DNA from: Styela clava
Taxonomy: Eukaryota
Direction: 5' to 3'
Assembly (NCBI RefSeq): GCF_964204865.1
Contig: NC_135263.1
Location: 9,300,001 to 9,364,000, forward strand
DNA: 64,000 nt
Numbering within the stretch: position 1 is the first letter of the stretch; each line of letters opens with the position of its first letter. Both the position numbers and the translations under genes were made by a program. Of this stretch, positions 1 through 64,000 are shown piece after piece. The notes under the pieces are model-generated. The model was not told where the DNA came from and did no database searches. It saw only the letters and a list, made by a program, of their open reading frames with translations.

Positions 1-291
1 AATGCTGAAGATTTTCTTGCTTCATTGGTTGAGCTTGGTTGGGATGTTTTTCTGAATTTGTGCATTGGATATCGTTTGTTACTCACAATTGGCTACTCAA
101 TTGCTAGTTGCGAACGATCTTTCTCAAAGTTGAAACAGATAAAAACATATTTGAGGTCTTCAATGTCAAATCAGCGCATGTCGAGTTTGTCTTTGATAAG
201 CATCGAAAAAAAATTCCTGACAAGTGAGGTGAAAGAGGCTGTCGTTCAGACATTTGTTGACAGCAAAGTAGCGATTGGACATAGAAATTAA
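1..291 (+). pseudogene. C-terminal fragment of a hAT transposase (hATC dimerisation domain, ZMYM1-like)
   Basis: Translation LLLTIGYSIASCERSFSKLKQIKTYLRSSMSNQRMSSLSLISIE matches the hATC motif (T/S)xAxxERSFSxLKxIKxxLRSxM. The ORF runs off the window's left edge, so intactness cannot be judged. Confidence 0.85.
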
Positions 292-505
292 TAAGTGGCT
301 TGCTGTTTTGTTAGGTTTGTTGCTTAGCTTGAAGATTTATTTAATAAATCAAACGTTCCTATCTTACTTGATCTTTATTTTATTTATTCTCATGTATAAC
401 GACATCTATAAGCTGTTTAACCCCCGAATTATTCATGAAGTTAGGTATAAGAGGCAGCCTTTTAGAAACTCGTCCCAGGCAGCAGAAGACTTTGGCGCGC
501 CCCTG
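1..505 (+). mobile_element. Right end of a hAT DNA transposon
   Basis: The transposase C-terminus is followed by an AT-rich tail and a terminus ...TTTGGCGCGCCCCTG (reverse complement CAGGGGCGCGCC), a typical hAT TIR. Confidence 0.7.
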
Positions 506-764
506 CGCGTGAACCCCCTCGATTCATTACCAGAGAACGTACTACCTGAGATAAAGCGTACTTTTGTAAAATCAGAACAACCAGAGGAGCAACAATCAAA
601 AATTTAGAAACAAGATCCACAGTCTGTCTTAGCTTTTCTTTTACGCTGTTCAAGTTTCGATCTGCGTAGTTGACGCGGTTGTAGATACTTTCACTAGCAA
701 TGTTGAAATATGTTATCAATTGGTGTTACACATGAATATATTCAAATGTTTTTCCAGTAGAGTC

Positions 765-1200
765 AGTGCCATATGCATATAGAGCCAATGTCATATGCAC
801 ATACAGCCGTCTATTATGTACATACAGCCAATTCTTTTGCACATACAACCAACTCATATAAAGTCAAAGTCGTAAACATATACAGTCAAGGTCATATAGA
901 GCCAACCAAATGTGCACATATAGCCAATATCATATTCACCTTATATGCATATACAGTCAACTCATATGCATATACATCAAATGTTATATGCATATATAGC
1001 AAAATCATATACATATAGGGTCAACTAAATATGCATATATATATATATAGCGAACTATCCTACATATATATTTAACCCTCATATTGAGTTGGCTGTATAT
1101 GCATATGACAATGGCTGTATATATATGAATGTGGCATTGGCGCTACATGTATATGATTTGGCGGTATATGTTTATCTTTGACTGTATTTGCATATCTTGT
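765..1200. repeat. Foldback minisatellite element (~21-bp CATATGCATATACAGCCAA-type units in inverted arrays), probably a MITE
   Basis: Degenerate tandem units at 770-1060 and reverse-complement units (TTGGCTGTATATGCATATG) at 1085-1195. Confidence 0.65.
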
Positions 1201-1412
1201 TACCAACCCCACTTCCACTAATCACTCCCCCTGAACTCAGTTCGAATTTAACGAGTACTGATGTTTTTACTCTGTAGAACAGCTGAATTCACATCGTTCG
1301 TATATCACGTTATCAACCCCACTCCTACTGATCATTCTGCCTTAACTCAGTTGAATTCCACGGATTCTGATAATGCCCTGTAGCACTGCTGCTAAATTCA
1401 CCGCGTTTGTAT
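1201..1412. repeat. Degenerate ~110-bp tandem duplication
   Basis: AACCCCACT..CTACT(A/G)ATCA..AACTCAGTT..GAATT..TGTAG..AATTCAC..GTAT occurs twice (1204-1302 and 1314-1412). Confidence 0.6.
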
Positions 1413-1641
1413 GAGAAAGTTCAGGCGGGTTGATGATAGCTTTCCATCAGGTCCATGCAATTAACACTACTTAGCTAAGAATGGTAACCGGTGAAGGCTG
1501 TTGAACCGGCTGTTGTTCTGATTATGATATAGGTCGTATTATAGGTTTCACTCCACGGTACAAATTTGAAAAGTCTTGAATATTTATTAGCAAAGTAATA
1601 TTGCAAAATACATAAATTAATATGCAAAGTTATATTCTCAC

Positions 1642-1740
1642 CAGTGATTTCCAAAGTGGGCGATATCGCCCCCTGGTGGGCGAAAACGATACAGAAGGGG
1701 GCGAAAAGGCCGAAGGGGCCTTAGAGGGGCGATTGCGCAA
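1642..1740 (+). mobile_element. hAT (Charlie-like) terminal fragment
   Basis: Begins CAGTGATTTCCAAAGTGGGCGATATCGCCCCCTGG with GGGGCGA subterminal repeats. No partner end found. Confidence 0.55.
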
Positions 1741-1881
1741 AACCTGCTTTTGTGCGGTGGCTGGCGCATCGTGCACTTGATCCTGTACTCTGCGTGTGTT
1801 TGCAGGTTTGAATCCCGTGAGTGATAATCACACGCGAGAGGATATCTGGATTCCTTCCCGCGTAAGGTAGTTCGCGTAGCC

Positions 1882-1960
1882 CAAGGGTTCGGCAACCTAC
1901 GACCCGCGGGCCGGCTTCACTGAATAAATAGCGACGAAACGGCCGCGCTATTACGATGAA
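1882..1960 (+). mobile_element. hAT MITE terminal fragment related to 7117-7566
   Basis: CAAGGGTTCGGCAACCTACGACCCGCGGGCCGG resembles the TIR/subterminus CAGGGGTCGGCAACTTACGGCCCGCGGGCCGG of the complete element. Confidence 0.6.
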
Positions 1961-2532
1961 TTAATTTTATAATCTAGTAGATTATATTTTTTACGTAACA
2001 GAATTTAGTGTGAGACACGTTTAGACTGCGTTGGTCTGGCTTGCGATTTCCAAGAAAAAGGGGATGCATCGTATATTATTCCAAAATTTTTTGACATAAA
2101 GTTTTCCCACGAACAAGCTAAGAGCAACAAATAGTTATGAACATATGAACTTAATGAAGGATAATGAAATCGTTGACTTATCTAAAATTCGTTGAAATGT
2201 TGATGAAGCTCCAGGCCGTCTGGTAAGAACTTTTGTTTGTATTTACAAATTAAACTCCTTTTTTTAATGCTTCGGCTTAGATAACTGGATAAACTGTGGG
2301 TGATGAATCAAAAGTGGATGACAAATGATCGGTGAAATATGAGCAATAAACCTGAACTGGTGATTATGCCGAGTGCGGACTCTTCACCACTCTGTACACT
2401 TCTACAGGAGACTGTAGCGACGCATCGAGTATTTAAAAAGGTAATTTGATAATGGAGTTCATTTTGACGCATTGTAGTCTCCGTAGTTTGAATTCGAGAT
2501 GTGAAAGTTGTTTGTAAGTAGGAAACCAATTA

Positions 2533-2735
2533 GGTTCCATTACATTTGAACCCACGTACATTTGAACTCATGACAATTGCACCTGCATACTATTGCACCT
2601 ATGGAAATTTTTTGTGTTTTACGGATATTTGAACCCATACTAACTTAACCCATGGGTTTTAGCACCCGCATATAGATTAAACCCGCGGATATACACATGG
2701 GTTCAAATGTACATGGGTTCAAATGTACGGTCACC
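2533..2735. mobile_element. Mutator-type MITE with 15-bp subterminal tandem repeats
   Basis: GG...CC termini, inverted arrays of TACATTTGAACCCA(T/C)G, and an exact 9-bp TSD AACCAATTA (2524-2532, 2736-2744). Confidence 0.8.
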
Positions 2736-3214
2736 AACCAATTATATTGTAAAATATTACTAACAATATTATTTTTGTTTTACAGATAAATTGTCTTGCA
2801 AGGCGCGTCGAAGTGACTGTCACAATATAAATGCGGTTCCTCACTAAAGCATTTAATTCGATCTCAGCTAAAATCAAACTATAGTATTTATTGAACTTGA
2901 AACACTGATCAGACAATTAACACCGTCTGATTCTAACACTCTGGAATTCAGTGTGGCTTCAGATTATTGGTTTTAAGACTTAACTCGGGGTGTCAATGCC
3001 ATCTAGCTCGAGAACTAAATGTCGAACTCAGAAACATTAAACCGCGCCACATCAGTCTAGTAATGACGTCTAACTCAACTCTGGTCAGTGACTTTGGACT
3101 GTTAATGGCAACATCGAATTAATTTGTAATGAAGTGTGTTTTCACATGTGTTGGACCGCAGATGCATACCTTTATTCCTGCCTGTATTAGATTTATAGCC
3201 ATGGTCGATTACAT

Positions 3215-6200
3215 TTAACACCTAGCAATGAAGCCAACTGGGGCTGTTTGCGTCGCCTCAGCCAACTTTCTTCAAGTTTTACCGGGGGCTTTTCCCGTTT
3301 TAATTTATCGAAACATCGCGTTGTCAAGGCCAACAAAGAATACCTCAATAGTTATTCAAGATTTGCCTGGTTGGGGTGTTGCCGCCGATGTACTTTGCAT
3401 GATCAGGCTACATCAATCGTTGATGTTTCCTATTCTATGTTTTATTCGAGCATATCTTGTGACCTTACCACTGGGTAAATGTTTACTGAAACATAAAACT
3501 GTTACCATTCTGTACAAAACACTTCCTTAAATTGTAGTACGTGATGGGGAGAACAGCTATAGCGTATATTTCAAGCCCACTCGCGCGTGTAATTTTTGAA
3601 TTGATTGTTGAAATCGAAAACTTCCTGTGGTCCGCTCCCTGGTTAATTAAATTTGATACCAAAACTAAATCACTACCTGGGAAATCAAATAAAAATAAGT
3701 GAAATGAAACATGTATTACAAAAACTTTAATACTAAATGTTTCAAAACATACCCAACTTGTATATATATATACTTCAAATTATGCATACTGTTGTCGATA
3801 TTAATTTTTGAATAAATTTCATGAAAAAAATTGTCGTAATTCGTATCCAAAAGAAGTAATTATTTATCTTTTGCACTGTAAAAAATGTACAAATTAATTT
3901 AATTAACGATTGGCATTTTCACTGAAATTCAGCTTATCAATAATAAAAATTTGGTCTTTAGTCTTAAGAATATATAAATCACAATAGCATGAGAACTTTT
4001 ATTTATCATTTAGTAACAACAAGAGAGCTATGCTCCAATATGTGGACACGGAGGGCAAAACGAAATATTTTATCATCAATTCCCCGAAAAACATATGCGG
4101 TAAATCACCAGTACCTGAATCAGGGTAACGGTACAGGGACCGTCACAGTATTTTTCCCAGGTCCTGTGACGATGATCTATTCTTCGTGATTCGATTTCAA
4201 CGTGAATTGAAATACCAGGTGACCCGAGTCACGTCATAACACACAAAACAAATCCCATAGAGCTCACAGAAATATTGGAAATGAATAAAGCGAGAAAATA
4301 CAATCTTTCACCACTGAAAATTTCAAAGCAATTGGCCCAGTAATCAAAAAGAAAGGCGATTGGGGGAAAATTCCAAGAACAACAACAACATATTAAAAAA
4401 AAACGATCCGCAGGTTTACTCCGTGTTCAATAAATCAGTAAGAAGTTTGCGATGGAATAGTTTATCCGATTATGTACACAGGACTCCACACATGCTCGAC
4501 CATCTTCTATTCTTGGAGATCGTTCTCCCAGTCTCGTTGCCTTCGTTGTTGACCTGGAATTATAGGTCAACAACGTTGTTATTACAAGTTTTGAGGTTAT
4601 TAAAGGTTTGTTGCAATATTTGCACTTAGAGGGCATATAAAATATCTCGAGATTTATAGGGGAATAAAATTATATGTGTGTTCACCTTTCGAAACAATAA
4701 TTTGTACTTGATAACTAATAAGCTACTATCAACAATTCGGTTGGATGTAACAAAAGGATTTTTGTTTGTGAATTGTATATGTAAGTAGAAGACGGAAACT
4801 TTTAGAGTGGAAACATGTTCATTTCCTTGGAAATTGGTGTTGGATATACTACAACAGAGAATATCATTATCTTCCGAAAATTGTCTAATTATTAACTGCA
4901 ACTTGATGTCGTGATTTATATTTGTTGTCTTGTGTTTAAGTTTACCTTCATTTCCAAATGTTTCTGAAGATTTGAACTCAACTTCAACTGTGTTTCCAGC
5001 TCCCAGTATTATTTTATCAGCTTCTACATTATTAGTATTGAAGGTGTGGCCTGCAGACAGAAAAAGCCTTGTTATGAAAAAAACAGTACCGTTGTACAAC
5101 ATCTTATGTATGTATTCTCATTTGGTTTGCCCAGTTGAAGGGACAACCCAATGATTTTAGAAATCTATGATATAATTCGGAATCGAATAGGTTTACAAAA
5201 TTGTTATTTCATAATGTCAAGATTTGAACTACGTAGCGCTAAAGCAATAATAGGGCTAAAAACAGTTCACACTAATCATAAGGAACACAGTTGAGTTCAC
5301 ACTAAGCACAATGAACACAATTAGAATCTTCAGGATAAGGTCGGCCACGCGGAGAATCATGTTTTTTGCGGTATAGTTTGCGAATTCCAGTCAAAGCATT
5401 TTGCTAAATCATGGATTCTGTCTTCGTAATACTGCATAACTGGTCTTCAATTCATACAGGTGTAAAATTATTTTAATTTTCGAATCAAATTATGAGACGG
5501 TAAATGAGCGCTAGAGAATTGAGTAAGTACCGAAATGGCTTTTGCGAAGACAAACTTTTTCACTTACTTGACTTTGAAGGTTTTACTTGTGAGAGATCCA
5601 CTTTCGGAAGAGCTAAATTGAAATTGAAAGCTAAATTACGGGTTCCTTTTCAAAGTTTAATTAAATCAATGACAATCAAGAAAAGCATATAGTTTATAAT
5701 TTCAAAATATGTATATACATCAGTTGCAACGCATTGAATTGATAAAATTATTCTCAAAATGAACCATAGTACAGTCGGTGGTTTTACTCTGGTATTCAAA
5801 CGAAATGAATCAGTTCAAGGTTAGTTGAGTTAAAGTATTTGTATAATGCCAAAGATTTTATCATTATTGCATTTGAAGAGAATGATAAAATTTTAATTCA
5901 GCAATAACTTTTCTACTATATATATGCAACACCTGGTTTTTGCTCAGTGTTTTTGAGCGTAATATGGTTCCCACTGCCAGCAATCAATTCTTTTGTTTTC
6001 AGATCCCCGAGGTTGAATACTATGACGTAAATTATTAAATAAACGATTGGTGTATGTACTGGTAAATTCCAGGTTACAGGTTTTGTAACGTTTTAGAAGT
6101 GACAGTAGAAATATATTTATGACACAATATTCCACCAGTTGGATCGATTTATAAGTTTTCTTTTAAAAATAGGACTACAATTTTTTTACCATTTTACTGT

Positions 6201-6365
6201 GAGACAAGTTTTAGGCCCTGAACAGCACAAGAAGTAGAAAAATTAAAACTTATAATGTCTTCATACCTACGATACCACATTATAATTTAAAATTTGTTGT
6301 GCAATTGACGTTATAGAATACCCTACATATTTACCATTATTTCCGGGTGTATTCGATTCTGCCAT
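3215..6365 (-). pseudogene. Decayed multi-exon gene, copy A; N-terminal RHIM-like exons, possible NLR remnant
   Basis: ATG at 6365 (MAESNTPGNN). GT-AG phase-1 exons 6019-5933 (FNLGDLKTKELIAGSGNHITL), 5645-5568 and 5050-4946 (HTFNTNNVEADKIILGAGNTVEV) have splice sites and frame conserved in copy B. Stops and frameshifts occur elsewhere. The product identity is inference. Confidence 0.5.
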
Positions 6366-7116
6366 TGTTAATTCTGCTTTGCCGATCCTTACACTCAATA
6401 CAGCCGATTGGGGCTAATGCTTATGATGGCAGCCACCGCTACTTCTGATAAAATACAGTACATATCACGATATTTGACCCCGGACTTCCCCCGTTTTAGT
6501 TCTTAAAACACGGGTCGTCTATGATCTTCACAATGTTTTTGCTCAGTTTTCCGTTTCCCTTGCGTGTGCCGCACATAACTAAACACTTCCTCAAAATGAG
6601 TACACAATGGGTAAGACAACACAACGACTATTTACACTATTACACAACAGACTTGGAAACCTTAAACCCATTTGTGTGTGCTATTTTTAATACATACACT
6701 AGGCCTCAGATGATTAGTATGAAACTTGTGACTCACTCGATACTTGGGTTGAACTTACCAAAACTGAATCACACAGACTCACTCTGTACACAATGTAAAA
6801 TTATGTTCCAAATGTTAGACCCCTGTCTAATTCATCTACTACTAAATAATATTCCAATTTCAGAGTGTATCTAACTTCGTTACAGCAAAAATTCTCTAAG
6901 ACTGAAGAAGCCATGGAAGTATACAAGTCCTACCTGGTTTTCCAGCAGTAAAAACAGTCACACAGGCATGCAAGCAGTTTAACTATAAATTAATATAAAT
7001 AATTATGTGACAGCTTGTGGCACTAACTTGTGATACTTCTGGTCGCATTTGAATATTAATTGTCCTCAGAATTTCACGCAGATCCTGGCAAATTGATCAT
7101 CAACATTACTGTAGAT

Positions 7117-7566
7117 CAGGGGTCGGCAACCTTTTGTCGCTCGCGGGCCAAAATTAAAGGTTGCAAATTGGCGGGCCGCACATATTTTTAGAAAGTTAAA
7201 AAATCTAATGGATGACCGACGAATCACATTTTATCACACAGATCAGAAGTTAAATTTTAAACAGCGCGCGAAGACTGACCATTTGAATATTTTTTGCGCC
7301 ATTAAACCCTTTGCACTTAGCATCAACTTTTCTGCGTTTTGTTGCCATTTGTCTAACTAAATTATAGACTCATTAAACGAGTAATTGTGAATTATATACT
7401 TGTTACGTTATAATACAATTCAGTCTAACGTAAATTCTTTTGCGTAAAGAATATAATCGTCAAAACAGCTATAATTTGTTACTATAATGAAGTGAAGCGT
7501 CGCGGGCCGGATTATATTGCTCCGCGGGCCGAATCCGGCCCGCGGGCCGTAAGTTGCCGACCCCTG
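7117..7566. mobile_element. Complete non-autonomous hAT element (MITE)
   Basis: TIR CAGGGGTCGGCAAC / GTTGCCGACCCCTG, exact 8-bp TSD CTGTAGAT (7109-7116, 7567-7574), and CGCGGGCC subterminal motifs. Confidence 0.92.
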
Positions 7567-7614
7567 CTGTAGATGTAGCTCGCCCACATTACTCAATTTA
7601 CCTAATTCCGCGGA

Positions 7615-7927
7615 GGTGACAGCATATTTCCACCCACGTACATTTGTACCCGTAAACTGCACCCACGACATTTGCACTTTCATCTTTTGCACTCATCGAC
7701 ATTTGCACCCTGGTAAATTGCACCCATGAACGTTTGCACCCACGGATATTTGCACCCATGTACATTTGCACCTACATACATTTTCACCCATGTACATTTC
7801 CCCTAATGGACATTGGTACCTACATACATTTGCATCCATGTACAATTCTACTAATGGACATGTGCACATACGTACAAATGCACCCATGCACATCTGCATT
7901 CACAGACTTTTGTACCCATGACATTTT
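7615..7927. mobile_element. Half of a Mutator-type minisatellite MITE (same family as 2533-2735)
   Basis: Starts GGTGAC, followed by a tandem run of degenerate TACATTTGCACCCATG units. No inverted partner. Confidence 0.7.
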
Positions 7928-8134
7928 CGCGAATATGCATTCGCCTCATAAACGCACCTATAGTCCTGTTTGCGAATACCCGTGTTTCAGACAAACTCAC
8001 CAGCTTTGAATATAAATTCAAAATGAAGACGGATTACAAATTTTAAGTAACCCTTATTTATGGTGAGGGTTGCTATGTTTTACTGTCATTGCAAGTTACA
8101 ATCCTATCCCACTTCTGATTACACTGCATAGATC

Positions 8135-11100
8135 AGTTACACCTAACAATAAAGTCAACTGTTTGTGTCGCTTCAGCCATCTATTTACAAGTTTTACTGA
8201 GAGCTTTTCCCGTTTTCGTTTCTCAAAAACATTGCGTTGTTAAAGTCAGCAAAGAATACCTTAATAGTTCACGATTTGCCTGGTTGGATGTTGTCGCTGA
8301 TTACCCCTCTCGTGCATGGGACTGCACACAGTGGTGGGATTCAGCTGGTTCGCACCGGTTCTATAGAACCGTCTCACGGAATTTTACAAAATCAGCGAAC
8401 CGGTTAGCATTAATAGTTACTGTCAAAGTTCTGTTTGTAACTGAACCGGCTGAAAAATATGACTCTTGTGAAGAAACCGGCTGACAAAAAAATTGAATTC
8501 CCCAACTGACTGCACATATACTTTGCATGGTTGAGCTACATCAATCGTTGATTTTTCTCATTCATTTTTTTATTCGAGCGTATCTTGTGACTTCACCACT
8601 AGGTAAATGTTTACTGAAACACGAAACTGTTACCAGTCGGGCAGTCTGTATATTGCGTGATGAGGAGAACAGCTATAGCGTATATTTCAAGCTCAATCGC
8701 ACCTCTTATTTTTGAATGGATTGTTGAAATCGACAATTCCTCATAGTCTGCTCCCTTGTTAAATTCGATACTAAAATTAAATCACACAAACACAGAATAT
8801 TAGATTGAATACAAATGAGTGAAATATGAAATTATTACTGAAACTTCAATATGAAATGTTTCAAAACATACCAAACTTCTATAGATACTTCAAATTATAC
8901 ATAATGTTGTTGATATTAGCTTATGAATAAATGTCATAAAAATAAATTGTCGCAATACGACAATAAAAAATACTTGAAGAGAAAAGCGATTTTTTTCATT
9001 AGAATAGGAAGAAAAATTTCAAGAACAACATAATAAGAGAACGAAATATAGGGCCACTCTGTGTCCAATAAATCAGGAAATAGCGTAAGTTTTGTATGTA
9101 AAGTTTATGACGGAAAAGTTTATCTTATTATGTACACAGGACTCCACATATACTCGTCTACTCTTGGAGAAAGTTTTCCCAACCATGTTGACCTCGTGGT
9201 TTACCTGAAAGTTGTTATTACAAGTTTCGAGGTTAAAGGTTTGTTGCAATATTTGCTATCTTAAGATTAATAGGAAAATATTTTATAAATGTGTCTAACG
9301 TTTAAAACAATTATTTGTACTCGATAATTAATGAGTTACCATCAACAACTCGGTAGGATGTAACAAAGGATTTTTCTTCGTGAGTTGTATATTTATGTAG
9401 AAGATGAGAACTATTAGAGTCGAAACGTTCATTCTCTTCAAAGTTGGTTTTGGATTTATTACGAAAGAAAATATCATTATTTTTAAAAAATGATTCAATT
9501 ATCAGTTTTATAAGAATTTTGATATCTGCACGTGGTGATTTATATTCATAGTCACGAATTTAGTTCACCTTCATTTCCAGTTTTTTTGGAAGAATTGTAT
9601 TTAATTTCAACTATGTTTTCACACTCCATTTCTGTTTTATCAGATACCGCATCATTCCGCACAATAAAGATGTTTCCTGCAGGTGGAAGCCGTGTTAATA
9701 AAAATACAGAAAAATATAATACCATTGTACAAAATCTGATAGAAACCAAAAATACTTATTTTGTCTTCTCAGATGAAAGAAATAAACAATGATTTCAAAA
9801 GTCTATGAATTAATTCGGAACCGAATAGGTTTATAAAATTGTTATTTCACAATGTTAAAAGTTAACCTACACAAAGTTAAAGCAATATTGAACTCAAAAA
9901 TAGTTTACACAGGCCACAGGAACACAATTGAGTTCACACTATAAGCACGTACAACACAGTTAAAATCTTCACCAAAGGTCGGTTTTTGAGTTATCGTCTG
10001 CTAATTCCAGTCAAAGCGTTTTGCTAATTCATGGATTCTGTCTTCGTAACTGGTCTTCAATGCACTAAAGTGTCGGATTTTTTTCTATTGTTCAATTTAA
10101 TTATGTGACGCTAAACGTGCTCTAGTCATGAAAATTAAACGAACTGATTGAGTACCGATAATAGCTTTTGCGACAATAACTTTTTTCACTTACTCGACTT
10201 TGAAGGTTTTACCTCAGGGAGATCCACTTTCGAAAGAGCTGAATTAAAATTTAAAGATAAATGAAGGTTGTCTATTAAAGTTTAATTCAATCAATGACAA
10301 GCAAGAATAGCATATAGTTTATATTGCCAAAATATAATATACATCAGTTCCATCGCAATAAATCGATGAAATGAAACATAGTACAATCAGTGGTTTCACT
10401 TTGGTCTTCGAACGGAATAAATCAAACTAAGGTTAATTGAGATAAAATATTGGGATCAAGACAAATAAAATAAAAAAAACAAAAATACTGATAATTTGAT
10501 AATTACAAAAATCATATTTCACGTCAGATTTTTCTTAATGTGAGAAAACCATATAAAAGATTTTATTATGTGTAGTGTCCTAAGAGATGTGTTTAAAAAA
10601 CGACTCCGTATGCATATTTAGCAGTCAATCAAACGATACATATGTCTGAAGAAAAGTAATATATATATAAAACATTCTTGCGGAGAGTACTACGGAAAAT
10701 GATTCAAGTAGCAAAAATTTTATTATTATTGCTTATGAATAGTATATGATAAAATTTCAATTCATCAATAACCGTTTCTAATATATACGATACCTGATCC
10801 TTGCTCAGTGTTTTCATGTGTAATATGGTTCCTACTGCCAGCAATCAAGTGTTTTGTTTTTAAATTCCCAAAGTTGAATACTACGACGTAAATTAATAAA
10901 CAAAATATAAGTCTATGCACTGGTGAATTCCAGTTCTCAGGTTCATTAACGTTAGGACCGTTAAAAGTGGCAGTAGAAATATGCTTCTGATACAATATTC
11001 TATCTGTTGGATCTATTTATAAGTTTTCTTTTAAAAAACGACGACACAGGTATTTACCATTTTACTGTGAAGCAAGTTTTAGATGTTGAATAGCACAAGA

Positions 11101-11244
11101 AGTTGGAAAATTAAAAGCCACACGGCGTCATATCTACGATTCCATATAGATAAAAATGAATTCTAAATTTGTAGTGCAATTGACGTTATAAAAGATATTT
11201 CTTACATACATACCATTATTTGCGGGTGTACTCGATCCTGCCAT
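8135..11244 (-). pseudogene. Decayed multi-exon gene, copy B
   Basis: ATG at 11244 (MAGSSTPANN). Exons 10880-10794 (FNFGNLKTKHLIAGSRNHITH) and 9676-9569 are homologous to copy A. There is an in-frame TAG in the YEDRIHELAKRFDWN* segment (~10001), an internal deletion and a MITE insertion. Confidence 0.5.
8329..8508. mobile_element. hAT MITE inserted in duplication copy B
   Basis: TIR CAGTGGTGGGATTC / GAATTCCCCAACTG, exact 8-bp TSD ACTGCACA (8321-8328, 8509-8516), and AACCGG subterminal repeats. Absent from copy A. Confidence 0.85.
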
Positions 11245-12034
11245 TGTTAATTCTGCTGTGCTGATCCCTACACACAATACAACCGACTGCAGCTAATGAT
11301 TATGATGGCCACCACTGGTACTTCGGATAAAATACGGTACATTCTTGAGATTGAACCCTGGACTTCCCCCGTTCCAGTTCTGAAAAAAACATGGGTTGGG
11401 TAAGCTTTTCACGATGTTTTTTTCGCTTCCCTTGCGGAACTAAACACTTAACTAAACGCTTCCTCAAAATTAGTACACAATGGGTAAGACAACACAACGA
11501 CTATTTACAGTTTACACTATTACACAACAGACTTTGAAACCTTAAAACCATTTGTGTGTGCTATTTTTAATACATACACTGGGCCCAGGTAGAAATTGTT
11601 GAAATAGGAAACTCTTTGTGACCTCCTTGGGCTGAACCCCCGTGCGCAAGACTTGATACATGCATGATATAAAGAACCAAAATTTCGATGTAGATGACCG
11701 AAACAATCACACCAAAATCACGAAACATACTTCAAGCCCGAATAAAATACTAAAAATTTAAAAAAATCTGCTTATAAACTCATAAGAGCGGGACGCAGTA
11801 AACAGCCTGGCCACATTCTCAGCCTATTAGAGTATTACACTACTTTGTCCAGTGGGTACCGCTAACAAAGTATCGAACTGCTACGAAAGGGTATTATGAC
11901 TTTAAAATCTTTATAAGAAGCCATCAGAAAATGCCAGGCATACGTTATGCATGAATAGGTATAGGTTAGATAGATATTACATACCGTTGCCAATTTGAGC
12001 ATATCATGTGTTCTTGTGTACCTACAAAATTCGG

Positions 12035-12132
12035 CACGGTACACCCCTGGTACACCCCCTATCGATGTGGTACCATTTTTGAACTTTTTGGTACACCCTG
12101 GGGTGTACTATACACCTGGTTGACGAGCACTG
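12035..12132 (-). mobile_element. hAT-like terminal fragment with GGTACACCC repeats
   Basis: Ends GGTTGACGAGCACTG (rc CAGTGCTCGTCAACC), followed by target-like CTGTAGAG. Repeated GGTACACCC motifs. Confidence 0.45.
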
Positions 12133-12357
12133 CTGTAGAGTCTAGAAGTGACTTTTCTAAGCAACGTAAGAAGCACACGGCTTCTGCCATTTCCGCCTAT
12201 GTATTCGTCATATACTCCGTATGCAAACGGAGCATACATCGCTAAACGTTTACCCAATGGAGACTGAAATTCATGATTTAAGCATTTCATTCCAGTTTAT
12301 AAAGGGATATCACCGGATAAAGGTTGTGCTATATACTTAGTTCTGCTACTGCTACAC

Positions 12358-12430
12358 CAGTGGTTCTTAACATTTGTGAGCCTGCCGAACCCATGCGCTA
12401 TTCTGCAAGCACCCGTCGAACCCCATCGTA
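12358..12430 (+). mobile_element. hAT terminal fragment
   Basis: CAGTGGTTCTTAAC terminus with CGAACCC subterminal repeats. Confidence 0.5.
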
Positions 12431-14461
12431 CTGAACGGTTGTTGTTGTTTTATTTTACAGAAATAGAGATAGGATATGACTCGGCGCAAGATCGAGATTG
12501 TCCTGAATGGATCATGATAATTTCGGGCAAAGCTCAGCATTTAAAAATCGAACGAATCATCTAAACATAAAGCGTCGACTAATCGAGAAAGAGACTTGAC
12601 ACGACACTATAAGATAATTTTGAGCGAGTCCTCGGAATAGCAAAAAAAATCCAGTGAATAAAGTTATACCACACCCTTCATTTTGTTTGGAAAAAATTCT
12701 CTAGTTTTTTTGCGGCAGTAACTTGAAAATGAGCCGTGCTGATGTCGATGTATAGTTGATAACAAATAAGCATAGGATTGATTTTCTCATTTATCTGGGG
12801 GGAGGAAAGTCGACATGGCGACTGAATTATATGGCGTAACACGCCTTTCGCCGTGTTGATATTCTATGACAGTACGACAGTATTGTACGATACCTCCAAG
12901 TCCAGAGCATTTTATCTACAAGTCATGCAAACCTAGATTTGTATTTCGTTGTTTAGATCTTTACACAAGCATCACTTGTATCTGAACTGAGTATATTTCT
13001 GGTACTCGATTTAATGAAAATCATGTGAGAAAACATGAGGTTTTAAAGGGTGGGGAGTTTGTAAGGGTATTTCACTTTGAGAGAATTGTGTTTTCTGCCA
13101 ATCCATTTGGGCAAAATTATTCTAACGACGAATTCTCTGAAAAAAATTAATTTTGCACAATCACATCTTAATCGTAGTTCCAAGGTAACTGTTTTACACG
13201 TAACATTGAAATGTTTTAGTCTAAATTTATTTGAGCTATAATAATGGCGTTACAGAGAAGTAATTTGTAAACTGATTGTAAAAGTTTAAAGAGACAAATA
13301 TAAACCCCCAAAGAAAATAACTTCCCGAAACAGGAGTCGTCTAAAATAGATGGTAACCCGTAGAAGTTGACTGACAAGTTCAATTGTATTGTTACGTTAG
13401 TAGAAGAACCTGCAAATCGACAGACCTGAACTACTATAGTAGTTCACTTATTGTTAGAATGGAATTGATCACACAAATTATATCACACAAATCACAAGTA
13501 TGTTTTTTGCAATAATTTGTGACCTGGTGGGCGACCGCAAAAACACGACTTTGTGAGCTAAGTATGTTCTTTATAATATCTACTTAATTATGAATTATTA
13601 TTGTAGTTTCTGATGACAAATCGATCTTTACGTTTTGTCATATCAACCAATTTGAAAGTAAATTTTGTTTACAATCAATTATCTTATTACACACCAATAC
13701 TTTTGAAATACTCATCGTAATTTTATATAAAAGAGTGATCGATAATACTACTAAAACGGGAATAGTCATGTAAAAAAGTCTCCTATGAACTGCCCACATT
13801 TGTGAAAAAGATACGAAGAAAGATAGAAAAACTTTTCTTTTAAATTTTGTGAATTCAAAACTATTTCACTTCAAAGCCTAGCGTTGGTAAACACGCTTGA
13901 CTATTGTTATTGTCTAATGCAAATACGGGACAAACAATTTGACAAATGCTTCCAATAAAGCTTGTTTAATTTGAAATGAGATCAGCCCCTACGACATACA
14001 TAAAGCTAACTAGATCAAATATTCCCGTTGTATATCCATATTTGCGGGCGACAATGAGAAGCCGCGAGTAAAAACATTTTTCTACTATTTGTCACCACAT
14101 AGATTCGGTTAACTCAGTATTGCGCTGAGGTGACAGAAATATTTAATATGTTGATTTTCAGCAACCAAATTTTTGAACGTTCGGAGCGTCAAAAATTTAG
14201 CATTTGATTTGTAATAAATAATTAGCAATGCAAATTTGCATTAAACTAGACAAACCGCAAAGAAGATTATATAGGTATATAAAAAGAAATATAAATATTA
14301 TATTGTACCGAATTCTTTGTTTATATATAGTATGGATTACTCAACAAAAAGTTTTCTTGATAAGTAATCAAGGCACGCAACTTGTTTCTTGTTCTCAATA
14401 GTGTTTGTACTGAAAACTCTGATATCCTTTTTTTACAAGCTTACGTTTGTATTGCCAAGGC

Positions 14462-17246
14462 ATGGAAATTCGAGCGGAAGCCGTGAATAATGCAGCTTAT
14501 TCTGGTACGAAAAACAAACAACCCAAAGAAGTATTCGAATTAAAGAAAAAGATTGGATTATGGCGCGGGGTTTCTATTCTTGCTGGAATTATGGTCGGTT
14601 CTGGCATATTTTTGTCTCCCGTTGGTGTGCTGGCCGGTACCAATGGTAGTGTTGGAATAAGTTTAGTACTCTGGGTTGTCTGTGGCTTATTCTCAGGTCT
14701 GGCGGCATTGTGTTATGCTGAACTCGGAACAACTGTAGTAGAATCTGGAGGTGACTTTGCATATTTTAATGCAGCTTATGGAGGACCCGTTGCTTTCGCC
14801 TTTTCTTCGGCGTATCTTTTTGTTATGTACCCGACGGGGAATGCAGCTAAAGCCGTTGCGTTGGGAACATATATTGCTACACCTTTTTACAATGGAGATT
14901 GTGCTCCACCGACCACAGCTATCAAGTTTGCGGGAGCTGCAGCAGTTCTTGTGGTGACGTTCGTGAATTACTTCAGTGTTCGAAATGCTGCTAGAGTTCA
15001 GGTTGTATTCACCATTGCTAAATTTGTCGGGTTGGCGGCTATCATAATTGGTGGAATTACACGCCTGGCGGATGGAGACCCAGTTGCAAATTCTAATTTT
15101 GTGAATGCGTTTGACCCCAAAGCATTAGCCGGTCTCACTGCAACGCAGATTGGATTAGCATTCTACCAGGTATACAATTCTTTGTGCGGTTTTACTATCA
15201 GTTTAAAAGTTCGACCATGCAAAACTTACATTGTCTTGTTAAGAAAATTACATACAGTTGTCTCGAAACTTGTTGTTAGTGTAAATGTACATTAACAGGG
15301 ACTTTTTTCGTATGATGGATGGGCAAATTTGAATAGAGTGACAGAAGAAGTTAAAGACGTGGGAAAAACTCTGCCAAGATGTATTATGATAGCCATCACT
15401 GGAGTGACTGCATTTTATGTTCTCGTTAACATAGCTTATTTTTCGGGTAATTTTTCATTCTAAGCTAAATAATGATAACTATAAATTGTTTTTGTGAAGA
15501 CCTAAATATTTTGAGTGATGATTTTATTTATATATAGCGTCGACAGTAAGCGATAATAATTACAACAATGCATGAAAATGTGGCCGTTAAAAATTGAATT
15601 AGTATGTCCTCATTGACATTTTCCTGATTAGCCAACGTCACGGAAATAGCACGTGCATAAATCCATTGGAATAAAGTCTATGGTTCCAAAAATAATTAGG
15701 TGTGTGATGGTCCCCAAAAATTTACTTCCGAAGTCACTCATCTGACCAAATATTGAGTAGATTTGACATTTTTCAGTTCTCACTCCTGAAAACATTCTGT
15801 CTTCAAAAGCAGTGGCTGTTACATTCGGGTATCGAGTTTTTGGATCTTTTGGTTGGATAATGCCATTGGCTGTGTGCCTTTCTATATTTGGATCACTGAA
15901 CGGATCTTGTTTAGCTGGTGGAAGAATTGCATTTGCTGCAGCTAGGAGAGAGCACTTGCCTCAAGTAATCTGAAACGCTTTTATACCTTACTTGACAACA
16001 ACATTCATTTATATATCTATTTTTATGAATCCACTTTTATAATGAATAATTCTTATCGACTGGCAGTATCTCTATAAGATATTTAAAATATATTAGTATA
16101 ACAAGATTTTGCTCTGATAACGCAAAATATGAGTGACAATAGTGATGAATATCATAAGTTTTAACTGCTACAAGTCACGTGAAAACTCTTGGCAAGAAAT
16201 GTATATGATTATTAATATCAGATATTCAGCAAATTTATATTCTATCAACATAAACTTTGCTTCTTTTTTTTTATAAAATTTGAAGACGTTTTTCTGTAAT
16301 ATAAATGGCAGAATATCTTATCATTATTTTTTTTTAGATATTTTCTATGATTCACGTCGAGCATATTACTCCGGGACCATCTCTCCTTATTCATAACTTA
16401 CTCGTTTTAATAATGCTTATACCTGGTGATTTTGACACTCTTCTCAACTCCATGAGTTTTGCAACTTGGATATTTTATGGTTTGGGAGCAGTCGGAGTTC
16501 TTGTTCTACGAAAAACAAGACCTGACTTGCCGAGGCCTTACAAGGTTACATAAATATTTTTTTAGATTTAAATCTCACTTTTTGAAGTGATCACTCAAAC
16601 TTATATCTATATCAAATATGGTGTAAATAAATAGTTACATGATTAAATACACTTCAACGCTATATACTACTCTGGTTGAAAGGACTAAATGTTTGAATTT
16701 TAAATTATAGTAAATTTTGGGACCTCCTGAAGTATGCGCACCAAGATGACGCACAACCTGAACTCAGATTGTGTACTAGGTTAGAGTTCAGTTCGTGCGA
16801 CATCTTGGTGCGCATACTTCAGGAGTACCAAATTTTGTACTGTTCATGTATTTGCCTTGAATGAATAAAAGATTTTACATATACTTATACAAGGAAATTT
16901 GAGAAGTCCAAAGTACAAACTTCTTGAAAAATAACAAAACATAAAATCATTAAGAGTCCAATTCTTGTAATTTATTTAACAGGTTCCTGTTGTTATACCT
17001 GTCATTGTCGCTATATTTACAGTTTATCTGACAATTGCTCCATTAATCGAAAACCCGGATATTTCTTACTTGTATGGTGGAATATTCATACTTTGTTCGC
17101 CGATTTTCTATTTCCTGTTTGTCTACAAAAAGCTTCGTCTGCCAGGAATGGATCACTTCACAATATTTTTGCAAAAATTTCTTGATGTTTCACCAACGGA
17201 TTGGGAAGACAAGTTGGCAATAAATGCTTCTGATAAGAGTGAATAA
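14462..17246 (+). CDS. SLC7A9: SLC7 L-type amino-acid transporter light chain, b(0,+)AT-like, copy 1 (intact, 504 aa)
   Basis: Exons 14462-15169, 15299-15446, 15777-15964, 16338-16544, 16983-17246, all GT-AG and in frame. Motifs GSGIFLSP, ALCYAELGT, PFYNGDCAPP (heavy-chain Cys), GLFSYDGW (Asp as in b0,+AT) and PDLPRPYKVP. Exact orthology is uncertain. Confidence 0.93.
16720..16829. mobile_element. 110-bp palindromic MITE (Merlin-like: GG termini, 8-bp TSD) in intron 4
   Basis: TIR GG..CTCCTGAAGTATGCGCACCAAGATG and TSD AAATTTTG (16712-16719, 16830-16837). Confidence 0.85.
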
Positions 17247-18840
17247 TTAGTACATCGCACAATGTACATTTTCATAAACATTGACATTAATAAACAGATA
17301 TTAAACATACTTTTTAGTTTGTATGTGCTAACTTGGCTACTTATATGCTTATGAACTATATTTCATTTCACTTTCAATTGTTCTGTGATTCCACTGATTT
17401 TGTATAAATGTGTATGGTGATTTTGTCGTCTGGAATTCTTCAGATCATAAATCAAAATATTAGCGCTATGTTCAGTTTGCGTTTACGTTAACTTAAAGAA
17501 TATCTTTCAGATGAAATAAATCCACGATATAGTTTTAGAGAGATTTCTGCTTATAAACTTAACTCTGATCCCACTTGTTAAAGTACCATAATAGGTAAAA
17601 AACACTAATCTTTGTTGGTTATTGCATGAAACATTCATGCGAAAGCGAGGTAGTCAATTTGTACCCCGAAAGACGTGATGCGTCATTTTGTAAATGGATC
17701 TGTACACGAAATGTAAACAATTGTTACTTCGTTACTAAACGCATATTTTTGTCTAAGACTTGTTTACAAAGTGGGGTGATTTTTCTCGTCAAAATGAAAT
17801 ATGATGTGTTAATATTTTATCTTGCATAAGATAATGGTAAACTTTATATTGAATCTGTATACAGTATATAAATTTATATGCAGCCTTCTACAGAATGTGA
17901 CGCACCGAATTTTATATGATTGCAGAAAACAAATATACTTCATAAGGCCACATTACCTATGTACACAAACTAATGCCATTATTTCAATACGGATGAAAAA
18001 GTGCTTCACAAATTAGAATTTCGAAAAAAAAAACTTGGCATTGATGTTAATATTTGTTTGACAATAAACGCAAAATTTAGTTCAAATACTGCTGTCCAAT
18101 TATGTCCTGAAAGTATTGTTCAAACAAACGATCTTTTAGCGTAGGAAGATAGATATAGCTAGAACATACCAGGCAACTATAGCAGTATTGGCAGAAGAAA
18201 AATTAATTTCAGAATCAGCAAATGAAATTTCCATTATTTCAAGATTTTAATCATTAAGAGACGAGATATTAAATGTCATTGAAAAAGAACGTTAAAGGTT
18301 CAACCTTAAATTAATATTTGTAACGATAGTTTAATTTTTTTAAATAACCAAAATTTGAGGTCAAATTCATTTATGGAATCAGTTACTATATATTTCGCGT
18401 GTAAAATCACAACAAAAAAACTCTATTCGGCAAAGTTTATCTTCTATACCCATATCATAGTTGTGCAGTTTCCGGTCATTATTTTCCAGAAAACTGATAG
18501 CTTTCACGAACTAAGGAGTTTTTCACCTAAATAAGGAGTGGAAATAAAATCAATTTGCGATCCATATATATTATGAATAATAGAAAGGGTAGAACTACTA
18601 TAGGAGTTCACTTATTGTTAGGATGGAATTGATCACACATATCGTATTATGTTTTTTGCAATAATTCATGCCCATGCGAAGTCCCCAAAAACACGACGGG
18701 TCACGGCTCTGTGGGCTCAGTATATTCCTTGTAATTGCTACCTAATATAAATAAAGTACTTGTTCCTTGTATTTAATAGTGTTTGAACTGAGAACTCTGA
18801 TATTCTTTTATTTACAAGATTACGTTTCTATTGGCAAGGC

Positions 18841-21650
18841 ATGGAAATTCGAGCAGAAGCCGTGAATAATGCAGCTCATTCTGGTACGAAAAACAGTCAA
18901 CCCAAAGAAGTATTTGAATTACAGAAAAAGATTGGATTATGGCGCGGGGTTTCTATTATTGCTGGGATTATGGTCGGTTCTGGCATATTTTTGTCTCCCG
19001 TTGGTGTGCTGGCCGGTACCAATGGTAGTGTTGGAATGAGTTTAGTACTATGGGTTGTCTGTGGCTTATTCTCAGGTCTGGCGGCATTGTGTTATGCTGA
19101 ACTCGGAACAACTGTTGTAGAATCTGGAGGTGACTTTGCATATTTTAATGCAGCTTATGGAGGACCCGTTGCTTTCGCCTATTCTTCGGCTTATCTTTTT
19201 GTTATTTACTCGACGGGGAGTGCAGCTAAGGCCGTTGCGTTGGGAACATATATTGCTACACCTTTTTACAATGGAGAATGTGCTCCACCGACCACAGCTG
19301 TCAAGTTTGCGGGAGCCGCAGCCATTCTTGTGGTGACGTTCGTGAATTACTTCAGTGTTCGAAATGCTGCTAGAGTTCAGGTTGTATTCACCATTGCTAA
19401 ATTTGTCGGGTTGGCGGCTATCATAATTGGTGGAATTACACGCCTGGCGGATGGAAACCCAGTTGCAAATTCTAATTTTGTGAATGCGTTTGATCCCAAA
19501 GCATTAGCCGGTCTCACTGCAACGCAGATTGGATTAGCATTCTATCAGGTATACAATTCTTTGTGCCGTTTTACTGTCAGTTAAGAAGTTCGACCATGCA
19601 AAACTTACATTGACTTGTTAAGAAAATTACATACAGTTGTCTCGAAACTTGTTGTTAGTGTAAATGTACATTAACAGGGACTTTTTTCGTATGATGGATG
19701 GGCAAATTTGAATAGAGTGACAGAAGAAGTTAACGACGTGGGAAAAACTCTGCCAAGATGTATCATGATAGCCATCACTGGAGTGACTGCCTTTTATGTT
19801 CTTGTTAACATAGCTTATTTTTCAGGTAATTTTTCATTGTAAACTGAATAATGATAACTATAAATTATTTTTGTGAAGATTTAAATATTTTTAGTGATGA
19901 TTTTTTTATGGCGTCGAAAGTAAGCGATATTAATTACAACCACGCATGAAAATGTGGCCCCTGAAAAATTGAATCGGTATGTCTTCATTGACATTTTGCT
20001 GACTAGCCAACGTCATGGAAATAGCATGTGCAATAAATAGCATGTATTCATTGGAATGAGGTCCATGGTTCCGAAAATATTTAGGTGTGTGATGGTCTCT
20101 AAACATTTAGTTCCGAAGTCACTCATCTGACCAAATATTGAGTAAATTTGACATTTTTCAGTTCTCACTCCTGAAAACATTCTGTCTTCAAAAGCAGTGG
20201 CTGTTACATTTGGGTATCGGGTTTTTGGATCTTTTGGCTGGATAATGCCATTGGCTGTGTGCCTTTCTATATTTGGATCACTCAACGGATCTTGTTTAAC
20301 TGGTGGAAGAATTACATTTGCTGCAGCTAGGAGAGGGCACTTGCCTCAAGTAATCTGAAACGTGTTTATACCTTGCTTGACAACAACATTCATTTATATA
20401 TTTATTTTTATGAATCCACTTTTATTAGAATGAATAATTCTTATCGACTGGCAGTATCTCTATAACATATTCGATATATTTTAGAGCTTAGTATAACAAG
20501 ATTTTGCTCTGATAACGCATAATATGAGTGACAATAGTGACGAATATCATAAGTTTTAACTGCTGCAAGCAAGTTATGTAAAAACTCTTGGCAAGAAATG
20601 TATATGATTATTAAGATTAGAGATATTCAGCAAATTTATATTCTATCAACATAAACTTTGGTTCTTTTTTTTATAAAATTTGCAGCCGTTTTTCTTTAAT
20701 AATAAATGGCAGAATATTGATCATTATTTTTTAGATATTTTCTATGATTCACGTCGAGCATATTACTCCGGGACCATCTCTCCTTATTCATAACTTACTC
20801 GTTTTAATAATGCTTATACCTGGTGATTTTGACACTCTTCTTAACTCCATGAGTTTCGCAACTTGGATATTTTATGGTTTGGGTGCCGTCGGAGTTCTTG
20901 TTCTACGAAAAACAAGACCTGACTTGCCGAGGCCTTACAAGGTTACATAAATATTTTTTTAGATTTAAATCTTACTTTTTGAAGTGCTCATTCAAACTTT
21001 ATAGCTATATAAAATATGGTGTAAATGAATAGTTACGTGAATAAATACACATCAACACTATATACTACTCTGGTTAAAAGGAGTGAATGTTTGAGTTTTA
21101 AATTAGATGAATTTTGGGACCTCCTGAAGTATACGCGCCAAAATTGCGCACAACCTGAACTCAGGTTGTGTATCATGTTGAGGTTCAGGCTGTGTGACAT
21201 CTTGGTGCGCATACTTCAGAAGTACCAAATTTAAATTCAAGTACTGTCCATGTATTTGCCTTGAATGAATAAAGTATTTTAAAGATACTTATACAAGAAA
21301 ATTTGAGAGGTCCAACGTACAAACTTCTTAAAAAATAACAAAATATAAAATCATTAAGAGTCCAATTGTTGTAATTTATTTAACAGGTTCCCGTTGTTAT
21401 ACCTGTCATTGTCGCTATATTTACAGTTTATCTGACAATTGCACCATTAATCGAAAACCCGGATATTTCTTACTTGTATGGTGGAATATTCATACTTTGT
21501 TCGCCGATTTTCTATTTCCTGTTTGTCTACAAAAAGCTTCGTCTGCCAGGAATGGATCACTTCACAATATTTTTGCAGAAATTTCTTGATGTTTCACCAA
21601 CGGATTGGGAAGACAAGTTGGCAATAAATGCTTCTGATAAGAGTGAATAA
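18841..21650 (+). CDS. SLC7A9: SLC7 b(0,+)AT-like transporter, copy 2 (intact, 504 aa)
   Basis: Exons 18841-19548, 19678-19825, 20162-20349, 20735-20941, 21387-21650. Same exon lengths as copy 1 and highly similar, introns included. Confidence 0.93.
21117..21226. mobile_element. 110-bp palindromic MITE (co-duplicated copy)
   Basis: Same element and same intron position as 16720-16829. Confidence 0.8.
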
Positions 21651-22875
21651 TTAGTACATTGCACAGTGTACATTTTCATAAACATTGACATTAATAAACA
21701 GATATTAAACAATTAAACATACTTTTTAGTTTGTTTGTGCCAACTTGGCTACTTATATGCTTATGAACTATTTTTCATTACACTTTCAATTGTTCTGTCA
21801 TTCCATTAATTTCGTATAAATGTGTATGATTTTATCGTCTGGAATTCTTGAGATCATAAATCAAAAAATCGGAGCTATGTTCAGTTTGCGTTTACGTTAA
21901 CTTAAAGAACATCTTTCAGATGAAATAAATCCACGATATAACATTTTTTGTTGAATATGCAAAATAGAAAAAAATTTTGTGTTAGATTTTTTTACAAAAT
22001 TAATTTTTTTTTATGCACAATCAATAGTTTTAGGAAGATTTCTGCTTATAAACTTAACTCTGATCCCACTTGTTAAAGTACAATAATAGGCAAAAACACT
22101 AATCTTTATTGCATGAAACATTCATGCGAAAGCGAGATAGTCAATTTGTACCCCGAAAGACGTGATGCGTTAATATGTAAATGGATCTGTACACGAAATG
22201 TAAACAATTGTTACTTTGTTACTAAACGCATATTTTAGTCTAAGACTTATTTACAACGTGAGGTGATTTTTCTCGTCAAAATGAAATATGATGTGTTAAT
22301 ATTTTATCTTGCATAGATAATGGTAAACTCTTTATTGAATCTGTATACAGTATAAAAATTTATATGCAGCCCTCTACAAAATGTGACGTACCGAATTCTA
22401 TATGATTGCAGAAAACAAATATACTTTAAAAGGCCACATTACCTATGTGCACAAACTAATGCCATTATTTCAATAAGGATAAAAAAGTGCTTCACAAATT
22501 AGAATTTCGAAAAAAGAAAACTTGGCATTGATGTTAATATTTGTTTGACAATAAACGCAAACTTCAGTTCAAATCCTGCTGTCCAATTATGTCCTAAAAG
22601 TATTGTTCAAACAAACGATCTTTTTTTTTTCCTGGCGGATGGAAACCCAGTTGCAAATTCTAATTTTGTGAATGCGTTTGAACCCAAAGCATTAGCCGGT
22701 CTCACTGCCACGCAGATTGGATTAGCATTCTATCAGGTATACAATTCTTTGTGCCGTTTTACTGTCAGTTTAGAAGTTCGACCATGCAAAACTTACATTG
22801 CCTTGTTAAGAAAATTACATACAGGCGATACAGCTGTCTCGAAACTTGTTGTTAGTGTAAATGTACATTAACAGG

Positions 22876-23497
22876 TGTAGGTAATAAACGGTGCTATCAC
22901 CTAACTATGATGTGGAGTGATATCGTGTGATCCAATGTGCGAGTAACACCAGAAATACTTGAAAAGCCCGATCCCAAATAGTTCATTCAACATTTGTTGC
23001 TTTGACTTTATTGCATTATCGCAGTAGTAATGAACATCCATGAGTCAGTTTATTCCAGTTATTACACACAATTTAATCTAATTTATGAACATCACTCCAA
23101 ATATTGACTAAATAAATAAAACAAACATGAAAACATAACTTACAAAATAGCAAATTCCAAGAGCTAAACGACAGAAATGCGCTCACTAAAACCACTAAAA
23201 GAAGAGAGCGGCGTGCTGAAGAATTTACAGATTCCAGATTATTGGTCAGAATATACTGCCAAGTTGGCTCAATAAAATATATATTTGGGACTCCTCATGT
23301 ATTAACCATGTGGAAATAATTATTAGTATCAAATTTTGGATAGGAATCACTTCATTTAACTGAATATGAATGTACCACGCTTATGAAATTGAACGACTAT
23401 CGCAAGACTGGTATGATTGCGAAAATAGATATTACGAAACACTTTCCTGGAACACAACCTAGTGCCCATAATTAATATAAAGGGAACATTTCTCACA
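22876..23497 (-). mobile_element. Probable solo LTR
   Basis: Insertion absent from the paralogues, with TGT...ACA termini and an AATAAA ~130 bp from the minus-strand 3' end. The TSD is degenerate (ACAGG vs ACGG). Confidence 0.65.
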
Positions 23498-24938
23498 ACG
23501 GACTTTTTCGTATGATGGATGGGCAAATTTGAATAGAGTGACAGAAGAAGTTAACGACGTGGGAAAAATTCTGCCAAGATGTATCATGATAGCCATCACT
23601 AGAGTGACTGCCTTTTATGTTCTTGTTAACATAGCTTATTTTTCAGGTAATTTTTCATTGTAAACTGAATAATGATAACTATAAATTGTTTTTGTGAATA
23701 TCTAAATATTTTGAGTGATGATTTTATTTATGGCGTCGAAAGTAAACGATAATAATTACAACCACGCATGAAAATGTGGCCCCTAAAAATTGAATCGGTA
23801 TGTCTTCATTGACATTTTGCTGACTAGCCAACGTCACGGAAATAGCACGTGCAATAAATAGCATGTATTCATTGGAATGAGGTCCATGGTTCCGAAAATA
23901 TTTAGGTGTGTGATGGTCTCTAAACATTTAGTTCCGAAGTCACTTATCTGACCAAATATTGAGTAGATTGGACATTTTTCAGTTCTCACTCCTGAAAACA
24001 TTCTGTCTTCAAAAGCAGTGGCTGTTACATTTGGGTATCGGGTTTTTGGATCTTTTGGTTGGATAATGCCATTGGCTGTGTGCCTTTCTATATTTGGATC
24101 ACTGAACGGATCTTGTTTAACTGGTGGAAGAATTACATTTGCTGCAGCTAGGAGAGGGCACTTGCCTCAAGTAATCTGAAACGTGTTTATACCTTACTTG
24201 ACAACAACATTCATTTATATATTTATTTTTATCAATCCACTTTTATTAGAATGAATAATTCTTATCGACTGGCAGTATCTCTATAAGATATTCGAAAAAT
24301 ATTAGATCTTAGTATAACAAGATTTTGCTCTGATAACGCATAGTATGAGTGACAATAGTGACGAATATCATAAGTTTCAACTGCTGCAAGTCATGTAAAA
24401 ACTCTTGTCAAGAAATGTATATGATTATTAAGATTAGATATTCAGCAAATTTATATTCTATCAACATAAACTTTAATTCTTTTTTTTTTATAAAATTTGC
24501 AGCCGTTTTTCTTTAATAATAAATGGCAGAATATTGATCATTATTTTTTAGATATTTTCTATGATTCACGTCGAGCATATTACTCCGGGACCATCTCCCC
24601 TTATTCATAACTTACTCGTTTTAATAATGCTTATACCTGGTGATTTTGACACTCTTCTCAACTCTATGAGTTTTGCAACTTGGATATTTTATGGTTTGGG
24701 TGCCGTCGGAGTTCTTGTTCTACGAAAAACAAGACCTGACTTGCCGAGGCCTTACAAGGTTACATAAATATTTTTTTAGATTTAAATCTTACTTTTTGAA
24801 GTGCTCACTCAAACTTTATAGCTATATCAAATATATATGGTGTAAATAAATAGTTACATGATTAAATACACTTCAACACTATATACTACTCTGGTTGAAA
24901 AGACTAAATGTTTGAGTTTTAAATTATAGTAAATTTTG

Positions 24939-25048
24939 GGACTTCCTGAAGTATGCGCACCAAGATGGCGCACAGCCTGAACTCAGGTCGTGTACCAGGT
25001 TAGGGTTCAGGTTATGCGACATCTTGATGCGCATACTTCAGGAGTACC
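24939..25048. mobile_element. 110-bp palindromic MITE (co-duplicated copy)
   Basis: Same element and same intron position as 16720-16829. Confidence 0.8.
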
Positions 25049-26497
25049 TAATTTTGTTCTGTCCATCTATTTGCCTTGAATGAATAAAAGATTTTACATA
25101 TACTTATACAAGGAAATTTGAGAAGTCCAAAGTACAAACTTCTTGAAAAATAACAAAACATAAAATCATTAAGAGTCCAATTGTTGTAATTTATTTAACA
25201 GGTTCCTGTTGTTATACCTGTCATTGTCGCTATATTTACAGTTTATCTGACAATTGCTCCATTAATTGAAAACCCGGATATTTCTTACTTGTATGGTGGA
25301 ATATTCATACTTTGTTCGCCGATTTTCTATTTCCTGTTTGTCTACAAAAAGCTTCGCCTGCCAGGAATGAATCACTTCACAATATTTTTGCTAAAATTTC
25401 TTGATGTTTCACCAACGGATTGGGAAGACAAGTTGGCAATAAATGCTTCTGATAAGAGTGAATAATTAGTACATCGCACAATGTACATTTTTATAAACAT
25501 TGACATTAATAAACAGATATTAAACATACTTTTTAGTTTGTATGTGCTAACTTGGCTACTTATATGCTTATGAACTATATTTCATTTCACTTTCAATTGT
25601 TCTGTGATTCCACTGATTTTGTATCAATGTGTATGATGATTTTGTCGTCAGGAATTCTTGAGATCATAAATCAAAATAGTGGCGCTATGTTCAGTTTGCG
25701 TTTACGTTAACTTAAAGAATATCTTTCAGATGAAATAAATCCACGATATAACATCTTTTGTTGAATATGCAATATAGAATAAAATTGGTTTAAATTACAA
25801 ACTTTGCAAACTTGTGTTATATTTTTTCACAAAAAGAATTTTTTTTATGCACAATCAATAGTTTTAAAGAGATTTCTGCTTATAAACTCAACTCTGATCT
25901 CACCTGTTAAAGTACACTTCAATAATAGGCAAAAAAACACTAATCTTTGTTGGTTATTGCATGAAACATTCATGCGAAAGCGAGGTAGTCAATTTGTACC
26001 CCGAAAGACGTGATGCGTCAATATGTACATGAATCTGTGAACGAAATGTAAAAATTCATCCTTTGTTACTAAACGCATATTTTTGTCCAAGACTTGTTTA
26101 CAACGTGAGGTGATTTTTCTCGTCAGAATGAAATATGATGTGTGAATATTTTATCTTGCATAGATAATGGTAAACTTTATATTGAATCTGTATACAGTAT
26201 ATAAGTTTATATGCAGCCCTCTACAAAATGTGACGCACCGAATTTTATATGATTGCAGAAAACAAATATACTTTATAAGGCCACATTACCTATGTGTACA
26301 AACTAATGCCATCATTTCAATAGGGATGAAAAAGAGCTTCACAAAATAGACTTTTGACAGAAAACATTCGGCATTGATGTTAATATTTGTTTAACAATAA
26401 ACGCATTCTTCATTTCAGATTCTGGTGTCCAAATATGTCCAAAAAGTATTGTCCAAACAAACGAGTTTCTAACGTCAGAAGATCAATATAGCTAAAA

Positions 26498-27327
26498 CAG
26501 GGGTGGGCAACCTTTTTCGGCTCGCGTGTCAAAATCGGCTAAATTTAACGACAAATTCTCCCGCGTGCCGACCAAAATTAAAAACAACGCTTCGCTACTT
26601 TCAAAGCAAAAATACACAATAATAAACCTTTTAAACATATACAGACAGATTCACTATTCGGGAAAATATAAGTCCGACAATTAGATTTGATTACTAATCT
26701 TATTCAAATCAGTGAGCCCTTTGCTGCTGTAATACCGCTGATAGAGATGTTACATTGGATTTATATTTTGTAACTTTCAAAGAAATACACGAACTACTGG
26801 TTTCATCTTTTAGGCTACACCTGTTACAAGATTTGACAAAGTTCATAACGGAGAACAGAGATTCACAAGCATATGTAGATGAAACATGGAAAGTAATGCG
26901 GTTGCAAAGTTTTTAAGACACAAAAATCGGGAATGGCATCCCAATCACGCAATAGTTCGTTCACGCAATAGTTCGTTTTTTTTGAAAAAAAGGGTGGCAC
27001 AGACGAACTATATTACGTAAGAATGTAGCCAAGTGAATGATGCGCTCTTCTCGACAAAATTTTTCGAGAGCTCACTCATTTGTTACGTCATAATATATTT
27101 CTTTGTATCCAATGTCATGAAAGGACAAAAAGAGTTTAAATAAATAACAGATTGTTAACCAACGATATATAATGAATAAACGAATACCGAGTTTCATCAG
27201 ATAATCCAGAGTCTTGAAACTTTTTATCTGAAGAAGTATGATCTCGTTTCTGAGGCCTCGCTCGCGTGCCGCATAAATGGGCTCGCGTGCCAAGTTTGGC
27301 ACGCGTGCCAGGGGTTGCCCACCCCTG
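26498..27327 (-). mobile_element. Internally deleted hAT (SPIN/GTF2IRD2-like, Buster group) element
   Basis: TIR CAGGGGTGGGCAACC / GGTTGCCCACCCCTG and TSD AGCTAAAA/AGCTAGAA. The empty site is visible in the paralogous spacer near 18157. The minus-strand remnant STYACESLFSVMNFVKS..RCSLKDE...QQQRAH* is a transposase C-terminus. Confidence 0.9.
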
Positions 27328-27409
27328 AGCTAGAACTTATCAAGTAACTATAGCAGTATTGGCAAAAAGAAAACTAGTTTTCAGAACCATCAGATTACAC
27401 GCATACTAT

Positions 27410-27453
27410 GTTCAGGTTGTGCGCCATCTTAGTGCGCATACTTCTGGAAGTCC
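27410..27453. mobile_element. Half copy of the 110-bp palindromic MITE
   Basis: GTTCAGGTTGTGCGCCATCTTAGTGCGCATACTTCTGGAAGTCC. Confidence 0.65.
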
Positions 27454-27832
27454 AAATGTTCTGTATTTTAAGTTTTTAATTATTGAGAGACAAGATATTC
27501 CTAGCAAAAATACCGAAAGAACTGAAAAAGTCAATATAAGGTTTAACCTAAAATTATTATTTGTTATATGATTGCTTACATTTTTAAAGAGCCGTAATTC
27601 GAGGAAGTCAAATTCATTGGAAGAATCGGTTTATATATATTTCGCGTGAGAATTAAAAAACAAACTCTATTTGGCAAACTTTATCTTTTATAACCACATC
27701 ATAGTTGAGCAGTTTCCGGGTATTATTTTTCCAGAAAACTGATAGCTTCCATGGGCTACAGAGTTTTTCAATTTGCGATTCAATATTTATCATAAATAAA
27801 AGAAGAATAGTATGATATATATAGTAAACAAA

Positions 27833-30351
27833 ATGCGACTTGTAAGCAACATGCCTTCGTCTATTATAACGAAGTCGAGACCGCGCAAAAAAAAGAGTTT
27901 GAAATGAAAAAGAAGATAGGATTATGGCGTGGGGTTTCCATCATTGCCGGAATTATTGTTGGCGCCGGTATATTTATATCTTCCACTGGCGTGTTGGCAG
28001 GAACCAACGGTAGCGTTGGCTTGAGCCTTGCGTTTTGGGTAGTGTGTGGTTCTCCGGCATGCCATCATTATGCTATGTAGAACTCGGAACGACAATTGTG
28101 GAATCAGGAGACGAATTTGCGTACTTCAATGCAGCCTATGGAGGACCGGTGGCTTTCGCATTTTCCTCGCCGTATGTGTTTGTCATATATTCGACTGGTA
28201 TGGCAGCTAGTTCAATAGCTCTGGGAACATACACTGCAAAACCCTTCTACAGTGAAGATTGTGTTATTCCCACAATAGCTGTCAAATTTGCCGCTGCAGC
28301 ATCGCTTTTTACTGTAGCATTTATGAATTACATCAGCGTTCGATCAGCCACAAGAATGAAAGTCGTGTTCACCGCATCGAAATTTATTGCATTGGCAGCA
28401 ATTATAGTTGGTGGTTTTATGCGCCTGGGAATTGGAAATTCTGTTGTCACTTCTAACTTTATCAACGCGTTCGATGGGAAGTGGACTTACAGTAACTCAA
28501 ATTAGTGTAACTTTTCATCCGATAAACCAGGAAAATTTCAATCTATTTCAACTTCATTTATGGAATTGAGAGAATACATTTATTTTCTGAATTTATATAC
28601 AATGATAGGGTCTGCTCCCGTACAATGGATGGGCTTATTTGAACAGAGCAGTAGAAGAAGTTAGTGATGTCGGAAAACCCTGCCCTGATGTATCCTATTA
28701 GCAATGACCGGAGTGACTGTTTTCTATATTCTTGTGAATGTTGCTTATTTTTCAGGTAATAATATTTTTAATAATATTGCACAACATCAAATGTCCAATC
28801 AATTAAAGGGGGAAATTAAGTATGTTGCACTGTGCGGTAGAATTGTTTAAAAGAGAACGACGCAGCTTATGTAACAAAATTGATAGAATCTGTGTACATC
28901 TTAGAAATAAGTTTAATGATATTTACAAAAGTAACGAAAATATATTAATAGTTTTATGTGACAATATCTCTTTGGCGCTATGTATGACTATCATGAGGCA
29001 GTAACGTCAGAATGATATTTTTCAGAAGTACTTCGTATCTATTTATAGTTTGTAATACCGTATATTATTAACATTATGATGAAATAGTTTTATCGTAGGA
29101 AAATCAAAGTTGTTGCATTGGTTAACAACTTATAAATGCATTTGGCGTTTAATATTTTACTATGTATATCCAAATTACAAAAAAACAAGCATTAGTACTT
29201 TTGTTACTCCTACAGTTCTGACTCCTGTCGAAATATTATTTTCGAAAGCTGTAGCTTTAACATTTGGAGTTCGTGTGTTTAAATCTTTCAAGTGGATCAT
29301 TCTATTAGCCGTCTGTCTTTCGATATTTGGTTCACTGAACGGAGCTTGTCTTGCTAGTGGTAGAATAGCTTTTGCTGCAGCCAGAAGAGGACATTTACCT
29401 AGCGCAAGGCAATTTCAAAGCAACTTTCTGACTGGACTTAAATTGAATTTAATGATGAATATGAGTATTACTTTATTCTACTTTTTGTTTCAGATATTTT
29501 CCATGGTCCATGTAGATCACTACACCAGGACCTTCACCCCCTATATATTCACTTGTACTGGGTGTGCTTATTCCAGGAATTTTTGACATCCTACTCGTTG
29601 CAATGAGTTTTGCTGGTTGGATATTTATTGGACCCTGGGCAGTCGGCGTATTACTGTTACGAAAAGGCCTGATCCTCCAAGACACTACAAAGTAAACATA
29701 TACTTTTTTATTGACGTTTCTGTACTCAATTACTAGTAATGGATCACTCTTATGTAAAGGATCTGTATGATTTTTAGATTTTGATGAAACATATCTAGTG
29801 GGAAGTCGAAGTCGAAGACCAAGAGATTATGGACATGGACCTCACAAAATACTACAGCATGAATATTTTGACCAATTGTGAACCTGTAATAAATATTTGC
29901 CAACAAATAATATCAATATTCGATAAATCATAAAGCTAAAATATATCGGATGGTTTTAATAGATGTAAACCATCCTTATTGCCTCTTAATTATTGTGGAT
30001 TTGTGGGTAAATAAATTTCAAAACACAGAGCCAAATTATTGCTAAGCTGAAGTAAAAAAAACAGTAAGAGAAGCTTAATTATATATATCTTTTATTTTGT
30101 AGGTTCCTATCGTTATTCCTGTTATTGTCTCAGTTTTTGCTGTCCATCTCACGGTCGCTCCTATGATCAACAATCCGGATGTTTCGTTCCTGCGCGGAGA
30201 AATTTCCATCATTTGTACACCAGTATTGTATTTTACATTTGTGTACAAAAAGGTTCGACTACCAGGAACGGACAATATTACTATGTTTATGACTATGTTT
30301 ATGCAAACATTTCTCAATGTCCCACCAACAGATTGGGAAGACAACCTATAG
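27833..30351 (+). pseudogene. SLC7 copy 4: diverged frameshifted pseudogene
   Basis: All five exons are recognisable ([13 protein letters not shown]..., GLLPYNGW, LASGRIAFAAARRGHLP, PPTDWEDNL). There are frameshifts near 28050, 28480, 28680 and 29530, and donor sites are damaged. Confidence 0.88.
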
Positions 30352-31579
30352 AAGAATTATTTCGATACAAGCGATTGATTATCAAATCGCGTTCCAATAA
30401 TCACTCACAAATCCTGAATGTTTTGTCGTGGAGTCAATCGACAAATTACACCAACTGTTTAGCTGTCTTGAATTACAGCGTTTCGTAACTTGATGAAATT
30501 TTTGCTTTTTGGTTTATATCCAGTTTGAATAAAAAAAATTTGTCAATCATCTAATTTCAATATTGAAAAAAAAAACATGGTTGCAACAGTAAACACCACA
30601 TAATATTATGATTTTTTTAGGATGCTTAGGGATATGCAGGGATATGCTTAGTTTACATTACGTCTAAGAAAAATGGTTAGCAAACTAGTTGCAATATTAA
30701 CCATGAGTTTAGTTCAGATTTGATGTTTGGTATATTTTGTAGAAAGGCCCCGCCACTAATGCAAAAATGGGAGTTGGGAAAAACAGTCCCGCCACGTTTT
30801 AAAATAACAAATTAGTATAATTACCCAGTTGGGGTTAATTTTCTTATTTTGAGCTTTTGCGGGGATGTTTATTCGGTAGGTTTGTACGAAAGATCCGGTG
30901 TTTGTGTCAAATGCAGATACGTGTATAGCATTAAAAGATCAAGATTATAAGATTACCAACTAGCAATTTCAGTCCACAGTGGCTAGTCTTAAGTGCACTA
31001 GTCTTAAGACAATCGGATTCATCGTTCAATTGAGCCAAATCCTCAATATAGACATCAAGTCAAATGTAGCTGTGCATCAGTGGTGAATTCGGCACCATTC
31101 TATCCCAGTCGTTCCGCAAAAGCACATTGAGGGAAATAATTATAAATCGGAAAATCCGGTTTTGTGATTTTGGTGAGGACATTTGTCTATGGCTTGGATG
31201 ATTCAAGTAACTCACTTTATTGAAAGTCGAGTCAGTATATCTTTGTACCCAAAATGTCTCTCAAAATCTGTAACATGGCGACAACGCATTTTTCAAGCAG
31301 GCGTAATTTATGACGTAGATAGACAAACATGCCGGCTTAAATAAATATTTGCCATATGTAGTTTTGCATTGTCATACTTGTTTAGTTGACTCACTCAATA
31401 CAGACTATTATAAAACTAAAATTAGGATGTATTCTATTGCTAGGCAAGCAGGTTATCGTATTCGAGTGAAGCGAACAATATTAAAAAAGCTCATAGAATT
31501 TCATTTATGTACATTTAGGAACTAAAATGTTTTAATTTAAATTGTCATTATTCTCTTATTCAGAGTAAACCACAGTATT

Positions 31580-34164
31580 ATGGACGATTCAAATTCATTA
31601 GAAGATGACGTAGATTCACTCGATGTGAAATCCACACCATCATCAGAGACCTTCGAATTGAAGAAAAAAATCGGAATATGGCGGGGTGTTTCGATTATTG
31701 CCGGTGTTATGGTAGGATCAGGTATATTTGTTTCACCTGTTGGCGTATTAGAAGGAACTAACGGCAGTGTCGGATTGAGTCTCGTTCTGTGGATAGCATG
31801 TGGATTGTTTTCCGGACTTGCGGCATTGTGTTATGCTGAACTCGGAACTACCATTGTGGAATCCGGAGGGGAGTTTGCTTACATGAATGCCGCTTATGGA
31901 GGATCCATTGCTTTCGCCTTTTCTGCCTCGTATGTTTTCATTTTATATTCTACCGGAAATGCTGCAAAAGCTGTGGTGTTGGGTACCTACATTGCAACGC
32001 CTTTTTATGAAGGCGATTGTGCACCGCCAGTGGTGGTTGTCAAATGCTCTGCAGCGGCAGTAGTTCTCATTGTAACTTTAGTCAACTACGTCAGCGTCAG
32101 GGCGGCGGCAAGAGTGCAAGTCGTCTTCACAGCAGCAAAGTTTATTGGATTGGCAGCCATTATTATCGGAGGATTGACGAGATTGGGAATGGGAGACCCT
32201 ATTGGGATATCGAACTTCAAAAACGCGTTTGATAAGGAAACCATGGCTGGAATTACTGCAAGCCAAATAGGGCTTGCATTTTATCAAGTGTGTACATATA
32301 TATATATATATATTTCTATAATTGATGAATATGGGTTAACTAACTTTTTGGGATAGATAATTATGCTGTTTCACGGCATTAGAGAAAAAGCATGCTAGCG
32401 TGACACTGATTGATTTAGTACTCGAGTCCCAATAGAAGCTGTTTTATTCTTGTCTACTAATAACTAAACATAAATCTTTTTTTTTCTTATATATTTCGTG
32501 AAGTTCATAACGCCCAATTTTCTTTATTTGCTGAATTACCTTATTGAGATTGAACTATATCATTTATTAGAACCATTATTATTTTGTCACTAACAGGGCT
32601 TATTCTCATATGATGGGTGGGCAAATCTTAACAGAGTAACTGAAGAAGTTAAAGATCCAAACAAGACACTACCAAGATGCATAATCATAGCAGTAACCGG
32701 CGTTACTGTTTTTTACGTTTTGGTGAATGTTGCATATTTTTCAGGTATCAAACCATTAACGCTTTTGAATCTGATTTTTTTTCTGTTTCTATCGAAGTTG
32801 CATCTTGTTCGTATTTATTGCAGCGCCCATAGATTAATAAGAGTTGATATGAAAAATCACATGTACTTTAAGTCATGTCATGGCTGAGAGGAGGTGTGAC
32901 TGTGTGTATTCTGGTTGTAAATCATGTAGTGTATTTTTGAATATGATAAATTGTTGCGAATATGATAAATCTCACATCCATACGTTTAGGTGCTACCAGC
33001 GTTTAATGACAAATTATTGGATGTGATTTTCCTAAAAAGAAATTGTCGTTTGCAGTGCTAACACCAAGGGAAATATTGTCCTCAAAAGCTGTGGCTATTA
33101 CATTTGGAGATCGTGTATTCGGAGCGTTTTCTTGGACCATGCCTCTTGTAGTGTGTTTGTCAATATTTGGATCTCTGAACGGTTCTTGTCTAGTCAGTGC
33201 GAGAATTGGCTTTGCTGCAGCAAGGAGGCGACATTTACCGCAAGTAATGTTTTTACTTCTAGACGTTTCCGTTCTAAATTATGAAAAATAGATTAAAAAC
33301 CCAACACTAATTTCAATTTTAGATATAAATCCCACAACCTCTCATACTTTTCATGGCAATCATGTTTATTATTTTAGATATTTTCAATGATTCATGTGGA
33401 CCATCTCACCCCGGGCCCAGCGATTCTTCTAGTAAATGTGTTCGTCTTAATACTTCTTATACCTGGAGATTTTGACTCTCTTTTAAATGCCATGAGTTTC
33501 ACATCTTGGATATTTTATGGACTTGGCTCCGCGGGAGTTCTCGTTCTGCGAAAAACAAGGCCCGATCTTCCAAGACCCTATAAGGTATTTTGAATTCGTG
33601 AAGTCGAATTTACACTTGTTTAATGAGTTGCGGGGTTTATTGATATAAAATGACACCAGTCTTAGGAATTTCCACTCTCTTAATTTCCCACTGCAGTGCA
33701 GTATTACTAAGAATCAAAGCGGTACGTCTGTTTTCTTGTAACTGGCTCGTGGATTTGGTAGACTATAAAACCTATTTTACAACAAAATTCTATGAAAGAA
33801 ACTTTAAAACTGTTTAAAACATTTCAGATGAGGCAAAAAAAGTAAAGCATTGCCATTTAATTAGATTGTGAATATCTAAAATATATATATTTCTATTTCG
33901 AAGGTTCCACTGGTCATTCCGGTAATCGTTACAATATTTGCCATCTACCTAACGGTTGCACCTATGATCGACAGTCCAGATTTTGCATGGTTATATGGCG
34001 GTATCTTTCTTTTATGTACTCCTCTGTTTTATTATCCTCTTGTTTATAAAAATATCCGTGTTCCTGGAATGGATTCTATAACCATATTCTTACAAAAATT
34101 TCTGAATGTTTCTCCAACAGATTGGGAGGATACATTAGCGATTGATTCTAGTAAGGAAGATTAA
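31580..34164 (+). CDS. SLC7A9: SLC7 b(0,+)AT-like transporter, copy 5 (intact, older paralogue, 503 aa)
   Basis: Exons 31580-32287, 32597-32744, 33056-33243, 33378-33584, 33904-34164. Same intron positions and phases as the other copies, with motifs GSGIFVSP, PFYEGDCAPP and GLFSYDGW. Confidence 0.93.
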
Positions 34165-34340
34165 TACTGAAATCAATAACGTGGCTTCATTTTCAATATT
34201 CAAAAATTATAATTTCATATATATGTTGTAACAGTTTTCTGAATATTCGAAATGCATGACATGAATTATTCAAAGTTTATCCTAACATGTTTAGTTTTCA
34301 CTTAGTTTTCGAGCCCATGATATCCAAGCCTTTGGCCTAA

Positions 34341-34478
34341 CTGAGTGCAAAGTTGCGCGTTCGATGCCGTGAGTACGAAAAATGGAAAAGTCATGCGCCT
34401 GTCCCGCCGACTTCATTGGAGCAAAGTCGGCGGCGTAAAAATTGAGATTCGAGCACTTGCTCAGAATTTGTCACTCAG
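34341..34478. repeat. Degenerate palindromic element (possible MITE) with perfect internal hairpin
   Basis: Outer IR CTGAGTGCAAAGTT / AATTTGTCACTCAG and an inner 10-bp stem CCGCCGACTT-N10-AAGTCGGCGG (34404-34433). Confidence 0.45.
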
Positions 34479-35742
34479 ATAGATTTTTAAATATGGTTGT
34501 AAACATTGTCCCGATTTCCTAGTTTTAAATGTTATTTGTCATCTTTAGTGTAGATTTAAAACAAATGCCGCAGTCATTTCGTCTTGGAAGAGTTTTCGTT
34601 TAGTTTCAGTAATCAAAAAATGATCAAGAAAAAAGTCGGTTCAGGTCAAGATTCAGGAAAACGTCCGTTAATTATGGATACCTGTCATTGCTAATATTAC
34701 GAGGATGCTTTATGGCAGAAATTTCTCTTTCCAAACCATTTGTTTCCCCCGACTTTAGTTCTTCGGTATATAGGTGGCGATACGTACAAGCATGCCAAAA
34801 ACTGTCACCTGCTCAAATATCAAAATTTTGATTTGACGGAAATTTCCCTACCATGGTGGCCGTGGCTGTGGTACCCAGCCTACGGGATCCTCCGCCAAAA
34901 GCCGTTTGGCGAGCTGTATTGGCGATTCTCAAAACCACATATATATCATTGTTGTTGATAGTCTTGTTGCTTGTGTGACTGTCTTTGTTGTTGCTGTTTT
35001 ATTTCATTTTCAATGGGGAGGGACATTATTTTATTCCGTCACGCATGAACGCCCCCGTCACACTTGTCAGTTGTTTTGTTCGGCGAACTTTACCTTATCG
35101 CATACGCAAACACAATATTTGTCAGTAAAATGAGATCGTCTGGGAGTAAGACGATGAGAATAGTGCCATTTCATCCTGAGCTGTGCTCTTTGACGTATAG
35201 TTATTTGACTTTCGTGTTTATATATTTGATCGTTGCCCGCTTGTTTGACATCATATCTGCGATTGATTTTATATAATAGGCCGTAACTACTCATGGTGTG
35301 TTGACATAATATTGTGTCCTTGTCAACTTTTCGGCACACGCTGATCCTAGTTGGAGAATGAGTTGAACATTGCTGTGTGCATACGTGTATACTCAAGGAG
35401 AAATGTACAAACAATGAAGCGCAATAGATTGCATGATATTAAATGCAAATATGTACTACATACAAACTACGTTTTAATCTTATGTCGAAGTATGTATTTA
35501 TAATAGAGCACAGTCAATATTTCCCCATAAAGGGTAAAATATTGGGGTTAGTTGAAATATTTTTATGTCGAAATAAATGGAAGCCACATGCTACAAAGGA
35601 ATATTGAATAATGCTAGCGTGATTATTTCACCTTATACGCATTCAGGGTGATTGTGAAGTAACCCAACCTCAGACAATAAAAGCTTTGTATATATATTTT
35701 GCATTTATTTAGATACAAGACATACCAGAATACCGTTTTAAT

Positions 35743-36028
35743 TTATTTCTGCTTAGAATATACCAAAATTCTGATTTGAATTGTGTGGTATTTGAACAAA
35801 ATACAAAAGTTAAAATGTCTTTAGACAAAATTAATAACGTATTAGACCAACATACATGTTTTACTTAATACATTGAAGCGTTTATTCATATTATTTCTGC
35901 TTAGAATATACCAGAATTCTGATTTGGATTGGCTGGTATTTGAACAACATACAAAAGTTAAAATGTCCCTAAACAAAATTAGTAACGTCTTAGACCAGCA
36001 CACATGCTTTACTAAATACATTGAAGCA
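35743..36028. repeat. ~148-bp tandem duplication
   Basis: TTATTTCTGCTTAGAATATACCA...ATACATTGAAGC occurs twice (35743-35879, 35891-36028). Confidence 0.85.
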
Positions 36029-37227
36029 AATATTACTAAATTGATCGTAAATCTTCATTTAAAATGTTATAATGACCAAAACATATTTGTATATAAATTA
36101 ATGATTATAATAAAATGAAATATACTTAGTGTCATGGCACATAACTCACTTTTATTTGGTGGAATATAATATAAATTTTATAGTACAAAGAACTTTGGAA
36201 CTGCGCAAAAATTAATTAAGGAAAAATTGGGATGGATTCGAGATATAACAAAGTAGGACGACCAATTCAGGGCGTAAGCTGCCTTTAACAATACATATTT
36301 AGATTTGAGCATCAATGTGATAAAAATGCCAAAGCATTAATGTTAAATATGATAAACCGGTTTTATGAGCGCATGAGAGTTGTAAAATAAATTCTTATTT
36401 AGAGTTCAATGTTTTAATAAATAAATCAAAGACCCGTGTCAACAAATAATGGAGCATATATATTGCTTGGATGTATTATGCAATATAACAGCTGAAATCA
36501 TAACATTCTTAAAAAACAAAAACAAAATTATCTAAATACAATAATCTGCGCTAGGGGAATAAATTCGCCCTAGAGACAAGAATGACCTACTCTTATTGTA
36601 TTATTGGAAGATACTCTGTAATATTATGATAAAAATTAGATTAGGTTATATACAATGTTTCATTCAAGCGTTGACTGGTAAGTTGCAAAACTAAGTACAT
36701 AAGAAGATAATAATTTTTCATCTCATCCAGTGAGATGGCAAAGCGGAGGATGTAAAGTTCATGTTCACCAAATTTATAAAATTAGTAAATCCTTTCGCTG
36801 AGATTTAAGTGGATGATCATTGACTGTATACCTTTAAATATTTTCGGATTGCTATTTGATTTCCATTCTAATGAGTCTATGACTTCAAATTCATGTTTAT
36901 TATTTTATTTAAATTAATATACATAACTTCTTGCACTTAAAAAATTTCTGAATGTTTGTTCTTGAATTTCAGTTTTATTGTGACATTGTAGTTTGGAAAG
37001 AAGCTTTGAAAAACATGTGAGATCCTGAAATTAAAATAAAGAAAAATAATTAAGAAATATATGTAACTTATTTTGTCTATTTTATCCGTTGTGTTTTTTT
37101 TTTTGAACCCTTTTTCATCAAATCGATTTTCGTTCAAATATAACGGAAGGCGGGTATATAAAAATTAAATTAAATTAATTGCAAACAAATTCCTATGTTT
37201 TTGTAGATATAAGATATATATAAGATA

Positions 37228-40200
37228 CTATAGATAGTTTTTACATTGTGAACAATTGTACTCGTCTTCAAAATTATGTTCACATTTCACTTAATACCAG
37301 AATGCAATGCCAAATATTAGTTTTCTCGACTCTGCACTACTACTTTAAATATGGTTTATTGTCTTTTTTTGAACGAAACAGCAAAAATCCACTAAGAAGT
37401 GAGTCGAAATATATTGTATGCAAATCCTTACCAGGATGAGCTGACTGCAGTGGTAGATCTTTTTTCTGAGATATTCCTTTCACACTTAGTTCTTGTCCTT
37501 AAAACGGTAATTGGACCAATAAAAACTAAAATTCTTTGTGAAAATTCTCAACTGAATTTTATTTTGTATTATAAATAAGTCAGGAAATCCTCATATTTTC
37601 ATAATATTGAAAATTGACGATATTAAAAATCTCACCTGTTAATGTTGGCGAGGGAGAATCTCTAACAGATTGTATCAAAGTATTCTTGTTATTGTTATTA
37701 TTGGAGCTTGAGATATTCATGAACTGACGTGATGAGAATGGCCCGCATTCTCTTGAGATTAAATGGGACGTATCATTTGACATACTCGATGGTGAGGCTA
37801 TTAAAATATGGTAATTGTGTTAATGTAATTTTGCAATCTAATTAGTCTAAACATAGCGTACTAAGACTATGAATATGTGATTATTACACCTATATTTATC
37901 AGGGTTGTTGCATATTTTGTACTTAAATTATTTTATTATGGTAGATAATATATTATCACATTATCTGTGTTAAAGTATTGTCTATATCTGATTAGAATCA
38001 GATTGGATTGGAAATAGATGCCGTTAATGTATATCAAATTTTAATGTATCATGAGCTTTATATAAGATTAAAAACATGAAATTGCATTTTAATTACCTTC
38101 TGAAATAGTTTGTGCGATTGGACTTGAATTGCAGTCAGTTTCGGCTGTCAAAGGACTGGATACTTGCTCACAACTAGAGAATTCATTACACAAATATTTC
38201 TGACTTTGAGGCAGTGATTCAGATTGTGGTTCAGATGTATCTCTCTCCATACCAATGACGCCCCGGATTGGTATACTCGGCGCTGATGCAATCCCGTCGT
38301 GTTTTTCGCCTATTAAGTGCAAAGTCATATGATAAAACCACCATCTGCTTGCATTTGAAGCCAGGTGATTCAGTTTAGGAATTTAAAAAGGTCTAGTTTG
38401 ATTAAAGGTTGTGTAATCAGGTAATGCCTCTTGCTCGTTTTGTGCAAGAGCCCATGTACCCACGTAGTCGCCAGGTGGCGCTGTTTAATTACGGTAATAC
38501 GTGACATTTTTGACCGGGTTATCAAAACGGTGTGTGTTCCAATTGTACTCATTATACTTATATTTTCGAACAATTTTTTGATATTACAATCGTAATCAGC
38601 TTTCACGACAGTTATATCAACAGCCAACGATATTTTTTGTCCTTCCTTTAAAAGAGATTATCAACAAAATAAAGATTCGAATGCAAACTATATTGGACTG
38701 AATAACAAAAGCGAAGCAATTTAATAGGTACTATATTTGTAGATCTGCACCTATTCAGTTCACTTTAGCCAATACAAAAGTAACGAAATACCAAGGTGGG
38801 AAATCTCATATAAATATCAATCGAATGATGGATTCAAAGGTCAAAATGTTGAACGTCAATATGTAAAATTTTCAATGCTGATAAAAACTCGAATTAGCAA
38901 GTTCTACTCTTAATCATACTTTTACGTTTTTATTTATTTGCTACTGATGTTATCTATAACACGTTCTTGGAAAAACATTATCAGAAATGCGCTTTGAGGT
39001 TGTACAAGAATTTTTGTTCTTCTATAAGCAGGCTTGTAAATAAATGCCATTGAAGCAAAATAAAATACGTGTTATAATTCAAGTTACTGCTGTAATTCAT
39101 ACAAATATTGATATCAAATCGTGACTTCGGCAGACGGAAACATGTTTTTGTGGGAGCTTAGACGGATATGATATTGTCTGTTTATATTATTCACCCAAAT
39201 AAGAGTTTCTTATTTATGTTATGACCCGCAGATAATTCCCGCACCCGATCGACGACGATTTCATTTTTTTATTAATATATTTACAATAGGGGGTATGCGA
39301 TATAAGAATTGTTTCGTTACCCATTAATTCATAGATTTTGTATGTAATATTTTACCCTTTTAGATTCGAAGAAGACTCAAAGCAAAAGTATCCTACGACT
39401 CTCCTACGATTGGTTGTAGGTCTGAGCAGACTGCATTCTAGATAACAGTCTTTAGTCGGTAGTTTTAAGAAAAATTTTATAAAAGTAGGAGAAGAATAAA
39501 GTTGAAACTTTATTATTTAGCATGATTACTTTGATATAATACTATTCGGTTCAAACATATCAACAAATGCGAAAAAAACAAGTATACTATGTCAAGAATT
39601 TCAGTGTTTATAGTTCATTTCACATTGATAATGACGACACCTAATTGTAACTGGTACCAAATATTTCCAAATTGAAAAACAATCTTTTATTTGATTGCCT
39701 CAGGCCTAGTCATTTACTTATATTGTATTTTGAGAAATTTCCGTAAATATAATGATTCTTAATTGTAATCGAACATTTGGATACTGACAAAATTGTCGAC
39801 AGAAGACCTGCCATACGATTGTATTATTTTAAGAGCCTGATATTGTTAACTACGTTGAGGTAACATCGAAAAATTTGAAATACTCGGAACCGCGTTTATT
39901 ATTCTTACTTTTTTACTTTATACCATTGTATATCATTGTTTAAATATTTATCGAAATTATTTTTAAATTTCTTTTCTGTGTGAAATTAAAAAGTATACGA
40001 GTAATCTGATTATCAAATCAATAAACGTAATCACATGGGCGCGCCGCTTCTGGCATAATAAATAAATACTCAACCGAAATAACCACATATATTATTTCGC
40101 AGAAGTCGAAGTATTTTTCTATAAATTAGTCTAGAAACAATTTAGAGCTTTTCATTGGTCAAATGGATGATAAATACAGTATTAATATCAACGAATAGGC

Positions 40201-43200
40201 AACACAGGAACATATCTAAGCTTATATCACGCACGAGGCTTGACATATAATAATTATTGAATATTAAAATCTAATTGTTTCCAAAAACAAATTCCATTGG
40301 TCGTGGAAACGAAAAATGGCGTATAAATGTCAAATCGCTACAAAATAGATTTTCAATGACGATTTCATTAGAAAGATGATGAAAGTCATCTAAATCTCAT
40401 GGACGAATGCTATTTATACTAGCGCAAGACTTGATGCAATATCGCGAAATATTTCTATAGCAGTTGAATAACTATTTCTTATTTCTAAGATATACTCTAT
40501 CTTGTAAGTTACTACAAAATCTTACTTTGCCTGTTGTCAATCTTTTGCTGCATTGTTATAAGTTGTTCTTGAAGCAGCTTTCTAACTTTCCGTTCTTTCT
40601 TCAGTCTTCGTTGCATCAGAACTGAGAATTACAATAACTGAACTGAAATATATTAAATATTGACCGATTTTGATAATATTCAAAGTCTTAAAAAGGTGAG
40701 AATCTGAATATATTTGGATTTATATCTGAATATCTGCTGTGATATGGCAAAAGTCCAATATATTTGTATTTGTACTATATGTCAAGTATTTATGCTGTTT
40801 TGCAGTTGTCTTATGGTGAAAATAAAGGTGGAAAAAACTTTGAAATAAATAAATATCCTTTTATCAAGTTATTACAATTTACCCCGAATTCGTTCGCTTT
40901 CTTCGAGTTTCTGTTCAACACTTCCTCTTATTTCTTTTTCGTGATTTATTCTGTTTTTCAGATCCGCTGTGTGAATAAAACGAGAAAATTTATTTCTCTT
41001 CTTGAAAGATTTTTGAGATTACAAAAACGTATTTGAATCTCTTTCAAACGTCCATTTTCGATTATGTAGCATAATTTGTTTCCACGTATATGTTTTGTTA
41101 GCTAATAATAAAAAGCCGGTAGCCATCAAAGTGAGCAAAGCATGGAAATTAAAAAAAAATAGTTACGAAATAGAGTGATTGATCAGAATAATAATGTCTC
41201 CTGCTAGTTTTATTGTGAGAATCAAGAGCATATTATGCAGTACTCTTACCCATTTCAAAAGAACTATGTTTCTCCTGCAACTTGGCATTGTCAGCAGCAA
41301 CCTTAAGTAATCCTTGAATATTTGTTAGCAATGTTTGCATCGATGATATGTTTCCTTGACTAGCAAGGACTTGCGTTATCCCAGTGGCGAGAAGTGAATT
41401 AGTGGTCTTTTTGGTATCGCTGTTGTTTTGAGTCACATCATCCACATCAAATCGTTCCTCCTGATTTTCATGGCGAGACGTAATACCTGCATCACTACCT
41501 TCCTTTTTCGTCGGAGAAGGAAAATCCTTTATCAACGATTCTTCGTTATCTGTATGTTGATAAAATGTGGAATATGAAGATTATGTGAAGAAATTCACTC
41601 AAACTTTTGGTGAGGAATTTGGTAAAACAACTCGCTTTCAATTTTTTATTTCCTAATCCGGTCACGAACACTCTTGAATAGATAAGAAGATTGTGCACCA
41701 CTTTAACAAGCAATAATCATGTGACCCGTCAACCAAGCTCTATTTCCCTATTTAGAAGACAATTAGGACTTACTGCGCTTATTATTCTAACATCTCAATG
41801 AGAATCGAAGATATTAGTACGTTCGTTACTTGTATATCTTATAAATTTGATAGATTTCCCACAAATAAATTGCAGTAACGAGCACAGCTGTGCGATCATT
41901 GACTCGTATTTCAAATTTCACAACATCACTCCGGCAATATAAGAATAGTAATAAACAGAAGAAACCACGATAGAAAGAAAAAAAACAATAAACTTTGCAG
42001 ATGAAGGTCGATACACCGAGGAAAAGATTAAAACACGCAGTGTCAGATTAAAGTATAGATCGTTGTTGACAAATTTTCATCTTGATTTCGGAGAAAATTA
42101 CGAAGCGTGAGAAACTCATTTTGAAACAGATATTTACAAGTTCCCAAATTTATGAGTACTAATGACCCTCAAACCCAATAACTTGACAGACAAACAAACG
42201 GAAAAGAACAACATTCTTAGCGAATATTTTCTCCAATCAAGTAACTAATCCACTTACGCTATTTTTAAGTATATGCTCAGCTAATTTGCGATCAGAGGCG
42301 CCGCATAAATAGTCGTATTTACCCATTACTGCGGTGGCATACCAACAAAACAACAAAGGGTACATTTAAAATCACAAGAATTTGAATTTATATATTGTTG
42401 TATAATTTTGCTTGTAAAATTTGAAGACGCCTAATCGAACTTAAACGCAAATGAACGCATGATCAATTGAGCTAGCGTGTGGCATGTTTTAGCATGGTAT
42501 TTATGAGGAAGCGTTGAAATTTAGTCATGCGGTCTAAGACACTCACCCCTTTCACCGCATGAGGTTTTAAGCGTGGTCATGTTGGCTCAAGATCGGATAA
42601 TTTTGTTTATGGAGAAATAGCACAAAACACATCACCAGATAATCAGTGCGAATACACCGCTGGCCATGGCATAAACAAACCTATATGGGATGTTGAAGTG
42701 AAAATGCCAAGTAGGAAGGGGATAGGATGAACGAGAAAATGATTGTTTCATACATTACCAGTGGTGCCAAATGTGCTATACAAGTTTATTATCTCACAGT
42801 GTGTAGAAACTTATCAGATGGGCTGTTTTTTGTTTTTTTTAAATACTTGTCGCAACAAACACTTTGAATAAATTTACCTTTGATATTTTTATCATTTACA
42901 TATAGTTTTATTTAGAATATTTATTTGTAGTGTGTACTTTGTTTTCGATAAAGGATCGAATTGCATTGATGTTCGAATCCCTGATTTTTTTTTTGTAATT
43001 CCGTCGAGAGATATAATCGCTCCTTATCAGCATATCGTCTCTCTTCGCTGCGTGCTCATAAGGATAAAAATGGACGCATTAGAACCCTCATTATTTTTCA
43101 AAATGCTATTATTCTCCCAACCTTAAAAATGGCTTATTTTCGAGAGTAAAGATTTTACTGCAAGAGAAACTTATTTTTCGTGTTTTTGCCTAAAATATTA

Positions 43201-46200
43201 ACCTTCAAAGAATTTTACTGAATCTCTGCTGTCTGAATTCCCAGATAAGCTTCCGTTGCTAAAATTTTCATCTTCAAGAGGAGAGCTTATACTGCTTACT
43301 GGCGATACTCGTCCTTCGCTATCAATACCATTCATGGAATCCGACTGAGCATTTTGAAATATACTGCTAGTGAATCTGTGTGAAATTAAAATCAATAACT
43401 GTAATTCATAAAATAGGTGAGAAAATAGACAATGTTTACAATTCCCAATCTGGGCCATACTAACGGTTGCATTCTTTCCTCTCGATTACTAGATATCGGT
43501 CCGTCTTTCTGAGATGCGCTTCTTGATCGATTTTCGTCTATAGGGGAATTTGACTTGGAGGTTCCAGTTGCAGCCAAAGATGCCTGAGCTGCAGACTGTG
43601 CAGCTGCTGCCACCTTGTCAACCAAATATTTGAAAATTTGTTGAGACGATGCGCTATGCTATACGATATGCTAAATTCTTCGATAAAGTTCTTCATATTT
43701 TTTTTTATTCATACATATTTTTTTATTTCTCTGTTTTTATATAACAAATACTGGATCAAGATATTTTATCGGTGTGTATTTTTATTCAAATTTATTACAT
43801 CTCGTGTTAAAGGTGTCAAAGTTTTTTACGGAATTAATAAAGACATAAACATATGATTGCTATATTATGGTGCTAAACATGTACGACCAATTTGCTAACA
43901 TGTTGATAAAATTTAATTGAGACAATAGGCATGTACCTGATATACTGCAGCAGCCTGTTGATGCCTAGTGCCGCCGTTTGCCGCTATTTGTGCCGCTGCT
44001 GCTGCGGCTGCACTCGTAACTGCGTTTCCATTGACATGACTTTGAGCAAACTTAAAAAATAATTTCATATTTAGAGTAATCGGTAGAATTCGAAAAAATA
44101 TTGAATAGAATATTTTAGGTCTCTCTTCTGAGATATTTATTGTAAATGAAGAAGGCATTCTTACTACTTCATCTTTTATATTACGTTTATATATATATAT
44201 ATAATAAGCAAGAAATATAAGTTGCAATTTATGTATTGGAAAATATGACATATTCAATTGCTATCCTACACAAAATAAGAAAGCTACATTTTTTGATCAT
44301 TGTACAACTATACCTGATTTATATGGTTCAGCATGCTAGGTGGTATCCCACCAGAAAACAATGCTGAATGTGACATCATCATGAGTGGAGCTAGAGCGGG
44401 ATTCATTCCGGCGGCTGCCACGGCTGCATGTGAGGTGTCCAATCCATTGTGTAATCCCGATGTTGCAACTTGTTGGTATTGCTGACGTAGTGCTTGTTGA
44501 GCCTAATACAGCAGAATATGAAATTTAGCTGTTATAAGGTCATAAACAGTCTGGCTTCTAAACTCTTTTTCTAGTAAATTCCCGAAGTAATAGTGAAATA
44601 AGTGGTATAGGTTTATCCAAAGGCTAACTATTAGTACTATGGTGATTATAAATTTTATAGGAATTGTAATTGTATTTGCGTTTTATGACCTACCTGCAAA
44701 TACAAATTTGTTGCATTTGGATGAATTTCATTTCCACCGGCCAGTGTGATATCTTTTCCCGGCACCAAGGAACTGTCTTTTGGTGGACTTCCGCTAACTG
44801 AAATGATTATATAGTATTGAAAATAACCAAATAGAACGTGATAAAGTGCAATTGAAACATTATTATTGGGCATGAAATAAATCTAAAAACGTTTTGTTAA
44901 ATTGTTGTTGTCAGTATTTTTGGTATTCTTCTTGTTGTTTTTGTTGTTGTTGTTGTTCTGAAAAATACACTTATATCTTTAAATACTGGAACAAATGCTT
45001 TTGTAGTTGAGAATTGTTGTTGTCGATAAAATGATAATATTTTTATTTATTTTAAAATATCTGTGGGTTCTATGAAATTTGTTTTTCACTTTGAAGTTTT
45101 TTTGATGACGTCATTTATCATAAATATATATGTAAATGTTCATTGAGTAAAAAATCCGCGAAGTTTTTTATATATAAACTATTTTTATGATTACTGAAAT
45201 AAAAAGTACGATTCAGATCTTTTCATGGTTTATTTGTGTTTCCTAATTATTTTATTTCAATATAATTACACGTATTTCACAACAGAATTAGACAATGTAA
45301 ACTAAGCATAAGTAGTTTGGGGACGGAACTTAGTGGTTTTAGACGTTAATCGCATTATAATATTTTCTTCGGTGGTAGCTATTTACAACAACTTAACAAG
45401 ATATAGATTTGAAAACAAAATAAATAAGCACAAACAAAAAAAAAATAAACTTCCACAAAAATATAAACCATGGAGTTTATTTTATAGCCTACCCGATTAA
45501 CACGTATTCCTTACCACTTGGTTATTACTTTCTCGTCGCGTTTATTCAGCGGTCACAAAATGACATAGCAATGGTTACATATTCAGTAAATAATTAGCTT
45601 TTTACGTCAGTATGAAGATATTGTACAAGATTACTGATTACACCTCGAAAGGACAGGCGAACCCCTGGTCGGCACTCGGCAACCAGCCAGTGACGCATAC
45701 AGTGTATGAGCAGCGAAGCGCTCAATCCTAGTGGAGCGTAACACTCCACGATAAAGGAACTTCCAAAATGAAGTTGAGACTATATTTTTAATTCCAAATC
45801 TTACTAGAAGATGATGAACAAATTTTGAAATTTTTTCATCAATTACAAAACTTAGTATTTCATCGAAAGTATCACACAAGTAACACCTGCATAATTTTCA
45901 GTAGCAGTACAAAAAGGGAATACACTTCAATACGAAAACTACACAAAAATCTTTGAAAAGAACATTTTTGCATATTTGCATAGTTTGGCCATTGCTCGAA
46001 AACTCATGTACATCACAAACATGATTCCCTTTTCAATATTTCGTATTGTTCTAAATAGGTTTATAAATAGACAAAAAATTAGGTAGTTCCGCCAGAATAT
46101 ATTGTGAATATGTTTCAGTGAGGTGATCATAAAGGGGTGAAAAATAAAGTCTCAAGCCAAAATATGACAATAATAGATCTGGCCTGATTAGGACACTCAC

Positions 46201-49200
46201 TGTAGGGTCGTTCCAGTGGATAGTTGCATAAATCTAACTGCTGGTCGACCTAATCACTAAAGGATTTTTGTTTTGCAAAACTCGACTGTAACATAATGTT
46301 TCGACGTTCGACCGATTAATTATGTAAAATCCTATTTTCGTTTACAAGTAATGTTGTCTGATGCCTGATTTGAATATATGTCATTTCTAATTTTCTCTTT
46401 GTAATTCAACCGCACAAGACAAGATTCGAAAATATAATTCAGTTCGAACTAATCATGAAGTCCGCTTCATTATTTCGACAACCCTTCGCCAGTTAAAACG
46501 TTGGAAGTACGGAACTTCTACAGAACGAACAAGATCATTGGCGTTCGCCCTTCTCTTTGAAAATTAGCGAAGCAAATTCTTATGGCGGGGCACACTCCCC
46601 ATGGAACAGATGCCACTATTCTTACCGACGTGCGATTGAAATTGTCAGGCGAAATAATACCTTATAATTCGTCACACCGTTCGACCGCGGAAGAAAACTC
46701 GCTACCAGCAGTATTATTATGACAGTATGTTCCCACCGAAAACGTACAAAGGGATTAGTGAAACCTGGTATGCCAAATGATTGCGGATTTGACTTTTATG
46801 CCTGCATCGCGGGGGAATTGAAACAGACGTGACGGAAAGCATATTTTACAGCAATCGCCGAGCGGTCGGTACAAGCATTAATGTCGGCACACGAATTTGA
46901 AATTATCAAGTTTGACATAAAACAAAATATAATCTGCGTAGTAAATGATATTTAAACTTTAATTTCGCTATATTCAATCATTATAGTAAGGGTATTTTTG
47001 TATATATTTGACTTGGTAAACTGAACACTTACCTTTGAGGTGAGCGCACATTAGGTCACCAGTTCGATTTGGAATAAAATTTTGTATTTTTAAATTTTTG
47101 AAAATATGTATATACATTTGTTTATAAACAGATTATAAATAAATTCCGAAACCCTGCAGAAAAGGCCGTCGGTTATGTTTATAAGTAGAGGTAATAGTAG
47201 GAGGGATATGCTGTCAAATGATAATATAAATCTAAGACGAATATAAAGACAGTGTTATTTCTTTTAAACTTATGTTTGAATCTTCACTTAGTAACTTCGA
47301 TTTCAGATCGCGGAATGGCACCAAATACTTACACGGATATCCAATTCCGATCACATTTGTCATTTTACACTAATATGTGAAACGATGATACGGTAATAAC
47401 TACAAATATGTTTTGGGTCAGAATCTGATATTATGAATTATGCTGTAATACTTTAGAATATTATATTCTATAAATATGTCGTTATTGAAGTAAACCTTCA
47501 AAAGCAATTTCTGATAGGTCAAAATGATGTAAAGGGGTCACCTTTATTGGCATTTGCTACAAAATTGTGTGTAACTATGTTATTTAATCTAAACGGAAAA
47601 AGATTTAACATATAACATGCGTAATGGAATTATTTTTTGAGTTGATCCTAAATATAAATGACTAATGTGAGTGTAATTATTTTACTGGAAATTTCCATTG
47701 AATTTTTTTTACATATTCATATAAAAAGTTTTACTTTTATTTAAAATATTTGTTCCCTTATACATTTGACATAAGTTTCATGCGTAATGCAACCTGAATA
47801 ATTCTCTTTATAAATCTGCAGTAAATAGATCTGCATTTAAAAGCTAAAATAACATTATGAACGAAATTGAATCTTGCACAGAAACATGAGCAGATAAATT
47901 AGTTCGGTGTGCAATTCGCGAAAAATGATTTTGTTGATTTTTGGTATCGATTGTCAGCTTGTTATGCGGAATACGAGATGACAATTTATTTGGTATCCAC
48001 CATATTTAGGTTTCCTGTCGACAACTTAAACAACATTGTTGTGAGGATATGTCAACTCCTCAACTTTCTCTTCTACATATTGTAAGTTCACTTATTGTAA
48101 CATATGCATTAAATGGAGTTCGTGGATTCAAATTTTATTTGAGCCTTGACTCCTTGACATTTTTCAACATATTTGCAGTCATAAGTCACAGGAAAAGTAC
48201 ATTTGTGCTTACAGTTTCTTGAATTGCATACATTAGTCATAATCGGGTTATTTGTGGTGAGATGATCACTAAGTGTCAGAATAATTTGAAATTGCAATCG
48301 TCAAACTAAAAATAAATTTTTGAACTGCAGTTACTTTGTGCATGTACTCGGAACTTCATATACATAGTTGAACAGGTTTGAGTTAAACATATTATCCACG
48401 TTTTTCCACATCATTAACAACGATTCTTCCTGTATATGACTAGCAGTGGAAACCTTGTTTAATATTCAATAACAGTGAAATAGTTGAGAACCATGTTCCG
48501 CATTACATTATTCAAAAGATTTCGTTATGGTCTAGTTAGGTAGCTTTTTAAAACGTCCACCGGCAGTTCAAAACAAAACAATGAAAATCCTTTATCCCAT
48601 AGCACAGTTTATTAGAATCACACATGGTATTTTAGAACAAAGCAGGAGGAAGTGATGTCACAGTAACTGATTCCCAACTGATACATCATGAGGAGTGAGC
48701 ACAACGTCGATTATACTTAAAGTTCAAACACTTGAAAGTATATTTGAACTACATATCAATACATCAAATATAACGTCCAAATAATTGAAACTTGATTTTT
48801 CTTCAGCTATGATTTCTTAAGAGTCCTTGTCGATAAAGGCCATTACTGATGATAGAATTGCTAGTTTACGGCTGATACCCTAATAAGACGACATCATATA
48901 AACTTGTTACTTCGTCGGAAAAAGGTACCATCGATATCGGCTGGGGCATAGCGTGAGTTGTGATGATACATCTTCACATTTTGAGTTTTAGGAAAATTCA
49001 ACGATTTCAATTTATGTTAATCTTTAATTATAAATGCCATTGTAAACAAACAACATTGTAACAAATTGATGTATGTGCCGTTCAAAGTTTTTTTCTTGTT
49101 TGATGTTCTATCATACTATACAACAGCATAACTACTTATAAATATATATAATATAAAAATATTTGAAGTTCTGACAGTAGTTTAATGTGTAAGTTATAGT

Positions 49201-52200
49201 TCACAGCTATGACCAAGTATCACTAACGCCTAGTCATGTTTTGATGAGCTTTTTACGCCATTGAATTGCTGATACTCGAAATCAACTGTAGGTGACCTGT
49301 ATACCTTTTTATTCTTTTTTGTGATGTGATCTTGTTTGAATTACGCTGTTTAAAGAGATTCGGGGTCGTGTCACCAAATGACGGTCACATCTGTTATTGT
49401 CAATATAACTACCTCAAAACGTGTAATAATCTTAATATTTAAATTCATTTAAATCAGCCATTGTTCATGAAAATGTGAGATGTCATAATAGTACATATCA
49501 CACGTTCAAGAAGAGGTGATTCATTACGTTACATATGAAAAAAAACGAGAGAATAACGTTGTCTTACCCCTTCTCTCGTGTTGCTGTTGTTGAAGATGTT
49601 TTTCAACATCCTGTTCCAATCTCATTCGTTTATGCAGATTACTGATGTCTGATGCCGTTAGCATGCCCTAAAAGGTAAAGTCCCGCGTGAAAGGTAATCA
49701 TTGTGTCTTCAATGCTATAACCATATTTAGTTTATTTATTATTTTGGAAATTATTACTTTCACTACTGTATCACAAAATTTCTTTTCATGTCTACATGAT
49801 TCACAATGATATCTTATGGAAAATTGTCACCATGTATAGGCTATTTGATCTAAAATACTGCAGCTTTTAGAGTAGCGCCAAACGTTTACTGATTACTTCA
49901 TGTCCGGAGAATTCTGGTCAAACTTCTGATAAGGGTAATCAAACAAACTTACGTGAGTGCTATTGAGAGATCTTATCCCAGGATGGTGTGCCATGAGATC
50001 GGTCGGTGGCAGCATCGGATAGCGCTTCGGAGGTCTGCCAGGCCGGCTGCAATAATACAATGGTTTTAGTATTGGTTTCAGAAATTAATTTAAATTAGCA
50101 AAAATTGTGTGCTAAATTGCTTTTGTGTCGAGTTAAAAATGTTGGTTTCGAAGTTCATATTTAAAATTGAGTTTAGGGAAAATGCTTTTATTGGTATTTT
50201 ATTTGTGGGTTTTAAACGAATGTGGGTAAACGATATCAATTAAATTTATATAATATAAAAATAAACAATAATCAATAGATTCGGGTGTTTGTAATACAAT
50301 CAAACAATTATCATTTGTAATTACGTTGCGTTTCTATCAAATAATTGTGCGTTGTATTTAGTTGTACAAATATCAATATGTTCTTTATAGAATATCAGAT
50401 GAATTGATCACTCAAATAATTTTCTGTAAGTTTTGAAGTTTTTGGCAATCTTTTCTTTTATGCCGTCTTTTTTGTCACATATCACTCGGTTGAATTCAAT
50501 TGAAACAACAATTATGATGAGATTGCTTCTTCTAATGCACATTTGAATTTTTGAAATGCTTAAAATCATACGCATAACCAAATGTACTGTCAATCTGAAG
50601 AAAATCATGGTCCATGGTTACGGAATTGTAATTTAATTAAATTATTTTGTCACCTTTCACAGAGTATAATCCAATAAATCAGCCATGAACTGTCACACTT
50701 GAACAATTACGTAAGTAAGACAGACATTTGTTTTGCCTTTTTTCATGGCGAGTTTGGAACATTTTGACAAGGTCGCCCCGAAGGTCTTCAATATTCACTA
50801 TCTCTCTATAATATTAAAGTCGACCCATTCATTACATTAGGGCTTATTACGGCTTCGCTCAAACGAATCAAAGTCAAAATCGCGCTAGTAAATCTGATTA
50901 AACTTCAAGACGGATCAAATTGAGAATGCATTCTGCCATGTTTTGTTTCGCAATTTAAAATATTACACGACATAGCAAGGTCTTCATCTATCTGGAGGTA
51001 TTAATATTTTTGCATTTAACAACGTAAAACATCACTTCCATTTTTACGTAATTCAAACTGGCAATTGTTACATGTTTGTGTGTTTTGACCTACCAGGGAA
51101 TATAGTAATGGTGAAAATGTAAATATCACACTTTTAGAGTGTGTGCGTATGTAAATATTCTCACGCAGTCGGTGCCGATCGGAATAAAACTTTTAGCAAG
51201 TGTTGAAATAATTTTATTTAAACTGGATTCATTTGTTAGTACTATATAGTACTAAAAGTAGCATGTATATTCGAATTATTGCTTTTTTCTCTCATAGTTG
51301 AACCTATTATTTTTCCGTATAAATTAGTCTTGGAAATTCACCACATAATTCTATTTATTTGCGTATGCTATTAGCTACATTGCATCAATGCGTGGTCTAA
51401 ACCAAATTAAAAGAAAAGGACCTGACAGAAACTACACGATTTTCCACTTTAAATGACGCTACTTGTGGGAAGTAACCCTAACTAGACGTCGCACCACCTT
51501 CAAACATTGGGACAAAATTTACGGAATGAGATTAATTAAACCTCAAATATGATTGTATATTTTTTAAGGTTGAAAGAGAGTTATTTTGATAAATCATAAT
51601 GGCGACCAATGTTCGGGTCTATCAAACATTTGAAAGATATCACATCCCCAAATCTGACAATTTAAGGATTCATAGAAGCATGCACTTGATGAAACCGATT
51701 CGGTATTTACTAAAGTTTTAAATTTGATTTGACCGTTGAAATAACTGACATTAGCCATCGTTCCATAGGCCATTTATCATTGAATATAGAGAACGTTACT
51801 ATAATGATAACCCAACTCCCTTTAAAAAAAGTCTTTTAAATACGGTTATGAATCTGGTTTGAAGGGTCGATGATTATAAAAACATCAGCGAAATTTCTGA
51901 TTCACTGACTGGATTTATGAACAGGCAGTTAAGCAATTCTTCATTAAATTATTTATATAAATATTACATTGATAACCAATTGAATTAGCATATAGTAATT
52001 ACATAGTACAAAAAAAAAAAAGCCAAATAATAAAATCTAATAAAATTAAGCCAAATGGACAATCGCTATAATATTACACAAAACTAAGTATACGTTTCTT
52101 CCCATTTCCCACAATAAATTTTAAAATAACGTAATTTGCTCAATTTTAGGCAAAACGCATATTTCTTAAAAATATTTGTTTTTATGAAATAGACATTTGG

Positions 52201-55200
52201 AATAATTTAAAGTTCATGCCTCTATCACACCCTTTCACCCATTTAATCCAAATTTAGAATTGATGTCTTATCTTTTATCAGATGGTAAATTATAGCCTTG
52301 GATATTTGTTGGTAGTATTTGAAAGGAGAATGGATCCCTCTGACAGGGGCCAGTCAAACACGAAGAAGTCAACAAAATTTATACCAGACCATTGATGCAG
52401 GGGAAAGGTAAGGTAAACATTAGGTGAATTTTAATAGCACGATTTTACCTCTATATCGTATCACTATACTATAAATATTCGAAGGAGTCTTCGCTCGTAA
52501 TTCTAGTTTGGAATGGGATAGCAGTGTACATCCGCTCAGACTATTTCTATCTATAATCAATTGCATCAGAATGCACTATGTGCGTTTTATCACTATTGGG
52601 CGTGATAATTAAAGAATACACTTTCGTAAAAAGCTGAAAAAGTGGTGTTCATGAAATTTGTCAGGTAACTCAAGTGTAATTTGTAAGATTTTTCACTTTA
52701 TATCCAACTGTGTGACAATAAAAAATTTATCAATTAATCTGATTTTAGTTTTTTCTTCCCATGTATTATTACCAGGTGAATGGAGGGCATTTTAATCTAC
52801 AAATAAAATGATGCACTTTTTCGAAAAGTATGTCATATGTCTATGTTTCACTCAATTAACGGAAATGCCGATTGAAATGAAGATAATTTAACATGTACAC
52901 AAAAAAATTACAAATGAGAAAATATCACAAAAACTTCGAAACTTCTTCTTGAATTGGAGTTGTTTTAGGTTGTGTTCATTTAAACCATTTTAATATATAT
53001 ATTGTTTTATGCCATATTGCTTGGCACGGAAAGGTACCAGTGCAAATTTTCCTACAACTTCAGCATTTTTTTTTAATAATATTCTTGATTAAAATCGTTA
53101 AATATGTTAATCGAGGAAATATTTAGATAAATTTGAAATAAAACAAATTTTGAAATTACGCAATGTCAACATTTTTGAAATTGTCACGTTTAAATTAACA
53201 TTTCTTCATTTCAAAATGTTCAAAGCAATTATAAAAAAAAGAACAATCTGAAAAATATTGGATTACAAAACTCGAATTATTAGTAATATTATATCTGATA
53301 GTTAATGCGCTCAAAATTCGGATCGAATGGGAATGATTAAATTGTTTTTAAGCAATTATTAAAAAACACTGCAGAATTTGTGGGAAAATGGTTTAAGTAT
53401 GTTTTCAACATTCATTCAGAGCTGCTTCAGTTATTCGCGAGTTCGTAAGAAATGCTTTCATTGGTATTGATTTAAACTTGTCATTTTGCCCTACACATCT
53501 GGTTTTAGTTTTTGTGGTTTTAGTGAAAATTATAAAAAAAACTTCATACTAAACTATTACCTAAAAATTTGCGCCACATTTTTATGATCTGAAAGTCATA
53601 TCACAATAAAATATAACCAGTTTTTCGAGTTTCAGTACGTTAAATCAATGATCGGAAAAGTATATTTCCCGTTTACAAATACAGCATAGCGTTTTATTTA
53701 AATCAAACTTAAATGCCGCATTCTTTTGCGATTGTTATTCTATATTTCAATGTTTTCTGTTGATGAAGAGATTGATTTTAGACTAGATAATTTAACGCTA
53801 ACAACAAAGTATTTCAATTGAGAAAGTGTCGCATCAAATTTAACCCAATTTCTCTAAATTATGTTTGAAATTCCATATAACTGATTTCAACAAAACATTT
53901 CCAAGTCACAAAAGGGTACATTTATTTTGTCGCGCTAGTTTATATACGAATATGGGGCGTTAACGCAGTAACTTCATTCAATATATTATAAGGAAAATCA
54001 GACTCATCATAATTTAATTTATTCGATTTATCAACCGGGCATACTTAGTCAAGTATGACTTGATGATCGGACACGCCGTTAGAGACGTGGTCCATTTACG
54101 ATCTACGCTTATGCAATTGTTATCCGTAGCAAGTGTGGTCGTCTCAATCACTGTTGTATTTCTGGTTGTTTTTTTCTACGTATCATTTAATTTTCGTCAA
54201 AACCATATCACACCAACTGTATATTATTCATTTTTGATTGTTTATGGTTTCGCGGAAACAAGAAAAATGAGATTCCATTATGACCGCACTAATGGCATTT
54301 GACACTTAGTGACATTAAAGTAATTCCGGGAAAAATGATACAGGGAAAATTGACGTGAAAAACAATTTTTAACTTATATATATGAAATTATAGATATGCA
54401 TTTTACAAGTTGATATAAATCATCTGAATAAAGATATTGCAATTTAGATTTAACATCGTACGATTTGTTTCGAATGGGGCTATACAAAATCAAACTTATT
54501 GTATTATACTTTAATTTTACTTCTGTACGTTAGATATTTTCTTATAAATAAAAACATGCTAAAATACACTTAGTGACCCAAAATTCGTTTCGAAAAAATA
54601 AGGAAAGAACAATTTCAATTCGAGCACAAACATTCAATTTCCAGTCATGAGTGTAAATTTAGAATTCGCAATAATATCAGATATGGTCCTGTTTTACGTG
54701 AATATGTTGCTTTGTTGGTGTTTATCGCATACATTTTCAGAAAACACCGATATTTCAGATTGCTTTTAGACATTCAGATGTTATCAGACAAGAGTATTTT
54801 TAATTAAAGTCATAAAACCGGTTAAAAATCATTGTTAATAAGACGAACGACATGAGAGGGCGTGGATGACCATCTTGTTTTTTTTATTCCCTGCTAACAT
54901 CCAATGTTTTTATTCAAAACTACATAACTTTATCATATCACTGCTATACCGCACGAACGCCATTTTGTTAAGTAATCGTCAAATTTAGTTTTTAAGTCGA
55001 TTTTGATTAAGTGTGTACAGTCACGAAGCAGGTAGCCGAGAACAATTTAAAATAATATATTCTGTTTTTGTTTATACCGTTACTTGGATTTGTTCAGACT
55101 TGTTTTTAAATTCTTCATGGTATATCTTAGTAGTAATGAGGTATGTGAGTCTCGTATTTAAAGTCGTATAATATCAATAACCAAATTTTTATTTATTGGT

Positions 55201-57168
55201 CTCTTTAATTAATTGCGCATAGCATTCGTGTAGCAAATTTATTTTGAGCAAAAATTCGCACAAAATAAATAATTTTCTTTTTTAAACTTGAAATAAACAA
55301 ATCTTAGCAAAGGCTATATTACACTTATCTGAACAAAATTCATCATTTCAGTAACTCATAATCAATTCACTCAACTCGGATGAATATTATTTTTTTATTC
55401 CAGATGAGAGAACTGGGACTATATTTATCAACAGTTATATAAATTCATATACTGTATCAAAGACAAAAACTTTCATTTCCATCTATTTATTCTAGGAATA
55501 AAATTGCCGTAAAACGCGTCACATAATATTCGTATAGATATGTACTTATTGATATTTTTTATCTGACAATCTGAAAACATATGACATAAATGGACAAAAT
55601 TCATGCATGCCTAATCGGATGGACTGCTGTCGAATTCATAATAATAATCCGATAATGCAATACTTACGCGCATGAAATGCGTTTTAACTCTGCGTTTGTA
55701 GATGTTACTATGCGCATAACTAGCATTCAAAAATCAGTTTAACCAACACATTTTTTCAGATATTCAGCACGGTTGATTGTCGTCGAATAGGAACGCAAAA
55801 TGGTACCAATGTAAAAAAAAGGATGAGCAATACCTTGCTTGAGTGCAGTCTTGGTATAAAGTTTCGAAGTCTTTTCTTGTGATAAGTTTACATCTGTTGA
55901 CGCCGGGTTGAATTGCCCCAAGCCCTCGGAGGATTCGAACCTGATGTTCGAAAATATATGTTATTGAATAGCTCAAAAGCAACATAAATTTAAAATCGTT
56001 CAATAACAACTTGAATCTTTCTCTTTATCTAGCTTAACTTCTGATATGCTTATGTTAGATATCTATAACTAGATAGTTTTATCACTATAACATTTTGGTA
56101 GCAATTTGAGATACATTTCTGCTCATTTAGAATCTCGTGAAAGATGAAACAAACTAGTAAATTCACTACGAACTAACATTTTTTACAAGTAAAGCTGTAC
56201 AGTCACGCTCTTGCCCCCGGAAAAAATGCTTTGTTCATCTTGCTAACATCTTGTTTATCTTGCCAAAAACTAAATAATTGTGGAATTATAATCATTTATT
56301 TATATCAAATTATAGAGATTGGGTGACGTCATTGAAAATATTACTGCGCTCATACCGACAGGGTCGAACAGGCCCTCATTGTCACTCATTTTGCAAACCA
56401 TTGAAATGATTGCCGAATAGTTGACCGTAGTAATCACTTAAGTTCATAGGTTTTCAGATATACATTAGAAATATCTTCACCTGTTCAACGTTGCATACTA
56501 CCGGAGAAATGCTCAATCTTTTCAATTTTGTATAAACGGTATGTAGACCTCCTACTAGGTGCTTTAAAAATAGGTCAAAAGCCTGGAGATAAAATTACAA
56601 CGAATTAATACATAAATAAAATTGATGAGTTTGAATACCTCCCTCATTTGATATTAAAGACATTGTAGAGAGAGATCTAGCCCACCTTTATGGATATTAG
56701 TTTCAACAAGGGTGGAGAGAAAATTTTACATATTCAAGCAATCTAGGAAGCAGGATTGAGTGTGATATATCTTTGATGTCAGTCGTCTCAACATACAAGC
56801 AGCTTATACTCAATAAAGATAATCTCTTATACAATACAATATTATGCATTGTCAATTTTTTAATGATTTACATTTATATAGGAGTATAAAAAAAATTTAA
56901 TAGAACTTCCTGATACAATTCACCGTGGTTAGAAATTCTAAGGCGGAAGACATTGTAGTCTTCTAAACACAGATGTCTTCATTTCTGTTTATTTTTAACT
57001 GACACATGAATAGAAACACACTCCACTCACTTGTGGCAAGCAGATAAATTCATCACCGCCAACAAAAAAACTTGCGACTTTGGCACCTCGTAGTTCAACC
57101 ATTCTGCATTCATTGTTGGCTGGTGTGTTTTCAACGGGCTGGGGGGTGCTGTATGCTGGTCTTTCATG
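37228..57168 (-). CDS. dach: Dachshund family transcription cofactor (DACH homolog)
   Basis: DACHbox-N exons 57168-57031, 56582-56481, 55940-55834, 50046-49953 (PVENTPANNECRMVELRGAKVASF..ICLPQAFDLFLKHLVGGLHTVYTKLKRL..VRILRGLGAIQPGVNRCKLITRKDFETLYQDCTQASRPGRPPKR). Middle exons 49667-49568, 44797-44694, 44502-44314, 44050-43937, 43613-43465, ~43375-43203. DACHbox-C exons 41549-41250, 40966-40883, 40621-40526 (TLLTNIQGLLKVAADNAK..RRLKKERKVRK). Tail exons 38309-38097, 37797-37636, 37497-37432 and a tentative last exon 37289-37228. Phases are consistent. The 5' end lies further upstream. Confidence 0.93.
44925..44957. repeat. (TTG)n microsatellite
   Basis: TTGTTGTTTTTGTTGTTGTTGTTGTT. Confidence 0.7.
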
Positions 57169-57952
57169 CTGGAAAAATATTAGATTGCTTTTACATTTGC
57201 AAGTATTTTTAGCATTGATTGAATAAACTAATAAGTTTCTGTTGACAAATTTTAACTTGGTTGTCGTCAAGATCAATGGAACTCAAGGTAGTGTTTTATT
57301 GCTTTATGACACTGAAATGCTCATATTTTACGTTCTTGTCCATCAAAAGACAATTGACGTCATCATTTACATTTTAATTAATAATATGAAACAAATATTA
57401 CCATGTTCATGTTCTATTTTCAACTGGTTGAGGGTGTTAACTAGGTGATTAGAACTCCTAAATTTCAGGATTAATTCGGCGTTACACGTGAGATTTTGAC
57501 AGTTTTTGTTGTCTATCCGTCTCAATTACAGCAGGTTTAAACATTCCGTCCGGAGAGTTGTAAACAGAGCGGAACCCGAAGGGTCAAAACTTACTATATA
57601 AATGGATCGAATACGCGAATGCCATGCATGGCGTCACAATAAAAACAATAATAGAACTGCAACATAAAACCATAATAAGATGTCAAAATGTAATGATTTC
57701 AAACTATGCATTCAAGCGTGACCGAATCTGGAACATCATACGACTTCATTTTCAGTGCGGAAACATGAGTGAAGAGTGCAAAAAGTAATGCCATTTTCCT
57801 ACAAATCTTAACAATGATATTTATTAAACAAAGAAATAAATAATGTAGTACTTTAAAATAATTTTTCAACATAACCACTTGTTTTTATATGAATTATAAT
57901 TTATAGTAGTATTTTTATGTGTAAATAATACACAGCACAACAAAGATTGATC

Positions 57953-58062
57953 GGTACTCCTGAAGTATGCGCACCAAGATGTCGTACAACCTGAACCCTG
58001 ACCTGGTACACAACATGAGTTCAGGTTGTGCGCCATCCTGGTGCGCATACTTCAGGAGGTCC
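57953..58062. mobile_element. 110-bp palindromic Merlin-like MITE, independent insertion
   Basis: Same TIRs as 16720-16829 in the opposite orientation, with an exact 8-bp TSD GATTGATC (57945-57952, 58063-58070). Confidence 0.88.
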
Positions 58063-61000
58063 GATTGATCTTATACAATTGTACCATTCATTAAGGGTTT
58101 TTAAAAGTAGCAACAAATTTTCTCCCAGATTCATTTTTGTATCTAAAGAGTGGAAACAAAACATAAATTTTGCATTTTTGGAAATTTCTTTAAAATAATT
58201 AATGATTGAGGTGACCTTATCATTGTGATTGTCGAGATCAAAATATCGCACCCGATTTCCATCAAACAATTAGAAATAAAATTTATATGTTTTCTTTATG
58301 AATAAATCAAATATCAAAAGTATGTTTAAATTGACAATACTTGGCGAGTAATAATTAGTCCGAATTGCTTTTAAATTGCTAATCCAATTTGTTGTGAACA
58401 AGGGACAAGCTGGCGGCTTTACCTAACTAAACTCCAATTAGGGCATTTCTGGCATGAAAGCCAAATATACTTCCTGGTGATATCCAGAAATATTAAACAT
58501 TGTAGAATTGTCAAACTACCAAACAAACATGAACACAGATAAATTTGACTTTGATACGAAAGAGAAAAGATTAATTGATTACTATAAAGTAAATTTCGAG
58601 GTTTCTTATCTTTATAATAATGTCGCGTTGTGCACATGATTGGGATTCTAAAATTAACTCGGTCCATGCAAGATCGACGGTGTTATATTTATGTACGTAT
58701 CTAATTCTGAACAATTAAAGCTAATTTGAACTTTGGCTGTGCCAAATCTTCGAATTCACAGCATTTTCCCAGGACCCTTGATTAAAGTCGAAAACAGCTT
58801 GTTTCTAAAATTAGATAACTTTACTTCATTTGTTCATTTTATGTTTTGAGTTTTCTTTCATTTTTCGACTTAGATGAACTTGCCAATCTTTTAGAACTGT
58901 TTTTTTTTTTATTTTCTATGTATAAAAATTATACAATAAGTGCAAAAATGAATGAAAATATTTTGGAAAAAAAGTCACAAAAATGAATATATTAAATAGA
59001 ATTTTAAAGTATTTCAATAATTCTAATGCACTCGGTGTGGGTATCAATTTATCATGTTTATTTTGATAAACGGCTTTACTAATCGCTTACTGAATTGTAA
59101 TGGCTGTATTTTTATGTTGCCAGATTTAGTTACCACGTCTGGGGGGATTATGTGACATGGTGAATGTTTTTTAACTTAATCAGACTATAACTCCTGGCAA
59201 CATCCAATTTTTTAACGAACTCGGTAACAGCCTCATCATTGCAAGTTTACGTTACTTCAAAATATCAGTAGACTTCATCAATTTTTCCACCGAAGGGAAT
59301 AAAATTGATATATTTCAATGCTAACTATGACTGATCTAGAAATCGTGATTGTCGTATCGGGGAAATGATAGAAAATAAAGTAATAAATGTCCATTTCACA
59401 TGTTTAATGAGTATTTGGCACTCCCACAATGAATAGATTTCCTCGTTCATATCATTTTTCGTGACCGGATACCGACTGAACACAATGGTAAGAAGCTAAT
59501 ATATTTTTCTGTGAATCGATTGAAAGTTTAAATTCGTTTCGTTTCTACACTCATTATCAAAGTGAACAAAAAACGAGTCAACATCCAACATCCATGATCA
59601 AAAACACAGAATTTCAACGATAGGAAATAATTTATTGATCGATTCATCATGAAATCGTTAGCTATATTAGCAGAACATGTTTCCCACCCCTCGCCTATAA
59701 AATATATAAAAGATGTTAAATGACGGGCCTGATTTCTAACTTCCCGTTTCAGTGAATTTTAAATAGAGAGTAACGTTGCTGAAATAGTTATGACAAACCG
59801 CGTTTTGAGCCACACTTTGTGATTGACTTTTCAAAAGGCAACGAATGTATTTTTCATTTTTTCCTCATTTTTATTACCCCATCCCGCCCTGCCTCTTCAT
59901 ACTTTATTTTTCTATGCACAGATTGATGTTCCGTAAGTGGATATCAATTTCTAAATACACTGGTACTTCATTGTGTTGTTTATTGTCCAAATGGTTAAAT
60001 CGCTTCGATTTATTTTGTAATAGTATTATTGATTTAATATGATTGTGTTTTCTACCAACGTCAATGGATAAGAGATTCTGTTTTGCATCGAAAATTAAAA
60101 CCTCATTCCCTGAAAAACCTGAGTAAAATTGTCAAATGTTTTCGGTACCATTGCGGTGCTCAATAACTTATCCTGACATTTCTTTATAATTGAGTCGTTT
60201 GAGTAATGGCGCACAAGATGAGTGCGTTGAACAACAAATTTCATACTGCAGTTCATAATTGAAAAGTTTTAACAATGACTAATTATGATTATGATTAATA
60301 ATGGTATAATTGCTAAAATATAGGCAATAAATAATCACTTGTGTGTCACTTGGATTTGAGTGAAGTGGGAAAATTATATTACGAGGAATTATAGAATTGA
60401 AATAGCGCCACATTGAAGTGAAACGCACATTACTTACTCGTATTTGACAGTAGATATATTATGTTAATTTCTGCGTTATGTTTCTAATAGTTTATCTAAG
60501 CATGTCCAATTTAAACAGGATGCCGTTCACCGCTGTTACTAGATTCCCGTACATTTTGCTAAATTAGTATTTTTTTTTTCAAATGAGCGATTGACGTTAC
60601 AATGCTCACATGCTTATAAATATTTTATATTTTAAAACAATCTGATTACTAATAATGTTGTTTTTATGTTTTTTGAATTATGAAGAACCACAAAAAACCA
60701 AAGATAACAAACAGAGTTACAATTTTTTGACCAAACTACTCAAAAGTTTTCATGCGTATTTTCTTTATATAGACCTTGGACGAACAATAATCATGCACGT
60801 TTAATAGTTACACAAGCGACAACCTTAATAATATACAAAAAATGGAATATTTTATTGCTTTTTATTAGAGACACCTGTGAATTATAAATTACACCATAAA
60901 AGTGAAAACATGAAGCAAAAAATTCACAAAGCAATGTTGCATAGGCCCAATTTCTGAAAATACAAGAAAGAGATTGCGAAAAGACATATTTTTTTTATAG

Positions 61001-61772
61001 TCGGATGTATTTCTATTGTACGATCCGCCCGTCGCAGTTACGACACCGGATGCGAAGTGAATCCGCCATTTTTGTTCATAGTTGACCTATGTTATCATAG
61101 TAAACCTATGATAAAGTTCGTCATGAAAATTGTATTTATTTTCAATCTTGTAAAATGGAATTTTTCAGAATTCAATCATACATTGTTGCGTCTAAACGTG
61201 TACAATTTGAGCATATATTAAAATATTTAGCTTATACTGCAACAAGTGTATCTTTTTTCAATATAGTATTTTTTCTAACCATGCAGACATACATCACTTA
61301 TTAAAGTGATGATATTTCTTGAAAAAGAAATAGTCAACTGCAGAAATAAAATAAGGATGCAAAGGTAGAAGATAAGTTTTAATTTTTGATGATTCTACGT
61401 GTATATTTCTTGTGCAATTCTGCTGAATCACATGTATAACACAACGCAATATTACGTTTGCATGGTAGGTTTTAGTTTTTGATAACAGAGAAATCTGTAC
61501 TATTTATCTACAACCCTATCACGTGACTGATTATTTTATCAAAATGTTAAAATGGCTCCGTCAATGGCAATCCCGATGTACAAAATTAGGTCCGCGGAAT
61601 TTAAAGGCGTTCATATCGGCGCAGGCAGATAGGAGAATCCGGCCTTCTGTTGGTTGGATTACTAATGAATTTTTATTAAAAAACAATTGCCTTATATATT
61701 TTCTGCAAATATACACGTTTTGGATGTGAAATAAAACTAGAAATTAACTCCATTCTTCGAAATAAACGTTAC

Positions 61773-61871
61773 CTTGTATGTGTGTATAGGAGGTGATGCC
61801 ATGCTGATTCCATCCCATTTTCCGTGCATTGCTAAACCAAGCGGCATTGTGTGGAGTCCCTGGTGCAAAGG
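61773..61871 (-). CDS. dach: Candidate upstream (possibly start-containing) exon of dachshund
   Basis: TACTCAC branch point, pyrimidine tract and CAG acceptor, with an AAG|GTAACG donor. The 99-bp phase-0 exon (PLHQGLHTMPLGLAMHGKWDGISMASPPIHTYK) joins in frame to HERPAYSTP. Confidence 0.5.
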
Positions 61872-64000
61872 CTGAGAGTGCCAAAAGAGGTGAGTAATAA
61901 TTTTCTGTCTTTGGTATAATATAATTAAATAATAGATTTCTAAATATCAGTTGTCGAACAAGCAAAAACAAATTTGAATTAGAATTCTAATTTTTATAGC
62001 TAAATTTTGTGCGGTGTAATTGAATGTGTTATGCGCTGATCCCAAACCAACTCAAACCTGAAAAACTGTTCTTTTGGGGCGGTCTCTAATAGATTCAAAA
62101 GTAGAAATAACTTTGTGCAAATACTCGTAACCATCTTTGAATTAGTACCTGTATATATTGGCTCAATTTAAACGCAATCAATTACGAAACCGATCCGACC
62201 TTGGCCTGTCTCGACTTAAAACGCTGAATCTATCGATTTTACACGAGTTCCAATGCAATGTTTTATTCTTTGCTCGTTATTTTCAAGAAAAAAGAGCATT
62301 TAAAGCAACTTTATATTTTTCAATAAAAGATTAAGCTGAGGTACTATAATCACACGTTTAGATCAATGACTAGATATGTTATAGAAAATCTATCCAACGT
62401 ATGAATTATTGCATATTCAGACTTTTAGGCTATCTCAAATTTGATGAACAAAACGTAAGTAATTTTATCAAAACTTCCAAATTAAAAAATGTCAGATGTG
62501 CATTCTGTCTAAATCTATCGAGTTTTACTGGTTGAATATCGTAGAATTGCAATCAAGAGTATTTTATTTATGGAAAAATAAATAGTTCATATTGTATATG
62601 TTTGGCTCACTTTATGTATGAAAAGGGATAAACTGAATATATACCTCTCAATTCTCACTGTTTTCAAACCAACTTGGTTTAACCCATATAAGTGACACGG
62701 CCAGCTACCTTTACATTGCGTCGTCGTGGTGACAATGGTAACCTCTCATATGTCTAAAACTAATGTCTATTCAAGTTGTCAAAATTATAAACTCTGTCCC
62801 TTTTACGAAACTTCAGCGACTTTCAAAGGCCGATTGATTGGCCAACTATAAATCTACCAATAAATTGTTCTGACTTCTCGATATTCTCATTTACCAAGCC
62901 GGACATACGTTCATGCGATACGCTACAAAAAACTCATTTAGCTAAGCATATGGCGATAGCGTTTGCATATACATTTTAACTTCGAATTTTCCCTGGCCTC
63001 ATATAAAAAATATATTCTTTTTGAACTATCGTTTTCATGATACTCAAAAATATGCAAACGGTGAGAGTGTGGCAGAGCGAATCCACCAGAGACGATACAA
63101 AGTCTATGCAATGAGAAACTGTCTGTGCAGTTGATGTCTACAAAGTATATAAAGCGACAACATTCCGTACGACTATGCAAGCGCGCCATTGTTAATATTT
63201 TCGGCGTCGAGACTTATCTAAACAAAATATCAGAAAACGAGTTTTCCTAGATTTTTCTCTGACATTCGCTCCAATCGATATTTCATCATGTTAATGTATT
63301 GAAATGGACTTTTTATAAAAATTTTACTCGAACATTTTTTGCGTATACACTTGCAATAAGTCGCACCATTATAATATATATAATGCATGATATCGGAGGT
63401 AAATTCCCTACCATATTATGATGATATATCTGACAATTTTGCCGGAACAACATCAGATCTCTTGTATCACAGTCATCGGTGCTTACCGTGTACTTCTGAC
63501 CAAAGGCTTGATACATAATGAATACCAACAACAGCTATTTTGCAATGCTTTTATGATTGTTTATAAATTAACTGTATGTGATATTCACAAGATCAGAGAC
63601 CGTCATCATAGATCATACTGATGAAGAAATACAAAGAGAAAATAAACGTCTGAAATTCTGTTGGAAATATTAAACATTCACCGATAATAATTTGAGTTGG
63701 TTGTCAAACGTGATCAATGGATATCGTACTTAAATCATGCTCGATTAACCATTATTTTCTACAAAATTCATGACTGTAATTACTCTGTGCAATTTTAGTT
63801 CAAAACTATTGTTTCAGTTTAATAGTCATCGAACGACCTCGTTTAAGAAGTAGAAGCAGAATGTTAAAAAACAACAGAAAATACACTGCTACATTAATTA
63901 ATTTTGGCACCACCGTTCACACAAAGTGTGGGCAAAATAACCTCAAAATTGGACCAATGAGAACTAACACTTTCAAATAATGAAGTTATTTGTATTTCCG

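What the first reader, a model, noticed from the sequence alone, without database searches (positions are those of the whole stretch)
4946..6019. RHIM-like amyloid motifs, one per small phase-1 exon, in an unannotated duplicated gene
Seen: two frame-preserving cassette exons encode similar motifs, FNLGDLKTKELIAGSGNHIT (6019-5933) and FNTNNVEADKIILGAGNTVE (5050-4946). Their splice sites and frame are retained in copy B (10880-10794, 9676-9569). A third N/Q-rich stretch (QQTFNLETCNNNFQVN, ~9190-9255) follows. Known: RHIMs of RIPK1/RIPK3/ZBP1 have an N-terminal beta strand, then (I/V)Q(I/V)G-x-x-N-x-hydrophobic. Inference: IILGAGNTV and LIAGSGNHI fit hxhGxxNxh but lack the canonical Gln, so these are candidate non-canonical RHIM/amyloid signalling modules spread by exon shuffling.
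Basis: partly seen in the sequence, partly recalled or inferred. Interest (0 to 1): 0.7.

Follow-up and report, generated by a model that had tools for sequence, protein, structure and literature searches.

The report
Sea-squirt two-repeat stacking mini-protein
A sea squirt has a duplicated, spliced gene for a tiny protein built around two similar stretches that carry opposite charges at matching positions, so the stretches likely stack on each other as in fungal signalling amyloids; it does not match the standard RHIM motif, and its predicted role as a seed or brake for immune signalling is untested.

Summary
The exons are real but the gene was misread. Transcript contigs give two intact five-exon genes of 104 and 105 aa, annotated in RefSeq as uncharacterized Styela clava LOC120341130 and LOC120341600. 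The two motifs are a real repeat (p=0.0003). They fail RHIM membership: no Gln tetrad, wrong upstream register, no Pfam match. New here: in register, copy A's repeats pair opposite charges at 4 positions with no clash, and copy B swaps one pair and gains another (permutation p 0.003-0.012; 0 of 191 control pairs). That is the hallmark of HET-s-type two-rung beta-solenoids. Copy B's second core is degenerate. No orthologue was found and no partner with the motif near NLR, caspase, TIR or MLKL-like genes. Best reading: an effector-less, likely self-stacking beta-solenoid module; immune role inferred only. The scan earlier noted similar two-repeat small proteins in another sea-squirt genome (e1-7883353, unchecked).

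The parts
6335..6365 (-). Copy A coding exon 1 (ATG at 6365), phase-1 donor
   Evidence: product equals P0003 = XP_039265508.2
5933..6019 (-). Copy A exon 2, repeat 1; skipped in RefSeq isoform X2 (75 aa)
5568..5612 (-).
4946..5050 (-). Copy A exon 4, repeat 2
4507..4553 (-). Copy A exon 5 coding part to the stop; predicted helical tail at low confidence; 3' UTR contigs reach about 3800
11214..11244 (-). Copy B coding exon 1
   Evidence: (table 5c, one run); product equals P0002 = XP_039266072.2
10794..10880 (-). Copy B exon 2, repeat 1 (core kept; +5 G to R, +11 K to E)
10194..10238 (-). Copy B exon 3, linker
9569..9676 (-). Copy B exon 4, degenerate repeat 2 (core Gly lost; charges still complementary to repeat 1)
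9158..9204 (-). Copy B exon 5 coding part to the stop
9205..9255 (-).
6482..6491 (-). kappaB-like decamer about 120 bp upstream of the ATG, identical in B (11360-11369); weak hint only
   Evidence: 5 matches in the window, 4.15 expected
3218..6705 (-). Duplication unit A
8139..11585 (-). Duplication unit B, 71-79% identical to A

Best explanation
Two tandem, spliced sea-squirt genes encode small proteins without a signal peptide whose two 22-residue repeats carry complementary charges in register, so the repeats likely stack as a two-rung beta-solenoid that would grow into, or cap, an amyloid-like fibre, possibly as an effector-less seed or brake for immune signalling. Shown: gene structure, splicing, repeat similarity, charge complementarity. 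Inferred, in falling order of support: in-register stacking of repeat 1 on repeat 2 (about 0.6); polymerisation, because two rungs joined by a roughly 25-residue proline-containing linker leave open sheet edges (about 0.4); a regulatory role on a signalling assembly, with the one-repeat isoform X2 and the core-degenerate copy B as likely chain terminators (about 0.25).
For: Repeat similarity p=0.0003. Copy A: opposite charges at -4 K/E, -2 K/D, -1 E/K, +11 K/E, no same-sign pair, N over N at -9 and +6. Copy B: -2 K/D kept, +11 swapped to E/K, +5 G/G changed to R/E, -6 D/N swapped to N/D; 3 of the 4 positions that changed in both repeats are reciprocal or complementary. Offset 0 is the best of 17 offsets (net 7; next 5 at offset +5). 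Permutation p = 0.012 for A alone and 0.003-0.008 for A+B on polar positions only. Control: 0 of 191 equally similar 22-mer pairs in 17 NLR proteins reach 4 opposite and 0 same. The A/B register is backed by the DNA alignment. PMC4518210 (passages) reports this same anti-correlation of charges between repeats as the sign of in-register stacking in HET-s-related motifs. No hydrophobic N-terminal signal. Context only: the genome has at least 97 NACHT matches, NLR heads made of beta-rich repeats on phase-1 exons, 58 caspase-domain matches and an MLKL-like gene.
Against: The charge pattern was noticed by eye and tested afterwards, on only two paralogues. Copy B lost the core Gly and two core hydrophobics of repeat 2; dN/dS between copies is 0.73 overall and about 1.2 in exon 4 (few codons). 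No orthologue in 5.8 billion clusters or 1.84 billion representatives (the one other hit was a SUMO-repeat protein), so conservation across species could not be tested. No partner carries the motif: best scores 23 near caspases, 26 near NLRs, 20.5 near TIR genes, 17.8 near the MLKL-like gene, against 34-40 between true repeats. NLR heads do not match above shuffles (p 0.08-0.28; hhalign probability 0.3). The linker is longer and less Gly-rich than in HET-s-related motifs. The neighbours are not immune genes. Exon-2 skipping is in RefSeq but was not seen in the 3 RNA-type runs.
Confidence: 0.45

Rival explanations
1. The repeats fold on each other as a small closed beta-helix or beta-sandwich, or form a structural polymer of the bactofilin/adhesin beta-helix kind, with no signalling role.
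For: In-register charge pairs fit any parallel beta-helix. Several Atlas structure neighbours are families I recall as beta-helices (SufBD, DUF4097, LiaF-like, autotransporter), though at TM 0.27-0.45 on a pLDDT 0.39 model. No signalling partner was found. The likeness of the first half of each repeat to bactofilin coils is recalled, not tested.
Against: No Pfam beta-helix family matches; only two rungs with a long proline-containing linker; all Atlas rows are under the bar.
Confidence: 0.22
2. A largely disordered, lineage-specific protein whose repeats are short linear motifs, or are drifting after duplication; the charge pattern is chance.
For: AlphaFold2 pLDDT 38-39 (alignments of 1 and 4 sequences); GRAVY -0.9; dN/dS near 0.7-1.0; 9 of 105 residues differ between two B alleles; no orthologues.
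Against: both frames intact and spliced; the 3 differences between two A alleles all lie outside the repeats.
Confidence: 0.2
3. The motifs are true, diverged RHIMs or cryptic RHIMs, and the protein is a RHIM-only inhibitor like Drosophila Pirk.
For: G at +3, N at +6, hydrophobic at 0 and +8; cryptic RHIMs are described as VxxG without Gln, and Pirk as a RHIM-like inhibitor (PMC13506858, passages). Scores on a bacterial RHIM-like profile are slightly above shuffles (p 0.03-0.04).
Against: No PF12721 match. Position -6, critical in RIPK1/3 (10.64898/2026.02.19.706818, passages), is D or N. Scores are -33 to -34 bits against a median of 56 for real motifs, and the upstream half is at chance (p 0.37-0.47). 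RHIMs are reported absent from tunicates (PMC4262963, parts 1-2 of 4).
Confidence: 0.1

Closest known systems
[quoted passage not shown]
   Same: Two ~21-22-residue pseudo-repeats in one chain, each with a Gly after a hydrophobic strand; complementary charges at equivalent positions; Asn over Asn; a tail with Gly and aromatic residues after repeat 2.
   Different: No HeLo domain, no adjacent NLR gene, spacing 46-47 against 27-39, linker Pro/Lys/Ser-rich, inner hydrophobic at -5 instead of -6, no Pfam match; each repeat on its own phase-1 exon.
RHIM of RIPK1/RIPK3/ZBP1/TRIF (PF12721), fungal PP, bacterial BASS3
   Same: h-x-x-G-x-x-N-x-h core; aromatic at -10 and small residue at -3 as in the bacterial motifs.
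   Different: No Gln at +1, no Gly at -1, polar residue at -6, many charges; no signalling domain in the protein.
Drosophila Pirk/Rudra (RHIM-like inhibitor of Imd signalling; PMC4262963, PMC13506858)
   Same: Small protein with repeated RHIM-like segments and no effector domain: a functional analogy only.
   Different: No sequence relation shown; no target identified; no Imd-type cryptic RHIM partner found here.
Styela NLR N-terminal beta-rich repeats (P0020-P0050)
   Same: Beta-rich units on symmetric phase-1 exons of 29-61 codons; by-eye likeness to the first half of each repeat.
   Different: No significant similarity; they lack the Gly-x-Gly-Asn half.

Membership tests
RHIM (PF12721) | Core tetrad (V/I)-Q-(V/I/L/C)-G | tested here: not met
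   Cores have Ile at +1 in 3 of 4 repeats and Glu in the fourth; tetrad definition from 10.64898/2026.02.19.706818
RHIM (PF12721) | Aliphatic residues at -8, -6, 0, +2 | tested here: not met
   -6 is D or N in 4 of 4 repeats; +2 is Ala in repeat 1; positions derived from residue numbers
RHIM (PF12721) | Gly at +3, Asn at +6, hydrophobic at +8 | tested here: met
   3 of 4 repeats; B repeat 2 lacks the Gly
RHIM (PF12721) | Pfam profile match | tested here: not met
   this locus is not among the 2 genome matches at E<=10 (10 candidates scored)
RHIM (PF12721) | Forms cross-beta fibres and binds a partner RHIM | not testable with these tools
   needs bench work
Cryptic RHIM (insect Imd type) | VxxG core without Gln | tested here: inconclusive
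   I/L-x-x-G fits loosely; four letters are not diagnostic (PMC13506858)
BASS3 / PP | G-h-Q-h-G signature and upstream register | tested here: not met
   Signature from 10.1101/2020.01.06.895854; profile of 77 non-redundant bacterial motifs gives -33 to -53 bits against a median of 56 (motifs were fetched by a recalled pattern and their BASS3 gene context was not checked)
HET-s / HRAM | Two pseudo-repeats of about 21 residues | tested here: met
   (copy A); degenerate in copy B
HET-s / HRAM | Complementary charges between repeats at equivalent positions | tested here: met
HET-s / HRAM | Gly 19 and hydrophobics at 5, 8, 10, 16, 18 | tested here: not met
   Gly, 16 and partly 5, 8, 18 fit; position 10 (-6) is D or N
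HET-s / HRAM | Loop of 6-18 residues, Gly-rich | tested here: not met
   about 25 residues, Pro/Lys/Ser-rich
HET-s / HRAM | N-terminal HeLo-type domain and adjacent NLR with one motif copy | tested here: not met
   10-residue N-terminus only; no NACHT match in the window or the 50 kb fetched beside it
HET-s / HRAM | Pfam PF11558 match | tested here: not met

The most novel reading that the evidence does not exclude
Ascidians, reported to lack RHIMs, have evolved their own HET-s-like two-rung amyloid motif, built one rung per phase-1 exon, and this effector-less protein seeds or caps an amyloid signalling fibre; exon skipping (one rung) and the core-degenerate paralogue tune the switch.
Probability: 0.2. 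Interest if true: 0.8.

Novelty: new variant of a known kind. Interest (0 to 1): 0.52.

Why it matters
Tunicates are the closest invertebrate relatives of vertebrates and are reported to lack RHIMs (PMC4262963) and RIPK1 homologues (PMC12119088), yet this genome has many NLRs without death-fold heads and an MLKL-like gene. A 104-residue protein with a HET-s-type charge signature is a small, direct test of whether chordates use a second kind of functional amyloid: the reciprocal charge swaps between the paralogues name the exact pairs to test. If it does not assemble, it is an orphan gene pair of modest interest.

Tried and rejected
Complex prediction of four copies gave no verdict (score 0.02). 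AlphaFold2 models were too poor to use and the fold search found nothing at E<=0.001. PDB sequence searches gave only chance hits. Atlas feature hits were 0.79-0.80, in the range of shuffled proteins. No run was on record as RNA; contig depth was not used to rank expression. Genome pattern scans: relaxed core 30 matches against 20 for the control pattern (all 28 non-self loci scored, best 34 in a long ORF that looks like a retrotransposon frame and 30.5, with about 16 and 73 expected by chance at 34 and 30); second pattern 97 against 38, inflated by a dispersed repeat (50 of 94 non-self matches scored, best 24.8; the other 44 were dropped by eye: most for stop codons or repeat membership, a few for the fetch limit); canonical RHIM pattern 18 against 13, none in a plausible RHIM exon. 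The L022 match lies 2 kb past the stop of a kinase-SH3 gene and was rejected. The best Pfam RHIM hit (L019, E=4.3) runs into a splice acceptor and looks intronic. NLR-head homology was my own lead and failed; one partial signal remains (B exon 4, p=0.017), not repeated. Only 20 upstream stretches of 97 NACHT matches and 39 NLR proteins were examined; 40 stretches around the 58 caspase matches; 20 around 14 of the 15 TIR matches. Metagenome scan: 242 pattern hits, none confirmed. DNA similarity of exon 2 to exon 4 with flanks is not significant (p=0.14). Literature: no paper with LOC120341130; searches listed nothing on this gene or on a tunicate amyloid signalling motif. bioRxiv supplements were not visible, and motif figures in the papers could not be seen.

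Full report
Gene structure. The window holds a tandem duplication on the minus strand, about 3218-6705 (A) and 8139-11585 (B), 71-79% identical. Transcript-type contigs give five coding exons per copy, every intron GT-AG and phase 1. For A all four joints occur in 4 of 4 runs from 3 studies, and in 3 of 3 RNA-type runs but not in the DNA-type run, which reads straight through. For B three joints occur in 3-4 of 4 runs and the first in one listed row. The spliced frames are intact, 104 and 105 residues, and equal RefSeq XP_039265508.2 (LOC120341130) and XP_039266072.2 (LOC120341600) of Styela clava, both 'uncharacterized'. RefSeq isoform X2 of A lacks exon 2 exactly; I did not see that joint, and contigs drop rare forms.

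The repeat. Exon 2 and exon 4 of A align without gaps over 22 residues (score 40, p=0.0003); B exon 2 also matches A exon 4 (p=0.008), but B exon 4 no longer matches exon 2 (p=0.21-0.80). Numbering the first core residue 0, the shared pattern is F(-10), N(-9), hydrophobic at -5, small at -3, hydrophobic at 0 and +1, G(+3), N(+6), hydrophobic at +8. There is no signal peptide-like stretch. dN/dS between copies is 0.73 (NG86), about 0.47 in exon 2 and 1.2 in exon 4, on few codons.

Is it a RHIM? No by membership. Pfam finds nothing in the exons or proteins. The tetrad Gln is absent. Deep mutagenesis of RIPK1/3 puts the critical aliphatic residues at -8, -6, 0, +2 (10.64898/2026.02.19.706818, passages); here -6 is D or N in all four repeats. 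Against a profile of 77 bacterial RHIM-like motifs the A repeats score about -34 bits (real motifs: median 56), above shuffles only at p 0.03-0.04 and at chance in the upstream half. The core fits the loose VxxG of cryptic RHIMs (PMC13506858, passages), which is too short to decide. PMC4262963 (parts 1-2 of 4 read) says tunicates appear to lack RHIMs; PMC12119088 (passages) found no tunicate RIPK1 homologue.

What it works like. Laid in register, the two repeats of A pair K/E, K/D, E/K and K/E at -4, -2, -1, +11, with no same-sign pair and N over N twice. In B, -2 is kept, +11 is swapped to E/K, +5 changes from G/G to R/E, and -6 swaps D/N to N/D: 3 of the 4 positions changed in both repeats are reciprocal or complementary. 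Offset 0 is the best of 17 (net 7; offset +5 gives 5). Permutation p is 0.0004 over all positions and 0.012 over polar positions for A alone, 0.003-0.008 for both. Among 191 equally similar 22-mer pairs within 17 NLR proteins none shows 4 opposite and 0 same pairs. PMC4518210 (passages) gives inter-repeat charge anti-correlation as the sign of in-register stacking in HET-s-related motifs. The test was made after I saw the pattern and rests on two paralogues, so it raises the odds of stacking without proving it, and it cannot tell an amyloid from another parallel beta-helix. HET-s family membership fails on register, loop length, effector domain and neighbour (membership table).

Mechanism. Shown: a small, spliced, two-repeat protein with complementary repeats. 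Inferred: repeat 1 stacks on repeat 2 as a two-rung beta-solenoid; open edges let further molecules add with alternating rungs; a one-rung isoform (repeat 2 only, net -3) and copy B (core Gly lost) would stack badly and so act as caps. With no effector domain, a signalling role needs a partner. That step is the weakest.

Search for relatives and partners. No further copy in the genome by protein or DNA. No homologue among 5.8 billion clusters or 1.84 billion representatives (the second hit is a SUMO-repeat protein); a two-sequence profile has little reach, so fast-evolving orthologues may be missed. Prompted by earlier notes of this scan, I looked at NLR, caspase and TIR genes, and then at MLKL. 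The genome has at least 97 NACHT matches; about 16 of 39 NLR proteins fetched begin, by eye, with beta-rich repeats instead of a death fold, on symmetric phase-1 exons in the 3 loci checked. Their likeness to the first half of our repeat did not survive testing. Profile scans around caspases, NLRs, TIR genes and the MLKL-like gene peaked at 23, 26, 20.5 and 17.8, below the 34-40 between true repeats. Three genome-wide pattern scans gave nothing beyond chance. These searches are partial (counts under Tried and rejected). The neighbours are a Wnt-like gene on one side and an amino-acid-transporter array on the other (names recalled from motifs). A kappaB-like decamer sits about 120 bp upstream of both ATGs and an IRF-like site in A only, but such sites are common in the window.

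Verdict. It is a new variant of a known kind if it assembles. No paper on the gene was found (listings only). Other papers: 10.1101/2020.01.06.895854 and PMC12881547 were seen as passages. Interest 0.52.

Noticed in passing
P0020-P0050; L110, L114, L116 (G000 C8, C3): Many Styela NLRs start with tandem beta-rich acidic repeats on symmetric phase-1 exons (up to about 13 copies of a 33-residue unit in P0050) and no Pfam domain in the head of 5 of 5 scanned.
   Followed up: partly
G000:C13:11912200-11916900 (-), L244, L250, L251: MLKL-like gene: PF22215 match over the cut-off (33.9 bits) followed by kinase-like exons, in a lineage reported to lack RIPK1 homologues.
   Followed up: partly
L127, L131, L132, L134 (G000 C6, C1): Single-exon caspase-family ORFs with short Asn/Ile-rich heads; L127 has a twice-repeated stretch before the caspase domain. 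None matches the motif studied here.
   Followed up: partly
L019 (G000:C14:4570399, -): Best Pfam RHIM hit of the genome (16.6 bits, under the cut-off) has an IQLG core but runs into a splice acceptor; probably intronic.
   Followed up: partly
window 6482-6491, 6548-6557, 11360-11369: kappaB-like site kept in both promoters and an IRF-like site in A only; 6572-6705 and 11445-11585 are 95-96% identical, far above the rest of the duplication.
   Followed up: partly
window 4546-5596: Low-depth unspliced contigs in RNA-type runs differ from A by about 4-7%: another haplotype or a third copy absent from this assembly.
   Followed up: no
window 3218-3843 and 8139-8959: A non-coding block downstream of both genes is 78-85% conserved; no open frame is kept in both copies.
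   Followed up: partly
window 14380-34200 (+): Tandem array of amino-acid-transporter-like genes (SLC7 type, recalled), with three 92-94% identical recent copies, one lacking its first exon region, and two older copies.
   Followed up: no
window 38000-57300 (-): Exons of a Dachshund-like gene (name recalled from the motif at 57014-57226, not tested).
   Followed up: no
window 3840-4430, 7115-7565, 8330-8530: Dispersed repeats (MITE-like) inserted in the 3' UTR of A, between the copies and in the 3' block of B.
   Followed up: no
G000:C2:7854500-7870900 (+), L235-L236: Gene region with three kinase-like domains (two with degenerate catalytic motifs) and a terminal SH3-like exon, inside the NLR-rich arm of C2.
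   Followed up: no
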